Of a DNA stretch of 64,000 bases, positions 1 to 64,000 are shown piece after piece. A program made the position numbers and the translations under genes. Position 1 is the first letter of the stretch. Each line of letters opens with the position of its first letter. The notes beneath the pieces are model-generated. The model saw nothing but the letters and a program-made list of their open reading frames with translations, had not been told where the DNA came from and did no database searches. Source of the DNA: Candidatus Wallbacteria bacterium (GTDB lineage: Bacteria > Muiribacteriota > UBA9980); NCBI GenBank assembly GCA_041441465.1, contig JASDSY010000032.1, positions 72 through 64,071 on the forward strand, written 5' to 3'.

Positions 1-25
1 CGCGCATACGGACTGGCTGTCGCTT

Positions 26-3000
26 GTGGAGCAGAATGGGCTTATACTTTCGGAACCGGTTTTGCTTGAAAATTTTCCTGAAGGGTTTGAGCCGCAAAAC
101 GCAGCGTTAAAATTATTTAAAAGTCAGTACGAAAAATTTTGCGTGGCCGATTCGCCGGCGCCGGCCGTTTTTGAGTTTGTTGATTTTATTTTTGAGAGGC
201 TTCTTGGTTATAAGCTTTATAAGACAAACAATATGCCGGAATGTTATTCGTGCCGGCTTATTGAATATACGCAGGAATTAAAAGCACACAGGGCGCTTGA
301 GGCCGGCGAAAACAGCCTGCTTTTTTATGTAGTGCCGCGCGAGCAGAATTTAAAACGCAATGAAACAATTGACGGCCGCTGGAAAGCTTCGCCGATTGTC
401 AAAATTCAAAGGTTATTGCAGGAGACCGGCAGGCATTTTGGAATCGCCTCGAACGGGCATGAATTTATATTCATATACCGGCCCGATGAAGGCGGATTTA
501 ATTCGATTGCGTTTAATTCCAGGTTTATGATCGATGAGCCGAAAATGTTTAACGCGTTTCTTGGCATATTATCGGAAAAAGTTTTTTCAGGGCTTCTTAA
601 ACTGGCGCGCGATTCGTATCAAAAGCAGATAGAGCTTACGAATACGCTTGGCGATCAGGTACGGCGCGGGGTTGAAAAATTCATAAAAATTATGGACCGC
701 TGTGATATGGAAGCCGGCGGCGGGCTTTTACGCGGTATAGGGCATGATAAGATATATCAAATGAGCATAGCTTCGATTATGAGAATGATATTTCTGCTTT
801 ATGCGGAGGAACGCGGCCTTTTACCCTATGGCGAAATGATTTATGACAATTCATACAGCGTTCACACGCTTGTTAAGGACCTTGAGCTTGAAAAACGCGA
901 CACGCCGGAATTGTTTTCACATAACGCCGACGCGTGGCAGCGATTGGTTGCGCTTTTTAATTTGATATATTTTGGTTCGGGCCATGAGGACCTTAAAAGT
1001 CCTGAGTATTCGGGTGAGCTGTTTGAGCCTGACCGTTATGGCGTTTTGTATGATAAGAAATTCAGGCCAGTCAACAGTGAAATTTATGAGTGCTTGAAAC
1101 TTTTGACGCATACGCAGGCAAAAATCGGAAATGAGTATGTAAGTTCGGCATTTTCATATAAAACTCTCGGAGTTGAGCACATCGGTTATATTTACGAGGG
1201 CCTGCTCGATTATACCGTTAAGCGCGCGGACAATTCGGCAGTTATTAAGTTTGTGCCGGCGGCAAACCAGAAAACTGTCCGGCTTGACGAGCTTATATCT
1301 TTAAAGGGCGAGGCGCTTATAAATTTTGTGGTTGAGAATACCGGCAGCAAGAAAAACAGCGAAGCCAAGGTAAAAAAACTTTTAGACGAAAGCGTTGAAT
1401 CGCTTCCTGAATTAAAAAACATTGATTTGCCGGAAGAAATCAAGGATAAGCTGGCTCCTTTCGCGGCGCTTGTCCAGTTTAACTCGGTTATTTTGCCTGG
1501 CCGGCTTTATGTGTCGGAATCGGCTGACAGGAAGGCGTCGGGCGCGCATTACACGCCGCAGGCGCTTACCGAAAAAATCGTTAAGACGACGCTTGACCCG
1601 CTTGTTTATGTACTTGAAAAAGACAGGGACGGAAATGAATTGCCGGGGAAAATCGCACAGTCGCCAAAATTGAAAAGTCCGCGCGAGCTTCTGACTATTA
1701 AGGTGTGTGATCCGGCGATGGGAAGCGGCGCATTTCTGGTGCAGGCGGTCAGGTATCTTGCCGATAAGCTGGTTGAGACATGGCAGCTCGCGGCGAACGG
1801 CAATAATGAACAGCTCGTCATTCCTTACTGCCAGAAAAGTTTTGGCGCCGAAAATGAACGGCTGCTTCCGGCTGAATATGAGGAACAGTTAAAATACGCC
1901 AAAAGATTTGTGGCGATGGAATGTATTCACGGTGTCGATATAAATCCGCTCGCGGTTGAGATAGCAAAGCTTTCAATATGGCTTGAAACGCTGTCGAAGG
2001 ACCTGCCGTTTACTTTTATAGACCATAAATTACTGTGCGGCGATTCGCTGCTTGGCGTTGCGGCGGCTGATGATGCCGAAAAAATGACCCAGACGGAGTT
2101 ATATGATCTTTTCGGACAGTTTGACGCCAAAAAAATTGAGAGCGCGATAAAAGTTCGCCATGAAATTGAGACTATGCAGGATTTTTCGGTTGAGGACAGA
2201 AAAGTTAAAGTTGAAAAAATGCGCCGGTCCGATGAGGAATTAAAAGAATTAAAGGCGCATGTGACGAAGTTATTCAGAAATCATGTCGAGACGGAAATAA
2301 GCTCAAAGAGCGCAAATAAAAATGAAATAAACCAGAAATCGATAAATTATGACAGCGCTTTTCATTGGTTCATAAACTTTCCGGAAGTGTTTATAAGGCC
2401 GGAAAAAGATAAGGCCGGTTTTGACGCGATTATAGGCAATCCGCCGTTTTTAGGCGGTCAAAAACTTACAGGCTTTTTAGGCGAACCATACAGGGAGTAT
2501 CTTGTCGAGCATATAACTGGCGGAACGCGCGGTTCGGCTGATTTTGTGTCTTACTTCTTTTTGCGCGCGTACGGATTGCTTAAAAATAATGGTAATTTCG
2601 GGCTGCTTGCCACAAATACTATAGCGCAGGGCGATACGCGTGAAGCCAGTCTTGCTAAAATCGTAAATAGTGCGGTGATTTACGCGGCGTTTCCTGATGA
2701 ACCGTGGGAAGGCAACGCCACTGTGACAACGAGCCGCGTTCATGTATGCAAGGCAGAAAAATGGCACGGCAAAAAAATATTATTGGGCGGAGAGGTTGAT
2801 AATATTTCAGCGTTTTTGAGCGCGGAAGATGACAGAAAGCCTTTTACTCTGGTCGCGAATGTTAATAAAGCATTTCAAGGGTCAATTATTCTTGGACTTG
2901 GATTTACTATGTCAGAAGAAGAAGCTGCGAGGTTTATAAATAAAGATTCCAAAAATAAAGATGTTTTGTATCCATATTTGAATGGAAAAGATTTGAACAG

Positions 3001-4054
3001 CTCGCCGGCGCAGAGCCCGAGCCGCTGGGTAATTAATTTCTGGGACTGGGATATTGAACGCGCGAAGCAATATGAAGACCTATTTAAGATTGTCGAGGAA
3101 AAAGTCAAACCAGAAAGAGAAAAAAATAACCGTAAAATATATAAAGAAAATTGGTGGCAATATGCTGAAAAAAGGCCAGCTTTTTATCATGCAATAGGCC
3201 GCTGGCAGTTTTTTGAGAAGCATCCGAAAGGCTATGAATTCCCTGAAAAGCCTATGGAAAGGGTTTTATTAAAAACATTAACAAGTAAATATATGTCATT
3301 TTCATTTTATAATAATGATATTGTGTTTGATCAGACAAATATTGTTTTAGCATTTAATAAAAATTTTTATTTTGCAATATTGCAATCAAATTTACATATG
3401 ATTTGGGCAATTAAACATGGCGCAACTTTAGGATTAGGTCTTCGTTACACGCCGTCAGACTGTTTCGAGACATTTCCGTTTCCGGACATAATTCCGGCTG
3501 CTTCTGAAAAGGTTGATGAATTTATGGCCGCTTTCGGGCAGAGCGGTTATCGCGGAGCCGCAAATGAAAACGCCTATAATTTAATAAAAAAACTTGACAC
3601 GCTCGGTGAAAAATATCATGAACTCAGAAAAGCTATGATGCTAAAATTTGATATGGGCCTGACCGATCTTTACAACGCGTTTCATAATTCGGCTGAAACC
3701 CGTGATGAGTTTATGAACTTGCGTTCATTGCATAAGGAAATCGACGAAACGGTCCTGGCTTCATACGGCTGGGAAGATATAAAACTTTGCCACGATTTTA
3801 TAAGCGTTCCGTATTTGCCGGCAAATGACAGGCTGCGTTATACTATATGCGAAAAATCGCGAATAGAGATTTTAAAAAGACTGCTCCGCCTTAATTTTGA
3901 AAGGCACACTCTCGAGGCAGGTGAAAACAGTTCGGCATCCGGCACACATGGCGGTTCGGGAAAAAGTTCCAAACAATCGGATAAAAACCGGGCCGGAAGC
4001 GTCAAAAAGCAGGCCGCTAAAACTAACACAGATAAAACTGATGATTTATTTTAA
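26..4054 (+). CDS. MmeI/YeeA-family (type IIL/IIG-like) N6-adenine DNA methyltransferase with ~550-aa N-terminal extension; probably 5'-truncated by window edge
   Basis: 1342-aa ORF. The frame stays open back to nt 2 and no purine-rich RBS precedes the GTG at 26. Gamma-class MTase motifs are present: motif I VCDPAMGSGAFLV (nt ~1703-1741), HGVDINPLAVEIAKLSIWLE, and motif IV FDAIIGNPPFLGG (NPPF nt 2438-2449). The C-terminal half carries signatures I recognise from the MmeI/YeeA family: ENWWQYAEKRP, LQSNLHMIW, RYTPSDCFETFPFP. It ends in a Lys/Ser-rich low-complexity tail. Confidence 0.85.
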   Translation: MEQNGLILSEPVLLENFPEGFEPQNAALKLFKSQYEKFCVADSPAPAVFEFVDFIFERLLGYKLYKTNNMPECYSCRLIEYTQELKAHRALEAGENSLLFYVVPREQNLKRNETIDGRWKASPIVKIQRLLQETGRHFGIASNGHEFIFIYRPDEGGFNSIAFNSRFMIDEPKMFNAFLGILSEKVFSGLLKLARDSYQKQIELTNTLGDQVRRGVEKFIKIMDRCDMEAGGGLLRGIGHDKIYQMSIASIMRMIFLLYAEERGLLPYGEMIYDNSYSVHTLVKDLELEKRDTPELFSHNADAWQRLVALFNLIYFGSGHEDLKSPEYSGELFEPDRYGVLYDKKFRPVNSEIYECLKLLTHTQAKIGNEYVSSAFSYKTLGVEHIGYIYEGLLDYTVKRADNSAVIKFVPAANQKTVRLDELISLKGEALINFVVENTGSKKNSEAKVKKLLDESVESLPELKNIDLPEEIKDKLAPFAALVQFNSVILPGRLYVSESADRKASGAHYTPQALTEKIVKTTLDPLVYVLEKDRDGNELPGKIAQSPKLKSPRELLTIKVCDPAMGSGAFLVQAVRYLADKLVETWQLAANGNNEQLVIPYCQKSFGAENERLLPAEYEEQLKYAKRFVAMECIHGVDINPLAVEIAKLSIWLETLSKDLPFTFIDHKLLCGDSLLGVAAADDAEKMTQTELYDLFGQFDAKKIESAIKVRHEIETMQDFSVEDRKVKVEKMRRSDEELKELKAHVTKLFRNHVETEISSKSANKNEINQKSINYDSAFHWFINFPEVFIRPEKDKAGFDAIIGNPPFLGGQKLTGFLGEPYREYLVEHITGGTRGSADFVSYFFLRAYGLLKNNGNFGLLATNTIAQGDTREASLAKIVNSAVIYAAFPDEPWEGNATVTTSRVHVCKAEKWHGKKILLGGEVDNISAFLSAEDDRKPFTLVANVNKAFQGSIILGLGFTMSEEEAARFINKDSKNKDVLYPYLNGKDLNSSPAQSPSRWVINFWDWDIERAKQYEDLFKIVEEKVKPEREKNNRKIYKENWWQYAEKRPAFYHAIGRWQFFEKHPKGYEFPEKPMERVLLKTLTSKYMSFSFYNNDIVFDQTNIVLAFNKNFYFAILQSNLHMIWAIKHGATLGLGLRYTPSDCFETFPFPDIIPAASEKVDEFMAAFGQSGYRGAANENAYNLIKKLDTLGEKYHELRKAMMLKFDMGLTDLYNAFHNSAETRDEFMNLRSLHKEIDETVLASYGWEDIKLCHDFISVPYLPANDRLRYTICEKSRIEILKRLLRLNFERHTLEAGENSSASGTHGGSGKSSKQSDKNRAGSVKKQAAKTNTDKTDDLF

Positions 4055-4074
4055 TTATCGCTGGCCGCGAAGTT

Positions 4075-4395
4075 TTAAGCGACTTTAATATTATTGTTCA
4101 TAATTTCTTTAAAAAAAGGATTTGTTTCATTGAAATCTTTTAACAGAAATGGATGCGGTTCAATACGGCTGTCGATATTTCGCCTTATTTTCATTAATTT
4201 AAAAGTATCATCGATAAGGTCGCCGCTAAAATTATCGGCCACGACGGCAACATCAATATCGCTGTCTTCATTGTATTTTCCGTTGACATACGACCCGAAT
4301 AAATAAACTCCCTTTATATTGAAATCTTTTTTTAATAATTCCGAAAAATTTTTTACGATTTTCAGAATATTTTTTAAATCAACTTCAGCAGCCAT
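4075..4395 (-). CDS. Minimal nucleotidyltransferase (MNT), HEPN-MNT module partner
   Basis: 106 aa with the Pol-beta-type NTase motif LFGSYVNGKYNEDSDIDVAVV (GS-x9-DxD). Overlaps the upstream HEPN gene by 22 nt. Confidence 0.8.
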   Translation of the reverse strand: MAAEVDLKNILKIVKNFSELLKKDFNIKGVYLFGSYVNGKYNEDSDIDVAVVADNFSGDLIDDTFKLMKIRRNIDSRIEPHPFLLKDFNETNPFFKEIMNNNIKVA

Positions 4396-4760
4396 AATCT
4401 AAGCTCCTTTATTGTTTCAATATTTTCTAAAGTATATTTTTCAGTGCATTTTTTGTAAAAATTTTGTTTATAATCCGGATAACGAGCGCTTATGTTAAAT
4501 GTAGTCACAATATCGAGAGAATCTTTTTGCTGTTCATTAAGAATAATTCCTGCTTTTTCTGCAAGTCTTAGTAAATTATGCATTTTGGGAACATTTTCAT
4601 CTATATTTTTTACGTAAATTGCTTTTAGTAATTTTTCAATTACAAGATGACCTACAAATAAACTCCAGCAAAAATCATTAGTCGCAAATAAGTTTTTCAT
4701 TGTGCGAAAATCATTTTCTGAAGTATCTTTCCAATATTTTATTATTTCTTCTTTTTCCAT
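4374..4760 (-). CDS. HEPN domain protein (HEPN-MNT module)
   Basis: 128 aa, all-helical pattern. HEPN-like conserved positions are KMHNLLRLAEK and NISARYPDY. Translationally overlapped with the MNT gene. Confidence 0.75.
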   Translation of the reverse strand: MEKEEIIKYWKDTSENDFRTMKNLFATNDFCWSLFVGHLVIEKLLKAIYVKNIDENVPKMHNLLRLAEKAGIILNEQQKDSLDIVTTFNISARYPDYKQNFYKKCTEKYTLENIETIKELRLWLLKLI

Positions 4761-4851
4761 TTTAATTCCAATTTTATATAAAAAATATTCCTTAAAACAA
4801 ATTGTAACTTATTTATGTGTTAAAAGTCAATATAGTGAATAGAAAATCATC

Positions 4852-4880
4852 TTGAATTTATCAATGGTGTATTGTATAAT
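4852..4880 (+). promoter_or_regulatory. Sigma70-type promoter for the DUF2442-helicase transcription unit
   Basis: TTGAAT (4852-4857), 17-nt spacer, then extended -10 TGTATAAT (4873-4880), about 28 nt upstream of the ATG at 4908. Confidence 0.5.
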
Positions 4881-4907
4881 TTAGATAAAATTAAAAGAGA
4901 TGATAAA

Positions 4908-5156
4908 ATGTATCCTTCTGTAAAAAATGTAAAACCATTAAAAAAAAATATGTTATTGCTTAATTTTGACAATGGCGAAGTTAAGATATTTGATATGAAA
5001 CCTTATTTAGAACAGGGATTATTTAAAGAATTAAATGATGAATCTTTTTTTAATTCTGTTCATGTAAGTTTGGATACTGTTGAATGGTCAAATGGTGTCG
5101 ATATTTGTCCGGAAATTTTTTATGAACAAAGTGTAAAATTTGAAAATTGTGCATAA
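4908..5156 (+). CDS. DUF2442 family small protein
   Basis: The ORF track starts at 4872 (TTG). The ATG at 4908 is preferred because the TTG lies inside the predicted -10 box. MYPSVKNVKPL...LLLNFDNGEVKIFD...VEWSNGVDICPE resembles DUF2442. It ends 23 nt before the helicase gene. Confidence 0.6.
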   Translation: MYPSVKNVKPLKKNMLLLNFDNGEVKIFDMKPYLEQGLFKELNDESFFNSVHVSLDTVEWSNGVDICPEIFYEQSVKFENCA

Positions 5157-5179
5157 TTTAATAATTTAGAGGGTTAGAA

Positions 5180-8100
5180 ATGAGTTTAAATCCTGTAAAA
5201 TTTGGTAAGGATGTAATTGATCAATTCGGGCGTTATTTAAGAAACAGTTTTCCGATAGCTGATGAAAATATAGCGGCCCAGTTTAATGAAAAATTGCGAT
5301 ATTCAAGCGACAGCCTGATAGCTAAAGGTCCCTACATATACTTAAATAAGCCTTTTATCGAAGGAAAATCACTTTCTGACCTCATTAACGAAATTGGACT
5401 GCACCGCAACATAAAAGATATATTCAAATTTCCTTCAATGCATTCTCATCAGGAAAAAGCTGCCAGATTAGTCATTAAAGATAAAAAGAACATAATAATT
5501 TCGACGGGCACCGGCTCAGGAAAGACCGAAAGCTTCCTTCTGCCGGTTGTTGATTATTGCTTGAAAGCCATCGATAATAATGAAAACAAAGGATTAATGG
5601 CTGTAATTGTATATCCTATGAACGCGCTTGTAAATGACCAGCTTGAAAGACTGCGCCCGCTTCTTGCCGGCACCGGCATCACATTCGCCCGCTATACAGG
5701 CGAAACCCCCCAGAACGAAACAGGCGTTGAAAGGCTTGAACAGAAAAGAGGATACACTGAAAAAGAACTCAGCGATTTTTACGACAATAAGGCTGATCTT
5801 CCGATACCATACGAGGAGTGCTATTCGCGCGATGAGATCGTGAAAAAACGGCCGAATATATTGTTGACAAATTACAGCCAGCTTGAATACCTTCTTTTAA
5901 GAGATAAAGACCTTGACATATTTACCGGTAAGTCGCTTAAATACCTTGTCCTTGATGAAGTGCATACTTATACGGGCGAACTTGGCAGTGAAATGGCTTG
6001 CCTTTTAAGGCGGATAAAATCGCTGATGCGCGAGAATATAACGTGTATAGGAACATCGGCGACAGTCGCCGGAGATGGCAGCGGCGCTGAGGTGATTAAA
6101 AAATTCGCGGCAGGGCTTTTTGGCGAAAAGAAAGAAAGTTTTGAGGTTATAGAAGAGGAATACAAGGAATCTATATCTAAAAAACATAAGTCATATATTT
6201 CTAAAATTCCCGCAACTCCAGAATTATTATTAATTCAAATTCTCGATGAAGTGAAATCGCTTTATTTGCAAGCTGAAATTGATGAAATAACTCCTGAACT
6301 TTTGCGTTTGGGCGAAAAATTAACAGGCAGTCCGGCGGCTTCTGCCGGCGGCAAAAACATTGATAAACTTGGTGAGTTGCTTGTAAAAAGCGATTACATA
6401 AATTTAATTGAGGATTTTTTTTCAAAACCGTCTTTGCCTTCCGAAGTATTTCCGGCGCTGAAAAATACGGAATGTCGAAAATTATCGGCTGACAATGAGC
6501 TCGAAGCTGAATTATTGTCTTATTTAATACTTGGCGCTGTCGGTCGGTTTGAAAATGAACCGGTGATCAGGCCTAAGCTCCATTATTTCATAAGGGGCGC
6601 CGGCGGGGCTAAATGCACGGTAAATAACGAAAATGAACTCAAATTGTTTTTTGATAATAGTTATGATAAGGAGAAATACGCTTTTTCATTCAAAGTCTGC
6701 CGTGACTGCGGCCAGCATTTTTTTGACGTAGTCACCGAAGCTGATCCTTTAAATGAAGACGGCATAGGCGTTTATCAAATTTTACGCAACCGAAAAGACG
6801 GCGAGCAAATTTTAGGCGATGAAAAATCATGGTATATTACCAATAAATTAAACGAATTGGATGAAAACTCAGAAAGCGGTATTCCTGTATATTTATGTTC
6901 AAGCTGCGGCGCGGTCCATCTCAAGAAAACTGAAGTTTGCATGAAACCTAAATGCAGAAAAAGAGGCGCTATTGTTAAAATGGCGCTTTTTGAGGGTGAT
7001 ATAAAGTATTGCCCTTCCTGTTCAACTTCGATAATGCGCGGCAGTTATAACATGATATCCGAAATAAGGAGTGTCGAAGTTTCTGATGTCATGATTATCG
7101 GACAGTCAATGCTTTCTGCTATGCCTGAAAAGGAACTGCAAAAATTATTAATTTTTGCCGACAGCCGCCAGGACGCCGCGTTTCAGGCCGCGTGGATGAA
7201 TATGCGTTCCAAACGGTTTAATATGAGGTACCTGAATTATACGGCGATTAAAAATTTTAAAAGCGAATTTGATAATGCAATATCATTTGATAAAATGGTT
7301 TCGCTGCTTACTGATGAGGCTTTTAACGCCGGCATTTATAAGGATTCCGGTTTTAATAAAGAGGCCGTAAATAAAAAAATAAAGTGGTTTTTGATCGATG
7401 AATATGTATCGACACGCCAGAAATCCAATCTGGAGCGAATCGGGCTTGTAAGCGTCGTTTATTACGGCTTGAACGAAAATTACGAGGGTGACGCGTTTAT
7501 AAAGGAATGGGCGCAAAAATTAAGGGTTACTGAAGAAAAAGTCATAAATACGATAACTTTAATGTTAAATTACCTTAGAAAGCGCGGCGCGGTAAATGAT
7601 GAACTTGCCAGACGTCTCTGGAGCTATACTGATTCGGAAGTGCGCGACGGAATCATTCCTTTGATCGATGAATATAGGCCAGGCGCTTTTGTTTTAGAAA
7701 AAAACGAGGCGTTAAAGGACAAAGGCTATGTTAAAGGACTTATTTCTTCAAACGGCCGGTCGGGCGTCGAAGTAATATACAAAAAATCATTTCCAGGATC
7801 GCTTGCCTCGCGTGAATTTTTAGAAAATTTATGGGAATATTTAAAGGATAAAAATATAATCTGCGAATCGCGGCTGATTGTTAAAAAATATGGTAAATTC
7901 GAGGAATTGATAAAAAAATCCAGTAAAAAGCTATATCAGATTAATAAGGACGTTATAGGATTTAAAAGCGCTCAAAAAATATACAGATGCTGCACATGCC
8001 GCGAAATTTTTAATGTAATGCCTGAAAATATGAAGTGCATGAATTATAACTGTAAGGGCAGCGTCGTTGAAAGCGCGCTTGATACTGAAAATTATGATAT

Positions 8101-10411
8101 AGTGCAATATACCATGATGAATTATACGCCGATGAAATCGTTTGAGCATTCGGCACAGGTGCCTAAAGATGACAGGGCGTCTATTGAAAAGGAATTCAAA
8201 AAAACCGCCGGCACCTGCAATTGCCTTGTCGCGACGCCTACGCTTGAACTCGGAGTGGATATTGGAAAGCTTGAAATGGTGCTCATGCGAAATGTCCCGC
8301 CGGCGACTCCAAATTATACGCAGCGTTCGGGCCGTGCCGGGCGTAAACATAGAATAGCTACGGTTTTTACTTACGTTCGTAACGTTTCGCACGATAATTA
8401 TTTTTATAATAATCCGCCTGAAATGATAACCGGCACGGTACGAATACCGGCTTTTTCAATGCGCAATAAGCCGCTGATTACAAAGCACATCAGGTCTGCC
8501 GTAATGACCTGGCTGCGGCTGCGGCGTGATGAAAAAATCGATGAAATATTAAATATGACTTTTCCTTTGTATATTAAGAATTATATTTCATATATCGATG
8601 AGGAACGCAATTGCGTCGTTTTTAAAGAAAAAATCGAGGGTACGGATAAATTCAAAAAGTTAATATCTGATTACTTTGATAAATTGGTTGAATACGCGGC
8701 CAATACATTTTTAAAAAGCTGGCCGGAGGAAGATGCAAAAGAAATCAATATTGAATTTGTCCGCGATGTCATAAAACAAATGGGCGAAAGCCTCGAAAAT
8801 CACATAAAAGATTTGCATCTTGAAATCAGGACTTATAAGATTTTATTAAATGAGTTGAAAAATCTTGATCACTTAAATAGCGCCGAATCTAAAAAGCGCT
8901 TTTCGTTAGAGCACGCCCGTAATTCATACTTAAACGAGAATCAGGAAAATTATACGCTCTCATATTTGACTAAAGATGGCTTTTTTCCAGGCTATGCAAT
9001 GGGGCGTACAAGCGTTTCGGCACAGTGCGCTGAGCCGTTCATTGAAATTACAAGGCCGAGCGCTGTCGCAATAAGAGAGTTGACGCCGGCTAATAGTTTG
9101 TACGCTAACCGTGAGATTTTTAAAGTTAAGCAGTTTAATTTTTATAAACTGCGAGAGAAATCACCGGACTTTAAAGTTGAATCGCTTCGTAAAAATATGG
9201 TTCTAAATACTAATAATAACTCGATAATGGAGCATGACAGCATTACTATGGCCGGCGGCAAAAATAATTACATCGATTTTGGCTCATTCGAAATGATCGA
9301 TGTTACTCTTGAACAGGTCAATAAAATAGATGATATCAAAGAATCGCGAAAGCGTGTCGGCTTCAGGATTAGCGGCATTTTACAGTCTGATCATAAAGGC
9401 GGCGAAGAATATTGCATCAACACGCTTACAATTACGAAACTGCGTAACTGTAAAGTAAGGCTTATAAATCTTGGTACGACTGTAAGCAGCCGTATTGGCT
9501 TTCCTATATGTCCGGTGTGCGGCGCGGTGCGTAATCCTGGCTCATCTGAGGCTGAGCTTGAAAGTTTTATTAACGCTCACACTTCAAATAAATGCAACGT
9601 CAAAAACCCTGAAGAATTATGGTCGGCGCTGCATTCTGATATTGCGTCAGATGTATTGTCAATTGGCGAGTTTGATGATGAGGCCGACGCGGTTAATTTT
9701 ATGGAAGCGTTGGAACTTGGCGCCTATGAAGAGCTTGATATGCACGAAGGCGATATTGACGGAGTGATAGAATATAAGCCGAATAATAAATTCAGGATTA
9801 TTTTTTATGACCCGATGCCGGGCGGCAGTGGATTTTTGGAACAATTCCTTGAAAATTACAAAAAAATCGCGGCAGCGGCAGATAAAATTTTGAGTTCATG
9901 CGATTGCGATGAGGCTTGTTATAAATGCCTGCTGCATTTCAGAAATCAACAGCATCATAAAATATTAAACAGAGCTAAATCTATCGAGATAATAAAAAGA
10001 TTTATTGCCGCGCCGAAATTTAAAAATATCATTCCGGCAAGTATCGGTGAACAGCCTGAACATTCAGGCGGCGATAGCGGCGCTGAAGATAAATTTATAA
10101 AGCTTCTTCATGATCATAAGTTTCCAATACCGCATAATTCACAGTTAAAGATTGATCTTGGTAATTTATCATATACAGTCGCAGATTATGCCTATCAAAC
10201 AGATTTAAAACCGGTGCTGATTTATGTTGACGGTTTATCGAATAAGCTTCATGGCAATCCGGAAATAAAGCAGCGCGACGGCAAGATACGGTCAAAAGCT
10301 AAAATGCTTGGCTATAAAGTAATAGAAGTGCCGGCGCAGGCATTGGATGACGATGAATATTTTTCAATGATTTTACAGGAAATTGCGGATTCGATTAAAT
10401 TTAAGATATGA
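5180..10411 (+). CDS. Giant SF2 DEAD/DEAH helicase fused to a DUF1998/MZB zinc module and a C-terminal DUF559/Vsr-like endonuclease domain (DrmA+DrmB / DruE-like)
   Basis: 1743 aa; RBS gaggg 7 nt upstream. Helicase motifs: I STGTGSGKTE (nt 5501-5530), Ia VYPMNALVNDQ, Ib LLTNYSQLE, II LDEVH (nt ~5954-5965), III GTSAT, IV LLIFADSRQDA (nt ~7144), V VATPTLELGVDIG, VI QRSGRAGR (nt 8321-8344). DUF1998-type module: GFPICPVCG (nt ~9509), FYDPMPGGSGFLEQ, CDCDEACYKCLLH (nt 9899-9937). C-terminal nuclease-like block (nt ~10085-10408): EDKFIKLL...TVADYAY...VLIYVDG...LHG...QRDGKIRSKAKMLGYKVIEV. Confidence 0.85.
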   Translation: MSLNPVKFGKDVIDQFGRYLRNSFPIADENIAAQFNEKLRYSSDSLIAKGPYIYLNKPFIEGKSLSDLINEIGLHRNIKDIFKFPSMHSHQEKAARLVIKDKKNIIISTGTGSGKTESFLLPVVDYCLKAIDNNENKGLMAVIVYPMNALVNDQLERLRPLLAGTGITFARYTGETPQNETGVERLEQKRGYTEKELSDFYDNKADLPIPYEECYSRDEIVKKRPNILLTNYSQLEYLLLRDKDLDIFTGKSLKYLVLDEVHTYTGELGSEMACLLRRIKSLMRENITCIGTSATVAGDGSGAEVIKKFAAGLFGEKKESFEVIEEEYKESISKKHKSYISKIPATPELLLIQILDEVKSLYLQAEIDEITPELLRLGEKLTGSPAASAGGKNIDKLGELLVKSDYINLIEDFFSKPSLPSEVFPALKNTECRKLSADNELEAELLSYLILGAVGRFENEPVIRPKLHYFIRGAGGAKCTVNNENELKLFFDNSYDKEKYAFSFKVCRDCGQHFFDVVTEADPLNEDGIGVYQILRNRKDGEQILGDEKSWYITNKLNELDENSESGIPVYLCSSCGAVHLKKTEVCMKPKCRKRGAIVKMALFEGDIKYCPSCSTSIMRGSYNMISEIRSVEVSDVMIIGQSMLSAMPEKELQKLLIFADSRQDAAFQAAWMNMRSKRFNMRYLNYTAIKNFKSEFDNAISFDKMVSLLTDEAFNAGIYKDSGFNKEAVNKKIKWFLIDEYVSTRQKSNLERIGLVSVVYYGLNENYEGDAFIKEWAQKLRVTEEKVINTITLMLNYLRKRGAVNDELARRLWSYTDSEVRDGIIPLIDEYRPGAFVLEKNEALKDKGYVKGLISSNGRSGVEVIYKKSFPGSLASREFLENLWEYLKDKNIICESRLIVKKYGKFEELIKKSSKKLYQINKDVIGFKSAQKIYRCCTCREIFNVMPENMKCMNYNCKGSVVESALDTENYDIVQYTMMNYTPMKSFEHSAQVPKDDRASIEKEFKKTAGTCNCLVATPTLELGVDIGKLEMVLMRNVPPATPNYTQRSGRAGRKHRIATVFTYVRNVSHDNYFYNNPPEMITGTVRIPAFSMRNKPLITKHIRSAVMTWLRLRRDEKIDEILNMTFPLYIKNYISYIDEERNCVVFKEKIEGTDKFKKLISDYFDKLVEYAANTFLKSWPEEDAKEINIEFVRDVIKQMGESLENHIKDLHLEIRTYKILLNELKNLDHLNSAESKKRFSLEHARNSYLNENQENYTLSYLTKDGFFPGYAMGRTSVSAQCAEPFIEITRPSAVAIRELTPANSLYANREIFKVKQFNFYKLREKSPDFKVESLRKNMVLNTNNNSIMEHDSITMAGGKNNYIDFGSFEMIDVTLEQVNKIDDIKESRKRVGFRISGILQSDHKGGEEYCINTLTITKLRNCKVRLINLGTTVSSRIGFPICPVCGAVRNPGSSEAELESFINAHTSNKCNVKNPEELWSALHSDIASDVLSIGEFDDEADAVNFMEALELGAYEELDMHEGDIDGVIEYKPNNKFRIIFYDPMPGGSGFLEQFLENYKKIAAAADKILSSCDCDEACYKCLLHFRNQQHHKILNRAKSIEIIKRFIAAPKFKNIIPASIGEQPEHSGGDSGAEDKFIKLLHDHKFPIPHNSQLKIDLGNLSYTVADYAYQTDLKPVLIYVDGLSNKLHGNPEIKQRDGKIRSKAKMLGYKVIEVPAQALDDDEYFSMILQEIADSIKFKI

Positions 10412-10498
10412 TAATTAATTAGATTTTGCGGCTTAATCAAGTTTTTCTTTTCATTTCATTAATTCATTAATTTTTTTATTGATATATTATGGCGTGAT

Positions 10499-10549
10499 GG
10501 GGGACACAAAGGGTTGAGAACCCTTTGATTTCCCCCATTCCCCCTTTTT
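10499..10549 (+). terminator. Candidate intrinsic terminator downstream of the helicase gene
   Basis: GGGGGA-ca-CAAAGGGTT-gag-AACCCTTTG-att-TCCCCC nested hairpin (10499-10536). A second CCCCC run (10540-10544) is directly followed by TTTTT (10545-10549). Confidence 0.45.
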
Positions 10550-10613
10550 AATCCCGGTTATTTCTACCGTTGTTTCGACGGTTCTGTCGTTTGCATTTGT
10601 GGTTTTGGTTTTA

Positions 10614-10656
10614 ATTTCCGCAAAGCGCGGCCGCCGGCCGCTTACTTTGCGGAAAT
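10614..10656. other. GC-rich long hairpin in non-coding gap
   Basis: ATTTCCGCAAAG (10614-10625) is perfectly complementary to CTTTGCGGAAAT (10645-10656). The inner GCGGCCG-c-CGGCCGC segment is also self-complementary. Confidence 0.6.
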
Positions 10657-10800
10657 ACAGCAATCGGCCGCGCGAGTTTATAATATGACTATATACTAAC
10701 GTTTGCGGCCGAAGGTGAAGAGTTATGATACCGTAAGCTATAGGTTTAAATGGTGAATAATGCAGTAAAACAAAGCTTTGAATAAAATATAAGAGCAATT

Positions 10801-10875
10801 GGAGGGTCGCTCACCTCCCTCATAGGGTCTATGCCTTGCGGCATACATCCAGATGGCTGGAGCGCATTTCCATCT
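10801..10875. other. Three consecutive short stem-loops (possible small structured RNA)
   Basis: GGAGG/CCTCC (10801-10818), TATGCC-ttgc-GGCATA (10830-10845), AGATGG/CCATCT (10851-10875). Strand and function unknown. Confidence 0.35.
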
Positions 10876-11042
10876 TTCAATCACTCTCAATTATAATTAT
10901 AATCTATTTGCTTTTAATATGTCAATTTAAAGTTAAAATGTTCGATTTTTCAAAAATTATTATATAGACAGTTCATGAAATTTTGTTCCTCCGGCAGGCG
11001 GAGCCTGCATATAAGGGCTTCAAAGTATTTAGTAACTTCATT

Positions 11043-11078
11043 TCGCGAAATTTTATGCGCGAGCATAAGATTTCGCGA
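11043..11078. other. Long hairpin
   Basis: TCGCGAAAT-t-TTATGC-gcga-GCATAA-g-ATTTCGCGA: two stacked stems (9 bp and 6 bp). Confidence 0.5.
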
Positions 11079-11205
11079 TTGCTGAATTTGTGCAAAGCAA
11101 ACAGTTTAGACTAAAAATAAAAAAGCACTATTGATGTTCATGAAATTTTTAATGTATTAATCAAAATAATACTATAAAAAACTTTTTACGAGTGAACGTT
11201 TCCGC

Positions 11206-11270
11206 AGGTGCACTTGTGGTCGAAGGTCAGGCCCGGCGCCGAGGACCAAGTGAACGAGAAAAAAGTTTTT
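11206..11270. repeat. Copy A of a ~65-nt hairpin-containing direct repeat
   Basis: aggtgCACTTGtgGTCgaaggtcaggcccggcgccgagGACCAAGTGaacgagaaaaaagttttt; aligns with copy B at 11359-11421 with about 7 differences. Confidence 0.7.
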
Positions 11271-11358
11271 TTATTCCTTAGCCGCCCCCTTATCGTAAAG
11301 TAACATAATTATAAAGCTGTGCAAAGTTTTTTTCAAAAACTGATACTGTCTAATCCAA

Positions 11359-11421
11359 AGGTGTACTTGTGGTCGAAGGTCAGGCCCGACACCGAGGACC
11401 AAGTAAACAAAAAAAAGTTTT
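11359..11421. repeat. Copy B of the ~65-nt hairpin-containing direct repeat
   Basis: aggtgTACTTGtgGTCgaaggtcaggcccgacaccgagGACCAAGTAaacaaaaaaaagtttt; ends immediately next to the stop codon (11424-11426) of the minus-strand membrane gene. Confidence 0.7.
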
Positions 11422-11423
11422 AT

Positions 11424-13265
11424 TTATTGGCATTCGACAAAAACTCTTTTTTCTTCAGGAGAACTTTTTTCATTAAATATTACTTCGTATTTCTTTGCGC
11501 CGGTGTTTCCGGAGAGCCAGTTATCTGACGTTTCTATTATTTTTATATCGTAATAATCATTTTTGTAAATTGTGCCGGATTCAAGTTTTATAGGCTCGCC
11601 GCATGCCATTTCGTCGAACAGGCTTGCGTAGTAAGGCCTGAATGCCGGCGCTTCGAATGAAATCTTACCGTCGGTTAATTTTACTGATGATTCGGGGCGT
11701 TTCAGTTCGCCCCAGCTGCTCAATACAAACGGCTTGAATTTGTCTTTTTCAGGATGTTTTAATTTGAAATCAAGGATTGCCGGGATAATGACGCACGGCG
11801 TTTCGTGTAAGTAAAGATGGCAGTGTTCGCCTGTTTTTTTGTAATAACTGCCGTTAATGTATTCGTCGTATTTGACGTTTATTTTGTTTGCGATTTGATC
11901 GGAATAATTCGTACAGTATTGAAAAAATATGAAGGTAAATGTCGATGCCGCTAAAAATGCAAGTAAATAAATGATTATATATGTTTTCTTGAAGCTGATT
12001 TTAATGGATTCGAGTTTTAGGAAGAACCAAGCCGCGAGGCCGGTTATGAAAAATGACGGCATGTAGTAGTAATGCGGCGTCGGTATGAGCATGATGGTTG
12101 GAAGCTGTGTAATGACGGAACCGGAAATAAGGAGTATAAATAAGGAATCGAATTTATCCCGATTATTTTTATAAATTACGAGCGTCAGATAGCTTAGCAG
12201 CAGGGAGAGAATCACGATGGCGAGATTGTAAGCTGCTTTATAAAAAAACAGTTTGATTGGCGGCGAGGGCAGGAAAAATAAAATTGTGACAAATGAAAAT
12301 AATAATTTTTGAAAGGCATAATAGAAAAATAAAAGCCATGATGTGAAGGAGCTGTCCGGCGAAAACACGTAAAATTTGAAATTAGGCAGAGAAAAATCGC
12401 CGAAACATTTTAATCTTAAGATCGAGTAAGCGAAAAAAATAATTAAATAGAAGAGAAAGTATAAGGCTGATATTTTGAAAATATTGAAATTATTTTGATG
12501 GCTAGTTGTGTCGGAGTTATATAATTTATAAAATGTGATTATGAAAATAACAGCTGGTATGATAGCGGCAGTTTCTTTTGACAGCAATGCCGCAAAAAAG
12601 AATAAAAGTGAAAAAAGTAAATAAATTAAGGATTGTGAATTTATGTTTGAATTTTTCATGGCGGCTGCGGGTGTGGCAGTATTGGAAGGTGATTGCATTA
12701 AATTCCGGTTTATTAATAGATTAATATGTTTAGAATAAAGGCACAGGGCGCAGAGCGCGAAAAAGCAGAACAGCAGGTCGGTGCGGGATGAAATCCAGAA
12801 AATGGTAAAAACGTTGGCATGGCTTAATGCGAATAAGATTGCGGCAAGCAGCGCGAATTTTTTGTTATGTGTAATGAGGAGCCATAGAAGATAAAGCAGA
12901 GCGGTGTTGAATGAGGCTAAAAGAATATTTTGAACATGATAAAAATTGTAGTAATTATCCGCGAAAATATAGTCTAATTTGAAGGAAGCGATAACGGCAG
13001 GCCGGAAAAATCTCGCCTCTGCGTTAAGCGCCGCCGGAACGAAGCCGTTATGAAATGGCGCGAATCCGTGTTTAAATGAATTGGCGAGTGAATTGAAGTT
13101 CCATTCGGCATTTTTGGCGTTATAGATATTGGCGTAGTCATCGAGGAATATTCCGGAGAAAAATGAAGGCAGATAACAGAGTAATGCGGCGAAAAACAGC
13201 AAAATCGCCGTTTGACGAGCGCGTGTCTGGCTGATTTTATTGAAAATTGAAATTATTTTAAGCAT
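11424..13265 (-). CDS. Polytopic membrane protein, GT-C fold (family 39/TMTC-like) glycosyltransferase candidate
   Basis: 613 aa with more than 10 hydrophobic segments. The N-terminal FFSGIFLDDYANIYN resembles the F-x-DD motif of PMT/TMTC-type GT-C enzymes. Soluble C-terminal ~170 aa. Confidence 0.5.
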   Translation of the reverse strand: MLKIISIFNKISQTRARQTAILLFFAALLCYLPSFFSGIFLDDYANIYNAKNAEWNFNSLANSFKHGFAPFHNGFVPAALNAEARFFRPAVIASFKLDYIFADNYYNFYHVQNILLASFNTALLYLLWLLITHNKKFALLAAILFALSHANVFTIFWISSRTDLLFCFFALCALCLYSKHINLLINRNLMQSPSNTATPAAAMKNSNINSQSLIYLLFSLLFFFAALLSKETAAIIPAVIFIITFYKLYNSDTTSHQNNFNIFKISALYFLFYLIIFFAYSILRLKCFGDFSLPNFKFYVFSPDSSFTSWLLFFYYAFQKLLFSFVTILFFLPSPPIKLFFYKAAYNLAIVILSLLLSYLTLVIYKNNRDKFDSLFILLISGSVITQLPTIMLIPTPHYYYMPSFFITGLAAWFFLKLESIKISFKKTYIIIYLLAFLAASTFTFIFFQYCTNYSDQIANKINVKYDEYINGSYYKKTGEHCHLYLHETPCVIIPAILDFKLKHPEKDKFKPFVLSSWGELKRPESSVKLTDGKISFEAPAFRPYYASLFDEMACGEPIKLESGTIYKNDYYDIKIIETSDNWLSGNTGAKKYEVIFNEKSSPEEKRVFVECQ

Positions 13266-13322
13266 AAATTAAAAAATCACCATTGTTATTAATAAATCGA
13301 AAAAATATCCGATAAAAAAAAT

Positions 13323-13658
13323 ATGAAATTGGAAATAATGGAATTCATAAAAAGAAAAAATTCGATGTTAATGGTTATGATGCTGGCGGTTTCGCTTTTA
13401 TCGCTGGCGGCCGGCTGTTCGAATAATAATGATTCTGGAGGCACGCAGAATTATCTTTTTTATAACCGCTACGGCGCGCCCGAAGTTGTTAATTACATTG
13501 AAAAATATGGAAATGATTATGAAAAAACGCAATTTGTGGATTCAGGCAAATCGTACGGAAAAATGACCTGGCACTCAAAAGGTGTTGCTGTCACTTATCT
13601 TTATGACACCGGGCAGGTGGTTAAGGAAGAAACGTTTAACCCTGATTCGAGCAAGTAA
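13323..13658 (+). CDS. Small lipoprotein, unknown function
   Basis: Signal peptide plus lipobox LSLAAGC-S; 111 aa. Confidence 0.5.
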   Translation: MKLEIMEFIKRKNSMLMVMMLAVSLLSLAAGCSNNNDSGGTQNYLFYNRYGAPEVVNYIEKYGNDYEKTQFVDSGKSYGKMTWHSKGVAVTYLYDTGQVVKEETFNPDSSK

Positions 13659-13902
13659 TATAAAAACTAAAATAATCCTGTCATGTTCTAAAAATTGTTC
13701 AGTAAAACTAATATCATTACAAGCGGTAAATGTTATTTGTTTTTATCGAAAAAACTAATTTTAAAATCAAATCGCTTTAAATAATACATACAATCGAGTA
13801 CTAAGATTACTCAATCAAATAAATGTTTAGATATTTTATTCAAGCTGACTGAAAAAACGCATTTAGGTTTATTAATAGCCAGCTTGAAATTTCTAGCTTT
13901 TC

Positions 13903-14658
13903 TTAATTTTTCATAACAAGTCCGGACGGCTGATGCGTGGTTTGACAGAGTATGAGGATATTTTTGCTGGTATTCAAAACCTTATGCCATATATCCTTAG
14001 CGGCTAAAACTACGGTACCGGGCTTTAATTTTATTACTTTTTCATGTCCGTCGTCCAGATAAAATTCTCCCGAGCCCTGAATTACGACAAATATTTGATC
14101 GCCGGTCGGGTGTTTGTGATAATCGAGCGCCTGGCCGGGCAGGAAATAATAAGTATCAAAATTTACGTCGTCAGTTTTTATATGTGTTACTCTTTTAGGA
14201 GCTTCAGCAGCGGTTTCCAGCGCGTCAAAAATGTCGGCGTGTATAATTTCTTCGCGCTTGTTGGATTTTTCGAATACGACGAATTTTTCGCGTGCCGCTT
14301 TGCATACCGGGCAACGTTCGGGCGGTCCGTCGCCTTCGTGGATGTATCCGCAAACAAGGCATTTCCATTGTCTTATTATTGCGTTTTTGCCGTTATTAGC
14401 AGCCTGTTCTATGATTTTCTCGAAACTTGTATCCGGCGCCATGCAGACAGGACATTTGTCCGGCGGTTCGATACCTTCGTGAACATATCCGCAAACCTTG
14501 CATTTCCAGCGCGCGACAGTTTTATTTTCTGACGGCGCTTTAGTTTCGCTCGTAATGATTACGAATTTTTCGGCCGGCGCCATACATACCGGGCATTTAT
14601 CAGGCGGTTCAGGTCCTTCGTGGACATAACCGCATATCGCGCAACGCCATTTTTTCAT
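13903..14658 (-). CDS. Triple rubredoxin - cupin fusion protein
   Basis: The ORF track start (14742) is rejected in favour of the ATG at 14658, which is preceded by AAGGAG 8 nt upstream. Three tandem rubredoxin units: WRCAICGYVHEG..PPDKCPVCMAP, WKCKVCGYVHEG..PPDKCPVCMAP, WKCLVCGYIHEG..PPERCPVCKAA. Then a cupin: DYHKHPTGDQIFVVIQGSG ... KPGTVVLAAKDIWHKVLN. Confidence 0.8.
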   Translation of the reverse strand: MKKWRCAICGYVHEGPEPPDKCPVCMAPAEKFVIITSETKAPSENKTVARWKCKVCGYVHEGIEPPDKCPVCMAPDTSFEKIIEQAANNGKNAIIRQWKCLVCGYIHEGDGPPERCPVCKAAREKFVVFEKSNKREEIIHADIFDALETAAEAPKRVTHIKTDDVNFDTYYFLPGQALDYHKHPTGDQIFVVIQGSGEFYLDDGHEKVIKLKPGTVVLAAKDIWHKVLNTSKNILILCQTTHQPSGLVMKN

Positions 14659-14785
14659 GTTATCATACTCCTTTTTAATCGGCAAATTAAATAAATGACT
14701 GTTTAAAATATCATAATTTATAATGAATGTCAATAATTTCAAAAAGTTATGCCCGGGTTTAATTTTGAGGCGGCATGTAATTTTA

Positions 14786-14814
14786 TTGACAAAAAAATAA
14801 AGTTCTGATAAAAT
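14786..14814 (+). promoter_or_regulatory. Sigma70-type promoter upstream of dapA
   Basis: TTGACA (14786-14791), 17-nt spacer, TAAAAT (14809-14814). Confidence 0.45.
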
Positions 14815-14904
14815 TTAAAAAAATAAAATTAAGTGTTATATATTAGTTGTGACAAAAAAGTATGCGCTCGATGTAGAAAATTAATAAAAGCGAAGGGGCA
14901 AGCT

Positions 14905-15807
14905 ATGTTTCAGGGATCAATAGTTGCGATAGTTACGCCGTTTAAGAAAACTAAAGAAATCGATCTGGAAAGTTTTAAGAAACTTGTGAATTTTCATATA
15001 GACTCAAAGACGGACGGCATTGTCATTAACGGAACTACGGGCGAATCGCCAAACGTTAAGGACGACGAAATTATAAAATTATTTGAAACTGCGAATGAAA
15101 TAAGAAAAGAGCGTAAGTCGGATATAAAGCTTATAATCGGTACCGGTTCAAATTCTACGGAATGGGCGGTAACTAAATCGGAATATTTCAAAAAATTAAA
15201 TCCTGACGGTGTTCTTGTCGTAACGCCTTATTACAATAAACCGACGCAGGAAGGACTTTATCTTCATTTTGAGGAAGTAGCCAGAGCCGCGTTTCCTGTG
15301 CCGGTAATTCTTTATAACGTTCCGGGACGCACCGGCTGCAACCTTTTGCCTGCGACTATTGAACGTCTCGAAAAAATCGAGAATATAGTCTCGGTTAAGG
15401 AAGCGTCTGCCAATTTGATTCAAATGTCTGAAATATACATTAATACATGCCTTAAGTCGGCTAAAAAATTCACGGTTCTTTCAGGCGACGATGCGCTTAC
15501 CCTGCCGGTTTTATCAATAGGCGGCGCGGGCGTGATTTCGGTTACGGCTAATATCGTGCCGGGCCTTGTAAAACAATGCATCGATAAATATAACTGCGGC
15601 GATACGGTCGGGGCTCGTGAAATTCATAATAAGCTCCTGGAACTTCATAATGTAATGTTCATAGAGTCAAATCCGATTCCGGTGAAAACGGCGCTTGCAA
15701 TGATGGGAATGTGCGAAGAGGAATTCAGGCTGCCGCTTTGCAGAATTTCCGAGGCTTCACGCTCTAAACTTAAGGATATTTTGAAAAAATACGGGATAGT
15801 AAAATAA
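14905..15807 (+). CDS. dapA: 4-hydroxy-tetrahydrodipicolinate synthase
   Basis: Start moved to the ATG at 14905 (GAAGGGG RBS upstream). MFQGSIVAIVTPF, INGTTGESP, VVTPYYNKP, ILYNVPGRTG, VSVKEAS (active-site Lys) are all DapA-typical. Confidence 0.9.
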   Translation: MFQGSIVAIVTPFKKTKEIDLESFKKLVNFHIDSKTDGIVINGTTGESPNVKDDEIIKLFETANEIRKERKSDIKLIIGTGSNSTEWAVTKSEYFKKLNPDGVLVVTPYYNKPTQEGLYLHFEEVARAAFPVPVILYNVPGRTGCNLLPATIERLEKIENIVSVKEASANLIQMSEIYINTCLKSAKKFTVLSGDDALTLPVLSIGGAGVISVTANIVPGLVKQCIDKYNCGDTVGAREIHNKLLELHNVMFIESNPIPVKTALAMMGMCEEEFRLPLCRISEASRSKLKDILKKYGIVK

Positions 15808-15858
15808 AAAATCAGGCGGCGCCAAAGGCCGTCTTAAGTTGAAGTTATAGAAGGTTAA

Positions 15859-16653
15859 ATGTTAATTTATCTTTTAAGCGATATCAGAATATTTGATTTA
15901 ATAGACATTGCGGTTGTCAGCATTGTCATTTACGAGTTTATACTGCTGATTAAGGGAACGCGCGCGATGCAGATTTTAGTCGGCCTCGCGCTGGTTTTGC
16001 TTCCGCTCGTAATATCGCCGTGGATACAGCTTAATACGGTTATATGGATACTCGAAAAAATATTGCCGATAGGTGTTTTAGCTTTGCTGATATTGTTTCA
16101 GCCCGAGTTTCGTAAGACCCTCGAAAAATTGGGCCGGCGCGGTATCTTTGGCAACAAGGTTTATCTTAAGGATGAAGAGCTCGAGAAAATGATAACTCAG
16201 ATTCAAAAGGCAGTTCTGGCGCTGGCAAAGACTAAAACCGGCGCTATTATGGTATTATCGAGAGAATCCGGGCTCGAGGATTTTATCGAATCTGGAGTCG
16301 TCATTAAGGGCGCAATTTCATCTGAATTGCTGCAGAATATATTTTACCCGAAATCGCCCCTTCACGACGGTGCTGTTATAATTTCAAACGGCCTTCTCGA
16401 GGCGGCCGGGTGCATATTGCCGCTTTCCGATAATCCAAAATTACAGCAGGAACTGGGAACGAGGCATCGTGCCGCGATAGGCGTCACTGAAACATCTGAC
16501 GCAGTTTCAGTAATAGTCTCCGAAGAAACCGGAATTATTTCCATCGCAGCTAACGGTATTATAAACAGGCGCCTTGACGGTGACGAGCTTGTAAGAAATT
16601 TAAAACGAATGCTGAGTCCGCTCCAGAATAAAAATATATTCAAAAACTCATAG
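15859..16653 (+). CDS. cdaA: Diadenylate cyclase CdaA (c-di-AMP synthase)
   Basis: Three N-terminal TM helices plus a DAC domain: GAIMVL, SPLHDGAVII, LGTRHRAAIGVTE, DAVSVIVSEETG. Confidence 0.9.
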   Translation: MLIYLLSDIRIFDLIDIAVVSIVIYEFILLIKGTRAMQILVGLALVLLPLVISPWIQLNTVIWILEKILPIGVLALLILFQPEFRKTLEKLGRRGIFGNKVYLKDEELEKMITQIQKAVLALAKTKTGAIMVLSRESGLEDFIESGVVIKGAISSELLQNIFYPKSPLHDGAVIISNGLLEAAGCILPLSDNPKLQQELGTRHRAAIGVTETSDAVSVIVSEETGIISIAANGIINRRLDGDELVRNLKRMLSPLQNKNIFKNS

Positions 16654-16863
16654 AGTAATAAACGGATAACCGGCCGGTCTGGATCGGATATATTGAAAAA
16701 TCCTAAATATTAATGTGTTTTTATTGGAAAAAATAAAAACACAATTTGAAATGAAATTATATTTGCAGGGGATTTTTAACTTAAAACGGCTAAAAAAAAT
16801 GCTTTTAATTAAGCGTGAAATTTTTATAAGCATAAAAAAATATTGAGATAAAGAAATATTATT

Positions 16864-18078
16864 ATGAAATACATATTATTCGAAAATTTTTCACTGCGCA
16901 TATTATCACTTTTTCTGGCAATAATCGGATGGTTTTACGTTAATATAATTGTAAATCCAGTTGTCGACCGCCAGTTTGAGATCGATCTTCTCGTGACCGA
17001 AAAAAGGTCTGATTGCGCTTATAAAAATATACCTTCTAAAGTTCATATAATTCTGCATGGCGGCCGCCGAGATATAATCGAAGGGTACTATCCGGTTAAA
17101 CTTTTCGCTTCGGTGAATGTATCGAAAGCCGTTCCTGATATTCCGAATAAAATTCCGGTGTCGGTAATTTCGCCGCGCGGGCTTGATTTGTTAAAAATAG
17201 AACCGCGTGAGATTGAAATAATGCCGGTTATGATGGAAGAAAAAACAGTTGAAGTAAATGTAATGCCGAACGGCGAGGTAAAGCCTGGTTATTATATAAA
17301 AGAGATAGAAACGAATCCTAAAATAGTTAAGCTCAAAGGGCCTAAAAAGACGATAAGCAAAGTTAAGCAATTAATCGTGCCGGTGCAAGTTTCGAATCTT
17401 GATTCGAGTTATTCAACAAAGCAGTTTTTGAACTTAACCGAGACTGACATTAATGATAAGGCTAATTCGGATGTCATGATAACTCCGAAAGATGCGGAAA
17501 TAAGCGTATATGTCCAGCCTATGCCGTCGAAGCAGGTTAATGTGGTGCCGTCGATAAAGGGTAATGTAGCTCCGGGATATACTATACTTTCGTCGGAATG
17601 CGACCCTAAATTTATAATGATTAAAGGAGTGCCGGAAAAAATTTCGAAAATAACCGAGATAAATACCGAGCCGATAGATATGACAAATGCTACTCAGGGA
17701 ATCAAACAGGTAGTAAAGTTAATACTTCCCGAGCAGGCCGGCGTTATTGTCGAAAATAAACAGGTTTCGCTTACAGTTACATTGAAACCTATATACAAGA
17801 CTCAGAAATTTTATAACGTGCCGGTTATGGCGCCGCATCTTGAAAATTACGAAATTACTCTCGAGGATGAAACTATAAACATAGAGGCTAACGCGCCTTT
17901 ATTTAAAATCAAGGAACTGGAAAATTCTAAATTTAAAATTGACGCTATGCTTCACAACTCGATAGATAAGCTCGATACCGGCAGCGTGACTCTGGACCTT
18001 TTGATCTCGGGAACTACGGTTCCAGTGGAAATAAAACCGGCCCAGATCAAGGCTTTCATAAAACCTAAAAATAAATAA
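16864..18078 (+). CDS. cdaR: CdaR / YbbR-domain regulator of CdaA
   Basis: N-terminal TM helix followed by repeated YbbR-like units (V.V.P.G.VKPGY....I...P..V...GP). Located directly downstream of cdaA. Confidence 0.75.
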   Translation: MKYILFENFSLRILSLFLAIIGWFYVNIIVNPVVDRQFEIDLLVTEKRSDCAYKNIPSKVHIILHGGRRDIIEGYYPVKLFASVNVSKAVPDIPNKIPVSVISPRGLDLLKIEPREIEIMPVMMEEKTVEVNVMPNGEVKPGYYIKEIETNPKIVKLKGPKKTISKVKQLIVPVQVSNLDSSYSTKQFLNLTETDINDKANSDVMITPKDAEISVYVQPMPSKQVNVVPSIKGNVAPGYTILSSECDPKFIMIKGVPEKISKITEINTEPIDMTNATQGIKQVVKLILPEQAGVIVENKQVSLTVTLKPIYKTQKFYNVPVMAPHLENYEITLEDETINIEANAPLFKIKELENSKFKIDAMLHNSIDKLDTGSVTLDLLISGTTVPVEIKPAQIKAFIKPKNK

Positions 18079-18165
18079 TATCGGAAGTCAGATCATCTTT
18101 AAAGCATGTAAACTTAGATTAAGCCGTAATAAATAAATTATTAAATTAAAAGAGGCGGGGTTAAA

Positions 18166-19860
18166 TTGTCAACATTTACCTTAGATGACATAAACAACAA
18201 GAATAAAATACTGCAAAAGAATGCGCTGATGTATTATTCTCAGAGTGTGACTCCGGAAGAAATTTCGAAACTTGAAAAAGTTTTTAATGATAATCCCAAG
18301 TCGGAAGCCGGCCTTATGGCGGCCATTATATTAGGAAAGAACGGCAATAAAGAAGTAATAGAAAAAATTCTAATTTACCTTCAGGACCGTAATTACTCGC
18401 TTCAGAGAAAAGCAGAGCTTGTTTTGACAGAAATCGGCAAAAATGCTGTCGAACCTCTTGTTAAATATAACGGGCTTGACGAAGACCGCGGCCTTCTAAT
18501 GCGTATCGCGAAGGTATTGCGCAATATGAGCGAAATTAATATTCCGCTCATGCTCAAAATGATAGAAGGCGGCACTTTGCCGATGCAGATAATCGCCGCT
18601 TTTGTCCTCGGCAGGGTAAAAAATGACGATAAAGTCCTTGTGACGCTTATTAAAGCGCTTGCCAACAACGAACCGGAGCTTGACCGCGTTATAATCGAAT
18701 CGCTCGTCGAGGCCGGCGATAAAATCGTACAGATTATTCAGAAAGTGTTTAAAAATTGCAATGAACATATAGCCGAAGTTTTGATGGAAGTGCTGTACAG
18801 GATCGGCCAGCCCGCTTTGAAATTACTGATTGAGTGCCTTGATTCGCCGACTCTTCACCTGCGCCGCTATGCGCCTTACGCAATAAGGTTTGCTAAGGAT
18901 GCCGACACTATAAAAAAAGTGATCGACGTTTTGAATGACTCAGACTATATTGTTTGCTATAACGCATATAGAAATTTGGTAGAAAATTTGACGGAAGAGC
19001 ATAAGTTTTTATTTTTCCATAAGCTCCTGGAGCCGAATCTTCCTGAAAATCAGCTGCACTGGCTTATAAAGACGCTTTGCTCTAAATTTGACGAATACAG
19101 CGAACAGATATTGCTTTACATGAAAACACCAGAGGAAGTCAAGCCGAGCGAAACGCCGATGTCTGATAACGTTAAAATATCGCTTGCGATCGCTATTGCC
19201 GATTTTTTCAATTCTACGCTTATAGCAAGGCTTATAAAAATGCTTGGCGACCAGAGTTATTTTGTGCGTGAAAACGCGATTAAAATTTTGGTTGAAAACG
19301 GGCGCATGTTCATTCCTCAGATAATAATGGCGCTCGGCGATCCGCGTGAGGACGTGCGCGACGCCATAATAAGGATATTAAAGGTATTGAAGGACCATGC
19401 ATTCGGCGTGCTTCTGGAGAACTTGAAGACCGGCAACAACGAAATGCGTTATAATTGCGCGTATGCCCTTGGTTATATGGAGGATAAGCGCGCGGCGGAC
19501 CAGCTTACTAAAGCGCTTAACGACGGCAATGACTGGGTCCGTGAGTTCGCCGCGGCTTCGCTCGGGCGGCTCGGCGAAATAAACAGCCTTCTGCCTTTAT
19601 TAAATGATAATGACGAACAGTCGCGCGCACAGATAATAAAGGCGCTTGGTTTGTGCGGGAAAAATGCGCTTGCGCCGCTTATTAAAGCGCTCGGTGAAGC
19701 TAATATCGATAAACGCGAAGGTATTTCAAAAGCTGTAATGGCGCTTGGGCCTGTCATAAAAGACGATCTTCAGATGATACTTGAAACCGAAGAAAATGAA
19801 AATGTGCGGTTCTGGCTTTTGAAAATTATGAGAAGTTTTTCAAAAAAGAATGAAATGTAA
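18166..19860 (+). CDS. HEAT-repeat (PBS-lyase-like) protein
   Basis: 564 aa with recurring L.D....VR..A...LG...A...L repeats, e.g. LGDQSYFVRENAIKIL, LGDPREDVRDAIIRIL, LNDGNDWVREFAAASLGRLG. Confidence 0.7.
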   Translation: MSTFTLDDINNKNKILQKNALMYYSQSVTPEEISKLEKVFNDNPKSEAGLMAAIILGKNGNKEVIEKILIYLQDRNYSLQRKAELVLTEIGKNAVEPLVKYNGLDEDRGLLMRIAKVLRNMSEINIPLMLKMIEGGTLPMQIIAAFVLGRVKNDDKVLVTLIKALANNEPELDRVIIESLVEAGDKIVQIIQKVFKNCNEHIAEVLMEVLYRIGQPALKLLIECLDSPTLHLRRYAPYAIRFAKDADTIKKVIDVLNDSDYIVCYNAYRNLVENLTEEHKFLFFHKLLEPNLPENQLHWLIKTLCSKFDEYSEQILLYMKTPEEVKPSETPMSDNVKISLAIAIADFFNSTLIARLIKMLGDQSYFVRENAIKILVENGRMFIPQIIMALGDPREDVRDAIIRILKVLKDHAFGVLLENLKTGNNEMRYNCAYALGYMEDKRAADQLTKALNDGNDWVREFAAASLGRLGEINSLLPLLNDNDEQSRAQIIKALGLCGKNALAPLIKALGEANIDKREGISKAVMALGPVIKDDLQMILETEENENVRFWLLKIMRSFSKKNEM

Positions 19861-19884
19861 TTTCAAATATACAGAGGGGCCTCT

Positions 19885-21069
19885 TTGAAAAATCATCTTG
19901 AAACCTGTTTTATTTTAACTCAGTTTAATGTATATTCGAATTCTAAAGTTAATTTTAATTTGCTTTCGAATTATTTCGGCGATGCGGCAAACCTTGCTTG
20001 CGGCCGGATGATAAAATCTCCTGAAACGGAACATGATAAAGCTGTTATTGAATGGCTTTTAAAGCGGCTCGAGACCGTGAGGCCGGCAGCCGGCGAGCGT
20101 GAAAAAGCCATGTCGGCTTATGAAAATTACAGCCGTCGAATTTTAAATAATATAGGTAAAGATGTTTTTGTCGGTGCGATAACGATATTTGACGATAACT
20201 ATCCCGCGATTTTAAGGGAAATTCCAGCTCCGCCGCTTGTTATATATGCAGCCGGGGCCGGGTATGACAGGAATGCCGACAGCCTGGCTGTGGTCGGAAC
20301 GCGTAAACCTTCGACTTATGCTCTGGGACAATGCAAGAAATTTTGCGGCGAACTTTCTGAATTGAAAATAAATATAGTTTCAGGCCTTGCGGCCGGCATC
20401 GATTCGTGCGCGCATAAGGCCGCTCTGGACGGGGATAATACGACATTCGCCGTTTTAGGAAGCGGGTTTGACATAATTTTTCCGCCTTCGAATCTGTCGC
20501 TTTATGAAAATATAATAAAAAACGGCGCCGTAATTTCCGAATATCTGCCTGGCTCTGCACCTGCGAAATATACGTTTATTTTTAGAAACAGGATAATTTC
20601 AGGGCTCTCTAAAGGAGTTCTTGTGGCGGCGGCCGGCGAAAAATCAGGCGCGTTAATAACTGCAAAATATGCTTCCGAACAAAACCGGGAGGTTTTTTCA
20701 TTGTGCGGCGATATGACTCGCGGGGACTTTGGCGGCTGTCATAACATTATAAAAAATCATAATGCAAAATTAGTTACGAATATTGCCGATATATTAGATG
20801 AAGTGGATTTTAAGGCAGCTTCTAAAATTTTGAAAAAAAATAAAAAAATAGCGGACCTGTCTGCGCTGAATGCGGATGAAAATTTGGTATATAAGGTTAT
20901 AAACTCGCTCGAAAAAAAATTTGAGGGCGGGCAGGCGCCGATAGATAATATTTTCGAAGAAATAAACGGTCGGTTGGATAATTCGGCCGTGCTTGTTATT
21001 TTAAGCAAACTTGAAATAGAAGGTTTTATAAATACATTTTTTGGAAAGAGGTACGAAACCGTAAAATGA
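19885..21069 (+). CDS. dprA: DNA processing protein DprA (Smf)
   Basis: AVVGTRKPS.YA, SGLAAGIDSCAHKAAL, TFAVLGSGFD..FP, FRNRIISGLS..VLV.AAG.KSGALITAKYA.EQNREVF. The TTG start is uncertain. Confidence 0.85.
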   Translation: MKNHLETCFILTQFNVYSNSKVNFNLLSNYFGDAANLACGRMIKSPETEHDKAVIEWLLKRLETVRPAAGEREKAMSAYENYSRRILNNIGKDVFVGAITIFDDNYPAILREIPAPPLVIYAAGAGYDRNADSLAVVGTRKPSTYALGQCKKFCGELSELKINIVSGLAAGIDSCAHKAALDGDNTTFAVLGSGFDIIFPPSNLSLYENIIKNGAVISEYLPGSAPAKYTFIFRNRIISGLSKGVLVAAAGEKSGALITAKYASEQNREVFSLCGDMTRGDFGGCHNIIKNHNAKLVTNIADILDEVDFKAASKILKKNKKIADLSALNADENLVYKVINSLEKKFEGGQAPIDNIFEEINGRLDNSAVLVILSKLEIEGFINTFFGKRYETVK

Positions 21070-21545
21070 GTGATAGAATCGGCGAAATTTTTGTTAAGAT
21101 AATGCAGGGAATGCTTGATCACGAAGGTGAATTCAAAAAAGTACAGAAATCGCTTTTAAAAGAAGGCTATTCTTTTAATGAGATCGAAGCCGCTTGTGAA
21201 TGGTATTTCAGCGAACTAAGCGGCGCTGGTTCTGATTCCGAGAATGGTGAAACTGGTCCTGTTATGATGGCCGATCCGGCTTGCGAAAGCGTCAGAATGT
21301 TTACGCTTGACGAAGAAACTCTGCTTTCGATAGAAGCGCGCGGGTTCCTTATGGAAATGCTTCATTTCGGTGGCGTAACGGTCCATGAAATCGAGCGTTT
21401 AATTGAGACATTAAAGCAGTATGCCATCGAGGACGCGCCGGTTGAAATTGTAAAACAGCTTATGGAAGAGTTCCGGATGATCGATATACCGCAAAAAGAC
21501 GGCAGCGAGGACAATGTCGATTTCAGGATAAAATATATGCAATAA
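21066..21545 (+). CDS. smg: Smg protein (DUF494)
   Basis: ATGA overlap with the dprA stop. Size (159 aa), the VRMFT.EE...L..EARGFL..L motif, and the classic smf-smg-topA context all fit. Confidence 0.7.
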   Translation: MSDRIGEIFVKIMQGMLDHEGEFKKVQKSLLKEGYSFNEIEAACEWYFSELSGAGSDSENGETGPVMMADPACESVRMFTLDEETLLSIEARGFLMEMLHFGGVTVHEIERLIETLKQYAIEDAPVEIVKQLMEEFRMIDIPQKDGSEDNVDFRIKYMQ

Positions 21546-21600
21546 TCGGAGCAGGGCTTTTAGGAAATAATAACTGGCAGAGCAATGCTTCAGGCTGGTA

Positions 21601-21620
21601 TTGCGCGTTATAACGCGCAA
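21601..21620. promoter_or_regulatory. Perfect 20-bp palindrome upstream of topA
   Basis: TTGCGCGTTA|TAACGCGCAA, between smg (ends 21545) and topA (starts 21692/21710). Confidence 0.4.
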
Positions 21621-21691
21621 ATAAGCTGACAGAGTATAACCTGATTTTTTATGAAATTTGAGCAATAAAAAAATTATAGATAAATTTAATT

Positions 21692-24151
21692 TTGGGCGGG
21701 GGAATTCTAGTGCGCAAAAGCGTTGGTAAAAGTCTTATAATAGTTGAGTCACCTGGAAAAATTAAGACTATAAAAAAAATACTTGGCTCCAATTTCGAAG
21801 TTAAGGCTTCGATGGGGCACGTTATAGACCTTCCGACGAGGACCCTCGGGGTTAATAAAAAGAAGAATTTCGAGCCCGAATATGAAGTCATACCTAAAAA
21901 AGATAAGGTAATAGAAGAGTTAAAGCGTGAAGTGGAAAAGGTCGAGAATGTATTTCTTGCTCCCGACCCTGACCGTGAAGGAGAGGCAATTGCATGGCAT
22001 CTGGCGCGCGCGCTAAACCTTAACCTTGACTCTTATAACCGTGTCACGTTTAATTCGATCACGCCGAAAGCGGTCAGCGAAGCTATTGAAAATCCGACTA
22101 AAATAAATATCGACAAGGTAAATGCTCAGCAGGGCCGCCGTATTCTGGACCGCCTCGTGGGTTACGAACTGTCGCCTCTTTTATGGCGTAAGCTTCAAAA
22201 AGGCCTGTCAGCTGGACGTGTTCAGTCTGTCGCCGTGCTTTTGGTTTGCCAGCGCGAGGAAGAGATAGCGAAATTCATTAAAGAAGAATATTGGCTGATT
22301 GACGGTATTTTCCAGAAAAAAACAGCGGAGTCGTTTAAATCGCAGCTTATAAGGTTTAAAGGGAAAAAGCCGAAAATTACGAATTCTGCCGAAGCCGGAG
22401 AAATCGTCGAAGCGTGCCGCAGTCTTGAGTATAAAGTACTGAAAACGATTAACAGGGAAAAGTTAAAAAGGCCGCCGGCGCCGTTTATCACTTCGACATT
22501 GCAGCAGGAATGCTCGCGTTATCTGAATTTTGCGCCGAACCGCACGATGAAGGTAGCGCAGAAATTATACGAAGGCGTAGAAATAGAAAAAGGCAATGTT
22601 GTCGGTTTGATAACATATATGCGTACGGATTCGTACCGCGTTGTGCCTGAAGCCATAGCGGAAGCGCGCGAATTTATAAAAAATAACTACGGCAAGGAAT
22701 ACGTTCCGGCCAAAGAACGATTCTTTAAAACCAAGGCTGCTGCGCAGGACGCTCATGAAGCTATAAGGCCGACCGATATAAAGAATACGCCCGAAAAGAT
22801 GAAAGCGCACCTTACCAACGATGAATACAGGCTTTATAATATGATATGGAAGCGCTATGTCGCGTCGCAATCGGCTGATGCGGTATTTGACAGCGTAGCA
22901 GTCGAGCTGGGAAATGACCAGGTTATATTTAAAAGTATCGGCGAAACCCTAAAATTTCCGGGGTTTTTGACTCTTTATGATATTTCGGTCGAGGACGAGA
23001 AGGAAAAGAAAAACGAAGAAACCGAAAATGATGAAGAGGGCGAAATTTTTAACGGTCGTCTTCCTAAATTGACTGAAGGCGAAGTTCTTTCGATGAAAGA
23101 AATAATTCCTGAGCAAAAGTTCACTAAGGAGCCGCCGCGCTATTCGACGGCTACTCTCATAAAAACCCTCGAAGAGCTTAAGATAGGACGCCCGTCTACT
23201 TACGCGACCATCGTGAATACGATATTAGACCGTAATTATGTCGAGATCAAAGAGAAGAAATTTTTTGCCACCGATATTGGAATTGCGGCGTCAGTGCTTT
23301 TGAAAGGCTATTTTAACGATCTTATAAATGTCGAATTTACGGCTAAAATGGAAGAAGAACTCGATAAAATCGAAGAGGGTCAGAAAGATTGGCACGAGGT
23401 CCTTTCGGAATTCTATTCGCCTTTTTCGGAAAAGATATCGTATGCTGATAAAAATTTGAAAAGGCTTAATGTAATGACTGACTGCTCTTGCGAGAAGTGC
23501 AAGAGCCCAATGACAGTTGTATTTTCTGAAAAAGGAAGATTTCTTGCCTGCTCGAAATATCCAAATTGCCGCTCTACCAGGAATATTCCAAATGATTTTG
23601 TGATATTCGAAAAGGGTATTTTCGACATTAAGGAGCCGAAAATAGTCATTAACGAGCGGTTGACCGCCTATGAGAAGCAGAATCAGGTCGTAAGGGAAAC
23701 CGCCGAGCAGACCGTTATGGGTAAATGCGAAAAATGCGGCAAGGATATGGTGCTAAAAAAAGGGCCTTACGGAGAATTTATGGCATGCAGCGGTTATCCG
23801 GCATGCCGCAATGCCAAGCCGATAAAAAAAGATATCGGTATTAATTGCCCCAAGGACGGCTGCGCCGGCAAGATAATGGTCAGGAAATCAAAAAAGGGCC
23901 GGATTTTTTATTCATGTACGGAATATCCGAAGTGCGATTTTGTTTCATGGGACAGGCCGACCGGCGAAAATTGTCCTGAATGCGGCAGTTTCCTGATTGT
24001 TAAGGTTTCGAAAAAAGGCGATAAGACCGCCTGCTCGAACAAGGAATGCTCGTATAAGCCTGATGAAAAATCGGATAACGGTGAGAGTGAAGATACGCCT
24101 AAAACGCGGAAGAAAAAATCTGAAGAAGTTACCGAATTATCTGAATATTAA
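21692..24151 (+). CDS. topA: DNA topoisomerase I
   Basis: TOPRIM domain: LIIVESPGK, APDPDREGEAI. Also GRRILDRLVGY.LSP.LW and the active-site region ITYMRTDS. Four C-terminal C4 zinc ribbons. Alternative GTG start at 21710. Confidence 0.95.
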   Translation: MGGGILVRKSVGKSLIIVESPGKIKTIKKILGSNFEVKASMGHVIDLPTRTLGVNKKKNFEPEYEVIPKKDKVIEELKREVEKVENVFLAPDPDREGEAIAWHLARALNLNLDSYNRVTFNSITPKAVSEAIENPTKINIDKVNAQQGRRILDRLVGYELSPLLWRKLQKGLSAGRVQSVAVLLVCQREEEIAKFIKEEYWLIDGIFQKKTAESFKSQLIRFKGKKPKITNSAEAGEIVEACRSLEYKVLKTINREKLKRPPAPFITSTLQQECSRYLNFAPNRTMKVAQKLYEGVEIEKGNVVGLITYMRTDSYRVVPEAIAEAREFIKNNYGKEYVPAKERFFKTKAAAQDAHEAIRPTDIKNTPEKMKAHLTNDEYRLYNMIWKRYVASQSADAVFDSVAVELGNDQVIFKSIGETLKFPGFLTLYDISVEDEKEKKNEETENDEEGEIFNGRLPKLTEGEVLSMKEIIPEQKFTKEPPRYSTATLIKTLEELKIGRPSTYATIVNTILDRNYVEIKEKKFFATDIGIAASVLLKGYFNDLINVEFTAKMEEELDKIEEGQKDWHEVLSEFYSPFSEKISYADKNLKRLNVMTDCSCEKCKSPMTVVFSEKGRFLACSKYPNCRSTRNIPNDFVIFEKGIFDIKEPKIVINERLTAYEKQNQVVRETAEQTVMGKCEKCGKDMVLKKGPYGEFMACSGYPACRNAKPIKKDIGINCPKDGCAGKIMVRKSKKGRIFYSCTEYPKCDFVSWDRPTGENCPECGSFLIVKVSKKGDKTACSNKECSYKPDEKSDNGESEDTPKTRKKKSEEVTELSEY

Positions 24152-24355
24152 ATGCTATTTTAATTTTGGCGTTTAATTAGAGATACTATTTTATAAGTTG
24201 TTTGAATTTAATAAATATATAAGCATATTGAAAATTTAGATTATCTTTTGAAATTTTATTGTATAAGAAGAAAAATAATATATTTTTATTGTTTTTGGGT
24301 TTGTTTCTGCCAAAATCAGGATACTATGTAGTTATAGAAAGACAGAATATTTTAA

Positions 24356-25801
24356 ATGAGTGGAAGAAAAATGAATATTCCCGTGGTTCATGTTATAGGC
24401 GGCGGATTGAGCGGTTGTGAATGCGCGCTCACTCTTGCCGCTTATGGTTTTAAAGTCAATATTTACGAGAAACGTCCGGCAAGCGGCGATGAGGTTTTTA
24501 AAACCGATAATCTCTGTGAGCTGGTTTGTTCGAATTCGCTCGGATCGGTTAAGCCGGATACTGCGCCTGGAATTTTAAAAGCTGAACTTGAAGAATTGGG
24601 TTCGTTCGTCCTTCGCGCGGCCAGGGCTGCGGCGGTTCCCGGCGGTCAGGCGCTTTGTGTCGATCGCGATAAATTTTCACAAAATATAAAAAATGAAATT
24701 TCGAGGTTCCCGAATATTGAAGTTATCCGGAAAGAAATCTTATCTTTTGACGATTTCGGTAAAAGTGACTTAGTTGTTATGGCGAGCGGACCGTTGACTT
24801 CGGCAAAGCTTTTTGAAAGCCTTTCGGAAAAATTTAAGGCCGAGCTTTATTTTTATGACGCGGTGTCGCCGATAATCGCCGCCGATTCGATCGATATGGC
24901 GAAGGCATTCTGGCAGAACCGATATCAGCGCGGTACGCCCGATTATTTGAATATAGCGCTGAACAAAGAAGAATATTTGAGATTTTACGAGGCTCTGATA
25001 GGCGCCGAAACTGTTCCTTCGCATGAAAACGAGAAAGAGATTTTCTTCGAAGGCTGCATGCCGATAGAGGAATTAGCGCGCCGAGGCACGCACACTTTGA
25101 GGTTCGGCCCGATGAAGCCTAAGGGAATAATAGACCCTCAGAATCCAGATAAGATGCCGTATGCCGTTTTGCAGCTGAGAACGGAAAATAATATGCATTC
25201 CGCCTTTAATCTTGTGGGTTTTCAGACCAAGATGAAATTTGGCGAGCAAAAGCGCGTTTTTTCAATGATACCTGGGCTTGAAAATATAAAAATACTAAGA
25301 TACGGCGTGATTCATAAGAATAATTACATCTATTCGCCCGGCGCCGTTAATTTTGACTTGAGCCTGAAAAATTCTGAAAATATTTATGTTGCGGGCCAGC
25401 TCCTCGGTTCTGAAGGTTATACTGAAGCGATAGCGACCGGAAAAATTGCGGCCCTGAATATAATTTTAAAATATCTTGTTCCGGCAGGGTTTGCCGGCGA
25501 ATATAAAACCTTAAAACGCTCTGTAATAGGGGCCGTGAAAAGCGAAGAATTTAGCGCCGGTGAGGTTAATGACAAAAATATTGTTTCAGTGCTTGATCTG
25601 ATTGAATACGAAAAAACTATGGCCGGGTCGCTTGTTAAGTATATAACTAAGAGCGAGGTAAAACCGAAAAAATTCGTTCCGATGAATTCAAACTTCGGTA
25701 TTATCGATATGAAAATTGCAGGGAGCCGTGAAGGATTCCCTGAAGTTTCAAAATCTGAAATCTGCAAAATAAAGGATTTTTTGGCTAAAATCGCTGGTTA
25801 A
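24356..25801 (+). CDS. trmFO: Methylenetetrahydrofolate--tRNA-(uracil-5-)-methyltransferase TrmFO
   Basis: VIGGGLSGCECA (FAD-binding), LCELVCSNSL, ALCVDR..F, FFEGCMPIE, LRFGPMKP, FQTKMK..EQ.RVF..IPGLE, AGQL.G.EGY.E. Confidence 0.9.
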   Translation: MSGRKMNIPVVHVIGGGLSGCECALTLAAYGFKVNIYEKRPASGDEVFKTDNLCELVCSNSLGSVKPDTAPGILKAELEELGSFVLRAARAAAVPGGQALCVDRDKFSQNIKNEISRFPNIEVIRKEILSFDDFGKSDLVVMASGPLTSAKLFESLSEKFKAELYFYDAVSPIIAADSIDMAKAFWQNRYQRGTPDYLNIALNKEEYLRFYEALIGAETVPSHENEKEIFFEGCMPIEELARRGTHTLRFGPMKPKGIIDPQNPDKMPYAVLQLRTENNMHSAFNLVGFQTKMKFGEQKRVFSMIPGLENIKILRYGVIHKNNYIYSPGAVNFDLSLKNSENIYVAGQLLGSEGYTEAIATGKIAALNIILKYLVPAGFAGEYKTLKRSVIGAVKSEEFSAGEVNDKNIVSVLDLIEYEKTMAGSLVKYITKSEVKPKKFVPMNSNFGIIDMKIAGSREGFPEVSKSEICKIKDFLAKIAG

Positions 25802-26088
25802 TCAGTTCGGCTTGAAAGTATAAAATACTTTTGGGTCTTTCAAAGCGGTAGTTTTGGCGAAAAGCGCATTATTGATTTGATGTGAAAATTTCATTCGATA
25901 GATTATCATGGAAAATGATTTTAGAAGCAGAAATTTTACTTTTGCCTGTTGTGAATTATTTTGTTTTAAATAATTTTTAGGTTTTATAGTATTATTCAAA
26001 ACATTTTCGACTTATTGTATTCAAATTATTTTTTTATGGCGCTATAAAAATAAATTTTTCAGGAAACAAAAAACGTGCCAAAAAAAAC

Positions 26089-26117
26089 TTGACTTATTGA
26101 CTAAAATCTGTTAGAAT
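26089..26117 (+). promoter_or_regulatory. Sigma70-type promoter for rpoBC with ~270-nt leader
   Basis: TTGACT (26089-26094), 17-nt spacer, TAGAAT (26112-26117). Confidence 0.5.
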
Positions 26118-26387
26118 ACTTAGAATTTAAAATAGTAATAAGCTCAAATAGCCCCGAAAAAGCGTATAATGCGCCAAACGGGCTTATTGTGTTTTCAAAA
26201 AGTAAAAAAGGTAACCGGTCCTAAAAATTTTTGAAAAGTCTTGAGAATTTGAAAATTATTATTAATCCGTACTTAAATTAAAAACTGAATATTCTTTTTT
26301 TTAGCCCTGCTTTGAAGCGTTTCAGAGTAGGGTTGTCGTGTTTAATACTTTAAAGTATTTTTATTTTTATGTAAGGAGTTGTCGTTA

Positions 26388-29300
26388 ATGCCAAGGGTAA
26401 TAACAAACAACACAACCGGCCAGGAAAAGCTTAATTTCGGCAGTGGTGATTACATCCTCGATATGCCGAATTTGATCGACATTCAGCTGGCTTCATACCG
26501 TGAATTTTTACAGGCGCACCGTGCGCCGCTAAACCGTCTGCGTCAGGGTCTTCAGGAAATATTTCTCGATGTATTTCCTATACAGGACTTTACCGGCAAT
26601 TTGATTCTTGAGTTTGTAGAATACAAGCTTGGTCTCGGCCGCTGCAAAGACTGCCCTGATACAAAAGGCACAAAAGTTAAGGAATGCAGTTATTATGACT
26701 GCCCTCACGCTAAAGAACGCGAGTGCACTTTCGCTACAATCGACGGCGTTCCGTATAGAATCAAATATGATCCTAACGAATGTAAAAAAAGAGATGTTAC
26801 CTATGGCGTTTCCCTTTCGATCATCATCCGCCTTATCAATAAAAATTCCGGTGAAGTGAAAGAACAGGAAATATTTTTAGCTAACCTTCCGTGCATGACC
26901 CAGCGCGGAACATTCATAATAAACGGTGCTGAACGTGTTGTCGTATCGCAGCTCCACCGTTCGCCTGGCACATATTACAAATATGATAAGCTGAAAAAAC
27001 AGTATCTTGCCAAAATAATTCCGTACCGCGGCGCATGGCTCGAATTCGAACTCGATGTTATGAAAGATACTATACATGTCAGAATTGACCGCAAAAGAAA
27101 ACAGCCCGTTACCGTTCTTTTTAAAGCAATGGGTTTCTCCGCTGAAGAACTGGGCGAACTTTTCAATAAGAGCGAATATATCGAAAACACTTTAAAATAT
27201 GATAAAACAAAGAGCAATTCAGAAGCGCTCGCCGATATTTATTCAAAAATACGTCCCGGCGAACCATTTATCGAAGAAAATGCGCTCAACCTTTTGAATG
27301 GATTATTCTTCGATCCGCGCAAATATGATCTTGCGGATGTAGGCCGTTACAAACTTAACAATAAATTGCGCATACGCGAACGTATTATAGGAAATACTCT
27401 CGGCGAAACATTACACAACAAAGAAACCGGAAAAGCTTGCGGTAAATCAGGCGAAATAATAACACGCGAAATGGCCGACGCTATTGAAGTTAGCGGCTGC
27501 GAAAAAGTTAAACTCCTTACCGGAGACGGCGAAATTCTTGAAGTTTTCAACGAAATCGACTTCGAGGAAATAATATTCCGCGATAAGGAAGCTTTCAGAA
27601 AGGCTTTGATAGGCAAAACTCTCGGCGAAACAATTATGGATCCGAAAACTAACGCCATACTTTATGAGCCTAAAACGACAATTACGCCTGATATAGCTTC
27701 AAAATTAAATAAATTAAAATTACAAACAATAAAAATCATAACTTCGGACGGCACTCTTACGGCTATCGCAAGAACGCAGTATGAAATGCTTTCATTCGAA
27801 GAAGAAGAACTTCTTAAAAAGAAAATTATCGGCCGTGAAATTGTACGCGAAATCAAAATAACCGATCCGGCTACGAAACAGAGCACTAAAATAGCTCCTG
27901 GAACGATTTTGACCAAGGAACTTTTCGCTTCGATAAAAGACGCGAAGTGCGAATCTATATTCGTAAAAAAAGGCCGCATTCTCACCAAATCTGATATTAT
28001 CTCGGTAGTCCGCTATTTAATCGATCTTTGCAACGGCCTCGGCCATGTGGACGATATCGACCATCTCGGCAACAGGCGCGTTAGAAGAGTAGGCGAATTG
28101 CTGCAAAACCAGTTCAGAATGAGCCTTATCAGAATGGAACGCGACATAAAAGAAAGAATGACAATTCAGGATTCGGCGACAATATCATCGCAGAGCCTTA
28201 TAAATGCCCGCCCTGTGGCCGCAATGATCAAAGACTTCTTTGGAACATCGCAGTTGTCGCAATTTATGGACCAGACAAACCCGCTTTCGGAACTTACCCA
28301 CAAACGCCGTATATCCGCCCTTGGACCTGGCGGCGTAAGAAGGGAAAGAGCCGGTTACGAAGTCCGCGACGTGCATCCTACTCACTACGGAAGAATATGC
28401 CCGATCGAAACACCTGAAGGACCGAACGCCGGTCTTATAAGCTCGCTTGCGATCTACTCCAATATAAATGAATATGGGTTCATTGAAACTCCGTTCAGAA
28501 AAGCCGAAAAAGGCAAACTTTCACGCGATGTAAAATACCTCGATGCTTATGAGGAAGACGAATATAAAGTTTGCCCTTCAGACATCAGCTATTGCTATGA
28601 CAAGCAGAAAAAATACGAAGTGATCGACGATAAAATCGTTTCGGCAAAATATAAAAGAGACGAAGAATATGAATTTTCGTACATCAATTCGAGCGAAGCG
28701 GACTTAATTCAAATATCGCCGCTTCAGATGGTATCTGTCGCTACCGCGTTGATTCCGTTCCTTGAAAATGACGACGCTAACCGTGCATTGATGGGTACGA
28801 ACATGCAGCGTCAAGCTGTGCCTCTTTTAAAAACCGAATCACCGTGCGTAGGCACCGGCCTCGAGCATAAAGTCGCTAAAGACTCTGGCGTTATGGTAGT
28901 TTCAAACTGCGACGGCGTTGTAAAAAGCGTTGACGCGAACAGGGTGATTATTGAAAAAACCCGTAAAATGTTCTGGGAAGGCATAAGCGACCATATTTTG
29001 AAAGAACCTATTTTCAAAACTGGCAGCAAGGAAATACTTTACGACGTAAACACTTTCATCGACGAAAAAATGGCCCGTGAAATCGACGAAAAAATGCCGC
29101 AGGTTAAATCGGTAAGAGTATCGACAAGAGACGGCGAAGTAGTTTATGTCAACCGCAGCGACTATCAGGACAAAAGAGCATATTACGAAACTTATGAACT
29201 CTTGAAATATAAACGTTCCAACCAGGGAACATGCATCAATCAGAAAGTCCTCGTAAAAGAAGGACAGAAAATCAAAAAAGGTGACGTGCTCGCTGACGGT

Positions 29301-31256
29301 CCGGCAACATGCGGCGGCGAACTCTCGCTTGGCAGAAACGTTCTCGGCGTATTTATGCCTTGGGAAGGGTACAACTTCGAAGACGCTATATTGTTATCGG
29401 AAAGACTTGTAAGGGACGATGTTTATACTTCGATACATATTGAAGAATATGAAATCGAAACACGCGATACGCGTCTTGGACCTGAAGAAATTACAAGAGA
29501 TATCCCGAACATTTCATCTGAAGCGCTCCGCAATCTCGACGAAGAAGGTATCGTAAGAATAGGCGCCGAAGTTGAATCAGGCGATATCCTCGTGGGTAAG
29601 GTTACTCCTAAAGGCGAAACCGAACTTACCGCCGAAGATAAACTTTTGCGCGCAATATTTGGTGAAAAAGCCCGTGAAGTAAGAAACACCTCATATACGG
29701 TTCCTCACGGTGAAGGCGGAAAGATCGTCGATGTTATAACATTCACACGTGAAAATAAAGACGAATTGCCTCACGGCGTTAATAAACTCGTAAGGGTTTA
29801 TATCGCTCAGAAACGTAAAATAACCGAAGGCGATAAGATGGCAGGAAGACATGGTAACAAGGGTGTTATCGCTAAAATACTGCCTGAAAAAGATATGCCG
29901 TATTTGAAGAACGGCACGCCTGTTGATATAGTTCTTAACCCGCTCGGCGTTCCTTCCCGTATGAATCTCGGACAGGTTCTTGAAACATATCTCGGCTTGA
30001 TTTACAGGGAGCTTGGTTTCAGATTTGAAGTACCTATATTTGAAAGCGCCTCGGAACTTGAAATAAGAGCCGGCCTTTCACTGCAGAGAATTCTCGAACA
30101 CGAAAGATTAAACTTATATAATCTTAACGAGAAAAAATGCTTCGGTTATTTGAAATTCGAAACGCTTGCTATTCAGGACATAATAAACAATTTTATCTCT
30201 AACATACAGAGCGAATATGACCACAACAAAAAAGAAGGTCTTCTTGGTCTTAACGCCCCAAGCATAAAATATTATCTTGAAACTTTAAAGTATTTGCTTT
30301 CAAAATATCAGGCTGTAGTTTATGACGCAGGCACAAACTTACCTGTCGGTATGACCAAAAAGTTAAGCGAAAAAGAATTGGATAAAATTCTTATGCCTAT
30401 CATGCCTTCAGAAAAATCGACAAAGAAAGTTGTTACTCCGTATTTTGATTTGTCAAAGTTAATAGATTATACTGAAAAAGTTGAATTCAAAAACAGCCAT
30501 CTTGAAATTGCGTACTATGTAGATGCAGTTGCAGGTGAAAATGGTGAAGTCGGCTATGCTAAAGTTGACGATAAAGCTAAATTCCCAAGACCTGAGACTG
30601 TTATTGAATCGCTGAAATCGAAGAATATAATCGCTGAATTCCAGAAAATGGCTGCGGTAACTGACCTGGTAGAGGTAGAAGACGGAAAGCAGACAATATA
30701 TGACGGCAGAACCGGCGAGCCTTTTGATAACAAAGTAACCGTAGGACAAATGTACATAATGAAACTCGCGCACTTAGTTGATGATAAGATACATGCCCGT
30801 GCTACAGGTCCGTACTCGCTCGTTACGCAGCAGCCTCTTGGCGGTAAAGCTCAATTCGGCGGTCAGCGTTTTGGTGAAATGGAAGTTTGGGCCCTCGAAG
30901 CTTACGGTGCAGCTCATATATTGCAGGAATTATTGACTGTAAAATCGGACGACGTTGAAGGCCGTGTCGAAGTTTATGGAGCAATAATAAAAGGCGAAAA
31001 TGTTATCACCCCTAAAGTTCCGGAATCATTTAAAGTTCTTGTGTCGGAATTGCAGAGCCTTGGCTTAAAGATTGAATTGAAGAAGGATAATACTTCCGTT
31101 CAGTTAAAAACAGAAGCTGAAGTAAAATTGCTTACTGACGAACAGCCTGCAGCTTCACAAAGATTCGGTGTCGAAGAAAATCTCGACGATTCCGAAGATG
31201 ATTTAGAAGATGATATCGATAACGGAACTGAAGAAGAACCTGAAACTGAAAAATAA
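26388..31256 (+). CDS. rpoB: DNA-directed RNA polymerase beta subunit, expanded by several lineage-specific insertions
   Basis: The ATG at 26388 (AAGGAG 9 nt upstream) is preferred over the TTG at 26379. Conserved blocks: [160 protein letters not shown]. Confidence 0.97.
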
Positions 31257-31262
31257 GAAATA

Positions 31263-31314
31263 AACGCTTGAAAAAATATGTCGGGCCGGTTTTTAGCCGG
31301 TCCGGCTAAAGCGT
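31263..31314 (+). promoter_or_regulatory. GC-rich stem-loop cluster in the rpoB-rpoC spacer (possible attenuator/processing site)
   Basis: AACGCTT (31263-31269) pairs with AAGCGTT (31308-31314). The inner segment TTAGCCGG-t-CCGGCTAA (31293-31309) is self-complementary. Confidence 0.35.
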
Positions 31315-31373
31315 TATTATTGCCAAGTTTTTAAACTATAATAGATTATTAATTATTTAAGGAGGAGATTTCT

Positions 31374-34300
31374 TTGTGGGACGTAGATAAATTTGATGCC
31401 ATACAAATTATGGTGGCTTCGCCTGAAGATGTTAGAGGTTGGTCATGGGGTGAAGTTAAAAAACCTGAAACCATAAATTACAGAACACATAAACCTGAAC
31501 GTGACGGTTTATTTTGCGAAGTAATATTCGGGCCTACACGCGACTACACTTGCTCATGCGGTAAGTATAAAAGCATCAGATATAAAGGCATAAAATGCGA
31601 ACGCTGCGCAGTTGAAATCACAGAATCGAAAGTTCGTCGTGAAAGAATGGGTCATATCGAGCTGGCTGCACCGGTGGCGCATGTTTGGTACGCTAAAGGC
31701 ACGCCTTCGTATATAGCTTTATTGCTTGATATTTCACCTAAAGACCTCGAAAAAGTTCTTTACTTTAATTCATACATAGTAATTAATCCTGGTAATTTGC
31801 CTTTAAATGAAAAACAGCTTTTGACCGAAAAAGAATTCCGGCAATATTCCGATAAGTACGGCAATCTTTTTGACGCGAAAATGGGCGCTGAAGCTATCGC
31901 TGAGTTGCTCGAAAAAATCGATCTTCAGAAGCTTGTATTGGATTTAAAATCAAAATTACAGGAAAAATCAAACTTTAAAAAACATAACATAATAAAAAGA
32001 CTCGAAGTTGCTGAAACGTTTTTGAATTCAGGCTGTAAGCCGCAGTGGATGATTATGCGCTATGTTCCGGTTATTCCGCCGGATTTGCGCCCTATGGTCC
32101 AGCTCGACGGCGGCCGTTTCGCTACGTCAGATTTGAACGACCTTTACAGGCGCGTTATTAACAGAAATAATCGTCTTAAAAAACTTATCGATATGGGCGC
32201 TCCTGACATAATTATTAAAAACGAAAAAAGAATGCTTCAGGAAGCTGTAAATTCATTGATCGATAACGGCAGGCGCGGCAGACCTGTTACAGGCCCTGGC
32301 AAACGTCCGCTCAAATCATTGAATGATATGTTAAAAGGTAAACAGGGCCGTTTTAGACAGAACCTCCTTGGTAAACGTGTCGACTACTCAGGCCGTTCGG
32401 TTATCGTTGTCGGACCGAGCCTTAAAGTTCATCAGTGCGGTCTTCCTAAAAAGATGGCGCTTGAATTGTTTAAACCTTTTATAATGAATAAGCTCGTTAC
32501 AAAAGGTCTTGCTCATAATATCAAGAGCGCTAAAAAGATGCTTGAACGCGGTAAGGCTGAAATATGGGATTTACTCGATGAAGTGGTAAGAGACCATCCG
32601 GTTTTATTGAACCGCGCTCCTACACTTCACAGGCTTGGTATTCAGGCATTCGAGCCGATCCTCGTAGAAGGAAAAGCGATACAGATTCCGCCTCTGGTAT
32701 GTACTCCGTTTAACGCTGACTTCGACGGTGACCAGATGGCTGTTCACGTGCCGCTTTTAATAGAAGCCCAGACAGAAGCCAGACTTTTAATGTTGAGCGC
32801 TCATAATTTGTTCTCGCCTGCTTCAGGTAAACCGATTATGAACCCTACACATGATATGACACTCGGCTGCTATTACTTGACCAGAATTTTACACCCTGTA
32901 AATACAAGAATAGTAAAAGAATTTACATGCTCGAAAACAAATAAAAAAATCACTCTGGAAGAACAGCTGCTTCCTGAAAAACAAAAATATAACTTTAAGA
33001 TTGCTGTCGATGTTTTTGATAAAGCAGGTAAAAACGTTATAAAAAAATATACTCCGATCAATAAATATTTAATGTCTAAAATTAAAGAACTCGGACTTAA
33101 AGAAGTAGAAATTTTCGAACAAAAAATTTATGCTTCAGCCGAAGAAGCTATTCATGCTTATGAGCAGAGGGTAGCGGACCTTCATACTGAAAATATCGTC
33201 AGAATCGGTGAAAAATATATCGAAACAAGCATAGGCAGGCTTATATTCAATCAGCTGCTTCCGAAAGAATTGGGATTTGTCAATAAACAGATTAACAAAA
33301 ACAGCCTTTCGAGCCTTGTTACATCGACATATCAAAACTGCGGCCTTGGCCGTACAGCCAGACTTCTCGATGAAATAAAAGAAATGGGCTTTAAATTTGC
33401 CACAAAATCAGGCCTTTCATTCTCGATTGCGGATCTTTTGATTCCTAACAGAAAACCTGAAATAGTTCTGGCAGCACGTAAAAAAGCAGCCGATCTTGGC
33501 AACAAGCTCGAACTCGGCGCTATTACACGCGAAGAAAAAAGACAGAACGATATCGATATCTGGCAGGGCGTAACAGCTGAAGTTACCGATGAAATGATTC
33601 AGGAGTTCCAGCGCCGTGACCAGGATGGCGAGTTTAACTCAGTTTATATGATGGCTATATCCGGCGCGCGCGGTTCAATGCAGCAGGTTCGTCAGCTCTG
33701 CGGTATGCGCGGTCTTATGTCGAATCCGCAAGGCGACGTTATAGATTATCCTATTATATCGAATTTCCGCGATGGATTGACACAGACAGAATATTTTATA
33801 TCGACATACGGCGCTCGTAAAGGTCTCGTTGATACAGCTTTGAGAACAGCTGACTCCGGTTACCTTACAAGAAGGCTCGTTGACGTTGCACAGGACGTAA
33901 TTGTGCGCGAACACGATTGCGGCGCAACGGAAGGTATATTTATTATGCCTCTCCGCGAAAAACGTAAATCAAATAACCTTATCGCTAATGAAATATTGAT
34001 TCCGCTCAGCACCCGTATTAACGGCCGTACAACAATAGCCGATATTGTTCACCCTGAAACAGGCGACATACTCGTTCATAAAGGCGAAGAAATATCCGCT
34101 GAAATGGCTCGTAAAATCGAACACGCTGAGTCGATAATCGAAATCGATACAAAAAATGCCGAAAGAGCTCTTGGATTGGTTGCGACGGAAAACGTTATAG
34201 ATGAGAAAACGGATAAGATATTGCTTAAGAGCGATTGCATAATCGATAACGTAACTTTAGAACATTTGAGAAATTATCGTGTAAGAAGAGTTAAAGTACG

Positions 34301-37300
34301 TCCGGCAGTTTATGTCCGTTCGCCGCTTACATGCAAGAGCAAACAGGGTATCTGTCAGAAATGCTACGGTAATGACCTTTCGACTGGAAAAATGGTTGAG
34401 CTTGGTGAAACGGCCGGAATTATCGCGGCACAGTCAATTGGTGAGCCTGGTACGCAGCTTACAATGAGAACATTCCATATAGGCGGTATCGCGTTGGCTC
34501 AAAAGATAGAAATCAGAAGCAACGTCGAAGGTGAAATCAATGTCGACGGCTTGAAATGGACATATAAAGTCGACCGTAAAAAACAGGCAATCGGCGGTAT
34601 CGATACCGACGGCAAAGAAACACCGGATATCGAAGAAGACTTAAGACGTATTGTTCTTGACGGTTATGTCGTTGTTATCAAAAAAGACGGCAAAAAAGAC
34701 TATTATAACATTCCGCCGGGCGCGTTCTTGAACCCTAAAGTCGCTAATGGCGAAAAAGTTGGTATCGGCGACGTGCTTTGCGAATACAACCCAAATCAGG
34801 TTGTTACACAGTTCAGCGGTAAAATAAAATTCAATAACCTTCTTGTTAAAGACGGTATCATAGTTTCAACTGACGGTAACATTATTCTTGAAAAAGAAGA
34901 GGGCGGTCTCGAATCATATAAAATTCCGCTCGGTTCATATTTAAGAGTAGAAAATGGCGACAAAGTTGAAGCTGGTTACATTATAGCCGAAAAAATAGCC
35001 GAACAGAAAGCTGCTATAGCCGGTATAAACGGTCAGGTTGAATTCTTTGATATAAAGATTAAAAACCAGAAAGTTATATCTGATAATGGCATAATATTTA
35101 TCTCGCCGCTTGATGAAAAAGAAAGCGTTCGTGAGAAAAAATATACGCTTCCTCAGGGCGTTAAAGAATTCAAAGAAGAGTCAAACGCTAAATACGGCGT
35201 TGAGCTTAAGGTTCGTTCCGGTAATGAAATTAAACGCAATGAAGAAATTCTTGCAATAACTTCCGAAATCGAAGGCGAAGTCAGCTTGAAAAACGGCGGC
35301 AAAGTTATTCAGGTTAAGAAAGACGCGCAAAAAGAATACTTTGTTCCGGCTGAAATTAAATTCGACGAAAGAAAAATTGATGATAAGATAAATACTATAA
35401 CTCTTATCTCAGAAACAGCAGGTCTTGCAAGGGTTGTTCAGCCTAAGGGCGCTTCTTCGAAAACTATCGATACACGCCGCATAATCATAACTGATGAATG
35501 CGAATATGAAATACCTCAGGATGCGAACTTAGTCGAGAGCAAGTTGAAAGTAAAACCCGGTTCAAATGTATCAGTTGATGAATTAATTTGCGAAGAAATT
35601 CAGTTTAAGGCAAATACAGACGGTGAAGTTGAAGTTAAGACTGAAGAACGGGCAATTGATTCGGAAGTATATGAAATCGGCTCGCTTGAAAGACCTATGC
35701 AGCAGAAAAAGATTGAACGTTATAATAAAGTCGTAATTCGTGAAGTTCGTGAATTGCCTTTAAAAGACGTCAACATAAGTTTAAAAGAAAAAGTTGTCGA
35801 TAAGGTTCTGGCTTCGCCTGTAATCGACTTAAGAACTAAAGAGATAGTCGTAAAAGAAGGCGAACGCATGACTGCTGAATTAGCTGATAAACTTTTCAAA
35901 GTTTCACCTATCGGCGGCTATGTAAAAGTCGAAAATGATTCGCCTGTTTTAAATCTTGACATTCAGACATTGAAAAAATATGTCGGTCAGAAAATAACAC
36001 GCGATATCAAAAATAAAAAGACAAAAGAAGTCTTATTCCATGCTGAAACAGTTATTGATAATAAAATGATTGTTGAAATTGACAAGATTCATACTGAAAT
36101 TACGCCTATGTATGTTCCAGCTGAACAAATCGTAGTTTCAAATGAGATAGTTGTTGCATTGAGAGATACCGCTGCTATACGTGAAAAACTTGTCGGAAAA
36201 ATTGCTAAGAGCGATATCATCTCATCGGAAACTTCAGAATTGATCTGCTCTGCTAAAACTGTAATAACGGATGAAATCAGAAATAAAATCCTTAATGACC
36301 ACACTATAAAAAGAGTGGAATTAATAGATTACAAGATTATCGAAGTTCCTGAAGGCGCATCTATAAAGGTAAAAGATGGTTCTCAGATTAAGGCCGGCAC
36401 AGAATTGATCTGCCCGACACATCTTGACAGAATCAGAGTTATTAATCATGTTGAGGAATATGAGCTTCCGACTAACATAAAATTGCTTGTAAAAACTGGC
36501 GATATTATAAAGACTGGCGATGAATTCGCTGAAGCTATTCCGTCTATAAAATCAAAAATTGCTGGTAAAGTTAACTATATAATGAAATACAGCAAGAAAG
36601 TAAATGATGAAGTTGTCAGAAAGATCATTATTTACTCGGGTAAAGAATATGAAATTCCTGACGGTCTTCAGATAAAAATCAAAAATGGCGAAAAAGTTGA
36701 GGCTAATACTCCGTTAACCGAGCCAATCGAATTTGAAGGCAAGATTGAATATACCGAAGATAAACGTTTCTATAAGTTTGTAAAACCTGAGAAAAACGAG
36801 AAAAAATATAAAATTACCGCAGATATGTTGTTACATGTTAATGAAGGTGATTTTGTAAAAGAAGGCGACAAACTTGCTTCGTTAATCAATGATAAATTCA
36901 GTCATGAAAAGGAATACAGCGAAAAGATCACTGTAACAAGCAGGAATATAGCTCAGCTTCGTTATTATCCGGTAATTCCTGATTCGTTAGAAATAAAAGT
37001 TTCGGGTAAAAAACATGATTATTTCAAACATATTGACCTTCTGAAATTAAAATCAGAAAAAGATATATTGGGATACAGGATTAATAAGACGCTTGTAAAC
37101 AATACAGACGGTGAAGTTGTAATTGAATATGACCGTGTAATTGATGAAGAAACGGCAAAGAAGATACATCTTAACGCCGCAAATCTCAATGAGACAAATG
37201 TAAAAATATACATTCCGGACATAACGATTAACTTTAACCTCGGTGAAATTCACTTTGAAAAGAGAATTGCCGAAGAAATAGAAGTTAATTACAAATATGA

Positions 37301-38363
37301 CGTAACCGGCGTTGTAAAATTAATAAAACGTAAAGATAAAGAAGGCAAAGAACGCACTACGATAGCGAATGTAGTCATTCAAATGGGCGAAGCGCATCAA
37401 ATTCTTGACGGCGCTGAACTTAAAGTCGAAGACGGCGCTACTGTAAAAACCGGTGATATACTTGCAAAATGGGGTTCTTCAGGAAAGAAAACGATCGATA
37501 TTATTCAGGGTTTGCCTCGTGTCGCCGAACTTTTCGAAGCAAGACGTCCTAAAAAAGAAGCTATTATAGCTGAATACGACGGTATTGCTAAACGCGCAGG
37601 AAACTCCTTGATCATCGAAAGTTTCTCTGGTGAAAGAAAACAATATAAGAGCCAGTTTGGTACAATATCAAACTTCCTTGTATTTGACGGCGAACTTGTA
37701 AAAGCAGGCGATCCGTTGACGGAAGGTAACGTTGCTCCTAAGAAGCTTCGTAAAATTGCCGGTGTTGAACGTACAATGCGCTATATCATAGATGAAATAC
37801 AGCACGTGTATAAGGGGCAGGGCGTTCAAATCAATGATAAACATATAGAAGTTATCATCCGCCAAATGTTTAGAAAAGTAAAAATATTACATCCTGGCGA
37901 AACAAGATTCTTGCCTCGTGAAATTGTTACCGTAAATGATTTCTATATTGAAAATGATAGAATTATGGCTCTAGGCGGCAACGGCGCTGAAGGTGAACAG
38001 ATATTGCAGGGTATCACAAAAGCGTCATTGACAACAGATTCATTCTTCTCGGCAGCATCGTTCCAGGAAACCACAAGAGTTCTTACTCAAGCTTCGGTTC
38101 AGGGTAAAGTTGACTATCTGCGCGGACTTAAAGAAAATATCATCATTGGTAAACTTATACCGGCCGGAACTGGAATCGCGGCATACAGAAAAGTTCATTT
38201 GCCGGCATTTGATAGGCGCGGTATTGCAAAACCAGGGCTGTCATTAACTCAAGTTAAGGATATAATGAGTGAAGACGAAGCAAGGGTAACGGCCGCTGAT
38301 CATGCTGCTGATGTAACTGAAATGGGAATGGATTCATCAGCGGGTGATGAGTTGAATAACTAA
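31374..38363 (+). CDS. rpoC: DNA-directed RNA polymerase beta-prime subunit, 2329 aa, with ~1000-aa trigger-loop insertion
   Basis: TTG start with AAGGAGGA 7 nt upstream. Conserved blocks: zinc site CSCGKY...[59 protein letters not shown], catalytic [64 protein letters not shown] (nt ~34441-34490), [12 protein letters not shown] (nt ~37507), [35 protein letters not shown]. Confidence 0.97.
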
Positions 38364-38526
38364 TTTTTACTGCATGAATAACTGTCAGATTAAAAATTTA
38401 GAAAATAGTATTTAGAATTTTTTAACTTTGACGGTTGATTAAGTAAAATTTTAGTGCTATACTTAAAAATGTCAAACTAAGTAACAAAATCAATATAAAA
38501 AATATTGATATAAAAGTAAAAACATA

Positions 38527-38574
38527 AAAGAAGGTGGAGAATGATACAAGTATTTATTATTCTTCACCTTCTTT
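38527..38574 (+). terminator. Long hairpin downstream of rpoC (candidate terminator)
   Basis: AAAGAAGGTGGAGAATGAT ... ATTATTCTTCACCTTCTTT: 19-bp stem with two G-U wobbles and a 10-nt loop. Confidence 0.45.
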
Positions 38575-38611
38575 AAAATTTAACATAAAAATTATGAAGG
38601 GTGGGTAACAA

Positions 38612-39856
38612 ATGGCAATTTTCAAACCTTTTAAAGGATATCATCCGGACAGTAAAAATGCGGCTGAGGTTATTTGTCTTCCATACGATGTTATTAACTC
38701 ACAGGAAGCCCGCGAATTGGCAAAGGGAAAACCAAACAGTTTTCTTCACGTTGATAAATCGGAAATTGACCTCGATCCTGGTATTAATTTATATGACCAA
38801 AAAGTTTATGATAAAGCAAGTGAAAATTTAAAAAAACTTATGACTGGAAAAGTATTAATTCAGGACTCTAAGCCTTGCTTTTACATATATAAGCAAATAA
38901 TGGACGGCAGAACGCAGATAGGGCTTGTCGGATGTGCTTCAGCCGAAGAATACTGGAAAAATATTATAAAAAAACACGAATTAACCAGAAAAGATAAGGA
39001 AGACGATAGAACTAAGCATGTCGATGTATGCAATGCCAATACAGGTATGGTATTTTTAACATACCGCGCTCAAAAAAGCATTAATGATATGCTCGACGGT
39101 GTAATGAAAAATACTCCGATATTTGACGTTACTACTGAAGATAATGTTAAGCATATTTTATATAAAATTGAAGATGAAAAAATTATTGCTAAACTTCAGG
39201 AAGAATTTAAAAATATTGATTATTTATATATAGCTGACGGCCATCACAGAACAGCTTCGGGCGGCCGAATTGCGCAGGTACGCAAAGAACGTAACAGCAA
39301 GCATACGGGTAATGAAGAATATAATTTTTTCATGGCTGCCGCGTTTCCGCATGATCAGCTTTATATAATGGATTATAACAGGCTGGTAAAAGATTTAAAC
39401 GGCCATAGTTTTGATCAATTCATGGCTGAAATAAGCAAAAAATTCGAAGTAAAAAAGCACGGCAAAACGCCTTTTAAACCTTCAAAAATGCACACTTTCG
39501 GAATGTATATCGGCGGCGACTGGTATGAGCTACATGCTAAATCGCATGTATTTGATCCAAAAGATCCGATTGATTGCCTCGATGTGACTATTCTTCAAAA
39601 AAATGTACTTGATCCGCTTTTAGCTATAAAAGATCCGCGCACTGACAAACGTATTGACTTTGTCGGCGGTATAAGAGGACTTGGAGAATTGCAAAAACTT
39701 GTTGATTCCGATAAGTTTAAAGTGGCATTTGCTATGTTTCCGACAACGATAGAACAGCTGATGGATATTGCCGATGCAGATAAAATAATGCCGCCTAAAT
39801 CGACATGGTTTGAACCTAAGCTTCGCTCGGGTGTTTTAGTTCATACTCTGGAGTAA
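38612..39856 (+). CDS. DUF1015 family protein
   Basis: MAIFKPFKGYHP...CLPYDVI N-terminus, IADGHHRTAS motif, and a 414-aa size typical of DUF1015. Confidence 0.75.
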   Translation: MAIFKPFKGYHPDSKNAAEVICLPYDVINSQEARELAKGKPNSFLHVDKSEIDLDPGINLYDQKVYDKASENLKKLMTGKVLIQDSKPCFYIYKQIMDGRTQIGLVGCASAEEYWKNIIKKHELTRKDKEDDRTKHVDVCNANTGMVFLTYRAQKSINDMLDGVMKNTPIFDVTTEDNVKHILYKIEDEKIIAKLQEEFKNIDYLYIADGHHRTASGGRIAQVRKERNSKHTGNEEYNFFMAAAFPHDQLYIMDYNRLVKDLNGHSFDQFMAEISKKFEVKKHGKTPFKPSKMHTFGMYIGGDWYELHAKSHVFDPKDPIDCLDVTILQKNVLDPLLAIKDPRTDKRIDFVGGIRGLGELQKLVDSDKFKVAFAMFPTTIEQLMDIADADKIMPPKSTWFEPKLRSGVLVHTLE

Positions 39857-39934
39857 AATCATTATATTTACAGGTCGTTAACGAAAAAAGCGTCCTGTTA
39901 TTTTTGTTAATTTAATTGAACGAGTTATAAAAAA

Positions 39935-40007
39935 AGAAACATGCTGATAAGTTTTTCAGACGGGAAGCGACTTCCGTCAAAAGGACTTGATGCGTGTTTC
40001 TTTTTTT
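39935..40007 (+). terminator. Branched hairpin flanked by A-run and T-run (terminator after the DUF1015 gene)
   Basis: Outer stem AGAAACATGC (39935-39944) pairs with GCGTGTTTCT (39992-40001). Inner hairpin GACGGGAAG-cga-CTTCCGTC (39959-39978). Followed by TTTTTTT. Confidence 0.5.
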
Positions 40008-40151
40008 ATGCCCGATTGTTAAAACACCGGGTGTTTAAAAATAATTTCCTCCTTTTAATGTACTTATAAATAATAAGTTTTCAGGTGATTGATTTTTTTT
40101 TGTTAATATGATAGAATTATTATAATTTTACCACATTAGAAGGGAATTTTT

Positions 40152-40676
40152 ATGAAAATCAAAATTCAAATCAGGCTGTTATTTATCTTATTTTTGTTTA
40201 TTGTTTGGAGTGCTGTTAATTTAAGGTTTCTGATAGCGCAGGAATTGCCTAAAAATGCTGAAAATAAAACAAATAATCAAGCCGCTCTGACGATTGAACC
40301 GAAAGTAAATTCAGCGCATATTAATGGCAAAGTAAAATGGTATTCGAACTTAAGTGAATGTCTCGAAGCCGCTAAAGCTGAAAATAAGCTTGTACTTGTT
40401 GATGCGGTAGCGTCATGGTGCGGCTGGTGCAAAAAGATGGAAATGGAAACATTTAATAATCCCGAAATTATAAAGAAATTAGAAAAATACGTATGCCTTC
40501 GAGTAATTGTTGAAGATGATGCCGCATTTTCAGGAAAGTATACAGTGAATGAATTTCCTACAATATTATTTTTAAAGGCTGACGGCAGCGAGTTGGAAAG
40601 GCATATAGGCTTTAAAAATATCGATGATTTTAAAAAAATTATCGGTCAAATTGATGAAAAAAAGGTAAATAAATAA
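40152..40676 (+). CDS. Secreted thioredoxin-fold protein
   Basis: Signal/TM segment; ASWCGWCKKME (CxxC) in a thioredoxin-like context. Confidence 0.7.
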   Translation: MKIKIQIRLLFILFLFIVWSAVNLRFLIAQELPKNAENKTNNQAALTIEPKVNSAHINGKVKWYSNLSECLEAAKAENKLVLVDAVASWCGWCKKMEMETFNNPEIIKKLEKYVCLRVIVEDDAAFSGKYTVNEFPTILFLKADGSELERHIGFKNIDDFKKIIGQIDEKKVNK

Positions 40677-41797
40677 TGAAAATAAAAAACAATAAGCTCT
40701 TATTTTTAATCATTTTTATTTTAGTTTCTTGTTTTTCTTTTGGCAATGCTGGCTATGCTTCTGTTGACGCTAAGATTCCGCAGTGGGTTTCGCTTAAAGC
40801 TTTTTTTAATAACGATCCGGTTGAAATAAATTCAATTGCAAATTTAGAATGCGAGCTTAATTCTTTAATTGTACCGATTGAAGGCGTTATTGAGGTTTCA
40901 TTTTCAGACAGCGTTAAATCCGTTTCACCTAATCTCAGGTATAATTTTAAACTTAATGCCGCAGACAAAAGAAATTTCAGATTTCCGCTGCAATTCATTA
41001 CTGAATCGGTTAATAAGCCTGTCGTTGTTAAAGCGGTTATTAACTTCCCTAAAAAGGCTTTAACTGCATATATTCAAAATGATGTTTCTTTCGATAATTC
41101 TTTAAAAAAAGAATTGCTTGCAAAAATAGATGCTGCTTCTGAAAAATTTGAGTTATCACAGACGATTGATTTTATAATTACTAAAAAAGAAGGTTTTTTA
41201 AACCTGCGTGAAAGCATTTATTCTTATTATTTCGACGACGGCTGTGTAATAGCCGATGAATCAATACCGGGAATTAATGCCGATGATCTCGATGCTATAA
41301 AAAAAGAAATAAAAAAGTTCGAGGAATTTATAGAAACGATAAGGCAAAACAAAGAATTACAAAATTATCTTGAGACTAATATGGATTTAGTTTCAGGCGA
41401 AGATAAATATTTAAAGTTGTTGATTGCGGCTGGTAATTATAATTTGAAAAAAGAAAAATATGACGATGCCGTTTTATATTATGAGTTGATAATGAATAAA
41501 GCTTTAAAAGAAGCCAAAAACATGGATACTAATGAAATATTTATTACCGTTTCAAATAATTTGCTGGTAGCTAACCTTAAATTGAAAAAAGTTTCCGAAG
41601 CTTTGAAGCTGATATCTAATGCTGAAAAGAAAGCTTCCGATAAGGGCCAATTGCGTTATTTATATTATAATGTTGGAGTGTATTATAAGAATTTAAATAA
41701 TAAGCCTGAAGCGGTAAAATTTTTAAGAAAAGCTCTAAATTTAAAATCTGCTTTTACCGTTTGTTCTGACGCTTTAAAGAAACTTGAGAATTACTAG
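40676..41797 (+). CDS. Secreted protein with C-terminal TPR repeats
   Basis: Signal peptide. TPR-like Y..A...Y.......A helical repeats in the last ~150 aa. Start overlaps the previous stop (TAATG). Confidence 0.5.
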   Translation: MKIKNNKLLFLIIFILVSCFSFGNAGYASVDAKIPQWVSLKAFFNNDPVEINSIANLECELNSLIVPIEGVIEVSFSDSVKSVSPNLRYNFKLNAADKRNFRFPLQFITESVNKPVVVKAVINFPKKALTAYIQNDVSFDNSLKKELLAKIDAASEKFELSQTIDFIITKKEGFLNLRESIYSYYFDDGCVIADESIPGINADDLDAIKKEIKKFEEFIETIRQNKELQNYLETNMDLVSGEDKYLKLLIAAGNYNLKKEKYDDAVLYYELIMNKALKEAKNMDTNEIFITVSNNLLVANLKLKKVSEALKLISNAEKKASDKGQLRYLYYNVGVYYKNLNNKPEAVKFLRKALNLKSAFTVCSDALKKLENY

Positions 41798-42314
41798 CAG
41801 CTTTTATCGTATTTTCATGTTTTTTAACCGGTTTTGACTTGATTTTCCCCTGAAAGTTTTTATGTGTAACTGGTTTAATTATTTTTTTAAATATAATATA
41901 ATTTAAAGTTGATGGATTTTCCAGTTTCGTGCCGGAAGCATTTAAAATAGAATCCGTGATTTCTAACCGTACTTCGGCGGTTTCCTTTGATGCAAGCATT
42001 TTTTTGTCAAAGCTGATTTTTATTGAATTGTTTGTTTCATCGTATGATATCGAAGGCGATAATAGTTTTTCCTGATTCGAATTGATAGCGAAGATGCTGT
42101 TAGAATTTATAGCCGTCTTTTTTAACGATTGGTTGAACTTTATTTCAATAGTTTCATTTATTTCAATGGTTTCATTATTTTTATGGTTAATTGAAATAAT
42201 TTCAAATTTTAATTCTTCATGTTTAGCGGCAAAATCATTGCCATAGCGATAGCCGGCAAATCCTAACGAGAATATTGAAATGAATATTAATAATAAGTTA
42301 AAAAAATTTTTCAT
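41754..42314 (-). CDS. Secreted hypothetical protein (possible Ig-like domain)
   Basis: Start moved to the ATG at 42314 (MKNFFNLLLIFISIFSLGFAG signal peptide). Its 3' end overlaps the convergent TPR gene by 44 nt. Confidence 0.4.
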   Translation of the reverse strand: MKNFFNLLLIFISIFSLGFAGYRYGNDFAAKHEELKFEIISINHKNNETIEINETIEIKFNQSLKKTAINSNSIFAINSNQEKLLSPSISYDETNNSIKISFDKKMLASKETAEVRLEITDSILNASGTKLENPSTLNYIIFKKIIKPVTHKNFQGKIKSKPVKKHENTIKAASNSQVSLKRQNKR

Positions 42315-42409
42315 GATAACAGCTTTTAATTTTAAAATTTGATTATTTCTAATATTATATTTCGGCAAAATAATAAAAAAAATGATTAATGGCTTTGTTG
42401 GTAATAAAA

Positions 42410-42943
42410 ATGAATGACAAAAAAATTTTATCTATTGTCGGAAAATCAAATGTCGGTAAAACTACTTTAATCGAAAAAATGCTTCCGATTTTTACTCGAA
42501 ATTATGGTATAAAAGTCGGGACGATCAAGCATCATTTACATGATTTTGAATGCGACATAAAAGGTAAGGATTCATGGCGCCATCAAGCTGCGGGAGCAGT
42601 ACAGACAATTATCAGCTCTCCAGAAAAATATGTTTTGTTTTCAAAAATTGATAAACCAAGTTCTGAACTTTCGATAGATGAGTTAGCTGCATATTTAAAC
42701 GCTTCCGATTTTATAATTACAGACGGCTATAAGGTTTCGGATAAAAATAAAATCGAGGTCTTTCGGCCGGCTCATTACGATAAATTGGTAACCGATAAAA
42801 ACAGTAATTTGATTGCTTATGCGACAGATAATATTAATTATAAGTTCCCTTTGGATGTACCCGTGCTTGATTTGAATAATCCTGCTGAGATTGTTGATTT
42901 TATAGTTAAATATTATGATTTAAAAATTAAAATCAAGGAGTAA
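42410..42943 (+). CDS. mobB: Molybdopterin-guanine dinucleotide biosynthesis adapter MobB
   Basis: P-loop ILSIVGKSNVGKTTLIEK, IKHH.HDFE.D..GKDSWRH..AGA. The ORF track start at 42389 is an alternative. Confidence 0.75.
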   Translation: MNDKKILSIVGKSNVGKTTLIEKMLPIFTRNYGIKVGTIKHHLHDFECDIKGKDSWRHQAAGAVQTIISSPEKYVLFSKIDKPSSELSIDELAAYLNASDFIITDGYKVSDKNKIEVFRPAHYDKLVTDKNSNLIAYATDNINYKFPLDVPVLDLNNPAEIVDFIVKYYDLKIKIKE

Positions 42944-42947
42944 AAAA

Positions 42948-43130
42948 ATGCAAGAAATTAAAAATGATGTTTATGATGTTGAGTTGTCAATCAATGATAA
43001 AAATATACCTTTAAATGATTTTCTTGATAAGATATTATCAAAGACTGTAATTGGTATGTTATCAGCTCTAAAAACAGGTTTTGAATATAATGAAATTAAA
43101 AATATTGAAATTAAGATAAAGAAAAATTAA
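42948..43130 (+). CDS. Small hypothetical protein (60 aa)
   Basis: AAGGAG RBS 8 nt upstream; tightly packed after mobB. Confidence 0.45.
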   Translation: MQEIKNDVYDVELSINDKNIPLNDFLDKILSKTVIGMLSALKTGFEYNEIKNIEIKIKKN

Positions 43131-43147
43131 AAATCGAGGCTTGAGTT

Positions 43148-43693
43148 ATGAATGAAGACAGCATAGAATATCAAATTGAGCATCAGTTTCAGGTTTATGA
43201 AAGTTCTCAAGGACTTGTTCCGTTGGCGGACGCTAAAGCGGGCGCTATAATAGCCGCTAATTTGGGATTAATTGCTACTATCGCAAACGCTCCGTTTGTT
43301 GTTGATAAAATTATGAAAATTATCAATGCGCCTTCAGATAAAAACTCGATAATATTTTTTTTGCTTGCATTTTTTTTGTTTGGCTCTATTTGTTCCATTG
43401 TTACAGGCCTTATGGTACTTTATCCGCGCCCGTCAAAGATTGAAATGAAGATGAAAACTCCGCACCTTACTTTTTATGAAAATATATTAAATTGCGGCAA
43501 TCCCGAAAAATATTATAATAACATAAAGAGCATGAATCCTGATATAATGCTTCAAGAAATGTGCGTTCAAAATTTCGAACTCGCTAAAATTTTACAGGTA
43601 AAATACCAGTTTTCTAAAATTTCGCTTTCGACTTTCGTTATTACATTGGTTCTGTGGTTGATATTTTTATATAAAGTTTTTATAATTTCTTAA
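43148..43693 (+). CDS. Two-to-three-TM membrane protein resembling the DUF5706/Pycsar-effector (PycTM) family
   Basis: N-terminal helix with LADAKAGAII followed by TM helices; FYENI...Y and QNFELAKILQVKYQ blocks. The family assignment is from memory of the motif pattern only. Confidence 0.35.
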   Translation: MNEDSIEYQIEHQFQVYESSQGLVPLADAKAGAIIAANLGLIATIANAPFVVDKIMKIINAPSDKNSIIFFLLAFFLFGSICSIVTGLMVLYPRPSKIEMKMKTPHLTFYENILNCGNPEKYYNNIKSMNPDIMLQEMCVQNFELAKILQVKYQFSKISLSTFVITLVLWLIFLYKVFIIS

Positions 43694-43716
43694 AATATAT
43701 TATTAATTGGTAGAGC

Positions 43717-44859
43717 ATGAATTTTATTAATTTTGACAATTGTGTAACGCGCCGTATGCCGCTGGAGGTTTTGGAATACTACTTTGAGCTTCTAAAGCGT
43801 TACAATGGTATCGGTTTATTCGGGTTACATGCGGCTGAACTAAAAAAAGAAATTTCTGAAGCGCGTTCGGCTATTGCTTCATTAATAAATGCCGAACCTG
43901 ACGAAATTATATTCACTTCTTCCGGAACCGAAGCGAATAATCTTGCGATAAAAGGTGTTGCCGCAGCTTATTTAAAAAAAGGCAGGCATATAATTACTAC
44001 GCCTTTTGAACATTCTTCGGTGTTGTTTCCGTTAAAAACACTTTCTAAAAATGGTTTTATAGTCGATGAAATAAAATTTTCCTATAATATTGAATCTCAG
44101 ATTTTAACATTTGATCCAGAATATTTAAAATCCTTATTTCGCGATACGATTCTCGTGAGTTGCATATATGCAAACCTTGACGCGGGCATTCTTCTTCCTG
44201 TAGATGAAATTTGTAAAATTTCTAAAATTAATGGCATTTTAAGTCATGTTGACGCGTGTTCGGTTTTGGCCGACATTCCAATCGATGTAAAATTTTTAAA
44301 TTGCGATTTATTAAGCTTGAGCTGCCATAAATTCGGCGGTCCGCAGTCTGTAGGGGTATTATATAAAAAAAAAGGCACCAGGATTTTTCCGCAAATCGAG
44401 GGCGGTATTGAAGAAAATGGCCTGCGAGGCGGTTTTTATAATACAGCAGCTATAGCGGCTTCAGGTTTTTTAGCCAAAATTATTAAAAAAAAATATGAAG
44501 AAAATAAAAAAAATGTATTAAATTTGAAACAAGCGCTTTTTGATATATTAAATGAAAATATAAAAGATATATTATGGATTTCTAATATGAACTCCAAGCT
44601 GCATTTTTATCTTTCATTTTATATACCGGGCGTCGATAATGAAGTTTTATTGAATGAGCTATCAACGCTTAATATAAAGATTTCGTCCATGCCGATATGC
44701 TCTATATTTGCCGGTAAAATACCGGCAGCTTTTGAATTTATCGGAATAACTCCGCAAAAAGCGCAGAATTATTTTAGAATATGCTTGAGCGCTGATAATA
44801 CGTTCGAAGAAGTTAAGTATTTTTGCGAGAAATTTATCGGATACATAAAAAAAAATTAA
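43717..44859 (+). CDS. Class V aminotransferase / cysteine desulfurase-like (NifS/IscS family)
   Basis: FTSSGTEANNLAIKG, HVDA.S, PLP-lysine motif LSCHKFGGPQSVGVLY. The putative active-site Cys loop SSMPICS is divergent. Confidence 0.7.
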   Translation: MNFINFDNCVTRRMPLEVLEYYFELLKRYNGIGLFGLHAAELKKEISEARSAIASLINAEPDEIIFTSSGTEANNLAIKGVAAAYLKKGRHIITTPFEHSSVLFPLKTLSKNGFIVDEIKFSYNIESQILTFDPEYLKSLFRDTILVSCIYANLDAGILLPVDEICKISKINGILSHVDACSVLADIPIDVKFLNCDLLSLSCHKFGGPQSVGVLYKKKGTRIFPQIEGGIEENGLRGGFYNTAAIAASGFLAKIIKKKYEENKKNVLNLKQALFDILNENIKDILWISNMNSKLHFYLSFYIPGVDNEVLLNELSTLNIKISSMPICSIFAGKIPAAFEFIGITPQKAQNYFRICLSADNTFEEVKYFCEKFIGYIKKN

Positions 44860-44876
44860 AATGAGGAGGAGTTTTT

Positions 44877-45200
44877 ATGTCATTTCCACCGCCAGGTTTT
44901 GATTTTGAGATATTAGAATGCCCGAAATGCAAATTACCGGTAGACGAGAATGAATTATTCGTCGAATGTCCTAAATGCTTTGCAAAGCATCACAAAAGAT
45001 GCGTTCACGAGGGCGTGAAGTGCGGAAACAGCGAGTGCGATTATATTTTTCATTGGTCTGAAGAAGATGGAACTCTTATATTTCCGGAATATACCGGCCC
45101 GGAAAGACGTATTCAAAGCGAAGACCGCAGGAAAAACGTTTCCGCTCCGCCGGATGGTATCGAAAGAAGAACGGGTCCGAGAAGACGCTCTGATTTTTAA
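44877..45200 (+). CDS. Small Cys-rich zinc-ribbon protein with Arg-rich tail
   Basis: GAGGAGGA RBS. CPKC...CPKC..H..C....C...C pattern. C-terminal ERRIQSEDRRKN...ERRTGPRRRSD. Confidence 0.55.
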   Translation: MSFPPPGFDFEILECPKCKLPVDENELFVECPKCFAKHHKRCVHEGVKCGNSECDYIFHWSEEDGTLIFPEYTGPERRIQSEDRRKNVSAPPDGIERRTGPRRRSDF

Positions 45201-45339
45201 ATATCTGTAAAATTATTATCATATTTAATATTAACAGTATTTAAGCTGTAATTAACTTAGGTTTTTTATTTGACAATTAATTCATAAAGTGAGCAATTAT
45301 TCATTTTATGATTAATTGTTTATTTGAAATATTTTCGTT

Positions 45340-45585
45340 TTAATTTTCTAAATGGCTGTCAATGTGGCCTGAAATTTTATATAAATATTTTCTTGACGAA
45401 GAATTCTCGGCTTGGTCAGTGAAATTTTCTTGACGATTGAATTCGTAGATATACACTTCGGTATTTGTTATGTTATTTTGATCCGTAGATTTTACCGATG
45501 GAACGCTGATTACTATATTGGGCTCGTGATTTAGTTTTTTTAATAAATCAATTTTTTTGCAATAAACTGATTGTTTTTGAATCAT
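45340..45585 (-). CDS. Hypothetical protein (81 aa)
   Basis: Strong AAGGAGGG RBS ~8 nt upstream of the ATG at 45585; no recognisable domain. Confidence 0.45.
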   Translation of the reverse strand: MIQKQSVYCKKIDLLKKLNHEPNIVISVPSVKSTDQNNITNTEVYIYEFNRQENFTDQAENSSSRKYLYKISGHIDSHLEN

Positions 45586-45883
45586 AAAAAGACCCTCCTT
45601 GAATATTTATAAATTAAGTAACAAAATTCATGCCAATATTAAAATTAAAAAAAGCTTGAATACATTTAAAAATAATTAATAATTAAAATATTTTGTCTCA
45701 AAATGATATTTTTATGTCTTAATTTGAGACTATTTAATCTTTATCTGTATCAAATTGAGATAAAGGTTTTTACGCTTAGAATTTTATCTGTTAAATGATA
45801 ATATTGTTCATTAATTTTTGACTTTTTTTTCTTATTGTGATAAAATATAAAAAAATTTTTAAAGGCGAATTGATGTAAAAATT

Positions 45884-48118
45884 ATGAATAAATTTTATAT
45901 GACCGTAAAAATAGTCAATATTAGAATATTATTGTTTTTAGTCATTGGATTGTTATTTTTAATGTCACCCTTTAGTTTGATTAATAATGGCGCAGCATAT
46001 GCGCAGGAAAGCTCTTCTGTTTCTGTTTTGCCTCTTTCTATCGGAGATACCGGCGCGCTTCTTGCTGAAGCTAAAAATGCTTTGGAGCAGCGTGATTACA
46101 ACACTGCCATAAATCGTCTGGAGACTATCATTGCTATGAGCGGCCAGGTCGATGATAATATCCGTGAAATGCTGTTGGCTGCTCTCGAAAAACAACTTGA
46201 AATTGAAGCGGCTAAAAAAAATTATAAAGATGCAATATCTTTTAATTTAAAGATTATCAATCTTCAAAAAAGCTTTAATTTTGTCTGGCTGAACCGTCTG
46301 TTGAATTTGTACTTGATATCAGGAAATTATCGTAAGGCGCACGAAGTCTGCGCTGAAATATTAAAAAAGCAGGATTTATTATCGCTTTCAAAAGAAAATC
46401 TTGCTCAAATTTACGGCAAATTGTCAGTTGTTTATTCTTCTTTTTTAGATGAAACCAAAACTTTTGAATCTATACTTACAGCTTTAAGCCTGGACGAGAA
46501 TGTCAAAAACACATCCAGATATTTTGAACTTATATTTCCTAAAAATCTAAAATACAAATCTATAATTGATTATTCGCTGGCTCTTGAATCGAAGAAGAAA
46601 AATAAGGAAGCATATATATTCGCTTTAATTCATTCTAAAATTTCAGATGATAAAGCTTCATCTTCTGAGATTTTAAAGAGGTTGTTAGCCCAAAATCCTG
46701 AATTTAAGAAATATAACGATGAACTTTCCAAAGAAAAAGCAGCTCAGGCAGCGGCGGGGAGTTCGAATTCAGCCTCTGAAAACTCGAATTTTATGTTGTC
46801 TACTTCCGAAACCTCTATGGCGCTGCCTAATGCTGACACGTCGTTAGTTTTAATTTCAAATGTTCCTTCTAAACTTGATAATGCAGAGCTTAACAAAACC
46901 AATATTCCTACAAAAACATTAAAAGATGTTTCCTCTGATTATATAGCTTTTTTTGAGCGCGGTGAAAATTTATTCAAGAATCAACGTTACGAGGATGCTG
47001 TTTCTGAATATGAAAGAGCTTTGAATTTAGCGCCCGAGAAGCATAAAAAAGAAATCGAGCGTAAAATTTTTTCAGCATATTGGCATTCCAAGGAAGAATA
47101 TATAAAAATAGCTGTATATTCGACGATATTGGCTTTTTTTATGGTGTTTTTTTATTATTATAATCCATTTAGCAGTTCTTCTAAAGAGCAATACGGGCTT
47201 ATTAACGTTTCGAAAACTATGAAAAATGCTCTTTCGCTAATGGAAGAAAAAAAATATCAGAAAGCTATTTCTGAATTTGAGAAACTTTCCGACATGAAAT
47301 TGTCAAATTCGGAAACGGTAATGCTCTTTTTGAATATGGGAATTGCTTTTTATAATCTCAATTCATATTCAAGCGCGCTTATGGCTTTAAGGAAAGTTTT
47401 GCAGTATGATTATGAAAATATCGATGCTTATAAATTTTTAGGTAAAATCTACTTGAAAACAAAAGACAGGACCCATAAAGCGATGGAAGTGTTTAATTTT
47501 TTGATCGATAAAAAAATAGCCGATCTTGAAACAATGAAAATTGTTGCGGCTTATAATGCTCAGCAAAATCAGATAGATGAGAAAACAGTTCAGCTGGCTA
47601 CGGATATTATTGCTGTTGAGCCCGATAATGATATTGCCGGAAAGGCTGTCATTAAATATTTCAATAAAATAAAACGTTCCGACGATGAGGTATTAAAGTT
47701 CATCGAGCATTATACCGAGGTTTATCCGCGTGATATCGACTGCCGTATTATACTTCTTGAAGTTTTATACAGGCGTAAGGACTATAAACATATCATTAAC
47801 GAATGTAATTTTCTTTTTACTTATACCATTGATAATGTTTTAATTCATTCTATATTTATTGATTCCATTGTTAATCTTAATCAGCCAAAACTTTTAATTT
47901 CAGAATACGAAAGGCTTTTACATGAAAATCCGGGTTCGATAATTACTAATTTTATATGTCAGTCATTGAAATCTATAATTATCGATAAAAAACGCATACC
48001 GCAGGTGGATTACTCTATTGCGGTAAGGGTTAATTTTAATGTATGTTCAAAATGCTTTCATTTGAATTTAAATGATTATAATAATTGCCAGAGGTGTGGA
48101 AATACATTACAAGTATGA
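45884..48118 (+). CDS. TPR-repeat protein with signal/TM segments and C-terminal zinc ribbon
   Basis: 744 aa with multiple TPR-like units (Y..A...YE.AL.L.P), an internal TM helix (IAVYSTILAFFMVFFYY), and terminal CSKC...CQRCG. Confidence 0.6.
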   Translation: MNKFYMTVKIVNIRILLFLVIGLLFLMSPFSLINNGAAYAQESSSVSVLPLSIGDTGALLAEAKNALEQRDYNTAINRLETIIAMSGQVDDNIREMLLAALEKQLEIEAAKKNYKDAISFNLKIINLQKSFNFVWLNRLLNLYLISGNYRKAHEVCAEILKKQDLLSLSKENLAQIYGKLSVVYSSFLDETKTFESILTALSLDENVKNTSRYFELIFPKNLKYKSIIDYSLALESKKKNKEAYIFALIHSKISDDKASSSEILKRLLAQNPEFKKYNDELSKEKAAQAAAGSSNSASENSNFMLSTSETSMALPNADTSLVLISNVPSKLDNAELNKTNIPTKTLKDVSSDYIAFFERGENLFKNQRYEDAVSEYERALNLAPEKHKKEIERKIFSAYWHSKEEYIKIAVYSTILAFFMVFFYYYNPFSSSSKEQYGLINVSKTMKNALSLMEEKKYQKAISEFEKLSDMKLSNSETVMLFLNMGIAFYNLNSYSSALMALRKVLQYDYENIDAYKFLGKIYLKTKDRTHKAMEVFNFLIDKKIADLETMKIVAAYNAQQNQIDEKTVQLATDIIAVEPDNDIAGKAVIKYFNKIKRSDDEVLKFIEHYTEVYPRDIDCRIILLEVLYRRKDYKHIINECNFLFTYTIDNVLIHSIFIDSIVNLNQPKLLISEYERLLHENPGSIITNFICQSLKSIIIDKKRIPQVDYSIAVRVNFNVCSKCFHLNLNDYNNCQRCGNTLQV

Positions 48119-49509
48119 TTTCAATAAGCAGCTTATTAGCCATATTTTTAGTATTATTAATATTTGTTACACTTTTTCTGTTCAAGAAAAATTCTGAACA
48201 GGGAGTTTACATTTCTGATTTATTAAAAGAAAAGCAGAAAATGTATTCTGATATTTCAAAAATAAAGCATGACGCTCAGGAGCAGACAACTGAAATAATA
48301 ACAAAGACGACCCAAAAAAATATTAAGCAGTCTACTTTGTTTTTGAAAATAAAAAAAATTGTTTCAAGTTTTGATCCCGATGAAATATGTAATAACGTAT
48401 TCGATATATTAGTCAAAGAACTTGGCGTGACTAAAGCCTGCATATTGCTTTTAAATGAACGAAAGCATGTATATACGGTTTTGTCATCTATAGGATTCAT
48501 GGCTGACGAACAAAGCCGCATTGTGATCAGTCCTCATGAAAATAGTTTAATCGGTATGGCAATTCGTTCGAATCTTCTTGTCGATATCAAAACAATTGAA
48601 AGAGATCAGTCATTTCAAGCTTTAGTGCATAAAGGCACATTGAAAACATTAATGGCCGCTCCGCTTCATCACAGTAAATCATCTGAAATAATGGCTGTTT
48701 TAAATATATGTGAAATGCAGAACGCATCAAATTATTCTACCGATGATAAACATCTTTTTAATATGGTCGCTTCACTTTTAGAAGTTGCATTTAATAATTC
48801 ACTAATTTATGAAACGCAAATAGAAGAAAGCCAGAAAAATGTGGAGGAACGTGAAAAACTAAAGGATGTTTTCGGACGATATGTTTCTTCGCAAATTATA
48901 GACGAAATTTTGAAGAATGCTGATTCAATTGAATTGGGCGGCGTTTCAAAGCAAGTTACAATTTTAGCGTCTGATATCAGAAGTTTTTCGACAATGTCGG
49001 AAGTATTTACGGCTCAGGAAATGGTTGCAATGCTAAATGATTATTTTTCGGTCATGACTGAAATTGTTAATATCAATCATGGCTGCGTTGATAAATTTAT
49101 CGGCGATGCTATGATGGTTCTTTTTGGCGCTCCATTAAAAACGCCTGATGATAATTTTAACGCTATAAGATGCGCGCTTGAAATGCAGGACGCGATAAAA
49201 ATATTTGAAAATAAATGGCGTGAAATAAAAGGTAATGACCTTAATTTTAAAATAGGGATAGGTATTAATACAGGTGAAGTCATTATAGGAAATATAGGTT
49301 CATCGTCGAGAATGGAATATACCGCGATAGGCGATAATGTTAATGTCGCTTTCAGGCTGGAAGAAATCGCTCCGGGCGGGACTATCTTCATTACTGAATC
49401 GTTTTATAATGAGATAAAAGATAAAGTAAATGTGAAAAAGCTGGATCCGGTAACTGTTAAAGGACGCACTAAATCAGTGCAAGTGTATGAGGTTTTGAGT
49501 TTAAAGTAA
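48115..49509 (+). CDS. Membrane-anchored GAF - class III adenylate cyclase
   Basis: The ATG at 48115 overlaps the TPR gene stop (ATGA). N-terminal TM helix, then a GAF-like region. Cyclase motifs: VTILASDIRSFS, VDKFIGDAMMVLFG, GINTGEVIIGNIGS, EYTAIGDNVNVAFRLE. Confidence 0.8.
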   Translation: MISISSLLAIFLVLLIFVTLFLFKKNSEQGVYISDLLKEKQKMYSDISKIKHDAQEQTTEIITKTTQKNIKQSTLFLKIKKIVSSFDPDEICNNVFDILVKELGVTKACILLLNERKHVYTVLSSIGFMADEQSRIVISPHENSLIGMAIRSNLLVDIKTIERDQSFQALVHKGTLKTLMAAPLHHSKSSEIMAVLNICEMQNASNYSTDDKHLFNMVASLLEVAFNNSLIYETQIEESQKNVEEREKLKDVFGRYVSSQIIDEILKNADSIELGGVSKQVTILASDIRSFSTMSEVFTAQEMVAMLNDYFSVMTEIVNINHGCVDKFIGDAMMVLFGAPLKTPDDNFNAIRCALEMQDAIKIFENKWREIKGNDLNFKIGIGINTGEVIIGNIGSSSRMEYTAIGDNVNVAFRLEEIAPGGTIFITESFYNEIKDKVNVKKLDPVTVKGRTKSVQVYEVLSLK

Positions 49510-49597
49510 TTTATAAAGCCCGAGTGATGATTTAATTAAATATTTATAAAATAGTTAATTAAATTAATTTTATCGAGCTAAAAGTGAGGTAAGTTTA

Positions 49598-50815
49598 ATG
49601 GAGAAAAAGTTAAGGTTGTCTGTAAGAGATAAATATATGCAGGCATCACCGATCAGGAAATTAGTACCGTTGGCTAACGCTGCTAAAGAAAAAGGCATGA
49701 CTGTTTATCATTTGAACATAGGTCAGCCTGATATTGAAACACCTGAAGAATTACTTAACGGTTTTAAAAAAATAACGACTAAAACAATCGCGTATTCGCC
49801 TTCGCAGGGTGAGAATAAATATCTTGACTCTCTTATAAAGTATTATGAAAAGGTAGGCGTCAAAGGCCTTAAAAGAAATGATATTCTTGTCACGATGGGC
49901 GGCTCCGAAGCTATATTATTCGCTATGATGGCAATTTGTGACCCTGGTGACGAAATAATCGTATTTGAACCGTTTTATACAAATTATAACGGTTTTGCGG
50001 TTATGGCCAATGTTAAACTTGTGCCGGTTTTAACTCATGCCGAAGATGGTTTTCACCTGCCGGATAAATCAAAAATAGAAGAAAAAATTACTTCAAAAAC
50101 GCGCGGCATATTACTGTGCAATCCTAATAATCCGACTGGGACAGTTTATAGTCAAAAAGAACTTAAAATGATTGCGGATATATGCTTGAAGCATAATATT
50201 TTCTTTTTAGCCGATGAAGTTTATCGCGAATTCATATATGACGGCGATAAATGCATGTCCGCTTTATGTTTAGAAGAAATATCCGACCGCGTAATAATGA
50301 TGGATTCAATTTCGAAAAGATACAGTGCCTGCGGATTTAGAATGGGCTGCGTCGTTTCGAAAAATAATGAAATAATGAATCTGATTTTACGTTTTGCCCA
50401 GGCAAGGCTTTCATCGCCATATGTCGAGCAAATTGCAGCCGCTGAATCGTTATTCGTATCTGATAAGCATATGGCTGAAATGATAAATGAATATAAGGAA
50501 CGTCGTGACATAGTATATAAAGCGCTTGTTAAAAATAAAAAAATAATATGTAAAGAACCGAAAGGCGCGTTTTATGTAATCGCGAAATTGCCTATTAAGG
50601 ATTGCAATAAATTTGCGGCATGGCTTTTAACTGACTTTAATTACAACAATAAAACGGTAATGGTAGCACCTGCTAATGGTTTTTACGCTACTCCAGGACA
50701 TGGCGACGACGAGATCAGACTGGCTTATGTTATCAGCCGTGATCATTTAAAAGAAGCTATGGACATTCTTGCTATGGCAATTGAACAATATGAAAAAATT
50801 GAGAAAGGGTTATAA
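49598..50815 (+). CDS. Class I/II PLP-dependent aminotransferase (aspartate aminotransferase-like)
   Basis: LNIGQPD, Y.PSQG, NPNNPTG, DEVYREF, SISKRYSACGFRMG (PLP Lys), RLAY. Confidence 0.85.
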   Translation: MEKKLRLSVRDKYMQASPIRKLVPLANAAKEKGMTVYHLNIGQPDIETPEELLNGFKKITTKTIAYSPSQGENKYLDSLIKYYEKVGVKGLKRNDILVTMGGSEAILFAMMAICDPGDEIIVFEPFYTNYNGFAVMANVKLVPVLTHAEDGFHLPDKSKIEEKITSKTRGILLCNPNNPTGTVYSQKELKMIADICLKHNIFFLADEVYREFIYDGDKCMSALCLEEISDRVIMMDSISKRYSACGFRMGCVVSKNNEIMNLILRFAQARLSSPYVEQIAAAESLFVSDKHMAEMINEYKERRDIVYKALVKNKKIICKEPKGAFYVIAKLPIKDCNKFAAWLLTDFNYNNKTVMVAPANGFYATPGHGDDEIRLAYVISRDHLKEAMDILAMAIEQYEKIEKGL

Positions 50816-51764
50816 AATTTTTAACCCGTTAGTTTTATTAAATAAAATAAAAGCCGGAATGCCGTCGGAATTTTATAATTTTCCGGCCGGTTCCGGCTTT
50901 TCCATAAAAAAAAATTTAAACTATATATTTTTTTTAATTTTCATAATATTATCTTCGGCTCTGGCTTTTTATTCAGCAAATTATGAATTAGCGTTCGCCC
51001 AGGAAAAGTTTGAATTTGTTAAAGTCATAGGTATGGTCGCCGGTGAAAAAAATCAGAAGCCAGTTGCAGACTGTCTTGTAATTATTGGTTCAAAAACTGC
51101 CAGGACAAATGAAAATGGATTTTTTGAAATTTCAAATATCATAAGCGGAGAATATTCGGTTAAAGCTGAGCATCCTCAGTACGCAGGTTATGTTGATATA
51201 AAAATTCTTGACCAGCCGATTAATGGTCTTAAAATATTGTTAAAGACTGAAAAAGCGGAAGAAACTCAAAAAGAGAAATTAAATAAAGAATATGATAAAT
51301 TATGGGCGAAACTCATGAAGCTCAACAAAAAAGAGATTATTGTCGGCGAAGAAGCGGCGCCTGTCAAAAAAAAGTCGAGCGGATATTACAGTAAATACGG
51401 CCGTTCCTCCGGCGCGAATGAACCATCTTCGGGCTTTAAATATTCTAAAATAACGCCCGAGGAAAAAGAAAAATCAAGTTCACCTAAAATTGATACTAAA
51501 GGCGGCTTTAGCAAGCTTATTGGACGTGTTTATGAGTCGAACGGCAGTCAGATAGAGACCGAAGCAAGAATAAGTTTCGGCCCTCAAACAATTAAAACGA
51601 GCGAATTTGGCGCTTTCGAGATTGAAAATGTGCCGGCCGGAGTTTATTCGGTGACAATACGCGCTAAAGGATATATAACTAAAGTATATGAAAAAGTCAA
51701 ATTGAAAAATGGCATAAATAAATATGATTTCTATCTTACTAAATCTTCGTCTGGTTCGAAATAA
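50790..51764 (+). CDS. Secreted/membrane protein with two carboxypeptidase-regulatory-like (CarboxypepD_reg) domains
   Basis: Two units: V.G....PV.DC.VIIGSKTARTNENGFFEISNIISGEYSVKAEHPQY and GRVYESNG...E.RISFG.QTIKTSEFGAFEIENVPAGVYSVTIRAKGY. Start uncertain (50769, 50790 or 50859). Confidence 0.6.
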   Translation: MKKLRKGYKIFNPLVLLNKIKAGMPSEFYNFPAGSGFSIKKNLNYIFFLIFIILSSALAFYSANYELAFAQEKFEFVKVIGMVAGEKNQKPVADCLVIIGSKTARTNENGFFEISNIISGEYSVKAEHPQYAGYVDIKILDQPINGLKILLKTEKAEETQKEKLNKEYDKLWAKLMKLNKKEIIVGEEAAPVKKKSSGYYSKYGRSSGANEPSSGFKYSKITPEEKEKSSSPKIDTKGGFSKLIGRVYESNGSQIETEARISFGPQTIKTSEFGAFEIENVPAGVYSVTIRAKGYITKVYEKVKLKNGINKYDFYLTKSSSGSK

Positions 51765-51900
51765 ATAATCTTTTCATCTAACCTTTTTTTAGATTTGCAT
51801 AGGTTATCTTAATTACCTTTTATTAATAAAAATAGTCAATTGTATTTGTAAATTTTAACTGCTAGAATTTTATATTTTGCAAATTTAAAAGAAGGAAAAT

Positions 51901-51942
51901 AAAAAAGGCTTATCATAAGTTGCCTTTTAATAAGCCTTTTTT
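51901..51942. terminator. Bidirectional intrinsic terminator between convergent genes
   Basis: AAAAAAGGCTTAT (51901-51913) pairs with ATAAGCCTTTTTT (51930-51942); 16-nt loop. Confidence 0.6.
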
Positions 51943-51969
51943 AGTAAATTTCAATAATTATTTTTTGTT

Positions 51970-53262
51970 TTACAGACTTGGACTGCCCCAATAATCTTCG
52001 TTTACATCGCTGCCGTGCGGATCATATGCTTCGTAATCATCTTCATTGCCGTGAAATTCAATCAACTTAGGCTCGGCGATTTTTATCATTTCATCCCAAT
52101 TAAGTGCCTGGAATTTTAACGTCCTATAGTATAAATTAAAAATTGTTCTTGGGAAGAAAATTGCCATTCCTGATGAGTTAGACATTGCGGTGTTATTGAA
52201 TGCATTTGTCATTATGCACTTTTGATAAGCCATTAAAACTTGCGTAGCCGCTTCTTTTATTTTGGCATTCTTACTGGTTTCATTTATCAGTTTCATGAAG
52301 TGACCTATGTCCATATTGTCGCGGTCATAATATTTCTGGACCTGTTTATGCGCTTCCTGGAAAATTTTAATTTCTGATGCATCAGTCGTCATTGCTTCTT
52401 TTGCTGCTATCGCAAAAGCGTCAACAGCTTTAGCCAGCGTGTCTATTTCCTTGCAGTCAACTGTTGACATTGTCGCGTTATCTTTTTCACTTTTTTTATA
52501 GCTCTCATTATAAATTGAAGGAATCATTGTCGCAAATTCTTTTGCGTTTATTGAAGCGTTGCCAAATAACGGGCTGAATATATATTCATAAGGCCAGCCC
52601 GGACCCGGAACAACCTCTTCCGAGGAAACTATATAACTTACAGAGTCTTTTATTTCATAGTCGACTTCAAGCATCTGCATAAGGCAGGCGTCAGTTCCGA
52701 AAATATCAAGAGGCTTGCCGATTAGCGCGGCAGCTTTGGCAAATACGCGGCCTAATTCCTTGGTTGAAATATAATGTTTCGACTGGTCATCGTAAGAAAT
52801 TCCGCGCGTAATTTTTTTGTCGGTTTTGCGCCAGCCGGAACCATGATTTTGGATAATAAGCATATATTTTGCCGCAGGATAATTCGTGACTGACCAGGTT
52901 ATGAATTCATCTAAAACTTTAGGATGTCCCATGTCGAGTTCACCGAGTTCGGCTAATTTATTTGAGCAAAAACCCCAGTCGTCAGGTTTATTTGCCATTG
53001 AACGCGGGCTCACCTGATAACGGCGGGCAGGTTTATTCAGCCTGTCGATTTCGACAAGCACATTGACGTCATCTGACGTGCCGGCAGTTTCCATTTCTTT
53101 AAGGTCATTGCAAAGGTCGGTATCGAGATTGTTGTCTGCGTTTGAAAATACCATGACCGTCCATTTCTTTTTGGCCGTTTTATCCGCAGCATTTACGGTT
53201 GACGGCATTGCCAATACCAGCGTAAATGTAATCGCCACTAATAGAAACATGCATTTTTTCAT
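51970..53262 (-). CDS. Clostripain-family cysteine peptidase (C11), secreted
   Basis: Signal peptide; WTVMVFSNADNNLD, catalytic His context IIQNHGSGW, catalytic Cys context FGTDACLMQMLEV. Confidence 0.8.
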   Translation of the reverse strand: MKKCMFLLVAITFTLVLAMPSTVNAADKTAKKKWTVMVFSNADNNLDTDLCNDLKEMETAGTSDDVNVLVEIDRLNKPARRYQVSPRSMANKPDDWGFCSNKLAELGELDMGHPKVLDEFITWSVTNYPAAKYMLIIQNHGSGWRKTDKKITRGISYDDQSKHYISTKELGRVFAKAAALIGKPLDIFGTDACLMQMLEVDYEIKDSVSYIVSSEEVVPGPGWPYEYIFSPLFGNASINAKEFATMIPSIYNESYKKSEKDNATMSTVDCKEIDTLAKAVDAFAIAAKEAMTTDASEIKIFQEAHKQVQKYYDRDNMDIGHFMKLINETSKNAKIKEAATQVLMAYQKCIMTNAFNNTAMSNSSGMAIFFPRTIFNLYYRTLKFQALNWDEMIKIAEPKLIEFHGNEDDYEAYDPHGSDVNEDYWGSPSL

Positions 53263-53505
53263 TTTACCAGCTCCTGAAGTATTTAATATAATTGATATTA
53301 GTTAAGTGTTACTTAATTATTTTTAAAATTTATTATACTTAATTTTATCAGAGAAACGCCAATTAATCAATAAATATTATTAAAATATAAGATTTGTTCT
53401 ATTTAGTGAATAGTTTTATGGTTTTAATTTTAATAATGTCCAAAATTAAAATGGCTCCTTTATGAGCAACCAAGTTAAAAATAAAGCGATATTATATTTT
53501 TTTAC

Positions 53506-53656
53506 TTAAGTTTCGCACCTTAAAAATGTCTGTAAATAATGATTTTAAAAATTAATAAGATTTTGTTTTTAGTATTTGACTTCAAAAATAGTCGTAAATA
53601 TGTTGGTTAAAAAATATGGATTGATGTAATAATACTGGTTTTGCTATGCTAAACTT
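53506..53656 (+). promoter_or_regulatory. Promoter/leader module, copy 1 (upstream of cstA)
   Basis: TTGACT, 17-nt spacer, TATGTT, then a conserved leader ...aaaaaatatgGattGatGtaataaTActggtttTgctatgcTaaact. About 75% identical over ~150 bp to 55424-55562. Confidence 0.55.
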
Positions 53657-53939
53657 AAGTTTTTTATAAAAGTGCCTGTGCAATAATAAGAAAAAACAGC
53701 CAAAATCTTTAAATTATTATATATTAAACAATGCAAACGACAGTTTTCGTGGTAATAAAAATATTTTCCAGAAAAAAATTTATTTATCTATCATGCCTGC
53801 TTAAAAAAAATTAATTTTTTAAAATTAAATAATTTCTTGATTTTCAGGTAATTTATGATGTAAAATTCTCTGATAAATGTAAAAAACAATGATAAAAATG
53901 CATTTTATGGCAGATGGAAATTTTAAAGGAGCAGTTGGC

Positions 53940-55391
53940 ATGTTAGTTTTCTTTTCCTGTGTTTTATTTCTAGTGGGCGGGTATTTTATTTACGGAACAT
54001 TTATTGAAAAAATTTTTGGAATAAATCCTGAGGCTAAAACTCCGGCGCTTTCCAAAACTGACGGTGTTGACTATGTTCCAATGGAGTGGTGGCGCATATT
54101 TTTGATTCAATTTTTGAATATAGCCGGACTCGGTCCTATTTTCGGTGCGGTTGCAGGCGCGATGTGGGGGCCGGCCGCTTTTTTATGGATTATATTTGGC
54201 TGCTTATTTATAGGAGCAGTTCATGATTATCTTTCAGGAATGCTTTCGATTCAGCACGGCGGCGAAAGTCTTTCGGAGCTTGTCGGGCGTTATCTTGGGA
54301 GCTTTGTCAAGCAGTTTATGAGATGTTTTTCAATTGTATTGCTTTTGCTTGTCGGAGCAGTTTTTATAACCGGGCCGGCCAAAATACTCGAGGGCTTGAG
54401 CCTGGGACCTACCTGTAATCAATGGGCTATTATAATTTTTATTTACTATATTTTGGCTACTATGCTGCCTATAGATCAATTGATAGGAAGGATTTATCCA
54501 ATTTTTGGATTTGCTCTTCTTTTTATGGCTGTAGGAATTTCCGGCTCTATTTTTTATAACGGCTATCCTGCTATTGAATTTTCAGTATCTAACCTTCATA
54601 ATAATCCTGAAAGTTTTCCGATATTTCCGTTGCTTTTTATTTCGATAGCTTGCGGTGCGGTTTCGGGATTTCACGCCACGCAGTCACCGATGATGGCGAG
54701 GTGTTTGAAGAGTGAAACCCTTGGGAAACGTGTGTTTTTTGGAGCTATGATCGCCGAGGGCATTGTCGCTTTGATATGGATTTATGCGTCTTTATCATTT
54801 TTCGGCGGCGCGGAAAAGTTAAACTCTGTAATGGTTGAACATGGCGGTAACGCAGCCTGGGTTGTAAGCCATATATCCAATACTCTTCTTGGACGTCTTG
54901 GCGGAATGCTGGCTCTTCTCGGAGTTGTAGCAGCTCCTATCACTTCCGGTGATACCGCTTTTCGGAGTGCTCGCCTTACTATTGCCGATATGCTTAATTT
55001 CAGCCAGGAAAAAATAATCAACAGACTTTATGTCAGCGTGCCGCTTTTTATAATCGGTTATTGGCTGACTCTTGTTAAATTTGATATAATATGGCGTTAT
55101 ATGGCATGGGCGAATCAGACGCTCGCTGTAATGGTGTTATGGGCAGGCGCAGCGTACCTTATAAAAAAACGTAAATTTCATTGGATTGCTACAATACCGG
55201 CGGTGTTTATGACACAGGTATGTTCAAGTTATATTTTATACGCTAAAGAAGGAATTGCGCTTCCATATAAAATGTCAGTTATCGGCGGCGCTATTTTTAC
55301 CGTTTTATTGACTGTTTGGTTTTTTGTGAAAAATGGTTCGAAAAAACATGCAGTTAACTCTGAGACTGGCGCGGAAGCATTGCCTGAATAA
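53940..55391 (+). CDS. cstA: Carbon starvation protein A family transporter
   Basis: ATG at 53940 (AAAGGAG 8 nt upstream). TPA...DGVDYVP, FLNIAGLGPIFGAVAGAMWGP, GAVHDYLSGM.S..HGG.S are CstA-typical. More than 12 TM segments. Confidence 0.85.
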   Translation: MLVFFSCVLFLVGGYFIYGTFIEKIFGINPEAKTPALSKTDGVDYVPMEWWRIFLIQFLNIAGLGPIFGAVAGAMWGPAAFLWIIFGCLFIGAVHDYLSGMLSIQHGGESLSELVGRYLGSFVKQFMRCFSIVLLLLVGAVFITGPAKILEGLSLGPTCNQWAIIIFIYYILATMLPIDQLIGRIYPIFGFALLFMAVGISGSIFYNGYPAIEFSVSNLHNNPESFPIFPLLFISIACGAVSGFHATQSPMMARCLKSETLGKRVFFGAMIAEGIVALIWIYASLSFFGGAEKLNSVMVEHGGNAAWVVSHISNTLLGRLGGMLALLGVVAAPITSGDTAFRSARLTIADMLNFSQEKIINRLYVSVPLFIIGYWLTLVKFDIIWRYMAWANQTLAVMVLWAGAAYLIKKRKFHWIATIPAVFMTQVCSSYILYAKEGIALPYKMSVIGGAIFTVLLTVWFFVKNGSKKHAVNSETGAEALPE

Positions 55392-55423
55392 CTCTGATGA
55401 GTTATTATATTAAATCAGATTTA

Positions 55424-55562
55424 TTAAGTTTCATACCTCAAAAATCCATACAAATAAGGATTAAAAAAAATATTTTTAGCGTTTGACTTCAAAACCAACC
55501 TTGAATATGTTAGTAAAAAAATATGTATTAATTTAATAACGCTGGTTTGGCTATGCAAAACT
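55424..55562 (+). promoter_or_regulatory. Promoter/leader module, copy 2 (upstream of the PAS-like gene)
   Basis: The same TTGACT / 17-nt spacer / TATGTT arrangement plus the conserved leader. It ends ~30 nt before the ATG at 55592. Confidence 0.55.
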
Positions 55563-55591
55563 CGGGTCAGATTAATAAAAAGGGGGAACAG

Positions 55592-56011
55592 ATGATAATC
55601 GACAGAATGAATGAAGAAACTTTAAAGGCATTGATTGAGACGCTGCCGCTTGAGATTACCGTAATTGACGCAAATGACGAGGTAATAGGTTGGAACCAAC
55701 ATGAGACCAGGCTTTTTACAAGGCCTATGACAAGTATGGGCCTAAATTTTCGCGAGTGCCACCCTGAAAAAAGCGTTGCTAAAGTAGAACAGATTGTCAA
55801 TGAAATGAAGTCAGGTAAGCGTGATAAGGCAAAATTCTGGATTGACATTCCGGTTAAGCCGAATGAAGCGAAGCATAAAATATTGATAGAATTTTTCGCG
55901 CTGCGCGACCGCGCCGGCAAATATCTCGGCTGTATGGAATGTACCCAGGATGTCGAGCATATCAGAAATTTACAGGGTGAAAAAAGACTTTTAGACGAAA
56001 TTCCTGATTAA
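55592..56011 (+). CDS. Small PAS-like domain protein (as found C-terminal to DUF438)
   Basis: ATG at 55592 with AGGGGG RBS. LPLEITVIDANDEVIGWNQHETRLF.R......N...CHP..S resembles the PAS domain of DUF438/hemerythrin-associated proteins. Confidence 0.5.
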   Translation: MIIDRMNEETLKALIETLPLEITVIDANDEVIGWNQHETRLFTRPMTSMGLNFRECHPEKSVAKVEQIVNEMKSGKRDKAKFWIDIPVKPNEAKHKILIEFFALRDRAGKYLGCMECTQDVEHIRNLQGEKRLLDEIPD

Positions 56012-56292
56012 TTTGAATTACTTAATGGAAGTGGCATTCTCTTAATTTAGGTTTGAACGCTTAAAATTTTATTTCAAATAAATATAATAATCGTTTATAT
56101 TATTTTAACGGCGTTAAATAATATTACTCAGCTGAACATATTGAAAAATTAGTGATATTAATATTTTTTTATAAAAGAAAATCCAAGAATAAGTTGGAAT
56201 TATAATTAAAACCGTCTCTGATTTTTCGTTTAAACAGCTTTTAAATAAAAACTTTTAATCAAACGCGAAATTTGAAGATATTATAATGAAAT

Positions 56293-56332
56293 AAAAAACG
56301 GCAGTTAAAACGAGAGTTAACAGTCGTTTTTT
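56293..56332. terminator. Bidirectional intrinsic terminator
   Basis: AAAAAACGGCAGTTAA-aacgagag-TTAACAGTCGTTTTTT: 12-bp stem with one mismatch and one wobble, flanked by A and T runs. Confidence 0.55.
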
Positions 56333-56360
56333 ATTTTTTAGATTGCTCAAATTATTTAAT

Positions 56361-57041
56361 TTATGAATTATTGTTCATGAATTTTTCTATAAGTGCCGCC
56401 CTGTCAGTTCTGTTTCTGATTTTATTCACATACAACTGAAGCTTTAACGGCGGGACTTTAATATTATGTCCGTTCCAAAAAACGGTCTCCAGGTGATTTT
56501 GAGCGTAAGGTCCGCAGTCTACCGGTTCAGGGTTATCAAGGCGCTCTTGGGGATCTGAAGCTATATCTATGCGCGCATGAAGAAATAGAACGCCAAAGTC
56601 TTTGGTTACCCAGCCTTGAGTGTCAATTATAGGCTCTATGATATAATCCGAAAAAATATCAGCTATTCGTTCTACATCTTTAGAATTAATCATTATGTCA
56701 ATATCATGAGGGTTTAGTTTTATACCGCGTATGCAGGCGGCGCAGCTGCCGGTCAGCCACCAATCAATACCTGTATTTTTGATCTTAAGGCAAAATTCAT
56801 TTAACGCTTTTTCCCATGGAATTGGTTTGAAATAACCGAGCTGGCTGAACATTTCAAAAGCGTTATTGAAATAGTAATTTTTTATTTTTTCAATATTTTT
56901 TATTTTTTGTGGATAAGTTTTAATATAGCTGGTTCCGTCATTTTGATAGAAACACATTTTTAAGACTTTCTCATATTCCGGCGTGAAATCTGAGACACGG
57001 AAAATTATGCTCTCGTTTTTTTCTTCAAAGGATATTTTCAT
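56361..57041 (-). CDS. Nucleotidyltransferase-fold protein (aminoglycoside/lincosamide NTase-like)
   Basis: ATG at 57041 (AAAGGAA RBS). WWLTGSCAACIRGIKLNPHDIDIMI fits the G[GS]-x(9-13)-DxD Pol-beta NTase signature. Confidence 0.5.
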   Translation of the reverse strand: MKISFEEKNESIIFRVSDFTPEYEKVLKMCFYQNDGTSYIKTYPQKIKNIEKIKNYYFNNAFEMFSQLGYFKPIPWEKALNEFCLKIKNTGIDWWLTGSCAACIRGIKLNPHDIDIMINSKDVERIADIFSDYIIEPIIDTQGWVTKDFGVLFLHARIDIASDPQERLDNPEPVDCGPYAQNHLETVFWNGHNIKVPPLKLQLYVNKIRNRTDRAALIEKFMNNNS

Positions 57042-57078
57042 CTTTATTCCTTTCTGATACGATATGTTAAATTTTATG

Positions 57079-57123
57079 ATCATTGATTTATATGTATATT
57101 TAACATGCATATAAATCAATGAT
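57079..57123. promoter_or_regulatory. Perfect 16-bp inverted repeat between the sigma-VOC gene and the NTase-like gene
   Basis: ATCATTGATTTATATG (57079-57094) and CATATAAATCAATGAT (57108-57123), separated by a 13-nt spacer. Confidence 0.45.
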
Positions 57124-57169
57124 ATTTTTCCGACGCGTTTAAAGCGCAGTATATTTTTATTAAAATTTT

Positions 57170-58492
57170 TTATTCAGGCTTATAAGGATTTTTTATTTCA
57201 GGCGGCCATTCAAGAAATTGTATGACATATCCGTTAAGATCTTTTACTGTAATTGTTCTCGCGCCCCATTCTTCATTATTTATTTCTGATACGTCTTGCC
57301 AGCCGCTTTTTTTGATTTTAGCGAGCAAAAATTCCAGGTCTTCTACTGTAACAAGCGGCAAAATTCCGCATTTATGTTCGGAAAATTCGCCTTTTCTGAT
57401 GTGAAATCCTGTAAATTGCCTTGTACCATTTATAATACTGTTTTTTTCATCAGGGGTTACGCAGCCGTAAATGCATTTCCCGGATTCGTCGAAATAGCCC
57501 GGGCATGCATTCCAGCCCAAAACATTATTGTACCATTCAAGTGTTTTATCGACGGAGTCAGTGTGCAGCATAATATCGATATAATTTACAAGATAACCGC
57601 GTTCTGAGCATTTTTTTAATTCGTTTATTAAGGTTTCATATTTTTCATTCAGATTATCCTTTAATTCCCATTTTATCCTTTTTATTGTTTCCTCATCACA
57701 GCATGAAAGTATGAGAGCCATTTCTTTGAACGCGAGGGTGCCGCTGCAAAGGGTTACGAATTCCTTGCCGCGGTTTATTGCGCCTATTTCCAGAAGTAAT
57801 GTTTCATTAAATTTTTCGCCGTCGTGAGCCAGTCTTAACATCTCTTTCTGGGTATTAAGAGATAATCTGGTAAAAACGTTAGAACCGAGTTCCATAAGTT
57901 TTAATTTGTCCATAATTAATTTTCTCCTTTTTATATAAAAATTATGGAGGTCGGTTTCATTGATATTCGAAGACATAATTTTAAAAATCCTGGAACGCGC
58001 TTCAAAAAGCCTGCTTTTGATTTTATTTAAACCGAGTCCGGTAAGCGCGCTCATCTGGTTTAAATTAAATCCGCAAAAATATTTCAGCGTTATTACCTCC
58101 CGATGCGCGGAAGTCAATAATTCGAGAGAGTAAGCCAGCTGGCTTAAAACATCGTTGTTTTCATGCGTGGCTTGATTTTCATGCAAATATGAATAAATAT
58201 TATTATTTTGGTTTAATGTTCTGGAGTTATAGAAAAATCGCGCAACTTCATTTTTGCATATTGCGAAAAGCCATGCTGACGACGACGCTTTATTTTTCAG
58301 GCGCCGCATATTAATAAACGCTTTGATGAATGTTTCCTGAGTGATTTCCTCTGCGTAATCCATATTTTTGGTTTTTTTCAGTGAATAATAAAGTATTTTC
58401 GAGTAATTTTCCTCGAAAAATACTTCAAATTCTTTTAAATTTAATGGTTCGGAATAAAAATTACGCTCGTTAACTTTAATCGAATTACTCAT
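57170..58492 (-). CDS. ECF-type sigma-70 factor fused to a C-terminal VOC/glyoxalase-like domain
   Basis: Region 2: AEEITQETFIKAF......SSAWLFAICKNEVARF. Region 4: LTSAHREVITLKYFCGFNLNQMSALTGLGLNKIKSRLFEARSRI. A ~120-aa linker follows. The C-terminus (TLEWYNNVLGWNA...GFHI...VEDLEFLLAKIKKSGW...EEWGARTITVKDLNGYVIQFLEW) looks like a VOC fold. Confidence 0.65.
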   Translation of the reverse strand: MSNSIKVNERNFYSEPLNLKEFEVFFEENYSKILYYSLKKTKNMDYAEEITQETFIKAFINMRRLKNKASSSAWLFAICKNEVARFFYNSRTLNQNNNIYSYLHENQATHENNDVLSQLAYSLELLTSAHREVITLKYFCGFNLNQMSALTGLGLNKIKSRLFEARSRIFKIMSSNINETDLHNFYIKRRKLIMDKLKLMELGSNVFTRLSLNTQKEMLRLAHDGEKFNETLLLEIGAINRGKEFVTLCSGTLAFKEMALILSCCDEETIKRIKWELKDNLNEKYETLINELKKCSERGYLVNYIDIMLHTDSVDKTLEWYNNVLGWNACPGYFDESGKCIYGCVTPDEKNSIINGTRQFTGFHIRKGEFSEHKCGILPLVTVEDLEFLLAKIKKSGWQDVSEINNEEWGARTITVKDLNGYVIQFLEWPPEIKNPYKPE

Positions 58493-58564
58493 TTATCCAA
58501 CCTCCGTATATATAGATCAAAAAAAATTAAAAAGGTTGGTATTAATAAAAAAAAATTATAAAAA

Positions 58565-59443
58565 TTAAAAAATCGCGATAATAATTACTCCGGCGAGCAT
58601 TAAAAATGTCCCGGCAAGTCTTTCGCGGATACCCGTCTCTTTGAAAAAAAGCCAGCCGTAAAGGACCCCGATTAAAAGACTCAATCTTTTAACTGATATT
58701 GTATATGCGACATTAACCATGCTCACTGAAAGCATGTGGCCCATTATCATCAGGGCATAAAAAAAACCTGGCAGTATCGAGTTTTTAACCGCGCCGTTTT
58801 TAAATATTTCTGCGATTTCTGCTTTTCCGCGGATTAAGGCAAGTGGTGTCATGCAAATTCCAAGGCCGATAAAAAAAGTCGCGCCGAAAAAAATTGACGA
58901 CGAGTTGTCGACGCCCATCTTGCCAAATGACGCGCTTATACTGTAAAGAAATGCGGTGATAATAATATAAATCGAGCCGCGTTCTTTTTTTATCGCCAGA
59001 ATTGGCTCCAATATTCCATTTTTAAATTCGCTTAAATTCAGGACATAACTTCCGGCGGCGATCATGATAATACCTGTAATTCCTATTGTAGAAACTTTTT
59101 CACCGAGAAGAATATAAGAAGTAAAGATTAAAAATACTGGTGAAAGCGCTAAAAATGGCAGTGTGAGACTCATCGGGGATACCTTTAGAGCTTTGACATA
59201 GAGCACAAGCGCGGCCATTTCGATGGGAATGGCCCAGCCGAAAGCGTAATAAAAGTTTGGTGCGATTTTGGGCGGCTGAGTGAAATAGAGCGCGCCAAGC
59301 AGAAACGGCATGGCGGTTACGAGGCGCAGCCATCCTATAATATATTCATTGTGCCGTTTTAAGGCTTTTTTTAAAAGAGCGTCGCTGGTCGCGAGCGAAA
59401 ATGCCGAGACCAGCGCTAAAACTAACCATAAATAATTGTGCAT
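58565..59443 (-). CDS. EamA/DMT-family transporter
   Basis: 292 aa with 10 hydrophobic segments in a 5+5 arrangement, as in EamA-like proteins. Confidence 0.7.
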   Translation of the reverse strand: MHNYLWLVLALVSAFSLATSDALLKKALKRHNEYIIGWLRLVTAMPFLLGALYFTQPPKIAPNFYYAFGWAIPIEMAALVLYVKALKVSPMSLTLPFLALSPVFLIFTSYILLGEKVSTIGITGIIMIAAGSYVLNLSEFKNGILEPILAIKKERGSIYIIITAFLYSISASFGKMGVDNSSSIFFGATFFIGLGICMTPLALIRGKAEIAEIFKNGAVKNSILPGFFYALMIMGHMLSVSMVNVAYTISVKRLSLLIGVLYGWLFFKETGIRERLAGTFLMLAGVIIIAIF

Positions 59444-59581
59444 TTCATTACACGCTTTCTATTTTTACGACTGCTATATGGCAGAAAACAATTTTTAAAA
59501 ATTAAAATTAATTTTTGTATTACCGAATTAAGTAATCAAAATTGAGCGATTTTAAATGTGTAAGATTTTATTTGCCGGAAT

Positions 59582-61171
59582 TTAACTGTTTTTTGCTTTT
59601 TTTCCTGAAATTAATGACATCGCCTGCGGCAGTTGATTGATGATGTCCGCGGTAGTGAGCGAATATTCAAAAATTTCGCTGACTGCCAGATCTGCGGCTT
59701 TGCCGTGTACGTAAGAACCGCACACCGCGGCGTTTAAAAGCGTCATACCCTGTCCTAAAAAACCGGCAATAAGCCCGGTCAATGCGTCGCCCATTCCGCC
59801 TTTCGCTAAAGCTGCGTTGCCCGAGGTGTTTACAAATGTCGTTCCGGTTTCGTCGCATATTACGCTTCTGTGTCCTTTTAAAAGCGTCACGCATTTTTTG
59901 TCGCGCGAAAAATCATTGCATATTGATATTCTATTTAGCAATATGCCTGTTATATCCATATTTATTATTTTTGACATCTCTTTTAAATGTGGGGTTATGA
60001 CCATTTTTAAATTTTTATTGGCGAAAACTTTTTTCGCGTATTTTGTGATAGCCCATAAACCGTCGGCGTCAAGACATACCGGCACTTCGAGTTTAGATAG
60101 TATTTCAGCTGTGAAATTTGCGGTTTCATTATTATCGGAAAGGCCCATGCCGATTCCGACGGCAGTTATTTTATTTTTATTAATAAAATTTAAAACTGCT
60201 CTTATGTTATCGTCGCAGTCGGAAATATGCCCGTCTTCGGCTGTTTTTAAGCCGACTATGATGGCGTCCGTATTGTATGCCTGTGCCTGCTGAAGTATTG
60301 CGTCTGGAACCATCATATATGAAATGCCGGCACCTGATTTTAAAAGTGCATTGCATGCTATTTTAGGGGCGCCCGAATAAAGTTTTGAGCCGCCGATAAG
60401 AAGCACTCTGCCGAAATCGCCTTTGTTCGAATTTTCAGGGCGCGGTCGGAGGCGTTCTTTGACATATTCTTCGGTCGTGATATTTACTTTGAATTCATCT
60501 GAGTTTAAAAGGTTTTTGGGAATGCTGATGTCGGCGACATAAATTTTACCGATGTATTGCGAACCCGGGTCGAGTACATGCCCGATTTTTGGCGCGGCAA
60601 AAGTTACGGTCATTGCGGCTTTTATAGCGGCTCCCATTACAAGACCAGTAGTTCCGTTTATTCCAGACGGAATGTCTATTGCGATTTTAGGAACCGGAAT
60701 GCTGTTTAATCCGTTTATAAGCGCGAGGTATAATCCGTCGACGTGTTTGGACAGGCCCGTTCCGAAGATGGCGTCTATTATTATGTCAGAGAAATTAGCC
60801 ATATTCAATGCTTCGTAAATTGAGCTTTCAGAAGTTATCTCGAACACAAGCACATTCATTTTCTTTAATATTTGAAGGTTTTCGGCTGTTACGCCCTTGT
60901 ATTTCGAGGAAGGCTGAGTGGTTATTACCGTTACGCTCGTGCCTAAATTATGAAGATGCCTTGCGATTACAAAACCGTCGCCGCCGTTATTGCCCGGGCC
61001 GCAGACTATTAAGATATTTTTTTGCGCGATGTCCGGATAAGTTTCGCATATCGCTATTGCCGACTTTATCCCGGCGTTTTCCATTAATATGCTTTCAGAT
61101 ATTGAATAATCGTTCATTGCCATCTGGTCGATTTTCTGCATTTGTTCGGCTGTGAGTATCTTCAATTCCAA
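59582..61171 (-). CDS. nnr: Bifunctional NAD(P)H-hydrate repair enzyme (epimerase/ADP-dependent dehydratase)
   Basis: YjeF_N domain: VCGPGNNGGDGFV.AR.L. C-terminal carbohydrate-kinase domain: VLLIGGS..YSGAP, TPH..E, GGMGDALTG. TTG start. Confidence 0.9.
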   Translation of the reverse strand: MELKILTAEQMQKIDQMAMNDYSISESILMENAGIKSAIAICETYPDIAQKNILIVCGPGNNGGDGFVIARHLHNLGTSVTVITTQPSSKYKGVTAENLQILKKMNVLVFEITSESSIYEALNMANFSDIIIDAIFGTGLSKHVDGLYLALINGLNSIPVPKIAIDIPSGINGTTGLVMGAAIKAAMTVTFAAPKIGHVLDPGSQYIGKIYVADISIPKNLLNSDEFKVNITTEEYVKERLRPRPENSNKGDFGRVLLIGGSKLYSGAPKIACNALLKSGAGISYMMVPDAILQQAQAYNTDAIIVGLKTAEDGHISDCDDNIRAVLNFINKNKITAVGIGMGLSDNNETANFTAEILSKLEVPVCLDADGLWAITKYAKKVFANKNLKMVITPHLKEMSKIINMDITGILLNRISICNDFSRDKKCVTLLKGHRSVICDETGTTFVNTSGNAALAKGGMGDALTGLIAGFLGQGMTLLNAAVCGSYVHGKAADLAVSEIFEYSLTTADIINQLPQAMSLISGKKAKNS

Positions 61172-61410
61172 TTCTCCCCGCTTTTATAATTTTATTTATT
61201 TTTCTTTAGTTTATTATTTTCAGAACTTTTTTATTTTTACTTCGGACTAAAATTATATCACTTTTTTATAATTTATTCCACTAAAATTTAGCATACGATC
61301 AATTAGTTAAGGAGAAACAATATTAAAATTATTCTTGTAATTTTAATAAAAATCGATTAAAATTTAATGAAATAATTATAAAAATAATGGAATTAGAAAG
61401 GATGTTAAAC

Positions 61411-61713
61411 ATGGTAAAACATATAGTTGTCTGGCGTTTAAAAGAAACTGCACATTGTAATACAAAAGAAAAAAACGCCATGATTATTAAAGAAAAACTT
61501 GAGGCGTTGAACGGAAAGATTCCAGGAATGATAAAACTCGAGGTTGGCATTAATTTTTCGCAAGAAGAAAACGTTTCTGATATAGTTTTATATTCAGAAT
61601 TTGACAGTAAAGAATCATTAAAAAATTATCAGACACATCCTGAGCATAAGGCGGTTATGCCTTTTGTAATGGAAGCCCGCAGCGAGCGGCGGATGGTTGA
61701 TTACGAAGTATAA
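61411..61713 (+). CDS. Dabb (stress-responsive A/B barrel) family protein
   Basis: ATG at 61411 after AAAGGA. MVKHIVVWRLKE...L..L...IP....LEVG.N......D.VL.SEF.S.E.L..Y..HP.H. Confidence 0.75.
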   Translation: MVKHIVVWRLKETAHCNTKEKNAMIIKEKLEALNGKIPGMIKLEVGINFSQEENVSDIVLYSEFDSKESLKNYQTHPEHKAVMPFVMEARSERRMVDYEV

Positions 61714-61811
61714 TAAAATCCGAGGTTGTTTTTTTATCACCGGCAGGCCTTAGCAGGCAAGAGAAGGCTGATTAATCTTATTTTTATACATAAATATTGC
61801 AGTTAAATTAT

Positions 61812-61860
61812 AAATGCTTATAAACCTGCATTTACTAAGCAAGTTTATAAGCATTTTTTT
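61812..61860. terminator. Bidirectional intrinsic terminator
   Basis: Perfect 14-bp stem: AAATGCTTATAAAC (61812-61825) pairs with GTTTATAAGCATTT (61843-61856), followed by a T-run. Confidence 0.6.
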
Positions 61861-61872
61861 ATGTCCGGTCTT

Positions 61873-62997
61873 TTATATCAAATAGTTAAAAAGATAGCCT
61901 ACGATTAATATCCCTACCGATACGACTCCGACAAATACGGCAATTAACTGCCATTTCAAAACTTTTTTCAAAATTATGATTTCAGGAAGCGAAAGGCCGA
62001 TAACTGCCATCATAAAGGCGAGAACAGTTCCGAGCGCCGCGCCTTTTTCCATAAGCGCTTTTATAATAGGTATTATTCCTGCCGCGTTCGAATACATCGG
62101 AACGCCGAGTAAAACCGCCGCAGGAACAGACCACCATGCGCCCTTTCCCATTATCGCGGCCATTTCGTTTTCGGGAACATAGCCGTGGATGCCGGCGCCT
62201 ATCGCAATACCGAAAACTATGTAAATCCATACTTTATAAACTATTTCATGAACGGCGCCGACAGCGTAATTTATTCTGTCGTTCCATGTCATTTTTTCTT
62301 CGCCTGTTTCATTGTTTCCCATTTTTACGCTGAATACCCACTCTTCGATATATCTTTCGAGTTTTAATATGCCTATTACGTAACCTGCGAGTATCGCTAT
62401 AAAAAGGCCTGTAAATAAATACAAAGCCGCGACTTTTATGCCGAACATGCCGTAGAGCAGGACAAGCGCGACTTCATTTATCATCGGTGCTGAAATAAGG
62501 AATGAAAAAGTGACTCCAAGAGGTACGCCGGTTTCGACGAAGCCTATAAATAAAGGAATCGCAGAGCATGAGCAAAACGGAGTTACAATTCCAAGCGTTG
62601 CGGCCATTACGTTTCCGATAAATTCATTGCGGCCGGCGAGCATTGCCCTTGTGCGTTCTGCTGTGAAAAACGACCTTATTATTCCGACAAAAAAAACTAC
62701 TATTATGAGAAGCATTAAGACTTTTGGAATTTCAAAAATTAAAAACTCGATGGCGCTTCCGAAATGAGTGCCGGCGGTTAAGTTTAAAAGGTTATATGTC
62801 AAAAATTTTGCGATTTTATCGAGATTTGAATACAGAGCGTACCATAAAATTACGCCCAAAAAGATTTTAGAATATAACAAAATATTGATATTTGATTTTG
62901 CGGCATTATTATTTGAGGTATGTTCATTACACGGGCATGTGCTGGATTCGGCTGTTTGTTCTATAGTTTTTGCTGCCTCTTCAATTTTAGTTGACAT
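61873..62997 (-). CDS. Permease of the ArsP_1/YraQ (DUF318) family with Cys-containing N-terminal extension
   Basis: ATG at 62997. TPFCSCSAIPLF motif typical of this permease family; 8-10 TM segments. The N-terminal extension contains SSTCPCNEH. Confidence 0.65.
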   Translation of the reverse strand: MSTKIEEAAKTIEQTAESSTCPCNEHTSNNNAAKSNINILLYSKIFLGVILWYALYSNLDKIAKFLTYNLLNLTAGTHFGSAIEFLIFEIPKVLMLLIIVVFFVGIIRSFFTAERTRAMLAGRNEFIGNVMAATLGIVTPFCSCSAIPLFIGFVETGVPLGVTFSFLISAPMINEVALVLLYGMFGIKVAALYLFTGLFIAILAGYVIGILKLERYIEEWVFSVKMGNNETGEEKMTWNDRINYAVGAVHEIVYKVWIYIVFGIAIGAGIHGYVPENEMAAIMGKGAWWSVPAAVLLGVPMYSNAAGIIPIIKALMEKGAALGTVLAFMMAVIGLSLPEIIILKKVLKWQLIAVFVGVVSVGILIVGYLFNYLI

Positions 62998-63028
62998 ATA
63001 AATATTGTCCTTTCGATTAGTTTGAAAA

Positions 63029-63067
63029 AAATAAAGCAAATTGCAGAAATGACAATTCGCTTTATTT
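63029..63067 (-). terminator. Intrinsic terminator after ccdA (minus strand)
   Basis: 15-bp stem with one mismatch: AAATAAAGCAAATTG / CAATTCGCTTTATTT. On the minus strand it is followed by TTTTTTT. Confidence 0.5.
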
Positions 63068-63115
63068 CTATATTTTTTTTAAATTAAAAACTTAACTCAA
63101 GTTTTGCGTTTAACT

Positions 63116-63817
63116 TTATTGCGTTATAAAATAAATTCCCACGCCAAGTATTAAAACTGCGGCTACTTTTTTAAATACTTTATTGGTCCATGCCAGTTTT
63201 TCAGATGAAATAAGATTTTGTGCCGCGCCGATTGAGGTGCCGGCGATTATAATTAAAACCGAGTGGCCTATAGCGTATGCAAAAAGCAGTGTGCCGCCGT
63301 AAGTGTAGCTTCCTCCTTTGGCCATATACGCAAGAATTACCGCCAAAACCGGTACTGCGCATGGCGCTGACACAATGCCAAATAATGCGCCGAGAACTAT
63401 GGCGCCGAGAGGGCCTTTCCATGTAACTTTCGATGTTAACATAGATAAACGGTTGCTTTTAAATTCAAGCATTCCGAGAAGGTGCAGCGACATTAAAACG
63501 CAGATAAAAAAAATTATGTAATTCCAATGTTTGCCGACATTTCCGAAAAGCTTGCCGAATGCCACCGCAAAAATTCCAAGTCCGGTGAATGTCAGGCCTA
63601 TGCCGAGAACGAATAAAAACGAGAAAATTAAAGATTTTTTAAATCCTTTAAAATCATCGTATCCTCCGACAAAGCCCATCATTAGAGGCACCATCGCAAG
63701 GACGCAGGGGTTTGATGCTGTAAGAAGGCCGCCGAGAAAAGCCGCGATAACAGCGAAAAGCGGATTTGTTGAGATGTAGCTTCCCATGTTTTGAATAAAG
63801 GATTCAAGAAATTCCAT
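63116..63817 (-). CDS. ccdA: Cytochrome c biogenesis / thiol-disulfide transfer membrane protein CcdA (DsbD family)
   Basis: LLTASNPCVLAMVPL and IVSAPCAVPVL Cys-containing TM helices; 6 TM segments. Confidence 0.8.
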   Translation of the reverse strand: MEFLESFIQNMGSYISTNPLFAVIAAFLGGLLTASNPCVLAMVPLMMGFVGGYDDFKGFKKSLIFSFLFVLGIGLTFTGLGIFAVAFGKLFGNVGKHWNYIIFFICVLMSLHLLGMLEFKSNRLSMLTSKVTWKGPLGAIVLGALFGIVSAPCAVPVLAVILAYMAKGGSYTYGGTLLFAYAIGHSVLIIIAGTSIGAAQNLISSEKLAWTNKVFKKVAAVLILGVGIYFITQ

Positions 63818-64000
63818 TATAATTTAGCTCCTAATTCTTTTAATTTAGCTGTAATTTCTTCTTTCGGGTAAAATCCTTCATGACGGAATATTTCGTTTTC
63901 TTTAGAATCAAGGAATATCTGAGTAGGTATAAGTATTACTTTGTATTTTTCGGCGATTTCCTTGTTTTCTGAAATGTCGTGATTTTTAACGTCAACTTTT
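63817..64000 (-). CDS. Thioredoxin-family protein, C-terminal fragment (5' end beyond window)
   Basis: My own translation of the minus strand: ...VDVKNHDISENKEIAEKYKVILIPTQIFLDSKENEIFRHEGFYPKEEITAKLKELGAKL*. The stop overlaps the ccdA start (TAATG). The [VI]PT motif and the context with CcdA suggest a thioredoxin fold. Confidence 0.6.
   Translation of the reverse strand, partial: KVDVKNHDISENKEIAEKYKVILIPTQIFLDSKENEIFRHEGFYPKEEITAKLKELGAKL

What the first reader, a model, noticed from the sequence alone, without database searches (positions are those of the whole stretch)
1..10411. MmeI-family methyltransferase plus giant helicase-DUF1998-endonuclease fusion: compact, non-canonical DISARM/Druantia-like defence candidate
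SEEN: (i) A >1342-aa N6-adenine MTase (DPAMGSGAFLV, GNPPFLGG, NWWQY...FETFPFP) at 26-4054. (ii) A 1743-aa protein at 5180-10411 that concatenates three modules. These are a full SF2 helicase motif set (GTGSGKTE, DEVH, TSAT, QRSGRAGR), a DUF1998/MZB-type Cys4 module (CPVCG ... DPMPGGSGFLEQ ... CDCDEACYKCLLH), and a C-terminal DUF559/Vsr-like nuclease fold (ADYAY..LIYVDG..H..RD..GYKVIEV). ESTABLISHED: methylase + helicase + DUF1998 + nuclease is the logic of DISARM (DrmMI/MII, DrmA, DrmB, PLD-nuclease DrmC). A giant DUF1998 helicase (DruE) is the hallmark of Druantia. From memory, MmeI-like MTases lacking their own nuclease are known next to helicase genes (B. subtilis yeeA-yeeB-yeeC). INFERENCE: here helicase, DUF1998 and nuclease are one polypeptide and the PLD nuclease is replaced by a Vsr-fold domain. 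No SNF2 DrmD, DrmE, or DruA-D/F-H genes are in view. That points to a two-gene methylation-gated restriction-like system that matches no named architecture I know. CAVEAT: the MTase ORF is open to the window edge, so upstream partners cannot be excluded.
Basis: partly seen in the sequence, partly recalled or inferred. Interest (0 to 1): 0.9.

Follow-up and report, generated by a model that had tools for sequence, protein, structure and literature searches.

The report
ARMADA Type I anti-phage defence locus
The two giant genes are real, but they are two of the three genes of ARMADA Type I, a phage-defence system named in 2025, so this is a new example of a known kind and not a new architecture.

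Summary
Both ORFs and every quoted motif are present. The methyltransferase (1-4054) matches PADLOC DrmMI at 1222 bits. The 1743-aa protein (5180-10411) is a YprA/DruE-like DExH helicase with DUF1998/MZB and a C-terminal Vsr-like nuclease. The claims "two-gene" and "matches no named architecture" fail. A contig 96% identical over 10.5 kb continues upstream into a full-length DrmD-like SNF2 helicase. SNF2 + DrmMI/PglX-like MTase + YprA helicase fused to a Vsr nuclease is the ARMADA system (ArmA/ArmB/ArmC) of Bell et al. 2025. Two full-length 40%-identical homologues, and the contigs of five related loci, are listed in that paper's Table S1 as "ARMADA Type I helicase". No ArmD (the Type II marker) follows; housekeeping genes do. 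ArmA-ArmB lie upstream in 14 of 18 related loci with enough flank. Only Type II has been tested experimentally. Side observation: the armB-armC junction is a variable cargo slot. Here it holds a 26.7%-GC MNT/HEPN + DUF2442 cassette. Elsewhere it holds DarTG, PIN, nucleases and an OLD-like ATPase.

The parts
1..4054 (+). armB: DrmMI/PglX-like (YeeA-related) N6-adenine DNA methyltransferase. It is 5'-truncated by the window edge by about 9 codons.
   Evidence: PADLOC DrmMI PDLC02643 at 1222 bits. Pfam Eco57I, MmeI_Mtase, MmeI_TRD, N6_Mtase. Window nt 1 corresponds to L001 nt 3552, and the L001 gene starts at 3526.
1709..1735 (+). ArmB SAM-binding motif DPAMGSGAF (motif I, GxG)
   Evidence: By motif it corresponds to G605 in the GxG motif of E. 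coli ArmB, whose mutation partly reduced defence (paper).
2435..2449 (+). ArmB catalytic motif GNPPF (motif IV)
   Evidence: By motif it corresponds to the NPPW of E. coli ArmB, where N971A abolished defence.
2900..3490 (+). ArmB target-recognition domain (MmeI_TRD, aa 967-1163). This is the hypervariable part of the gene.
   Evidence: Pfam MmeI_TRD 1e-11. Against the 96%-identical contig L001, aa 900-1200 have dN/dS 0.42 and 64 differences within columns 1000-1200, while aa 1-900 have dN/dS 0.08.
4075..4395 (-). Minimal nucleotidyltransferase (MNT), the antitoxin-type partner of the HEPN gene. Inserted cargo, not a core ARMADA gene.
   Evidence: Pfam Polbeta 7e-15 and NTP_transf_2 5e-13; PADLOC PDC-S09. 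The insert 4055-5179 is 26.7% GC against 43% and 40% in the flanking genes.
4374..4760 (-). HEPN-domain protein overlapping the MNT gene (a TA-like pair). Inserted cargo.
   Evidence: Pfam HEPN 4.8e-17. No Rx4-6H motif was found, so RNase activity is uncertain.
4872..5156 (+). DUF2442 small protein. Inserted cargo.
   Evidence: Pfam DUF2442 6e-14. In L001 it is called as an 81-aa gene.
5180..10411 (+). armC: ARMADA Type I YprA-family DExH helicase, DUF1998 and Vsr nuclease in one polypeptide (1743 aa)
   Evidence: The homologues P0041 (MBW2703779.1) and P0027 (MCG2766883.1) are 40% identical over 100% of the length and are listed as 'ARMADA Type I helicase' in Table S1 of Bell et al.. dN/dS against L001 is 0.077.
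5408..6169 (+). ArmC RecA1 lobe, with Walker A GTGSGKTE (K115) and Walker B DEVH (D259)
   Evidence: Pfam DEAD aa 90-297. The motifs are invariant across 27 homologues.
6170..8128 (+). About 650-aa insertion between RecA1 and RecA2. It contains six invariant Cys pairs: C507/510, C573/576, C587/592, C611/614, C937/940 and C953/958.
   Evidence: The position and CxxC content fit the BrxA-like + beta-barrel zinc module + MarR-like insert described for ARMADA/Druantia helicases. The fold itself was not tested here.
8129..8539 (+). ArmC RecA2 lobe, with motif VI QRSGRAGR
   Evidence: Pfam Helicase_C aa 984-1056. PDB sequence hits are 9tu7 (a 2108-aa DEAD/DEAH box helicase, 2e-57) and MrfA/YprA 6znp (2e-25).
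9701..9931 (+). MZB/DUF1998 Zn-binding module (C1574, C1576, C1580, C1583). An extra CPVC lies at aa 1444-1447 (nt 9509-9520).
   Evidence: Pfam MZB 1.9e-13. The model of aa 1420-1743 has pLDDT 91 and its best fold hit is MrfA 6znp, E 1.3e-4.
10076..10399 (+). C-terminal Vsr/DUF559-like PD-(D/E)xK nuclease domain. Conserved residues are E1636, D1669, D1684-G1685, H1691 and D1700.
   Evidence: Residue conservation. The best fold hits are 3r3p (probability 0.99) and 3hrl (0.82), followed by other PD-(D/E)xK nucleases. There is no Pfam hit.

Best explanation
The region is the right-hand two thirds of an ARMADA Type I (disARM-related Antiviral Defense Array) locus in a bacterial chromosome, with gene order armA-armB-[cargo]-armC. 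armA is a DrmD/BrxHII-like SNF2 ATPase and lies just left of the window. armB (1-4054) is a DrmMI/PglX-like N6-adenine methyltransferase with its own target-recognition domain. armC (5180-10411) is a YprA/DruE-like DExH helicase carrying the OB-CON-DUF1998 canopy and a predicted active Vsr-type nuclease.

Shown here: the identity and intactness of the genes, conservation of the catalytic motifs, purifying selection, conserved three-gene synteny, and assignment to the authors' Type I clade.

Inferred from relatives: ArmB marks host DNA at a TRD-specified adenine motif. ArmC loads on ssDNA-containing or end-containing invader DNA and translocates 3'-to-5', as MrfA and DruE do. ArmA supplies dsDNA translocation or remodelling. 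The Vsr domain cuts the invader. The outcome would be direct, non-abortive clearance, as measured for E. coli ARMADA Type II, where Walker A/B of ArmA and ArmC and the NPPW of ArmB are all required. Whether methylation actually gates the nuclease is not known for any ARMADA.

The MNT/HEPN + DUF2442 genes between armB and armC are a later AT-rich insertion into a junction that commonly holds unrelated cargo.
For: PADLOC gives ArmB = DrmMI at 1222 bits, and ArmC best = DruE1 at 402 bits against DrmA at 77 bits. L001 is 96% identical to window 1-10528 and carries a 1015-aa SNF2 gene upstream that matches DrmD at 1004 bits. The ARMADA definition and Type I/II features come from Bell et al.. P0041 and P0027 (40% identity, full length) are listed as 'ARMADA Type I helicase', as are the contigs of L014, L017, L018, L022 and L075, which cluster with the window protein in an NJ tree. 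ArmA and ArmB lie upstream on the same strand in 14 of 18 related loci with at least 8 kb of upstream flank, with 2 more partial, and also in L084-L088 and the archaeal plasmid L089. No UvrD/GajB-like ArmD follows; downstream are a membrane protein and then dapA, cdaA, ybbR, dprA, topA, rpoB and rpoC. The Vsr-like fold and conserved D/D/H/D residues are supported. dN/dS against L001 is 0.077 for ArmC and 0.084 for ArmB aa 1-900. Mechanistic analogies rest on the ARMADA II genetics, the DruE 3'-5' ssDNA helicase result and DISARM class 1.
Against: armA is not in the window itself; it is inferred from a 96%-identical contig and from relatives. No Type I ARMADA has been tested experimentally. The fold-search E-values for the Vsr domain are weak (0.013). 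Bell et al. mark the Type I Vsr domain 'active?'. An oppositely oriented cassette separates armB from armC, so co-expression of armC with armAB is not assured. In class 1 DISARM, deleting the methylases is not autoimmune, so a simple restriction-modification-like gate may not apply. Bell et al. say Type I is 'generally' ordered armC-armA-armB; this locus has the order they call reversed.
Confidence: 0.87

Rival explanations
1. It is a compact class 1 DISARM in which DrmA, DrmB and DrmC have fused and the PLD nuclease was swapped for Vsr.
For: DrmD-like and DrmMI-like genes are present at very high PADLOC scores. The overall logic of helicase + DUF1998 + nuclease is the same.
Against: The helicase scores 402 bits on DruE1 against 77 bits on DrmA, and only 21.6 bits on NCBIfam DISARM_DrmAL (cut-off 999). 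Bell et al. place ARMADA helicases with Druantia and not in the DISARM/Dpd branch, and DISARM is defined by a separate DrmB and a PLD DrmC. Neither a separate DrmB nor a PLD gene is present here.
Confidence: 0.05
2. It is a Druantia-type system: DruE with new partners.
For: The best PADLOC hits are DruE1 to DruE4. The best solved-structure sequence match is a 2108-aa DEAD/DEAH box helicase, 9tu7, at 2e-57; I take it to be DruE from its size, not from the entry.
Against: No DruA-D, DruM/F/G or DruH hit appears among the neighbours. The conserved partners are instead SNF2 + MTase. Close homologues are catalogued as ARMADA and not as Druantia.
Confidence: 0.03
3. One reading: a self-sufficient two-gene MTase + helicase-nuclease restriction-like system of an unnamed architecture.
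For: Only these two large genes are visible inside the window. PADLOC-DB 2.0.0 (2023) has no model that names the combination.
Against: An SNF2 gene sits immediately upstream in the near-identical contig and in relatives. The architecture was named in 2025. In the tested Type II system armA is essential.
Confidence: 0.02
4. It is a decaying or non-functional remnant in which a mobile TA cassette has uncoupled armC from armAB.
For: A 1.1-kb AT-rich insert with oppositely oriented genes separates armB and armC. A Synechocystis plasmid relative is visibly fragmented.
Against: Both ORFs are intact and all catalytic motifs are retained. dN/dS is about 0.08 between the two strains that both carry the insert. 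Cargo at this junction is the common state among intact Type I loci.
Confidence: 0.03

Closest known systems
ARMADA Type I (Bell et al. 2025, bioRxiv 10.1101/2025.09.15.676423)
   Same: The gene set matches: a BrxHII/DrmD-like SNF2 (ArmA), a PglX/DrmMI-like MTase (ArmB), and a YprA-like helicase with a large Zn-rich insert, DUF1998 and a single C-terminal Vsr nuclease (ArmC). There is no ArmD. Full-length 40%-identical homologues are listed by the authors as Type I.
   Different: The order is armA-armB-armC, which the paper describes as the 'reversed' order seen in many archaea and cyanobacteria. Here the host is a bacterium with an unsplit rpoC, so I infer it is neither. An MNT/HEPN/DUF2442 cassette sits between armB and armC. 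ArmC identity to the catalogued members is only 40%.
ARMADA Type II of E. coli (NCTC 12900, ATCC 8739, EDL933; reference locus L083 on plasmid NZ_CP127005.1)
   Same: The order is the same (armA-armB-armC) and the three core enzymes are the same. This is the only ARMADA with experimental proof of direct, non-abortive anti-phage activity.
   Different: Type II adds ArmD (GajB-like UvrD helicase with a RelE-like N-terminus). Its ArmC is 2113 aa, with extra EEP/Vsr-like domains. Identity to the window proteins is 22-26% for ArmC, 30% for ArmA and 25% for ArmB. It forms a separate clade. armB and armC overlap, with no cargo slot.
DISARM class 1 (DrmD, DrmMI, DrmA, DrmB, DrmC)
   Same: It shares the SNF2 (DrmD) and adenine MTase (DrmMI) families at very high scores. 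The components are the same kind: helicase + DUF1998 + nuclease.
   Different: DISARM has a separate DrmA helicase and DrmB DUF1998 protein and a PLD nuclease DrmC. Here there is one polypeptide of a different YprA branch with a Vsr nuclease.
Druantia DruE (types I-III)
   Same: This is the closest helicase family by profile score (DruE1, 402 bits) and by solved structure (9tu7, which I take to be DruE). It shares the insert between RecA1 and RecA2. Types I and II also end in a Vsr-like domain, predicted inactive.
   Different: The partner genes differ (DruA-D, DruMFG or DruH against SNF2 + MTase). Type III has PLD domains.
MmeI / Type IIG restriction-modification enzymes and BREX PglX
   Same: ArmB shares the MTase and TRD modules (Pfam MmeI_Mtase and MmeI_TRD; PDB 5hr4 at 6.5e-5; weak PglX hits).
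   Different: No MmeI N-terminal nuclease domain was detected. The N-terminal 750 aa align with DrmMI profiles instead. No BREX genes (BrxA/B/C/L, PglZ) are present.

Membership tests
ARMADA Type I | The YprA-family helicase belongs to the ARMADA Type I clade. | tested here: met
   P0041 (MBW2703779.1) and P0027 (MCG2766883.1) are 40% identical over 100% of the length and are listed as 'ARMADA Type I helicase'. The NJ tree groups the window protein with L014, L017, L018, L022 and L075, whose contigs are also listed as Type I, and apart from the E. coli Type II clade. The tree is a simple NJ tree without bootstrap support.
ARMADA Type I | An adjacent BrxHII/DrmD-like SNF2 helicase (ArmA). | tested here: met
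   Met by proxy only, because the gene lies off-window. Contig L001 (96% nt identity over 10.5 kb) has a 1015-aa SNF2 gene ending 126 nt before armB, and it matches PADLOC DrmD at 1004 bits. The same arrangement is seen in 14 of 18 relatives.
ARMADA Type I | An adjacent PglX/DrmMI-like adenine methyltransferase (ArmB) with intact catalytic motifs. | tested here: met
   PADLOC DrmMI at 1222 bits. DPAMGSGAF and GNPPF are present, and an MmeI_TRD domain is detected.
ARMADA Type I | A single C-terminal Vsr-type PD-(D/E)xK nuclease on ArmC, predicted active. | tested here: met
   The AF2 model's best fold hits are 3r3p and 3hrl, the same entries Bell et al. report. D1669, D1684, H1691 and D1700 are invariant or at least 90% conserved. 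The statistical support is modest (E 0.013), and there is no Pfam hit.
ARMADA Type I | BrxA-like, beta-barrel zinc-module and MarR-like domains inserted between RecA1 and RecA2, and one inserted domain in the OB region. | tested here: inconclusive
   A 650-aa insert with six invariant Cys pairs sits at the right position, and there is one extra CPVC before DUF1998.
ARMADA Type I | Absence of ArmD, the GajB-like UvrD helicase with a RelE-like domain that marks Type II. | tested here: met
   No UvrD-like gene occurs downstream. The next genes are a polytopic membrane protein, a rubrerythrin-like gene, dapA and cdaA. tblastn with E. coli ArmD finds it only in L060, L077, L078 and L083, plus an opposite-strand hit in L038.
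ARMADA Type I | Confers anti-phage protection. | not testable with these tools
   Only Type II has been tested.
DISARM class 1 | The core triplet: a DrmA helicase, a separate DrmB (DUF1998) and a PLD nuclease DrmC. | tested here: not met
   Helicase and DUF1998 are in one ORF. The DrmA profiles score 77 bits or less, against 402 bits for DruE1. NCBIfam DrmA scores 21.6 bits against a cut-off of 999. No PLD domain is found.
DISARM class 1 | DrmD SNF2 and DrmMI methylase. | tested here: met
   ARMADA shares these two families by definition.
Druantia | DruE accompanied by DruA-D (type I), DruM/F/G (type II) or DruH (type III). | tested here: not met
   None of the neighbouring ORFs hits any Dru partner profile. 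The neighbours in 20 or more related loci are SNF2 + MTase.
Type IIG restriction-modification (MmeI-like) | An N-terminal PD-ExK nuclease fused to the MTase-TRD. | tested here: not met
   No MmeI_N or other nuclease domain appears in ArmB aa 1-423, even at E<=10.

The most novel reading that the evidence does not exclude
The armB-armC junction of ARMADA Type I is a dedicated cargo slot that recruits small toxin or effector modules. It holds MNT/HEPN here and in L084, DarT + Macro (DarTG-like) in L022, a PIN pair in L090, an OLD/AriA-like ATPase in L029, and PD-(D/E)xK nucleases in L010 and L011. On the most novel reading these modules are functionally coupled to ARMADA as a second-line, abortive back-up that fires when the system is inhibited. 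I draw two comparisons from my own knowledge: the PrrC nuclease embedded in the EcoprrI restriction-modification locus, and the RelE-like domain on Type II ArmD. Bell et al. do not mention this slot.
Probability: 0.15. Interest if true: 0.6.

Novelty: new member of a known kind. Interest (0 to 1): 0.3.

Why it matters
The finding does not open a new category. The architecture was described, named and partly validated in 2025-2026. Three smaller points remain of value.

- It adds an intact, purifying-selected Type I ARMADA from an uncultured bacterial lineage (nearest ArmC relatives 58-59% identical; the named ones are Candidatus Wallbacteria MAGs at 58%). Type I is the untested half of the family.
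- Comparison with a 96%-identical strain shows that divergence concentrates in the ArmB target-recognition domain. This suggests rapid switching of methylation specificity.
- The armB-armC junction is a recurrent landing site for TA and defence cargo. That makes testable the question of whether embedded toxins back up large helicase-nuclease systems.

Tried and rejected
- Pfam on the isolated C-terminal 132 aa and on the ArmB N-terminal 423 aa at E<=10 gave no hits. The nuclease call therefore rests on structure and conserved residues.
- NCBIfam returned nothing above any curated cut-off for either protein.
- The first genome-contig scan with the single protein found no relatives. The profile-based second scan did.
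- A 'distant' blastn of a related ArmC gene against E. coli genomes, meant to fetch a Type II reference, hit Druantia III (yjiT + DEAD/DEAH helicase in the immigration control region). The Type II reference came from a plasmid tblastn instead.
- The fold search with the two-domain model (DUF1998 + nuclease) was dominated by MrfA. The nuclease domain had to be modelled alone.
- Looking for ArmD downstream of ten related loci found UvrD only in L060. The others were AAA_5, an ABC-type/AAA_21 ATPase, Fic, a transporter or unknowns.
- tRNA and Rfam scans of the whole window were empty, so no integration-site evidence was obtained.
- Promoter and terminator scans of 3800-5400 were not above shuffled expectation.
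- The two 39-nt repeats downstream fold no better than shuffles.
- I considered and rejected DISARM, Druantia and Type IIG membership (see the membership tests).


Full report
**Observation.** ORF 26..4054 (+) has no stop codon back to the window edge. Translated from nt 2 it gives 1350 aa with the SAM-binding motif DPAMGSGAF (aa 570-578), the catalytic GNPPF (aa 812-816), NWWQY and FETFPFP. ORF 5180..10411 (+) gives 1743 aa with GTGSGKTE, DEVH, TSAT, QRSGRAGR, CPVCG, DPMPGGSGF, CDCDEACYKC, ADYAY, IYVDG and GYKVIEV.

Pfam assigns Eco57I, MmeI_Mtase, MmeI_TRD and N6_Mtase to the first protein. It assigns DEAD, Helicase_C, MZB (DUF1998) and ResIII to the second.

Pfam does not recognise the last 130 aa, even at E<=10. 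An AlphaFold2 model built on 62 homologues has a well-predicted core (pLDDT >90 for aa 1640-1740). Its best PDB fold matches are the I-Bth0305I catalytic domain (3r3p, probability 0.99, TM 0.59-0.61) and NGO0050 (3hrl, probability 0.82, TM 0.58), followed by other PD-(D/E)xK nucleases. The residues E1636, D1669, D1684-G1685, H1691 and D1700 are invariant or at least 90% conserved in the family. The Vsr/DUF559-like call is therefore supported, though with weak Foldseek E-values (0.013).

A second model, of aa 1420-1743 (pLDDT 91), matches the DUF1998 module of MrfA (6znp, E 1.3e-4).

**Named families.** In PADLOC-DB the methyltransferase is DrmMI (PDLC02643, 1222 bits, covering its N-terminal 750 aa as well as the catalytic and TRD part). 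The helicase is closest to DruE1 (402 bits) and the other DruE profiles, and far from DrmA (77 bits). NCBIfam gives nothing above any curated cut-off.

**The missing third gene.** The helicase has hundreds of full-length homologues of about 1760 aa in many phyla. The 99%-identical protein P0001 lies on a 14-kb contig (L001). That contig aligns to window 1-10528 at 96% nt identity without rearrangement, with window nt 1 corresponding to L001 nt 3552. In L001 the methyltransferase starts 26 nt to the left of the window edge. It is preceded, 126 nt upstream, by a 1015-aa SNF2 protein that matches PADLOC DrmD end to end at 1004 bits.

**It is a described system.** A full-text search for DrmD, DrmMI and DruE together led to two papers. 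[quoted passage not shown] The other is an EHEC study (mBio 2026, PMC13463889).

Bell et al. define ARMADA as operons that combine three genes:
- ArmA, a BrxHII/DrmD-like SNF2 helicase.
- ArmB, a PglX/DrmMI-like, YeeA-related methyltransferase.
- ArmC, a YprA-family helicase most similar to DruE, carrying the OB-CON-DUF1998 array and a C-terminal predicted active Vsr nuclease.

Type II adds ArmD, a GajB-like UvrD helicase with a RelE-like domain, and often carries extra inactive domains on ArmC.

I tied the window protein to that catalogue directly. P0041 (MBW2703779.1) and P0027 (MCG2766883.1) are both 40% identical over 100% of the length, and both appear in Supplementary Table S1 as 'ARMADA Type I helicase'. 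So do the contigs of five loci that I had fetched independently: L014, L017, L018, L022 and L075. In an NJ tree of 87 helicases the window protein sits inside the clade containing those loci. The E. coli Type II reference (L083, plasmid NZ_CP127005.1: ArmA 952 aa, ArmB 1634 aa, ArmC 2113 aa, ArmD 704 aa) forms a separate clade with L077 and L078. Window proteins are only 22-30% identical to the E. coli ones.

No ArmD follows the window's armC. Downstream lie about 1 kb of non-coding DNA, a polytopic membrane protein on the other strand, and then dapA, cdaA, ybbR, dprA, topA, a GidA-family gene (trmFO-like), rpoB and an unsplit 2329-aa rpoC. This is ordinary bacterial chromosome.

**Synteny.** A profile-guided scan of one genome per GTDB species returned 80 loci. 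Within the Type I-side clade, 18 loci had at least 8 kb of upstream flank. Of these, 14 had ArmA and ArmB upstream on the same strand, 2 had ArmB only at the flank edge (L010, L022), and 2 lacked both apart from a 60-bit ArmB trace at the flank edge of L021 (L021, L023). The nearest relatives show the same trio. These are L084 (59% ArmC identity), L085/L086 (58%; members of this protein cluster are annotated Candidatus Wallbacteria) and L087/L088 (48%), and a Natrinema plasmid (L089) shows it too. Every complete case was ordered armA-armB-armC, including a Streptomyces locus (L015). Bell et al. state that Type I is 'generally' armC-first, with the reverse order in many archaea and cyanobacteria. 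My sample is biased toward relatives of this window, so I record the discrepancy without resolving it.

**Integrity.** Against L001, ArmC has 98.8% aa identity with dN/dS 0.077, and ArmB aa 1-900 has dN/dS 0.084. Both genes are under purifying selection. ArmB columns 1000-1200, which lie inside the TRD, carry 64 of the 112 amino-acid substitutions seen across the protein, and the wider block aa 900-1200 has dN/dS 0.42 and elevated dS. This fits the report that armB is the variable component of E. coli ARMADA II and suggests specificity switching.

**The intervening genes.** Nucleotides 4055-5179 are 26.7% GC, against 43% for armB and 40% for armC. This stretch encodes an overlapping MNT/HEPN pair on the minus strand and a DUF2442 protein on the plus strand. 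The HEPN protein has no Rx4-6H motif.

This junction is variable across Type I loci. The armB-armC gap is at least 900 nt in 11 of 17 loci, while the armA-armB junction overlaps or is at most 3 nt in 13 of 18. The cargo differs from locus to locus:

| Locus | Cargo between armB and armC |
|---|---|
| L084 | DUF6602, an unknown 1275-aa protein, MNT and HepT |
| L085/L086 | An unknown 1271-aa protein and a Schlafen-AlbA_2 protein |
| L011 | A REase-ARP nuclease |
| L029 | An OLD/AriA-like ATPase |
| L024, L022 | RmrA-like HTH-M78 proteins |
| L022 | DarT + Macro (DarTG-like) |
| L010 | DUF2357 + PD-(D/E)xK |
| L090 (Synechocystis plasmid) | A small ORF plus a PIN protein |

In Type II loci armB and armC overlap. 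The paper does not mention HEPN or this slot.

**Mechanism.**
- *Shown here:* gene content, motif conservation, selection and clade membership.
- *Taken from experiments on relatives:* E. coli ARMADA II protects directly, without growth arrest. It needs all genes, and it needs Walker A/B of ArmA and ArmC and the NPPW of ArmB. DruE is a 3'-to-5' ssDNA-dependent helicase. Class 1 DISARM defence is enhanced by unmethylated cognate sites, but deleting its methylases is not autoimmune.
- *Inferred for this locus:* ArmB marks self DNA at a TRD-defined adenine motif. ArmC (K115, D259) engages ssDNA-containing invader DNA, helped by the SNF2 ArmA. The Vsr domain cleaves that DNA. Whether methylation gates cleavage is unknown.

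**Verdict.** The novelty claim does not stand. This is a new, divergent member of ARMADA Type I, with armA just off-window. The cargo slot at the armB-armC junction and the TRD divergence are the residual points of interest.

Noticed in passing
window 4055-5179; L010, L011, L022, L024, L029, L084, L085, L087, L090 between armB and armC: The armB-armC junction of Type I ARMADA loci is a variable cargo slot. The gap is at least 900 nt in 11 of 17 loci. Cargo includes MNT/HEPN or HepT pairs, DarT + Macro, a PIN pair, an OLD-like ATPase, PD-(D/E)xK nucleases, HTH-M78 proteins and large unknown proteins. The armA-armB junction is tight by comparison. The ARMADA paper does not mention this.
   Followed up: partly
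window 2700-3600 (ArmB aa 900-1200) versus L001: Between two loci that are 96% identical overall, ArmB divergence concentrates in the target-recognition domain. Columns 1000-1200 carry 64 differences, and aa 900-1200 have dN/dS 0.42, against 0.08 for the first 900 aa. This suggests a switch in methylation specificity.
   Followed up: partly
L002-L089 (Type I-side clade): Every complete Type I locus I sampled, including Streptomyces L015 and Natrinema L089, is ordered armA-armB-armC. Bell et al. say Type I is generally armC-first. My sample is biased toward relatives of this window.
   Followed up: partly
L060:15724-17769: A Bryobacterales locus has an ArmC that clusters on the Type I side, yet it carries a UvrD-like, ArmD-like gene directly downstream (310 bits to E. 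coli ArmD). It may be an intermediate between Types I and II.
   Followed up: no
L084:5378-9205 and L085:4496-8311: A conserved protein of about 1271-1275 aa with no Pfam hit on record in either locus (and none in my Pfam/PADLOC scan of the L085 copy) sits between armB and armC in the two closest non-identical relatives (58-59% ArmC identity). It is absent from the window.
   Followed up: no
window 4374-4760 (-): The HEPN protein (Pfam 4.8e-17) lacks the Rx4-6H RNase motif, so it may not be a catalytic toxin.
   Followed up: no
window 11213-11251 and 11366-11404 (+): Two copies of a 39-nt direct repeat (37 of 39 identical), each followed by an A-run and then a T-run, lie in the roughly 1-kb non-coding stretch between armC and the membrane-protein gene. 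There are no other copies in the window, none are expected by chance, and the fold is not significant.
   Followed up: partly
window 26379-38363: rpoB (1625 aa) and an unsplit rpoC (2329 aa) are unusually long. rpoC carries weak M23 and biotin-lipoyl-like matches near aa 1820-2040. Together with dapA, cdaA-ybbR, dprA and topA this shows a bacterial chromosomal context and not a mobile element. No tRNA or Rfam hit occurs anywhere in the 64 kb.
   Followed up: no
L082 (E. coli NZ_CP023388.1) 7363-17003: yjiT plus a frameshifted 2100-aa DEAD/DEAH helicase lie next to mcrBC and hsdRMS, which I read as Druantia III (DruH/DruE) in the immigration control region. This came up as an off-target hit while I was seeking an ARMADA II reference.
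   Followed up: no

Follow-up and report, generated by a model that had tools for sequence, protein, structure and literature searches.

The rpoC locus and the site of the insertion

The stretch of DNA analysed here (the window, 64,000 nucleotides from a Candidatus Wallbacteria bacterium) carries the genes for both large subunits of RNA polymerase (RNAP) on its forward strand, on which all features described below are encoded. The rpoB gene (26379..31256) specifies a product of 1625 amino acids (184 kDa), and the rpoC gene (31374..38363), a single, unsplit open reading frame with a TTG start, specifies a beta' subunit of 2329 amino acids (262 kDa). A Pfam scan finds Rpb1 domains 1 to 5 all present in this RpoC, the catalytic motif is intact, and no competing open reading frame of at least 100 codons occurs within the gene on either strand. 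No RNA genes were detected when the window was scanned with Rfam and for tRNAs. A near-identical protein (P0033) is found in the Logan assemblies.

Motif comparison with other beta' proteins places trigger-loop helix 1 at residues 1023-1038 (nt 34440..34487), and helix 2, positioned by its motif, at residues 2043-2057 (nt 37500..37544). They are separated, in frame, by 3012 nt, which encode an insertion of 1004 amino acids (residues 1039-2042, nt 34488..37499; 113 kDa, pI 5.8) between trigger-loop helices 1 and 2 in conserved region G/G' of beta'. The same two motifs lie 4 residues apart in Negativicutes and 182-193 residues apart in proteobacterial-type beta' proteins, which bears out the claim of an earlier note, made from the letters of the window, that the motifs flanking the insert are the trigger-loop helices. 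The roughly 3.0 kb of in-frame sequence that it described is also borne out, with coordinates that were right within a few bases. Upstream of the trigger loop, PDB beta' chains match the canonical BBM2/BEAN domain of beta' (residues 866-985, nt 33969..34328), inside which a second BEAN-like module (residues 916-970) is nested. The partner subunit encoded by rpoB is likewise enlarged, by lineage-specific inserts, and the insertion in beta' probably lies against its beta lobe.

The earlier note had named an assembly artefact as the finding that might undo its reading. In favour of three kilobases stitched into rpoC by an assembler, as a chimera or a repeat expansion, one may cite the metagenome-type sequence, the repeated protein motifs and the GC content, which is about 0.43 before the insert and drops to about 0.34 in it. 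However, the lower value matches that of the neighbour genes (0.30-0.37), and near-identical DNA repeats and tandem arrays are absent from the region, the longest repeat being 58 nt and 72% identical, so that the protein repeats must be old and diverged. Moreover, contigs from different studies are colinear with the window over both junctions. One contig of 17,380 bp (X1) is identical to the window, a contig of 5,817 bp from the metatranscriptome of a separate study (X4) differs from it over positions 33800-38400 by 45 substitutions but no gap, two further contigs (X2) overlap inside the insert, and both junctions are spanned gap-free by contigs from independent runs. The same architecture recurs in an independent genome (L001), in a partial second genome (L002) and in 16 further protein clusters. 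As far as contigs allow, an artefact is thus already refuted, and we give it practically no weight. A read-layout "joint" from 34457 to 38055 was considered as a deletion variant and rejected as cross-matching by rpoC of other organisms; the short contigs piled at 34426-34494 and 38037-38087 are foreign rpoC sequences that match the conserved coding stretches of the trigger loop and region H.

Two kinds of small fold in the insertion

The insertion contains nine matches to a strict GD-box-type pattern, where 2000 shuffles gave 0.07 on average and never more than 2; RpoC outside the insertion contains none. The match at residue 1156 is probably an ordinary strand and not a hairpin, and the first hairpin (residues 1125-1137) is not caught by the pattern; since the one offsets the other, the total is still about nine, in line with the "at least nine" of the earlier note. 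The number of sandwich-barrel hybrid motifs (SBHMs), being based on hairpin motifs and a secondary-structure string, could be 8 to 10. String searches located two of the hairpin peptides and both helical repeats that the note had quoted; the other six hairpin peptides can be read in the translation, five of them also in the motif scan.

Several comparisons agree on the nature of these units. Weak Pfam matches at the hairpins are to RPOC_hybrid, Biotin_lipoyl and Peptidase_M23, and in a profile search of PDB sequences the insertion matches the SI3 regions of PDB beta' chains. An AlphaFold2 model of the insertion is mostly beta, with a mean pLDDT of 81.2; its pTM of 0.47 means that the model predicts neither the domain arrangement nor the RNAP surfaces reached by the array. 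The top Foldseek matches of the model are cyanobacterial beta'2/Si3 (9dvs_F, E = 8e-17; 8emb), followed by E. coli beta' and its SI3 (2auk). These data support the conclusion that SBHM/HABAS units with a GD-box-like hairpin build the insertion, and thereby the SBHM-like content that had been claimed.

The BBM2-like content also stands. In HHalign comparisons with the canonical beta' BBM2 domain, four modules of the insertion (M1-M4) score 95.7-98.5%, and 135 control comparisons reach at most 67% (median 0.3%). As a probability above 70% to recognised BEAN domains has been used to define membership (PMC11515920), all four modules would, by their sequence profiles, be classed as BEAN domains. 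The predicted secondary structure of M1-M3 runs helix, short strands, helix, repeatedly (helix-strand-strand / strand-strand-helix), and the model suggests the two antiparallel bracket elements (alpha-beta-beta and beta-beta-alpha) in each of these modules. An AlphaFold2 model of residues 1452-1665 (pLDDT 82) has Foldseek matches to the E. coli beta lobe/beta-i4 (3lti, 7egs_A; E about 1e-4), the latter consisting of two tandem BBM2 motifs (PMC2939025), and to the beta' BEAN domain of 8i23_D. Of the TG[DE] motif that is typical of BBM2/BEAN domains in RNAP, M1-M3 show degenerate versions (TKE, TKE and TSE); M4 reads TDGE and the canonical module ETGD. The mixture of two kinds of small fold, SBHM and BBM2, in one insertion is therefore supported.

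From its amino-terminal end, the insertion begins with an SBHM/HABAS block (block A, residues 1039-1461, nt 34488..35756), whose GD-box hairpins start near residues 1119, 1188, 1278 and 1390. It is followed by a central run of three BBM2/BEAN modules, M1 (residues 1462-1522, nt 35757..35939; HHalign 98.2%), M2 (residues 1528-1588, nt 35955..36137; 95.7%) and M3 (residues 1596-1660, nt 36159..36353; 98.5%), the last of which phmmer also aligned with the BBM2 domain in a PDB beta' chain. A second SBHM/HABAS block (block B, residues 1661-1892, nt 36354..37049) has hairpins starting near residues 1663, 1703, 1766 and 1816, and a fragment of it matches Pfam RPOC_hybrid with E = 4e-8. M4 (residues 1893-1950, nt 37050..37223; 96.8%) precedes a terminal SBHM segment (residues 1951-2042, nt 37224..37499) with a GD-box hairpin that leads back into the trigger loop.

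Relatives, size classes and selection

A word-indexed search with the insert alone yielded one close relative only, a Wallbacteria fragment of 778 residues; the full-length relatives that it missed were recovered by a search with the whole protein. The beta' subunit of L001 is likewise undivided (2336 residues). Its insert is 5 residues longer and 71.6% identical to that of the window, every residue of which is aligned without a gap; the amino-terminal cores of the two proteins are 85% identical. Over the independent genome and other database proteins together, insert identity is 69-72%.

The 65 protein clusters fall into two insert size classes, 17 with 963-1044 residues, labelled Wallbacteria or Muiribacteriota, and 48 with 666-686 residues, mostly labelled Riflebacteria. 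The window insertion is therefore not the largest of its own clade. The Riflebacteria-type beta' proteins (about 2020 residues; for instance P0058 of "Candidatus Ozemobacter sibiricus") belong to the same clade of giant beta' subunits, and their inserts are homologous to that of the window and colinear with it in both SBHM/HABAS blocks, in M3 and in the terminal hairpin. They differ in lacking M1, M2, M4, the hairpin at residue 1663 and the segment of residues 1843-1978. Block A is the part common to Riflebacteria-type inserts and M3 the only BBM2 module that is also found in them; M4 is missing in some members of the clade. The longer insert seems to be derived from a form like the roughly 680-residue one under the Riflebacteria label, in that a chain of eight GD-box hairpins and one BBM2 module would have gained further BBM2 modules and one hairpin. 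The two size classes support the suggestion of the earlier note that the insertion could be a lineage marker; for these candidate phyla, it is a clear one at the molecular level.

The distribution also bears on whether a selfish or foreign element, such as an intein or a fused mobile gene, has entered the trigger loop and is removed or tolerated. Inteins favour conserved active-site loops, and the insert is large and without a strong Pfam domain. However, the Pfam scan gave no Hint, homing-endonuclease or transposase matches, all detectable similarity in sequence and fold is to SBHM and BBM2 modules of RNAP, and an exhaustive search found relatives only in beta' proteins and in short unidentified fragments. 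The insert is, moreover, colinear throughout the clade, in which inserts have diverged to 32-40% identity with that of the window. A foreign element is, on these grounds, very improbable.

The 14 strain variants listed in the insert comprise 11 synonymous changes and three conservative replacements (I>M, V>I, V>I), which supports purifying selection on the insert. Between the window and L001, dN is 0.20 in the insert and 0.11 in the core; dN alone was used, without dN/dS, as synonymous sites are saturated at this distance (pS about 0.8). The non-synonymous rate of the insert is thus about 1.8 times that of the core, indicating weaker constraint. The terminal SBHM segment is the best-conserved part of the insert (dN 0.11).

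Relation to known trigger-loop insertions and a possible role

Trigger-loop insertions are best known from the Si3 of cyanobacterial and plastid beta'2/RpoC2 (PDB 8emb, 8syi, 8gzg, 9dvs) and from the SI3 of E. coli (beta'i6, PDB 2auk). The cyanobacterial Si3 occupies the same trigger-loop site as the window insertion, is its closest match in structure (Foldseek E = 8e-17 to 1e-11), and resembles it in being a long chain of SBHMs, which in cyanobacterial-type Si3 are arranged in a non-tandem, interdigitated manner. Unit counts are also similar, with eight SBHMs by crystallography (PMC10895346) or nine HABAS domains (PMC11515920) in Si3, and nine GD-box hairpins in the window. However, Si3 is described as consisting of SBHM/HABAS domains only, without BBM2/BEAN, whereas the window insertion has both, and the cyanobacterial rpoC is split into rpoC1 and rpoC2, whereas the rpoC of the window is undivided. 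In sequence, a phmmer search of PDB sequences with the single insertion gave no cyanobacterial match and marginal matches only (E = 0.0015), and the insertion profile aligns to cyanobacterial Si3 through scattered generic hairpins that are not colinear. With 645 residues, Si3 has been termed the largest known; the 1004 residues found here are about 1.5 times as many, and members of the same clade reach 1044, so that the expectation of one of the largest trigger-loop insertions was correct.

E. coli SI3 has the same insertion point, and both insertions are acidic overall. Positions of about 66-188 of the insert profile align to residues of about 973-1040 of E. coli-type beta', inside SI3, and block A is of all parts the closest to it; by fold, the insert matches 2auk with a TM score of 0.51 on the target. 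SI3 differs in size, with 188 residues and two tandem SBHMs compared to 1004 residues, about nine hairpins and four BBM2 modules. M1-M4, for their part, resemble E. coli beta-i4 (3lti) and the canonical beta' BEAN domain (beta'-bD5) both in sequence profile and in predicted fold. Known BBM2/BEAN insertions reside in the beta lobe and in the beta' regions bD2, bD4, bD5 and bD7, and the insertions of the trigger loop (uD5) are described as HABAS domains (PMC11515920). We found no literature report of BEAN/BBM2 modules at the trigger-loop site, into which the larger form of the insert brings this fold.

Together, the data suggest, with a probability of roughly 85%, a genuine, vertically inherited insertion of the SI3 type (beta'In6), in which a chain of about nine SBHM/HABAS units would carry four BBM2/BEAN modules, three of them consecutive in the centre and one close to the carboxyterminal end, and which, by analogy, may serve as a lever and platform. 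Because both ends of the array join the trigger helices directly, every folding or unfolding of the loop must carry along the array with its full 113 kDa. The array would extend along the exterior of the enzyme as a surface-exposed lever that tunes trigger-loop folding and, through it, elongation rate, pausing and intrinsic cleavage. From there it could touch the beta lobe, sigma or NusG and hinder entry into the secondary channel. Such a function is the most likely one in view of E. coli SI3 and cyanobacterial Si3 (PMC4227799, PMC11077087, PMC10120043, PMC10895346), and from the same relatives we infer effects on pausing, catalysis and factor access.

It is also conceivable, though we consider it unlikely, that the insertion is a real, folded array that is merely tolerated as a passenger, with no regulatory role and selected only for solubility and for not interfering with trigger-loop folding. 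Its faster evolution compared to the core, the gain and loss of BBM2 modules among clade members, and the viability of E. coli without SI3 given one suppressor substitution (PMC11077087) fit this idea. It sits less well with the tight length within each class across the 65 clusters, with strain-level changes that are nearly all synonymous, with the measurable roles of SI3/Si3 in both experimentally studied systems (PMC4227799, PMC10120043, PMC10895346), and with the cost, to an enzyme that is essential and highly expressed, of bearing an extra 113 kDa.

Another reading, also doubtful though somewhat less so, is that the BBM2-bearing arm meets the beta lobe of the same enzyme, which is enlarged and rich in BBM2, and closes with it into a bridge or arch above the downstream DNA or the secondary channel. 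Such a structure would take the place of secondary-channel factors such as Gre and DksA or keep them out, and the gigantism would have arisen independently of cyanobacteria and in an unsplit beta'. One paper has suggested that the acquisition of Si3 may be connected with both the split of rpoC and the loss of Gre/DksA. Among the open reading frames scanned in the 64-kb window no Gre-like protein is seen, a result limited to this stretch of the genome. On the reading just given, the arm would turn Si3 into a new kind of RNAP module, an independent gigantism would separate the growth of Si3 from the rpoC split, and the proposed trade-off between Si3 and Gre could be tested in a second lineage.

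A whole clade of uncultured bacteria has insertions of 670-1040 residues at the Si3 site of an unsplit beta'; in a preprint (bioRxiv 10.1101/2021.05.31.446380), Wallbacteria and Riflebacteria are grouped together with the diderm Terrabacteria. The clade provides a second, perhaps independent case in which to study how a catalytic loop that has to fold at every nucleotide addition can bear, and make use of, more than 100 kDa of added protein. On a practical note, the length filters for rpoC in marker-gene pipelines may mishandle these phyla.

Position and integrity of the trigger-loop insert

The rpoC gene (31374-38363, forward strand) comes after rpoB (26379-31256, forward strand; 1625 aa, 184 kDa) and encodes a protein of 2329 aa (262 kDa) in which Pfam detects all of Rpb1 domains 1-5, domain 5 in split form. 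Motif matches place trigger-loop helix 1 at aa 1023-1038 (nt 34440-34487) and helix 2 at aa 2043-2057 (nt 37500-37544), both on the forward strand. Between them lies an insert of 1004 aa in frame (nt 34488-37499, forward strand; 113 kDa) that is mildly acidic (pI 5.8). Only 4 aa separate these motifs in the beta' of Negativicutes, the nearest core relatives without the insert, as opposed to 182-193 aa in proteobacterial-type proteins, which identifies them as the trigger-loop helices. The in-frame insertion of ~3.0 kb that the earlier note described at this site, and the coordinates it gave, are therefore correct.

At least nine hairpin motifs had also been claimed, and the strict GD-box-type pattern is indeed found nine times in the insert, whereas 2000 shuffles contain it 0.07 times on average and never more than twice; it has no occurrence in RpoC outside the insert. 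A search of the insert region for long or near-identical DNA repeats found none (the longest has 58 nt at 72% identity), and no true tandem array exists there at the DNA level. The modules, old and diverged, stem neither from a recent duplication nor from expansion by the assembler.

Logan contigs aligned to 33800-38400 provided a check of read support. A 17,380-bp contig from run X1 is identical to the window, and a 5,817-bp contig from X4, a metatranscriptome of a different study, covers the entire interval colinearly with 45 substitutions and zero gaps. Two contigs from run X2 overlap within the insert. Together with the copy in an independent related genome from the GTDB set (L001), these contigs rule out an assembly artefact. 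One short contig seemed to join sequences across a skip of 3597 nt, but was rejected as a variant of this gene since it stems from the rpoC of other organisms. Short contigs of the same metagenomes, likewise from other organisms' rpoC, pile up on the conserved coding stretches 34426-34494 and 38037-38087.

Fourteen of the 40 differences listed across runs fall in the insert, and 11 of these are synonymous, the other three being conservative (I>M, V>I, V>I). The RpoC of L001 (2336 aa) is 71.6% identical to that of the window in the insert versus 85% in the N-terminal core; its insert is 5 aa longer, and every insert residue of the window protein is aligned without a gap. At non-synonymous sites, insert and core diverge by 0.20 and 0.11, respectively, and synonymous sites are saturated. 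These comparisons show purifying selection on the insert, somewhat weaker than on the core. As runs X4-X7 are labelled metatranscriptomic, the data suggest that the whole of rpoC is transcribed, with DNA carry-over as a possible alternative source of these contigs.

Modules and fold

The insert had been described as a composite of SBHM-like and BBM2-like modules, a reading that is borne out by structure and profile comparisons. An AlphaFold2 model of aa 1015-2065 (mean pLDDT 81.2, pTM 0.47) is mostly beta outside the BBM2 run. Its first-ranked matches are cyanobacterial beta'2/Si3 (9dvs_F at 8e-17, 8emb, 8gzh, 8syi), followed by E. coli beta' and isolated SI3 (2auk), and then by plastid PEP. 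Against PDB sequences, the insert profile matches the SI3 regions of many beta' chains, and also the Thermus beta' SBHM insert, Thermotoga NusG domain II and BBM2 regions of beta subunits.

BBM2 signatures are present at aa 1462-1522 (M1), 1528-1588 (M2), 1596-1660 (M3) and 1893-1950 (M4). In HHalign, the family alignments of these modules match the canonical beta' BBM2/BEAN that immediately precedes the trigger loop (aa 872-916) with probabilities of 95.7-98.5%, whereas 135 controls, other 60-aa slices of RpoC, reach a maximum of 67% (median 0.3%). The model of aa 1452-1665 (pLDDT 82.1) has three units of helix, short strands and helix, linked via long strands. Among PDB structures it best resembles the E. 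coli beta lobe/beta-i4 (3lti, 7egs_A and numerous RNAP beta chains at E ~1e-4), along with the beta' BEAN of 8i23_D; beta-i4 consists of two BBM2 motifs in tandem (PMC2939025).

Distribution and comparison with known insertions

The trigger-loop insert was delimited in each of 65 giant beta' clusters from a whole-protein search. In 17 of them the insert spans 963-1044 aa and the protein 2242-2440 aa, and the few named members are labelled Wallbacteria or Muiribacteriota. The other 48 combine inserts of 666-686 aa with protein lengths of 1984-2078 aa, and those with names are mainly Riflebacteria, 'Candidatus Ozemobacter sibiricus' among them. The nearest named relative of the window protein is a Wallbacteria fragment (75% identity). 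An exhaustive search with the insert only, against 1.84 billion representatives, returned just seven matches below 1e-10, of which the full-length proteins belong to the giant beta' group described here and the remainder are short fragments (127-778 aa). The insert is a clade-wide trait in two length classes, which supports the proposal of a lineage marker, and the window copy is ordinary for the long class and not its largest. In a representative search, a 2013-aa beta' (P0157) had a trigger-loop insert of ~738 aa and divergent helix motifs, one of them ITGGLPKVAELFDAR.

Relative to the short class, the window protein has additional sequence at aa 1424-1600, 1658-1683 and 1843-1978. Short-class inserts have eight hairpins and a single BBM2, equivalent to M3. 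M4 is missing from some long-class members (P0040, P0047), and P0036, P0038, P0040, P0043, P0047 and P0048 have a fifth BBM2-like module of ~60 aa within the last GD-box hairpin, at a site that aligns to about aa 2020 of the window protein. Within the clade, BBM2 modules have come and gone in an SBHM scaffold.

The insert, real, conserved and rightly read in the earlier note, is an SI3/beta'In6-type insertion, set apart from all described cases that we found by size, composition and gene structure. Its 1004 aa, and up to 1044 aa in the clade, are a claim about bacteria, since some algal chloroplast rpoC2 genes contain very large in-frame insertions. As to composition, a 2024 survey of RNAP insertional domains lists only HABAS units in trigger-loop insertions and places BEAN insertions elsewhere (PMC11515920), whereas BBM2/BEAN modules occur in the trigger-loop insert here; the survey is silent on Wallbacteria, Riflebacteria and Muirbacteria. 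The rpoC gene is unsplit, unlike in cyanobacteria, a point relevant to the proposal that growth of Si3 led to the split (PMC10895346). Full-text literature searches found no papers on RNAP insertions in Wallbacteria, Riflebacteria or Muiribacteriota, and the giant beta' proteins are already public, annotated merely as beta'. The insert should be of solid interest to RNA polymerase researchers.

Possible role and surroundings

With anatomy and conservation in hand, we can infer functional consequences only by analogy. E. coli SI3 changes position as the trigger loop folds, and it modulates pausing, catalysis and the stability of the open complex (PMC4227799, PMC11077087). Cyanobacterial Si3 extends from the secondary channel and follows the beta lobe as far as the upstream DNA; together with sigma it makes an arch, and it denies access to Gre/DksA (PMC10120043, PMC10895346). 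By this analogy, we expect the array to act as a lever on trigger-loop folding and as a platform on the enzyme exterior, with the BBM2 run as an extension arm. Because both its ends are continuous with the trigger helices, it would be pulled along each time the loop folds onto the NTP. Contact with the beta subunit is plausible, since the beta of this polymerase, too, is enlarged and contains many BBM2 repeats.

RpoB has three BBM2-like repeats in tandem (aa ~335-545), a ~45-aa Cys-rich insert in its N-terminal region (aa ~88-135, CKDC...C...C...C) that might bind zinc, and a ~200-aa helical insert (aa ~1243-1440) splitting Pfam Rpb2_6. Compared with Negativicutes, RpoC has further lineage-specific segments at 32895-33122, 34119-34283 and 38238-38360. 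Its aa 508-583 are BBM2-like when compared by HHalign with the canonical beta' BBM2 and with three of the insert's four modules, a BBM2 is nested inside the canonical one at aa 916-970, and aa 2289-2329 form an acidic C-terminal tail.

The surroundings of rpoBC (19885-25801 and 38612-39856) are atypical: dprA, a DUF494 (Smg-like) gene, topA and a GIDA-family gene lie upstream and a DUF1015 gene downstream, while the usual rplJL and rpsL-rpsG-fusA are absent from this neighbourhood. The ~415-aa ORF after rpoC is also present in both related genomes (L001, 14012-15259; the partial L002, 2462-3709). Elsewhere in the window, a 1342-aa MmeI/Eco57I-type restriction-methylase fusion (26-4054) adjoins a DEAD-box helicase of 1743 aa (5180-10411) that carries an MrfA Zn-binding domain (DUF1998); these two genes may form a defence pair of DISARM-like type. 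The product of a small ORF (43148-43693) matches a Pycsar effector transmembrane domain.
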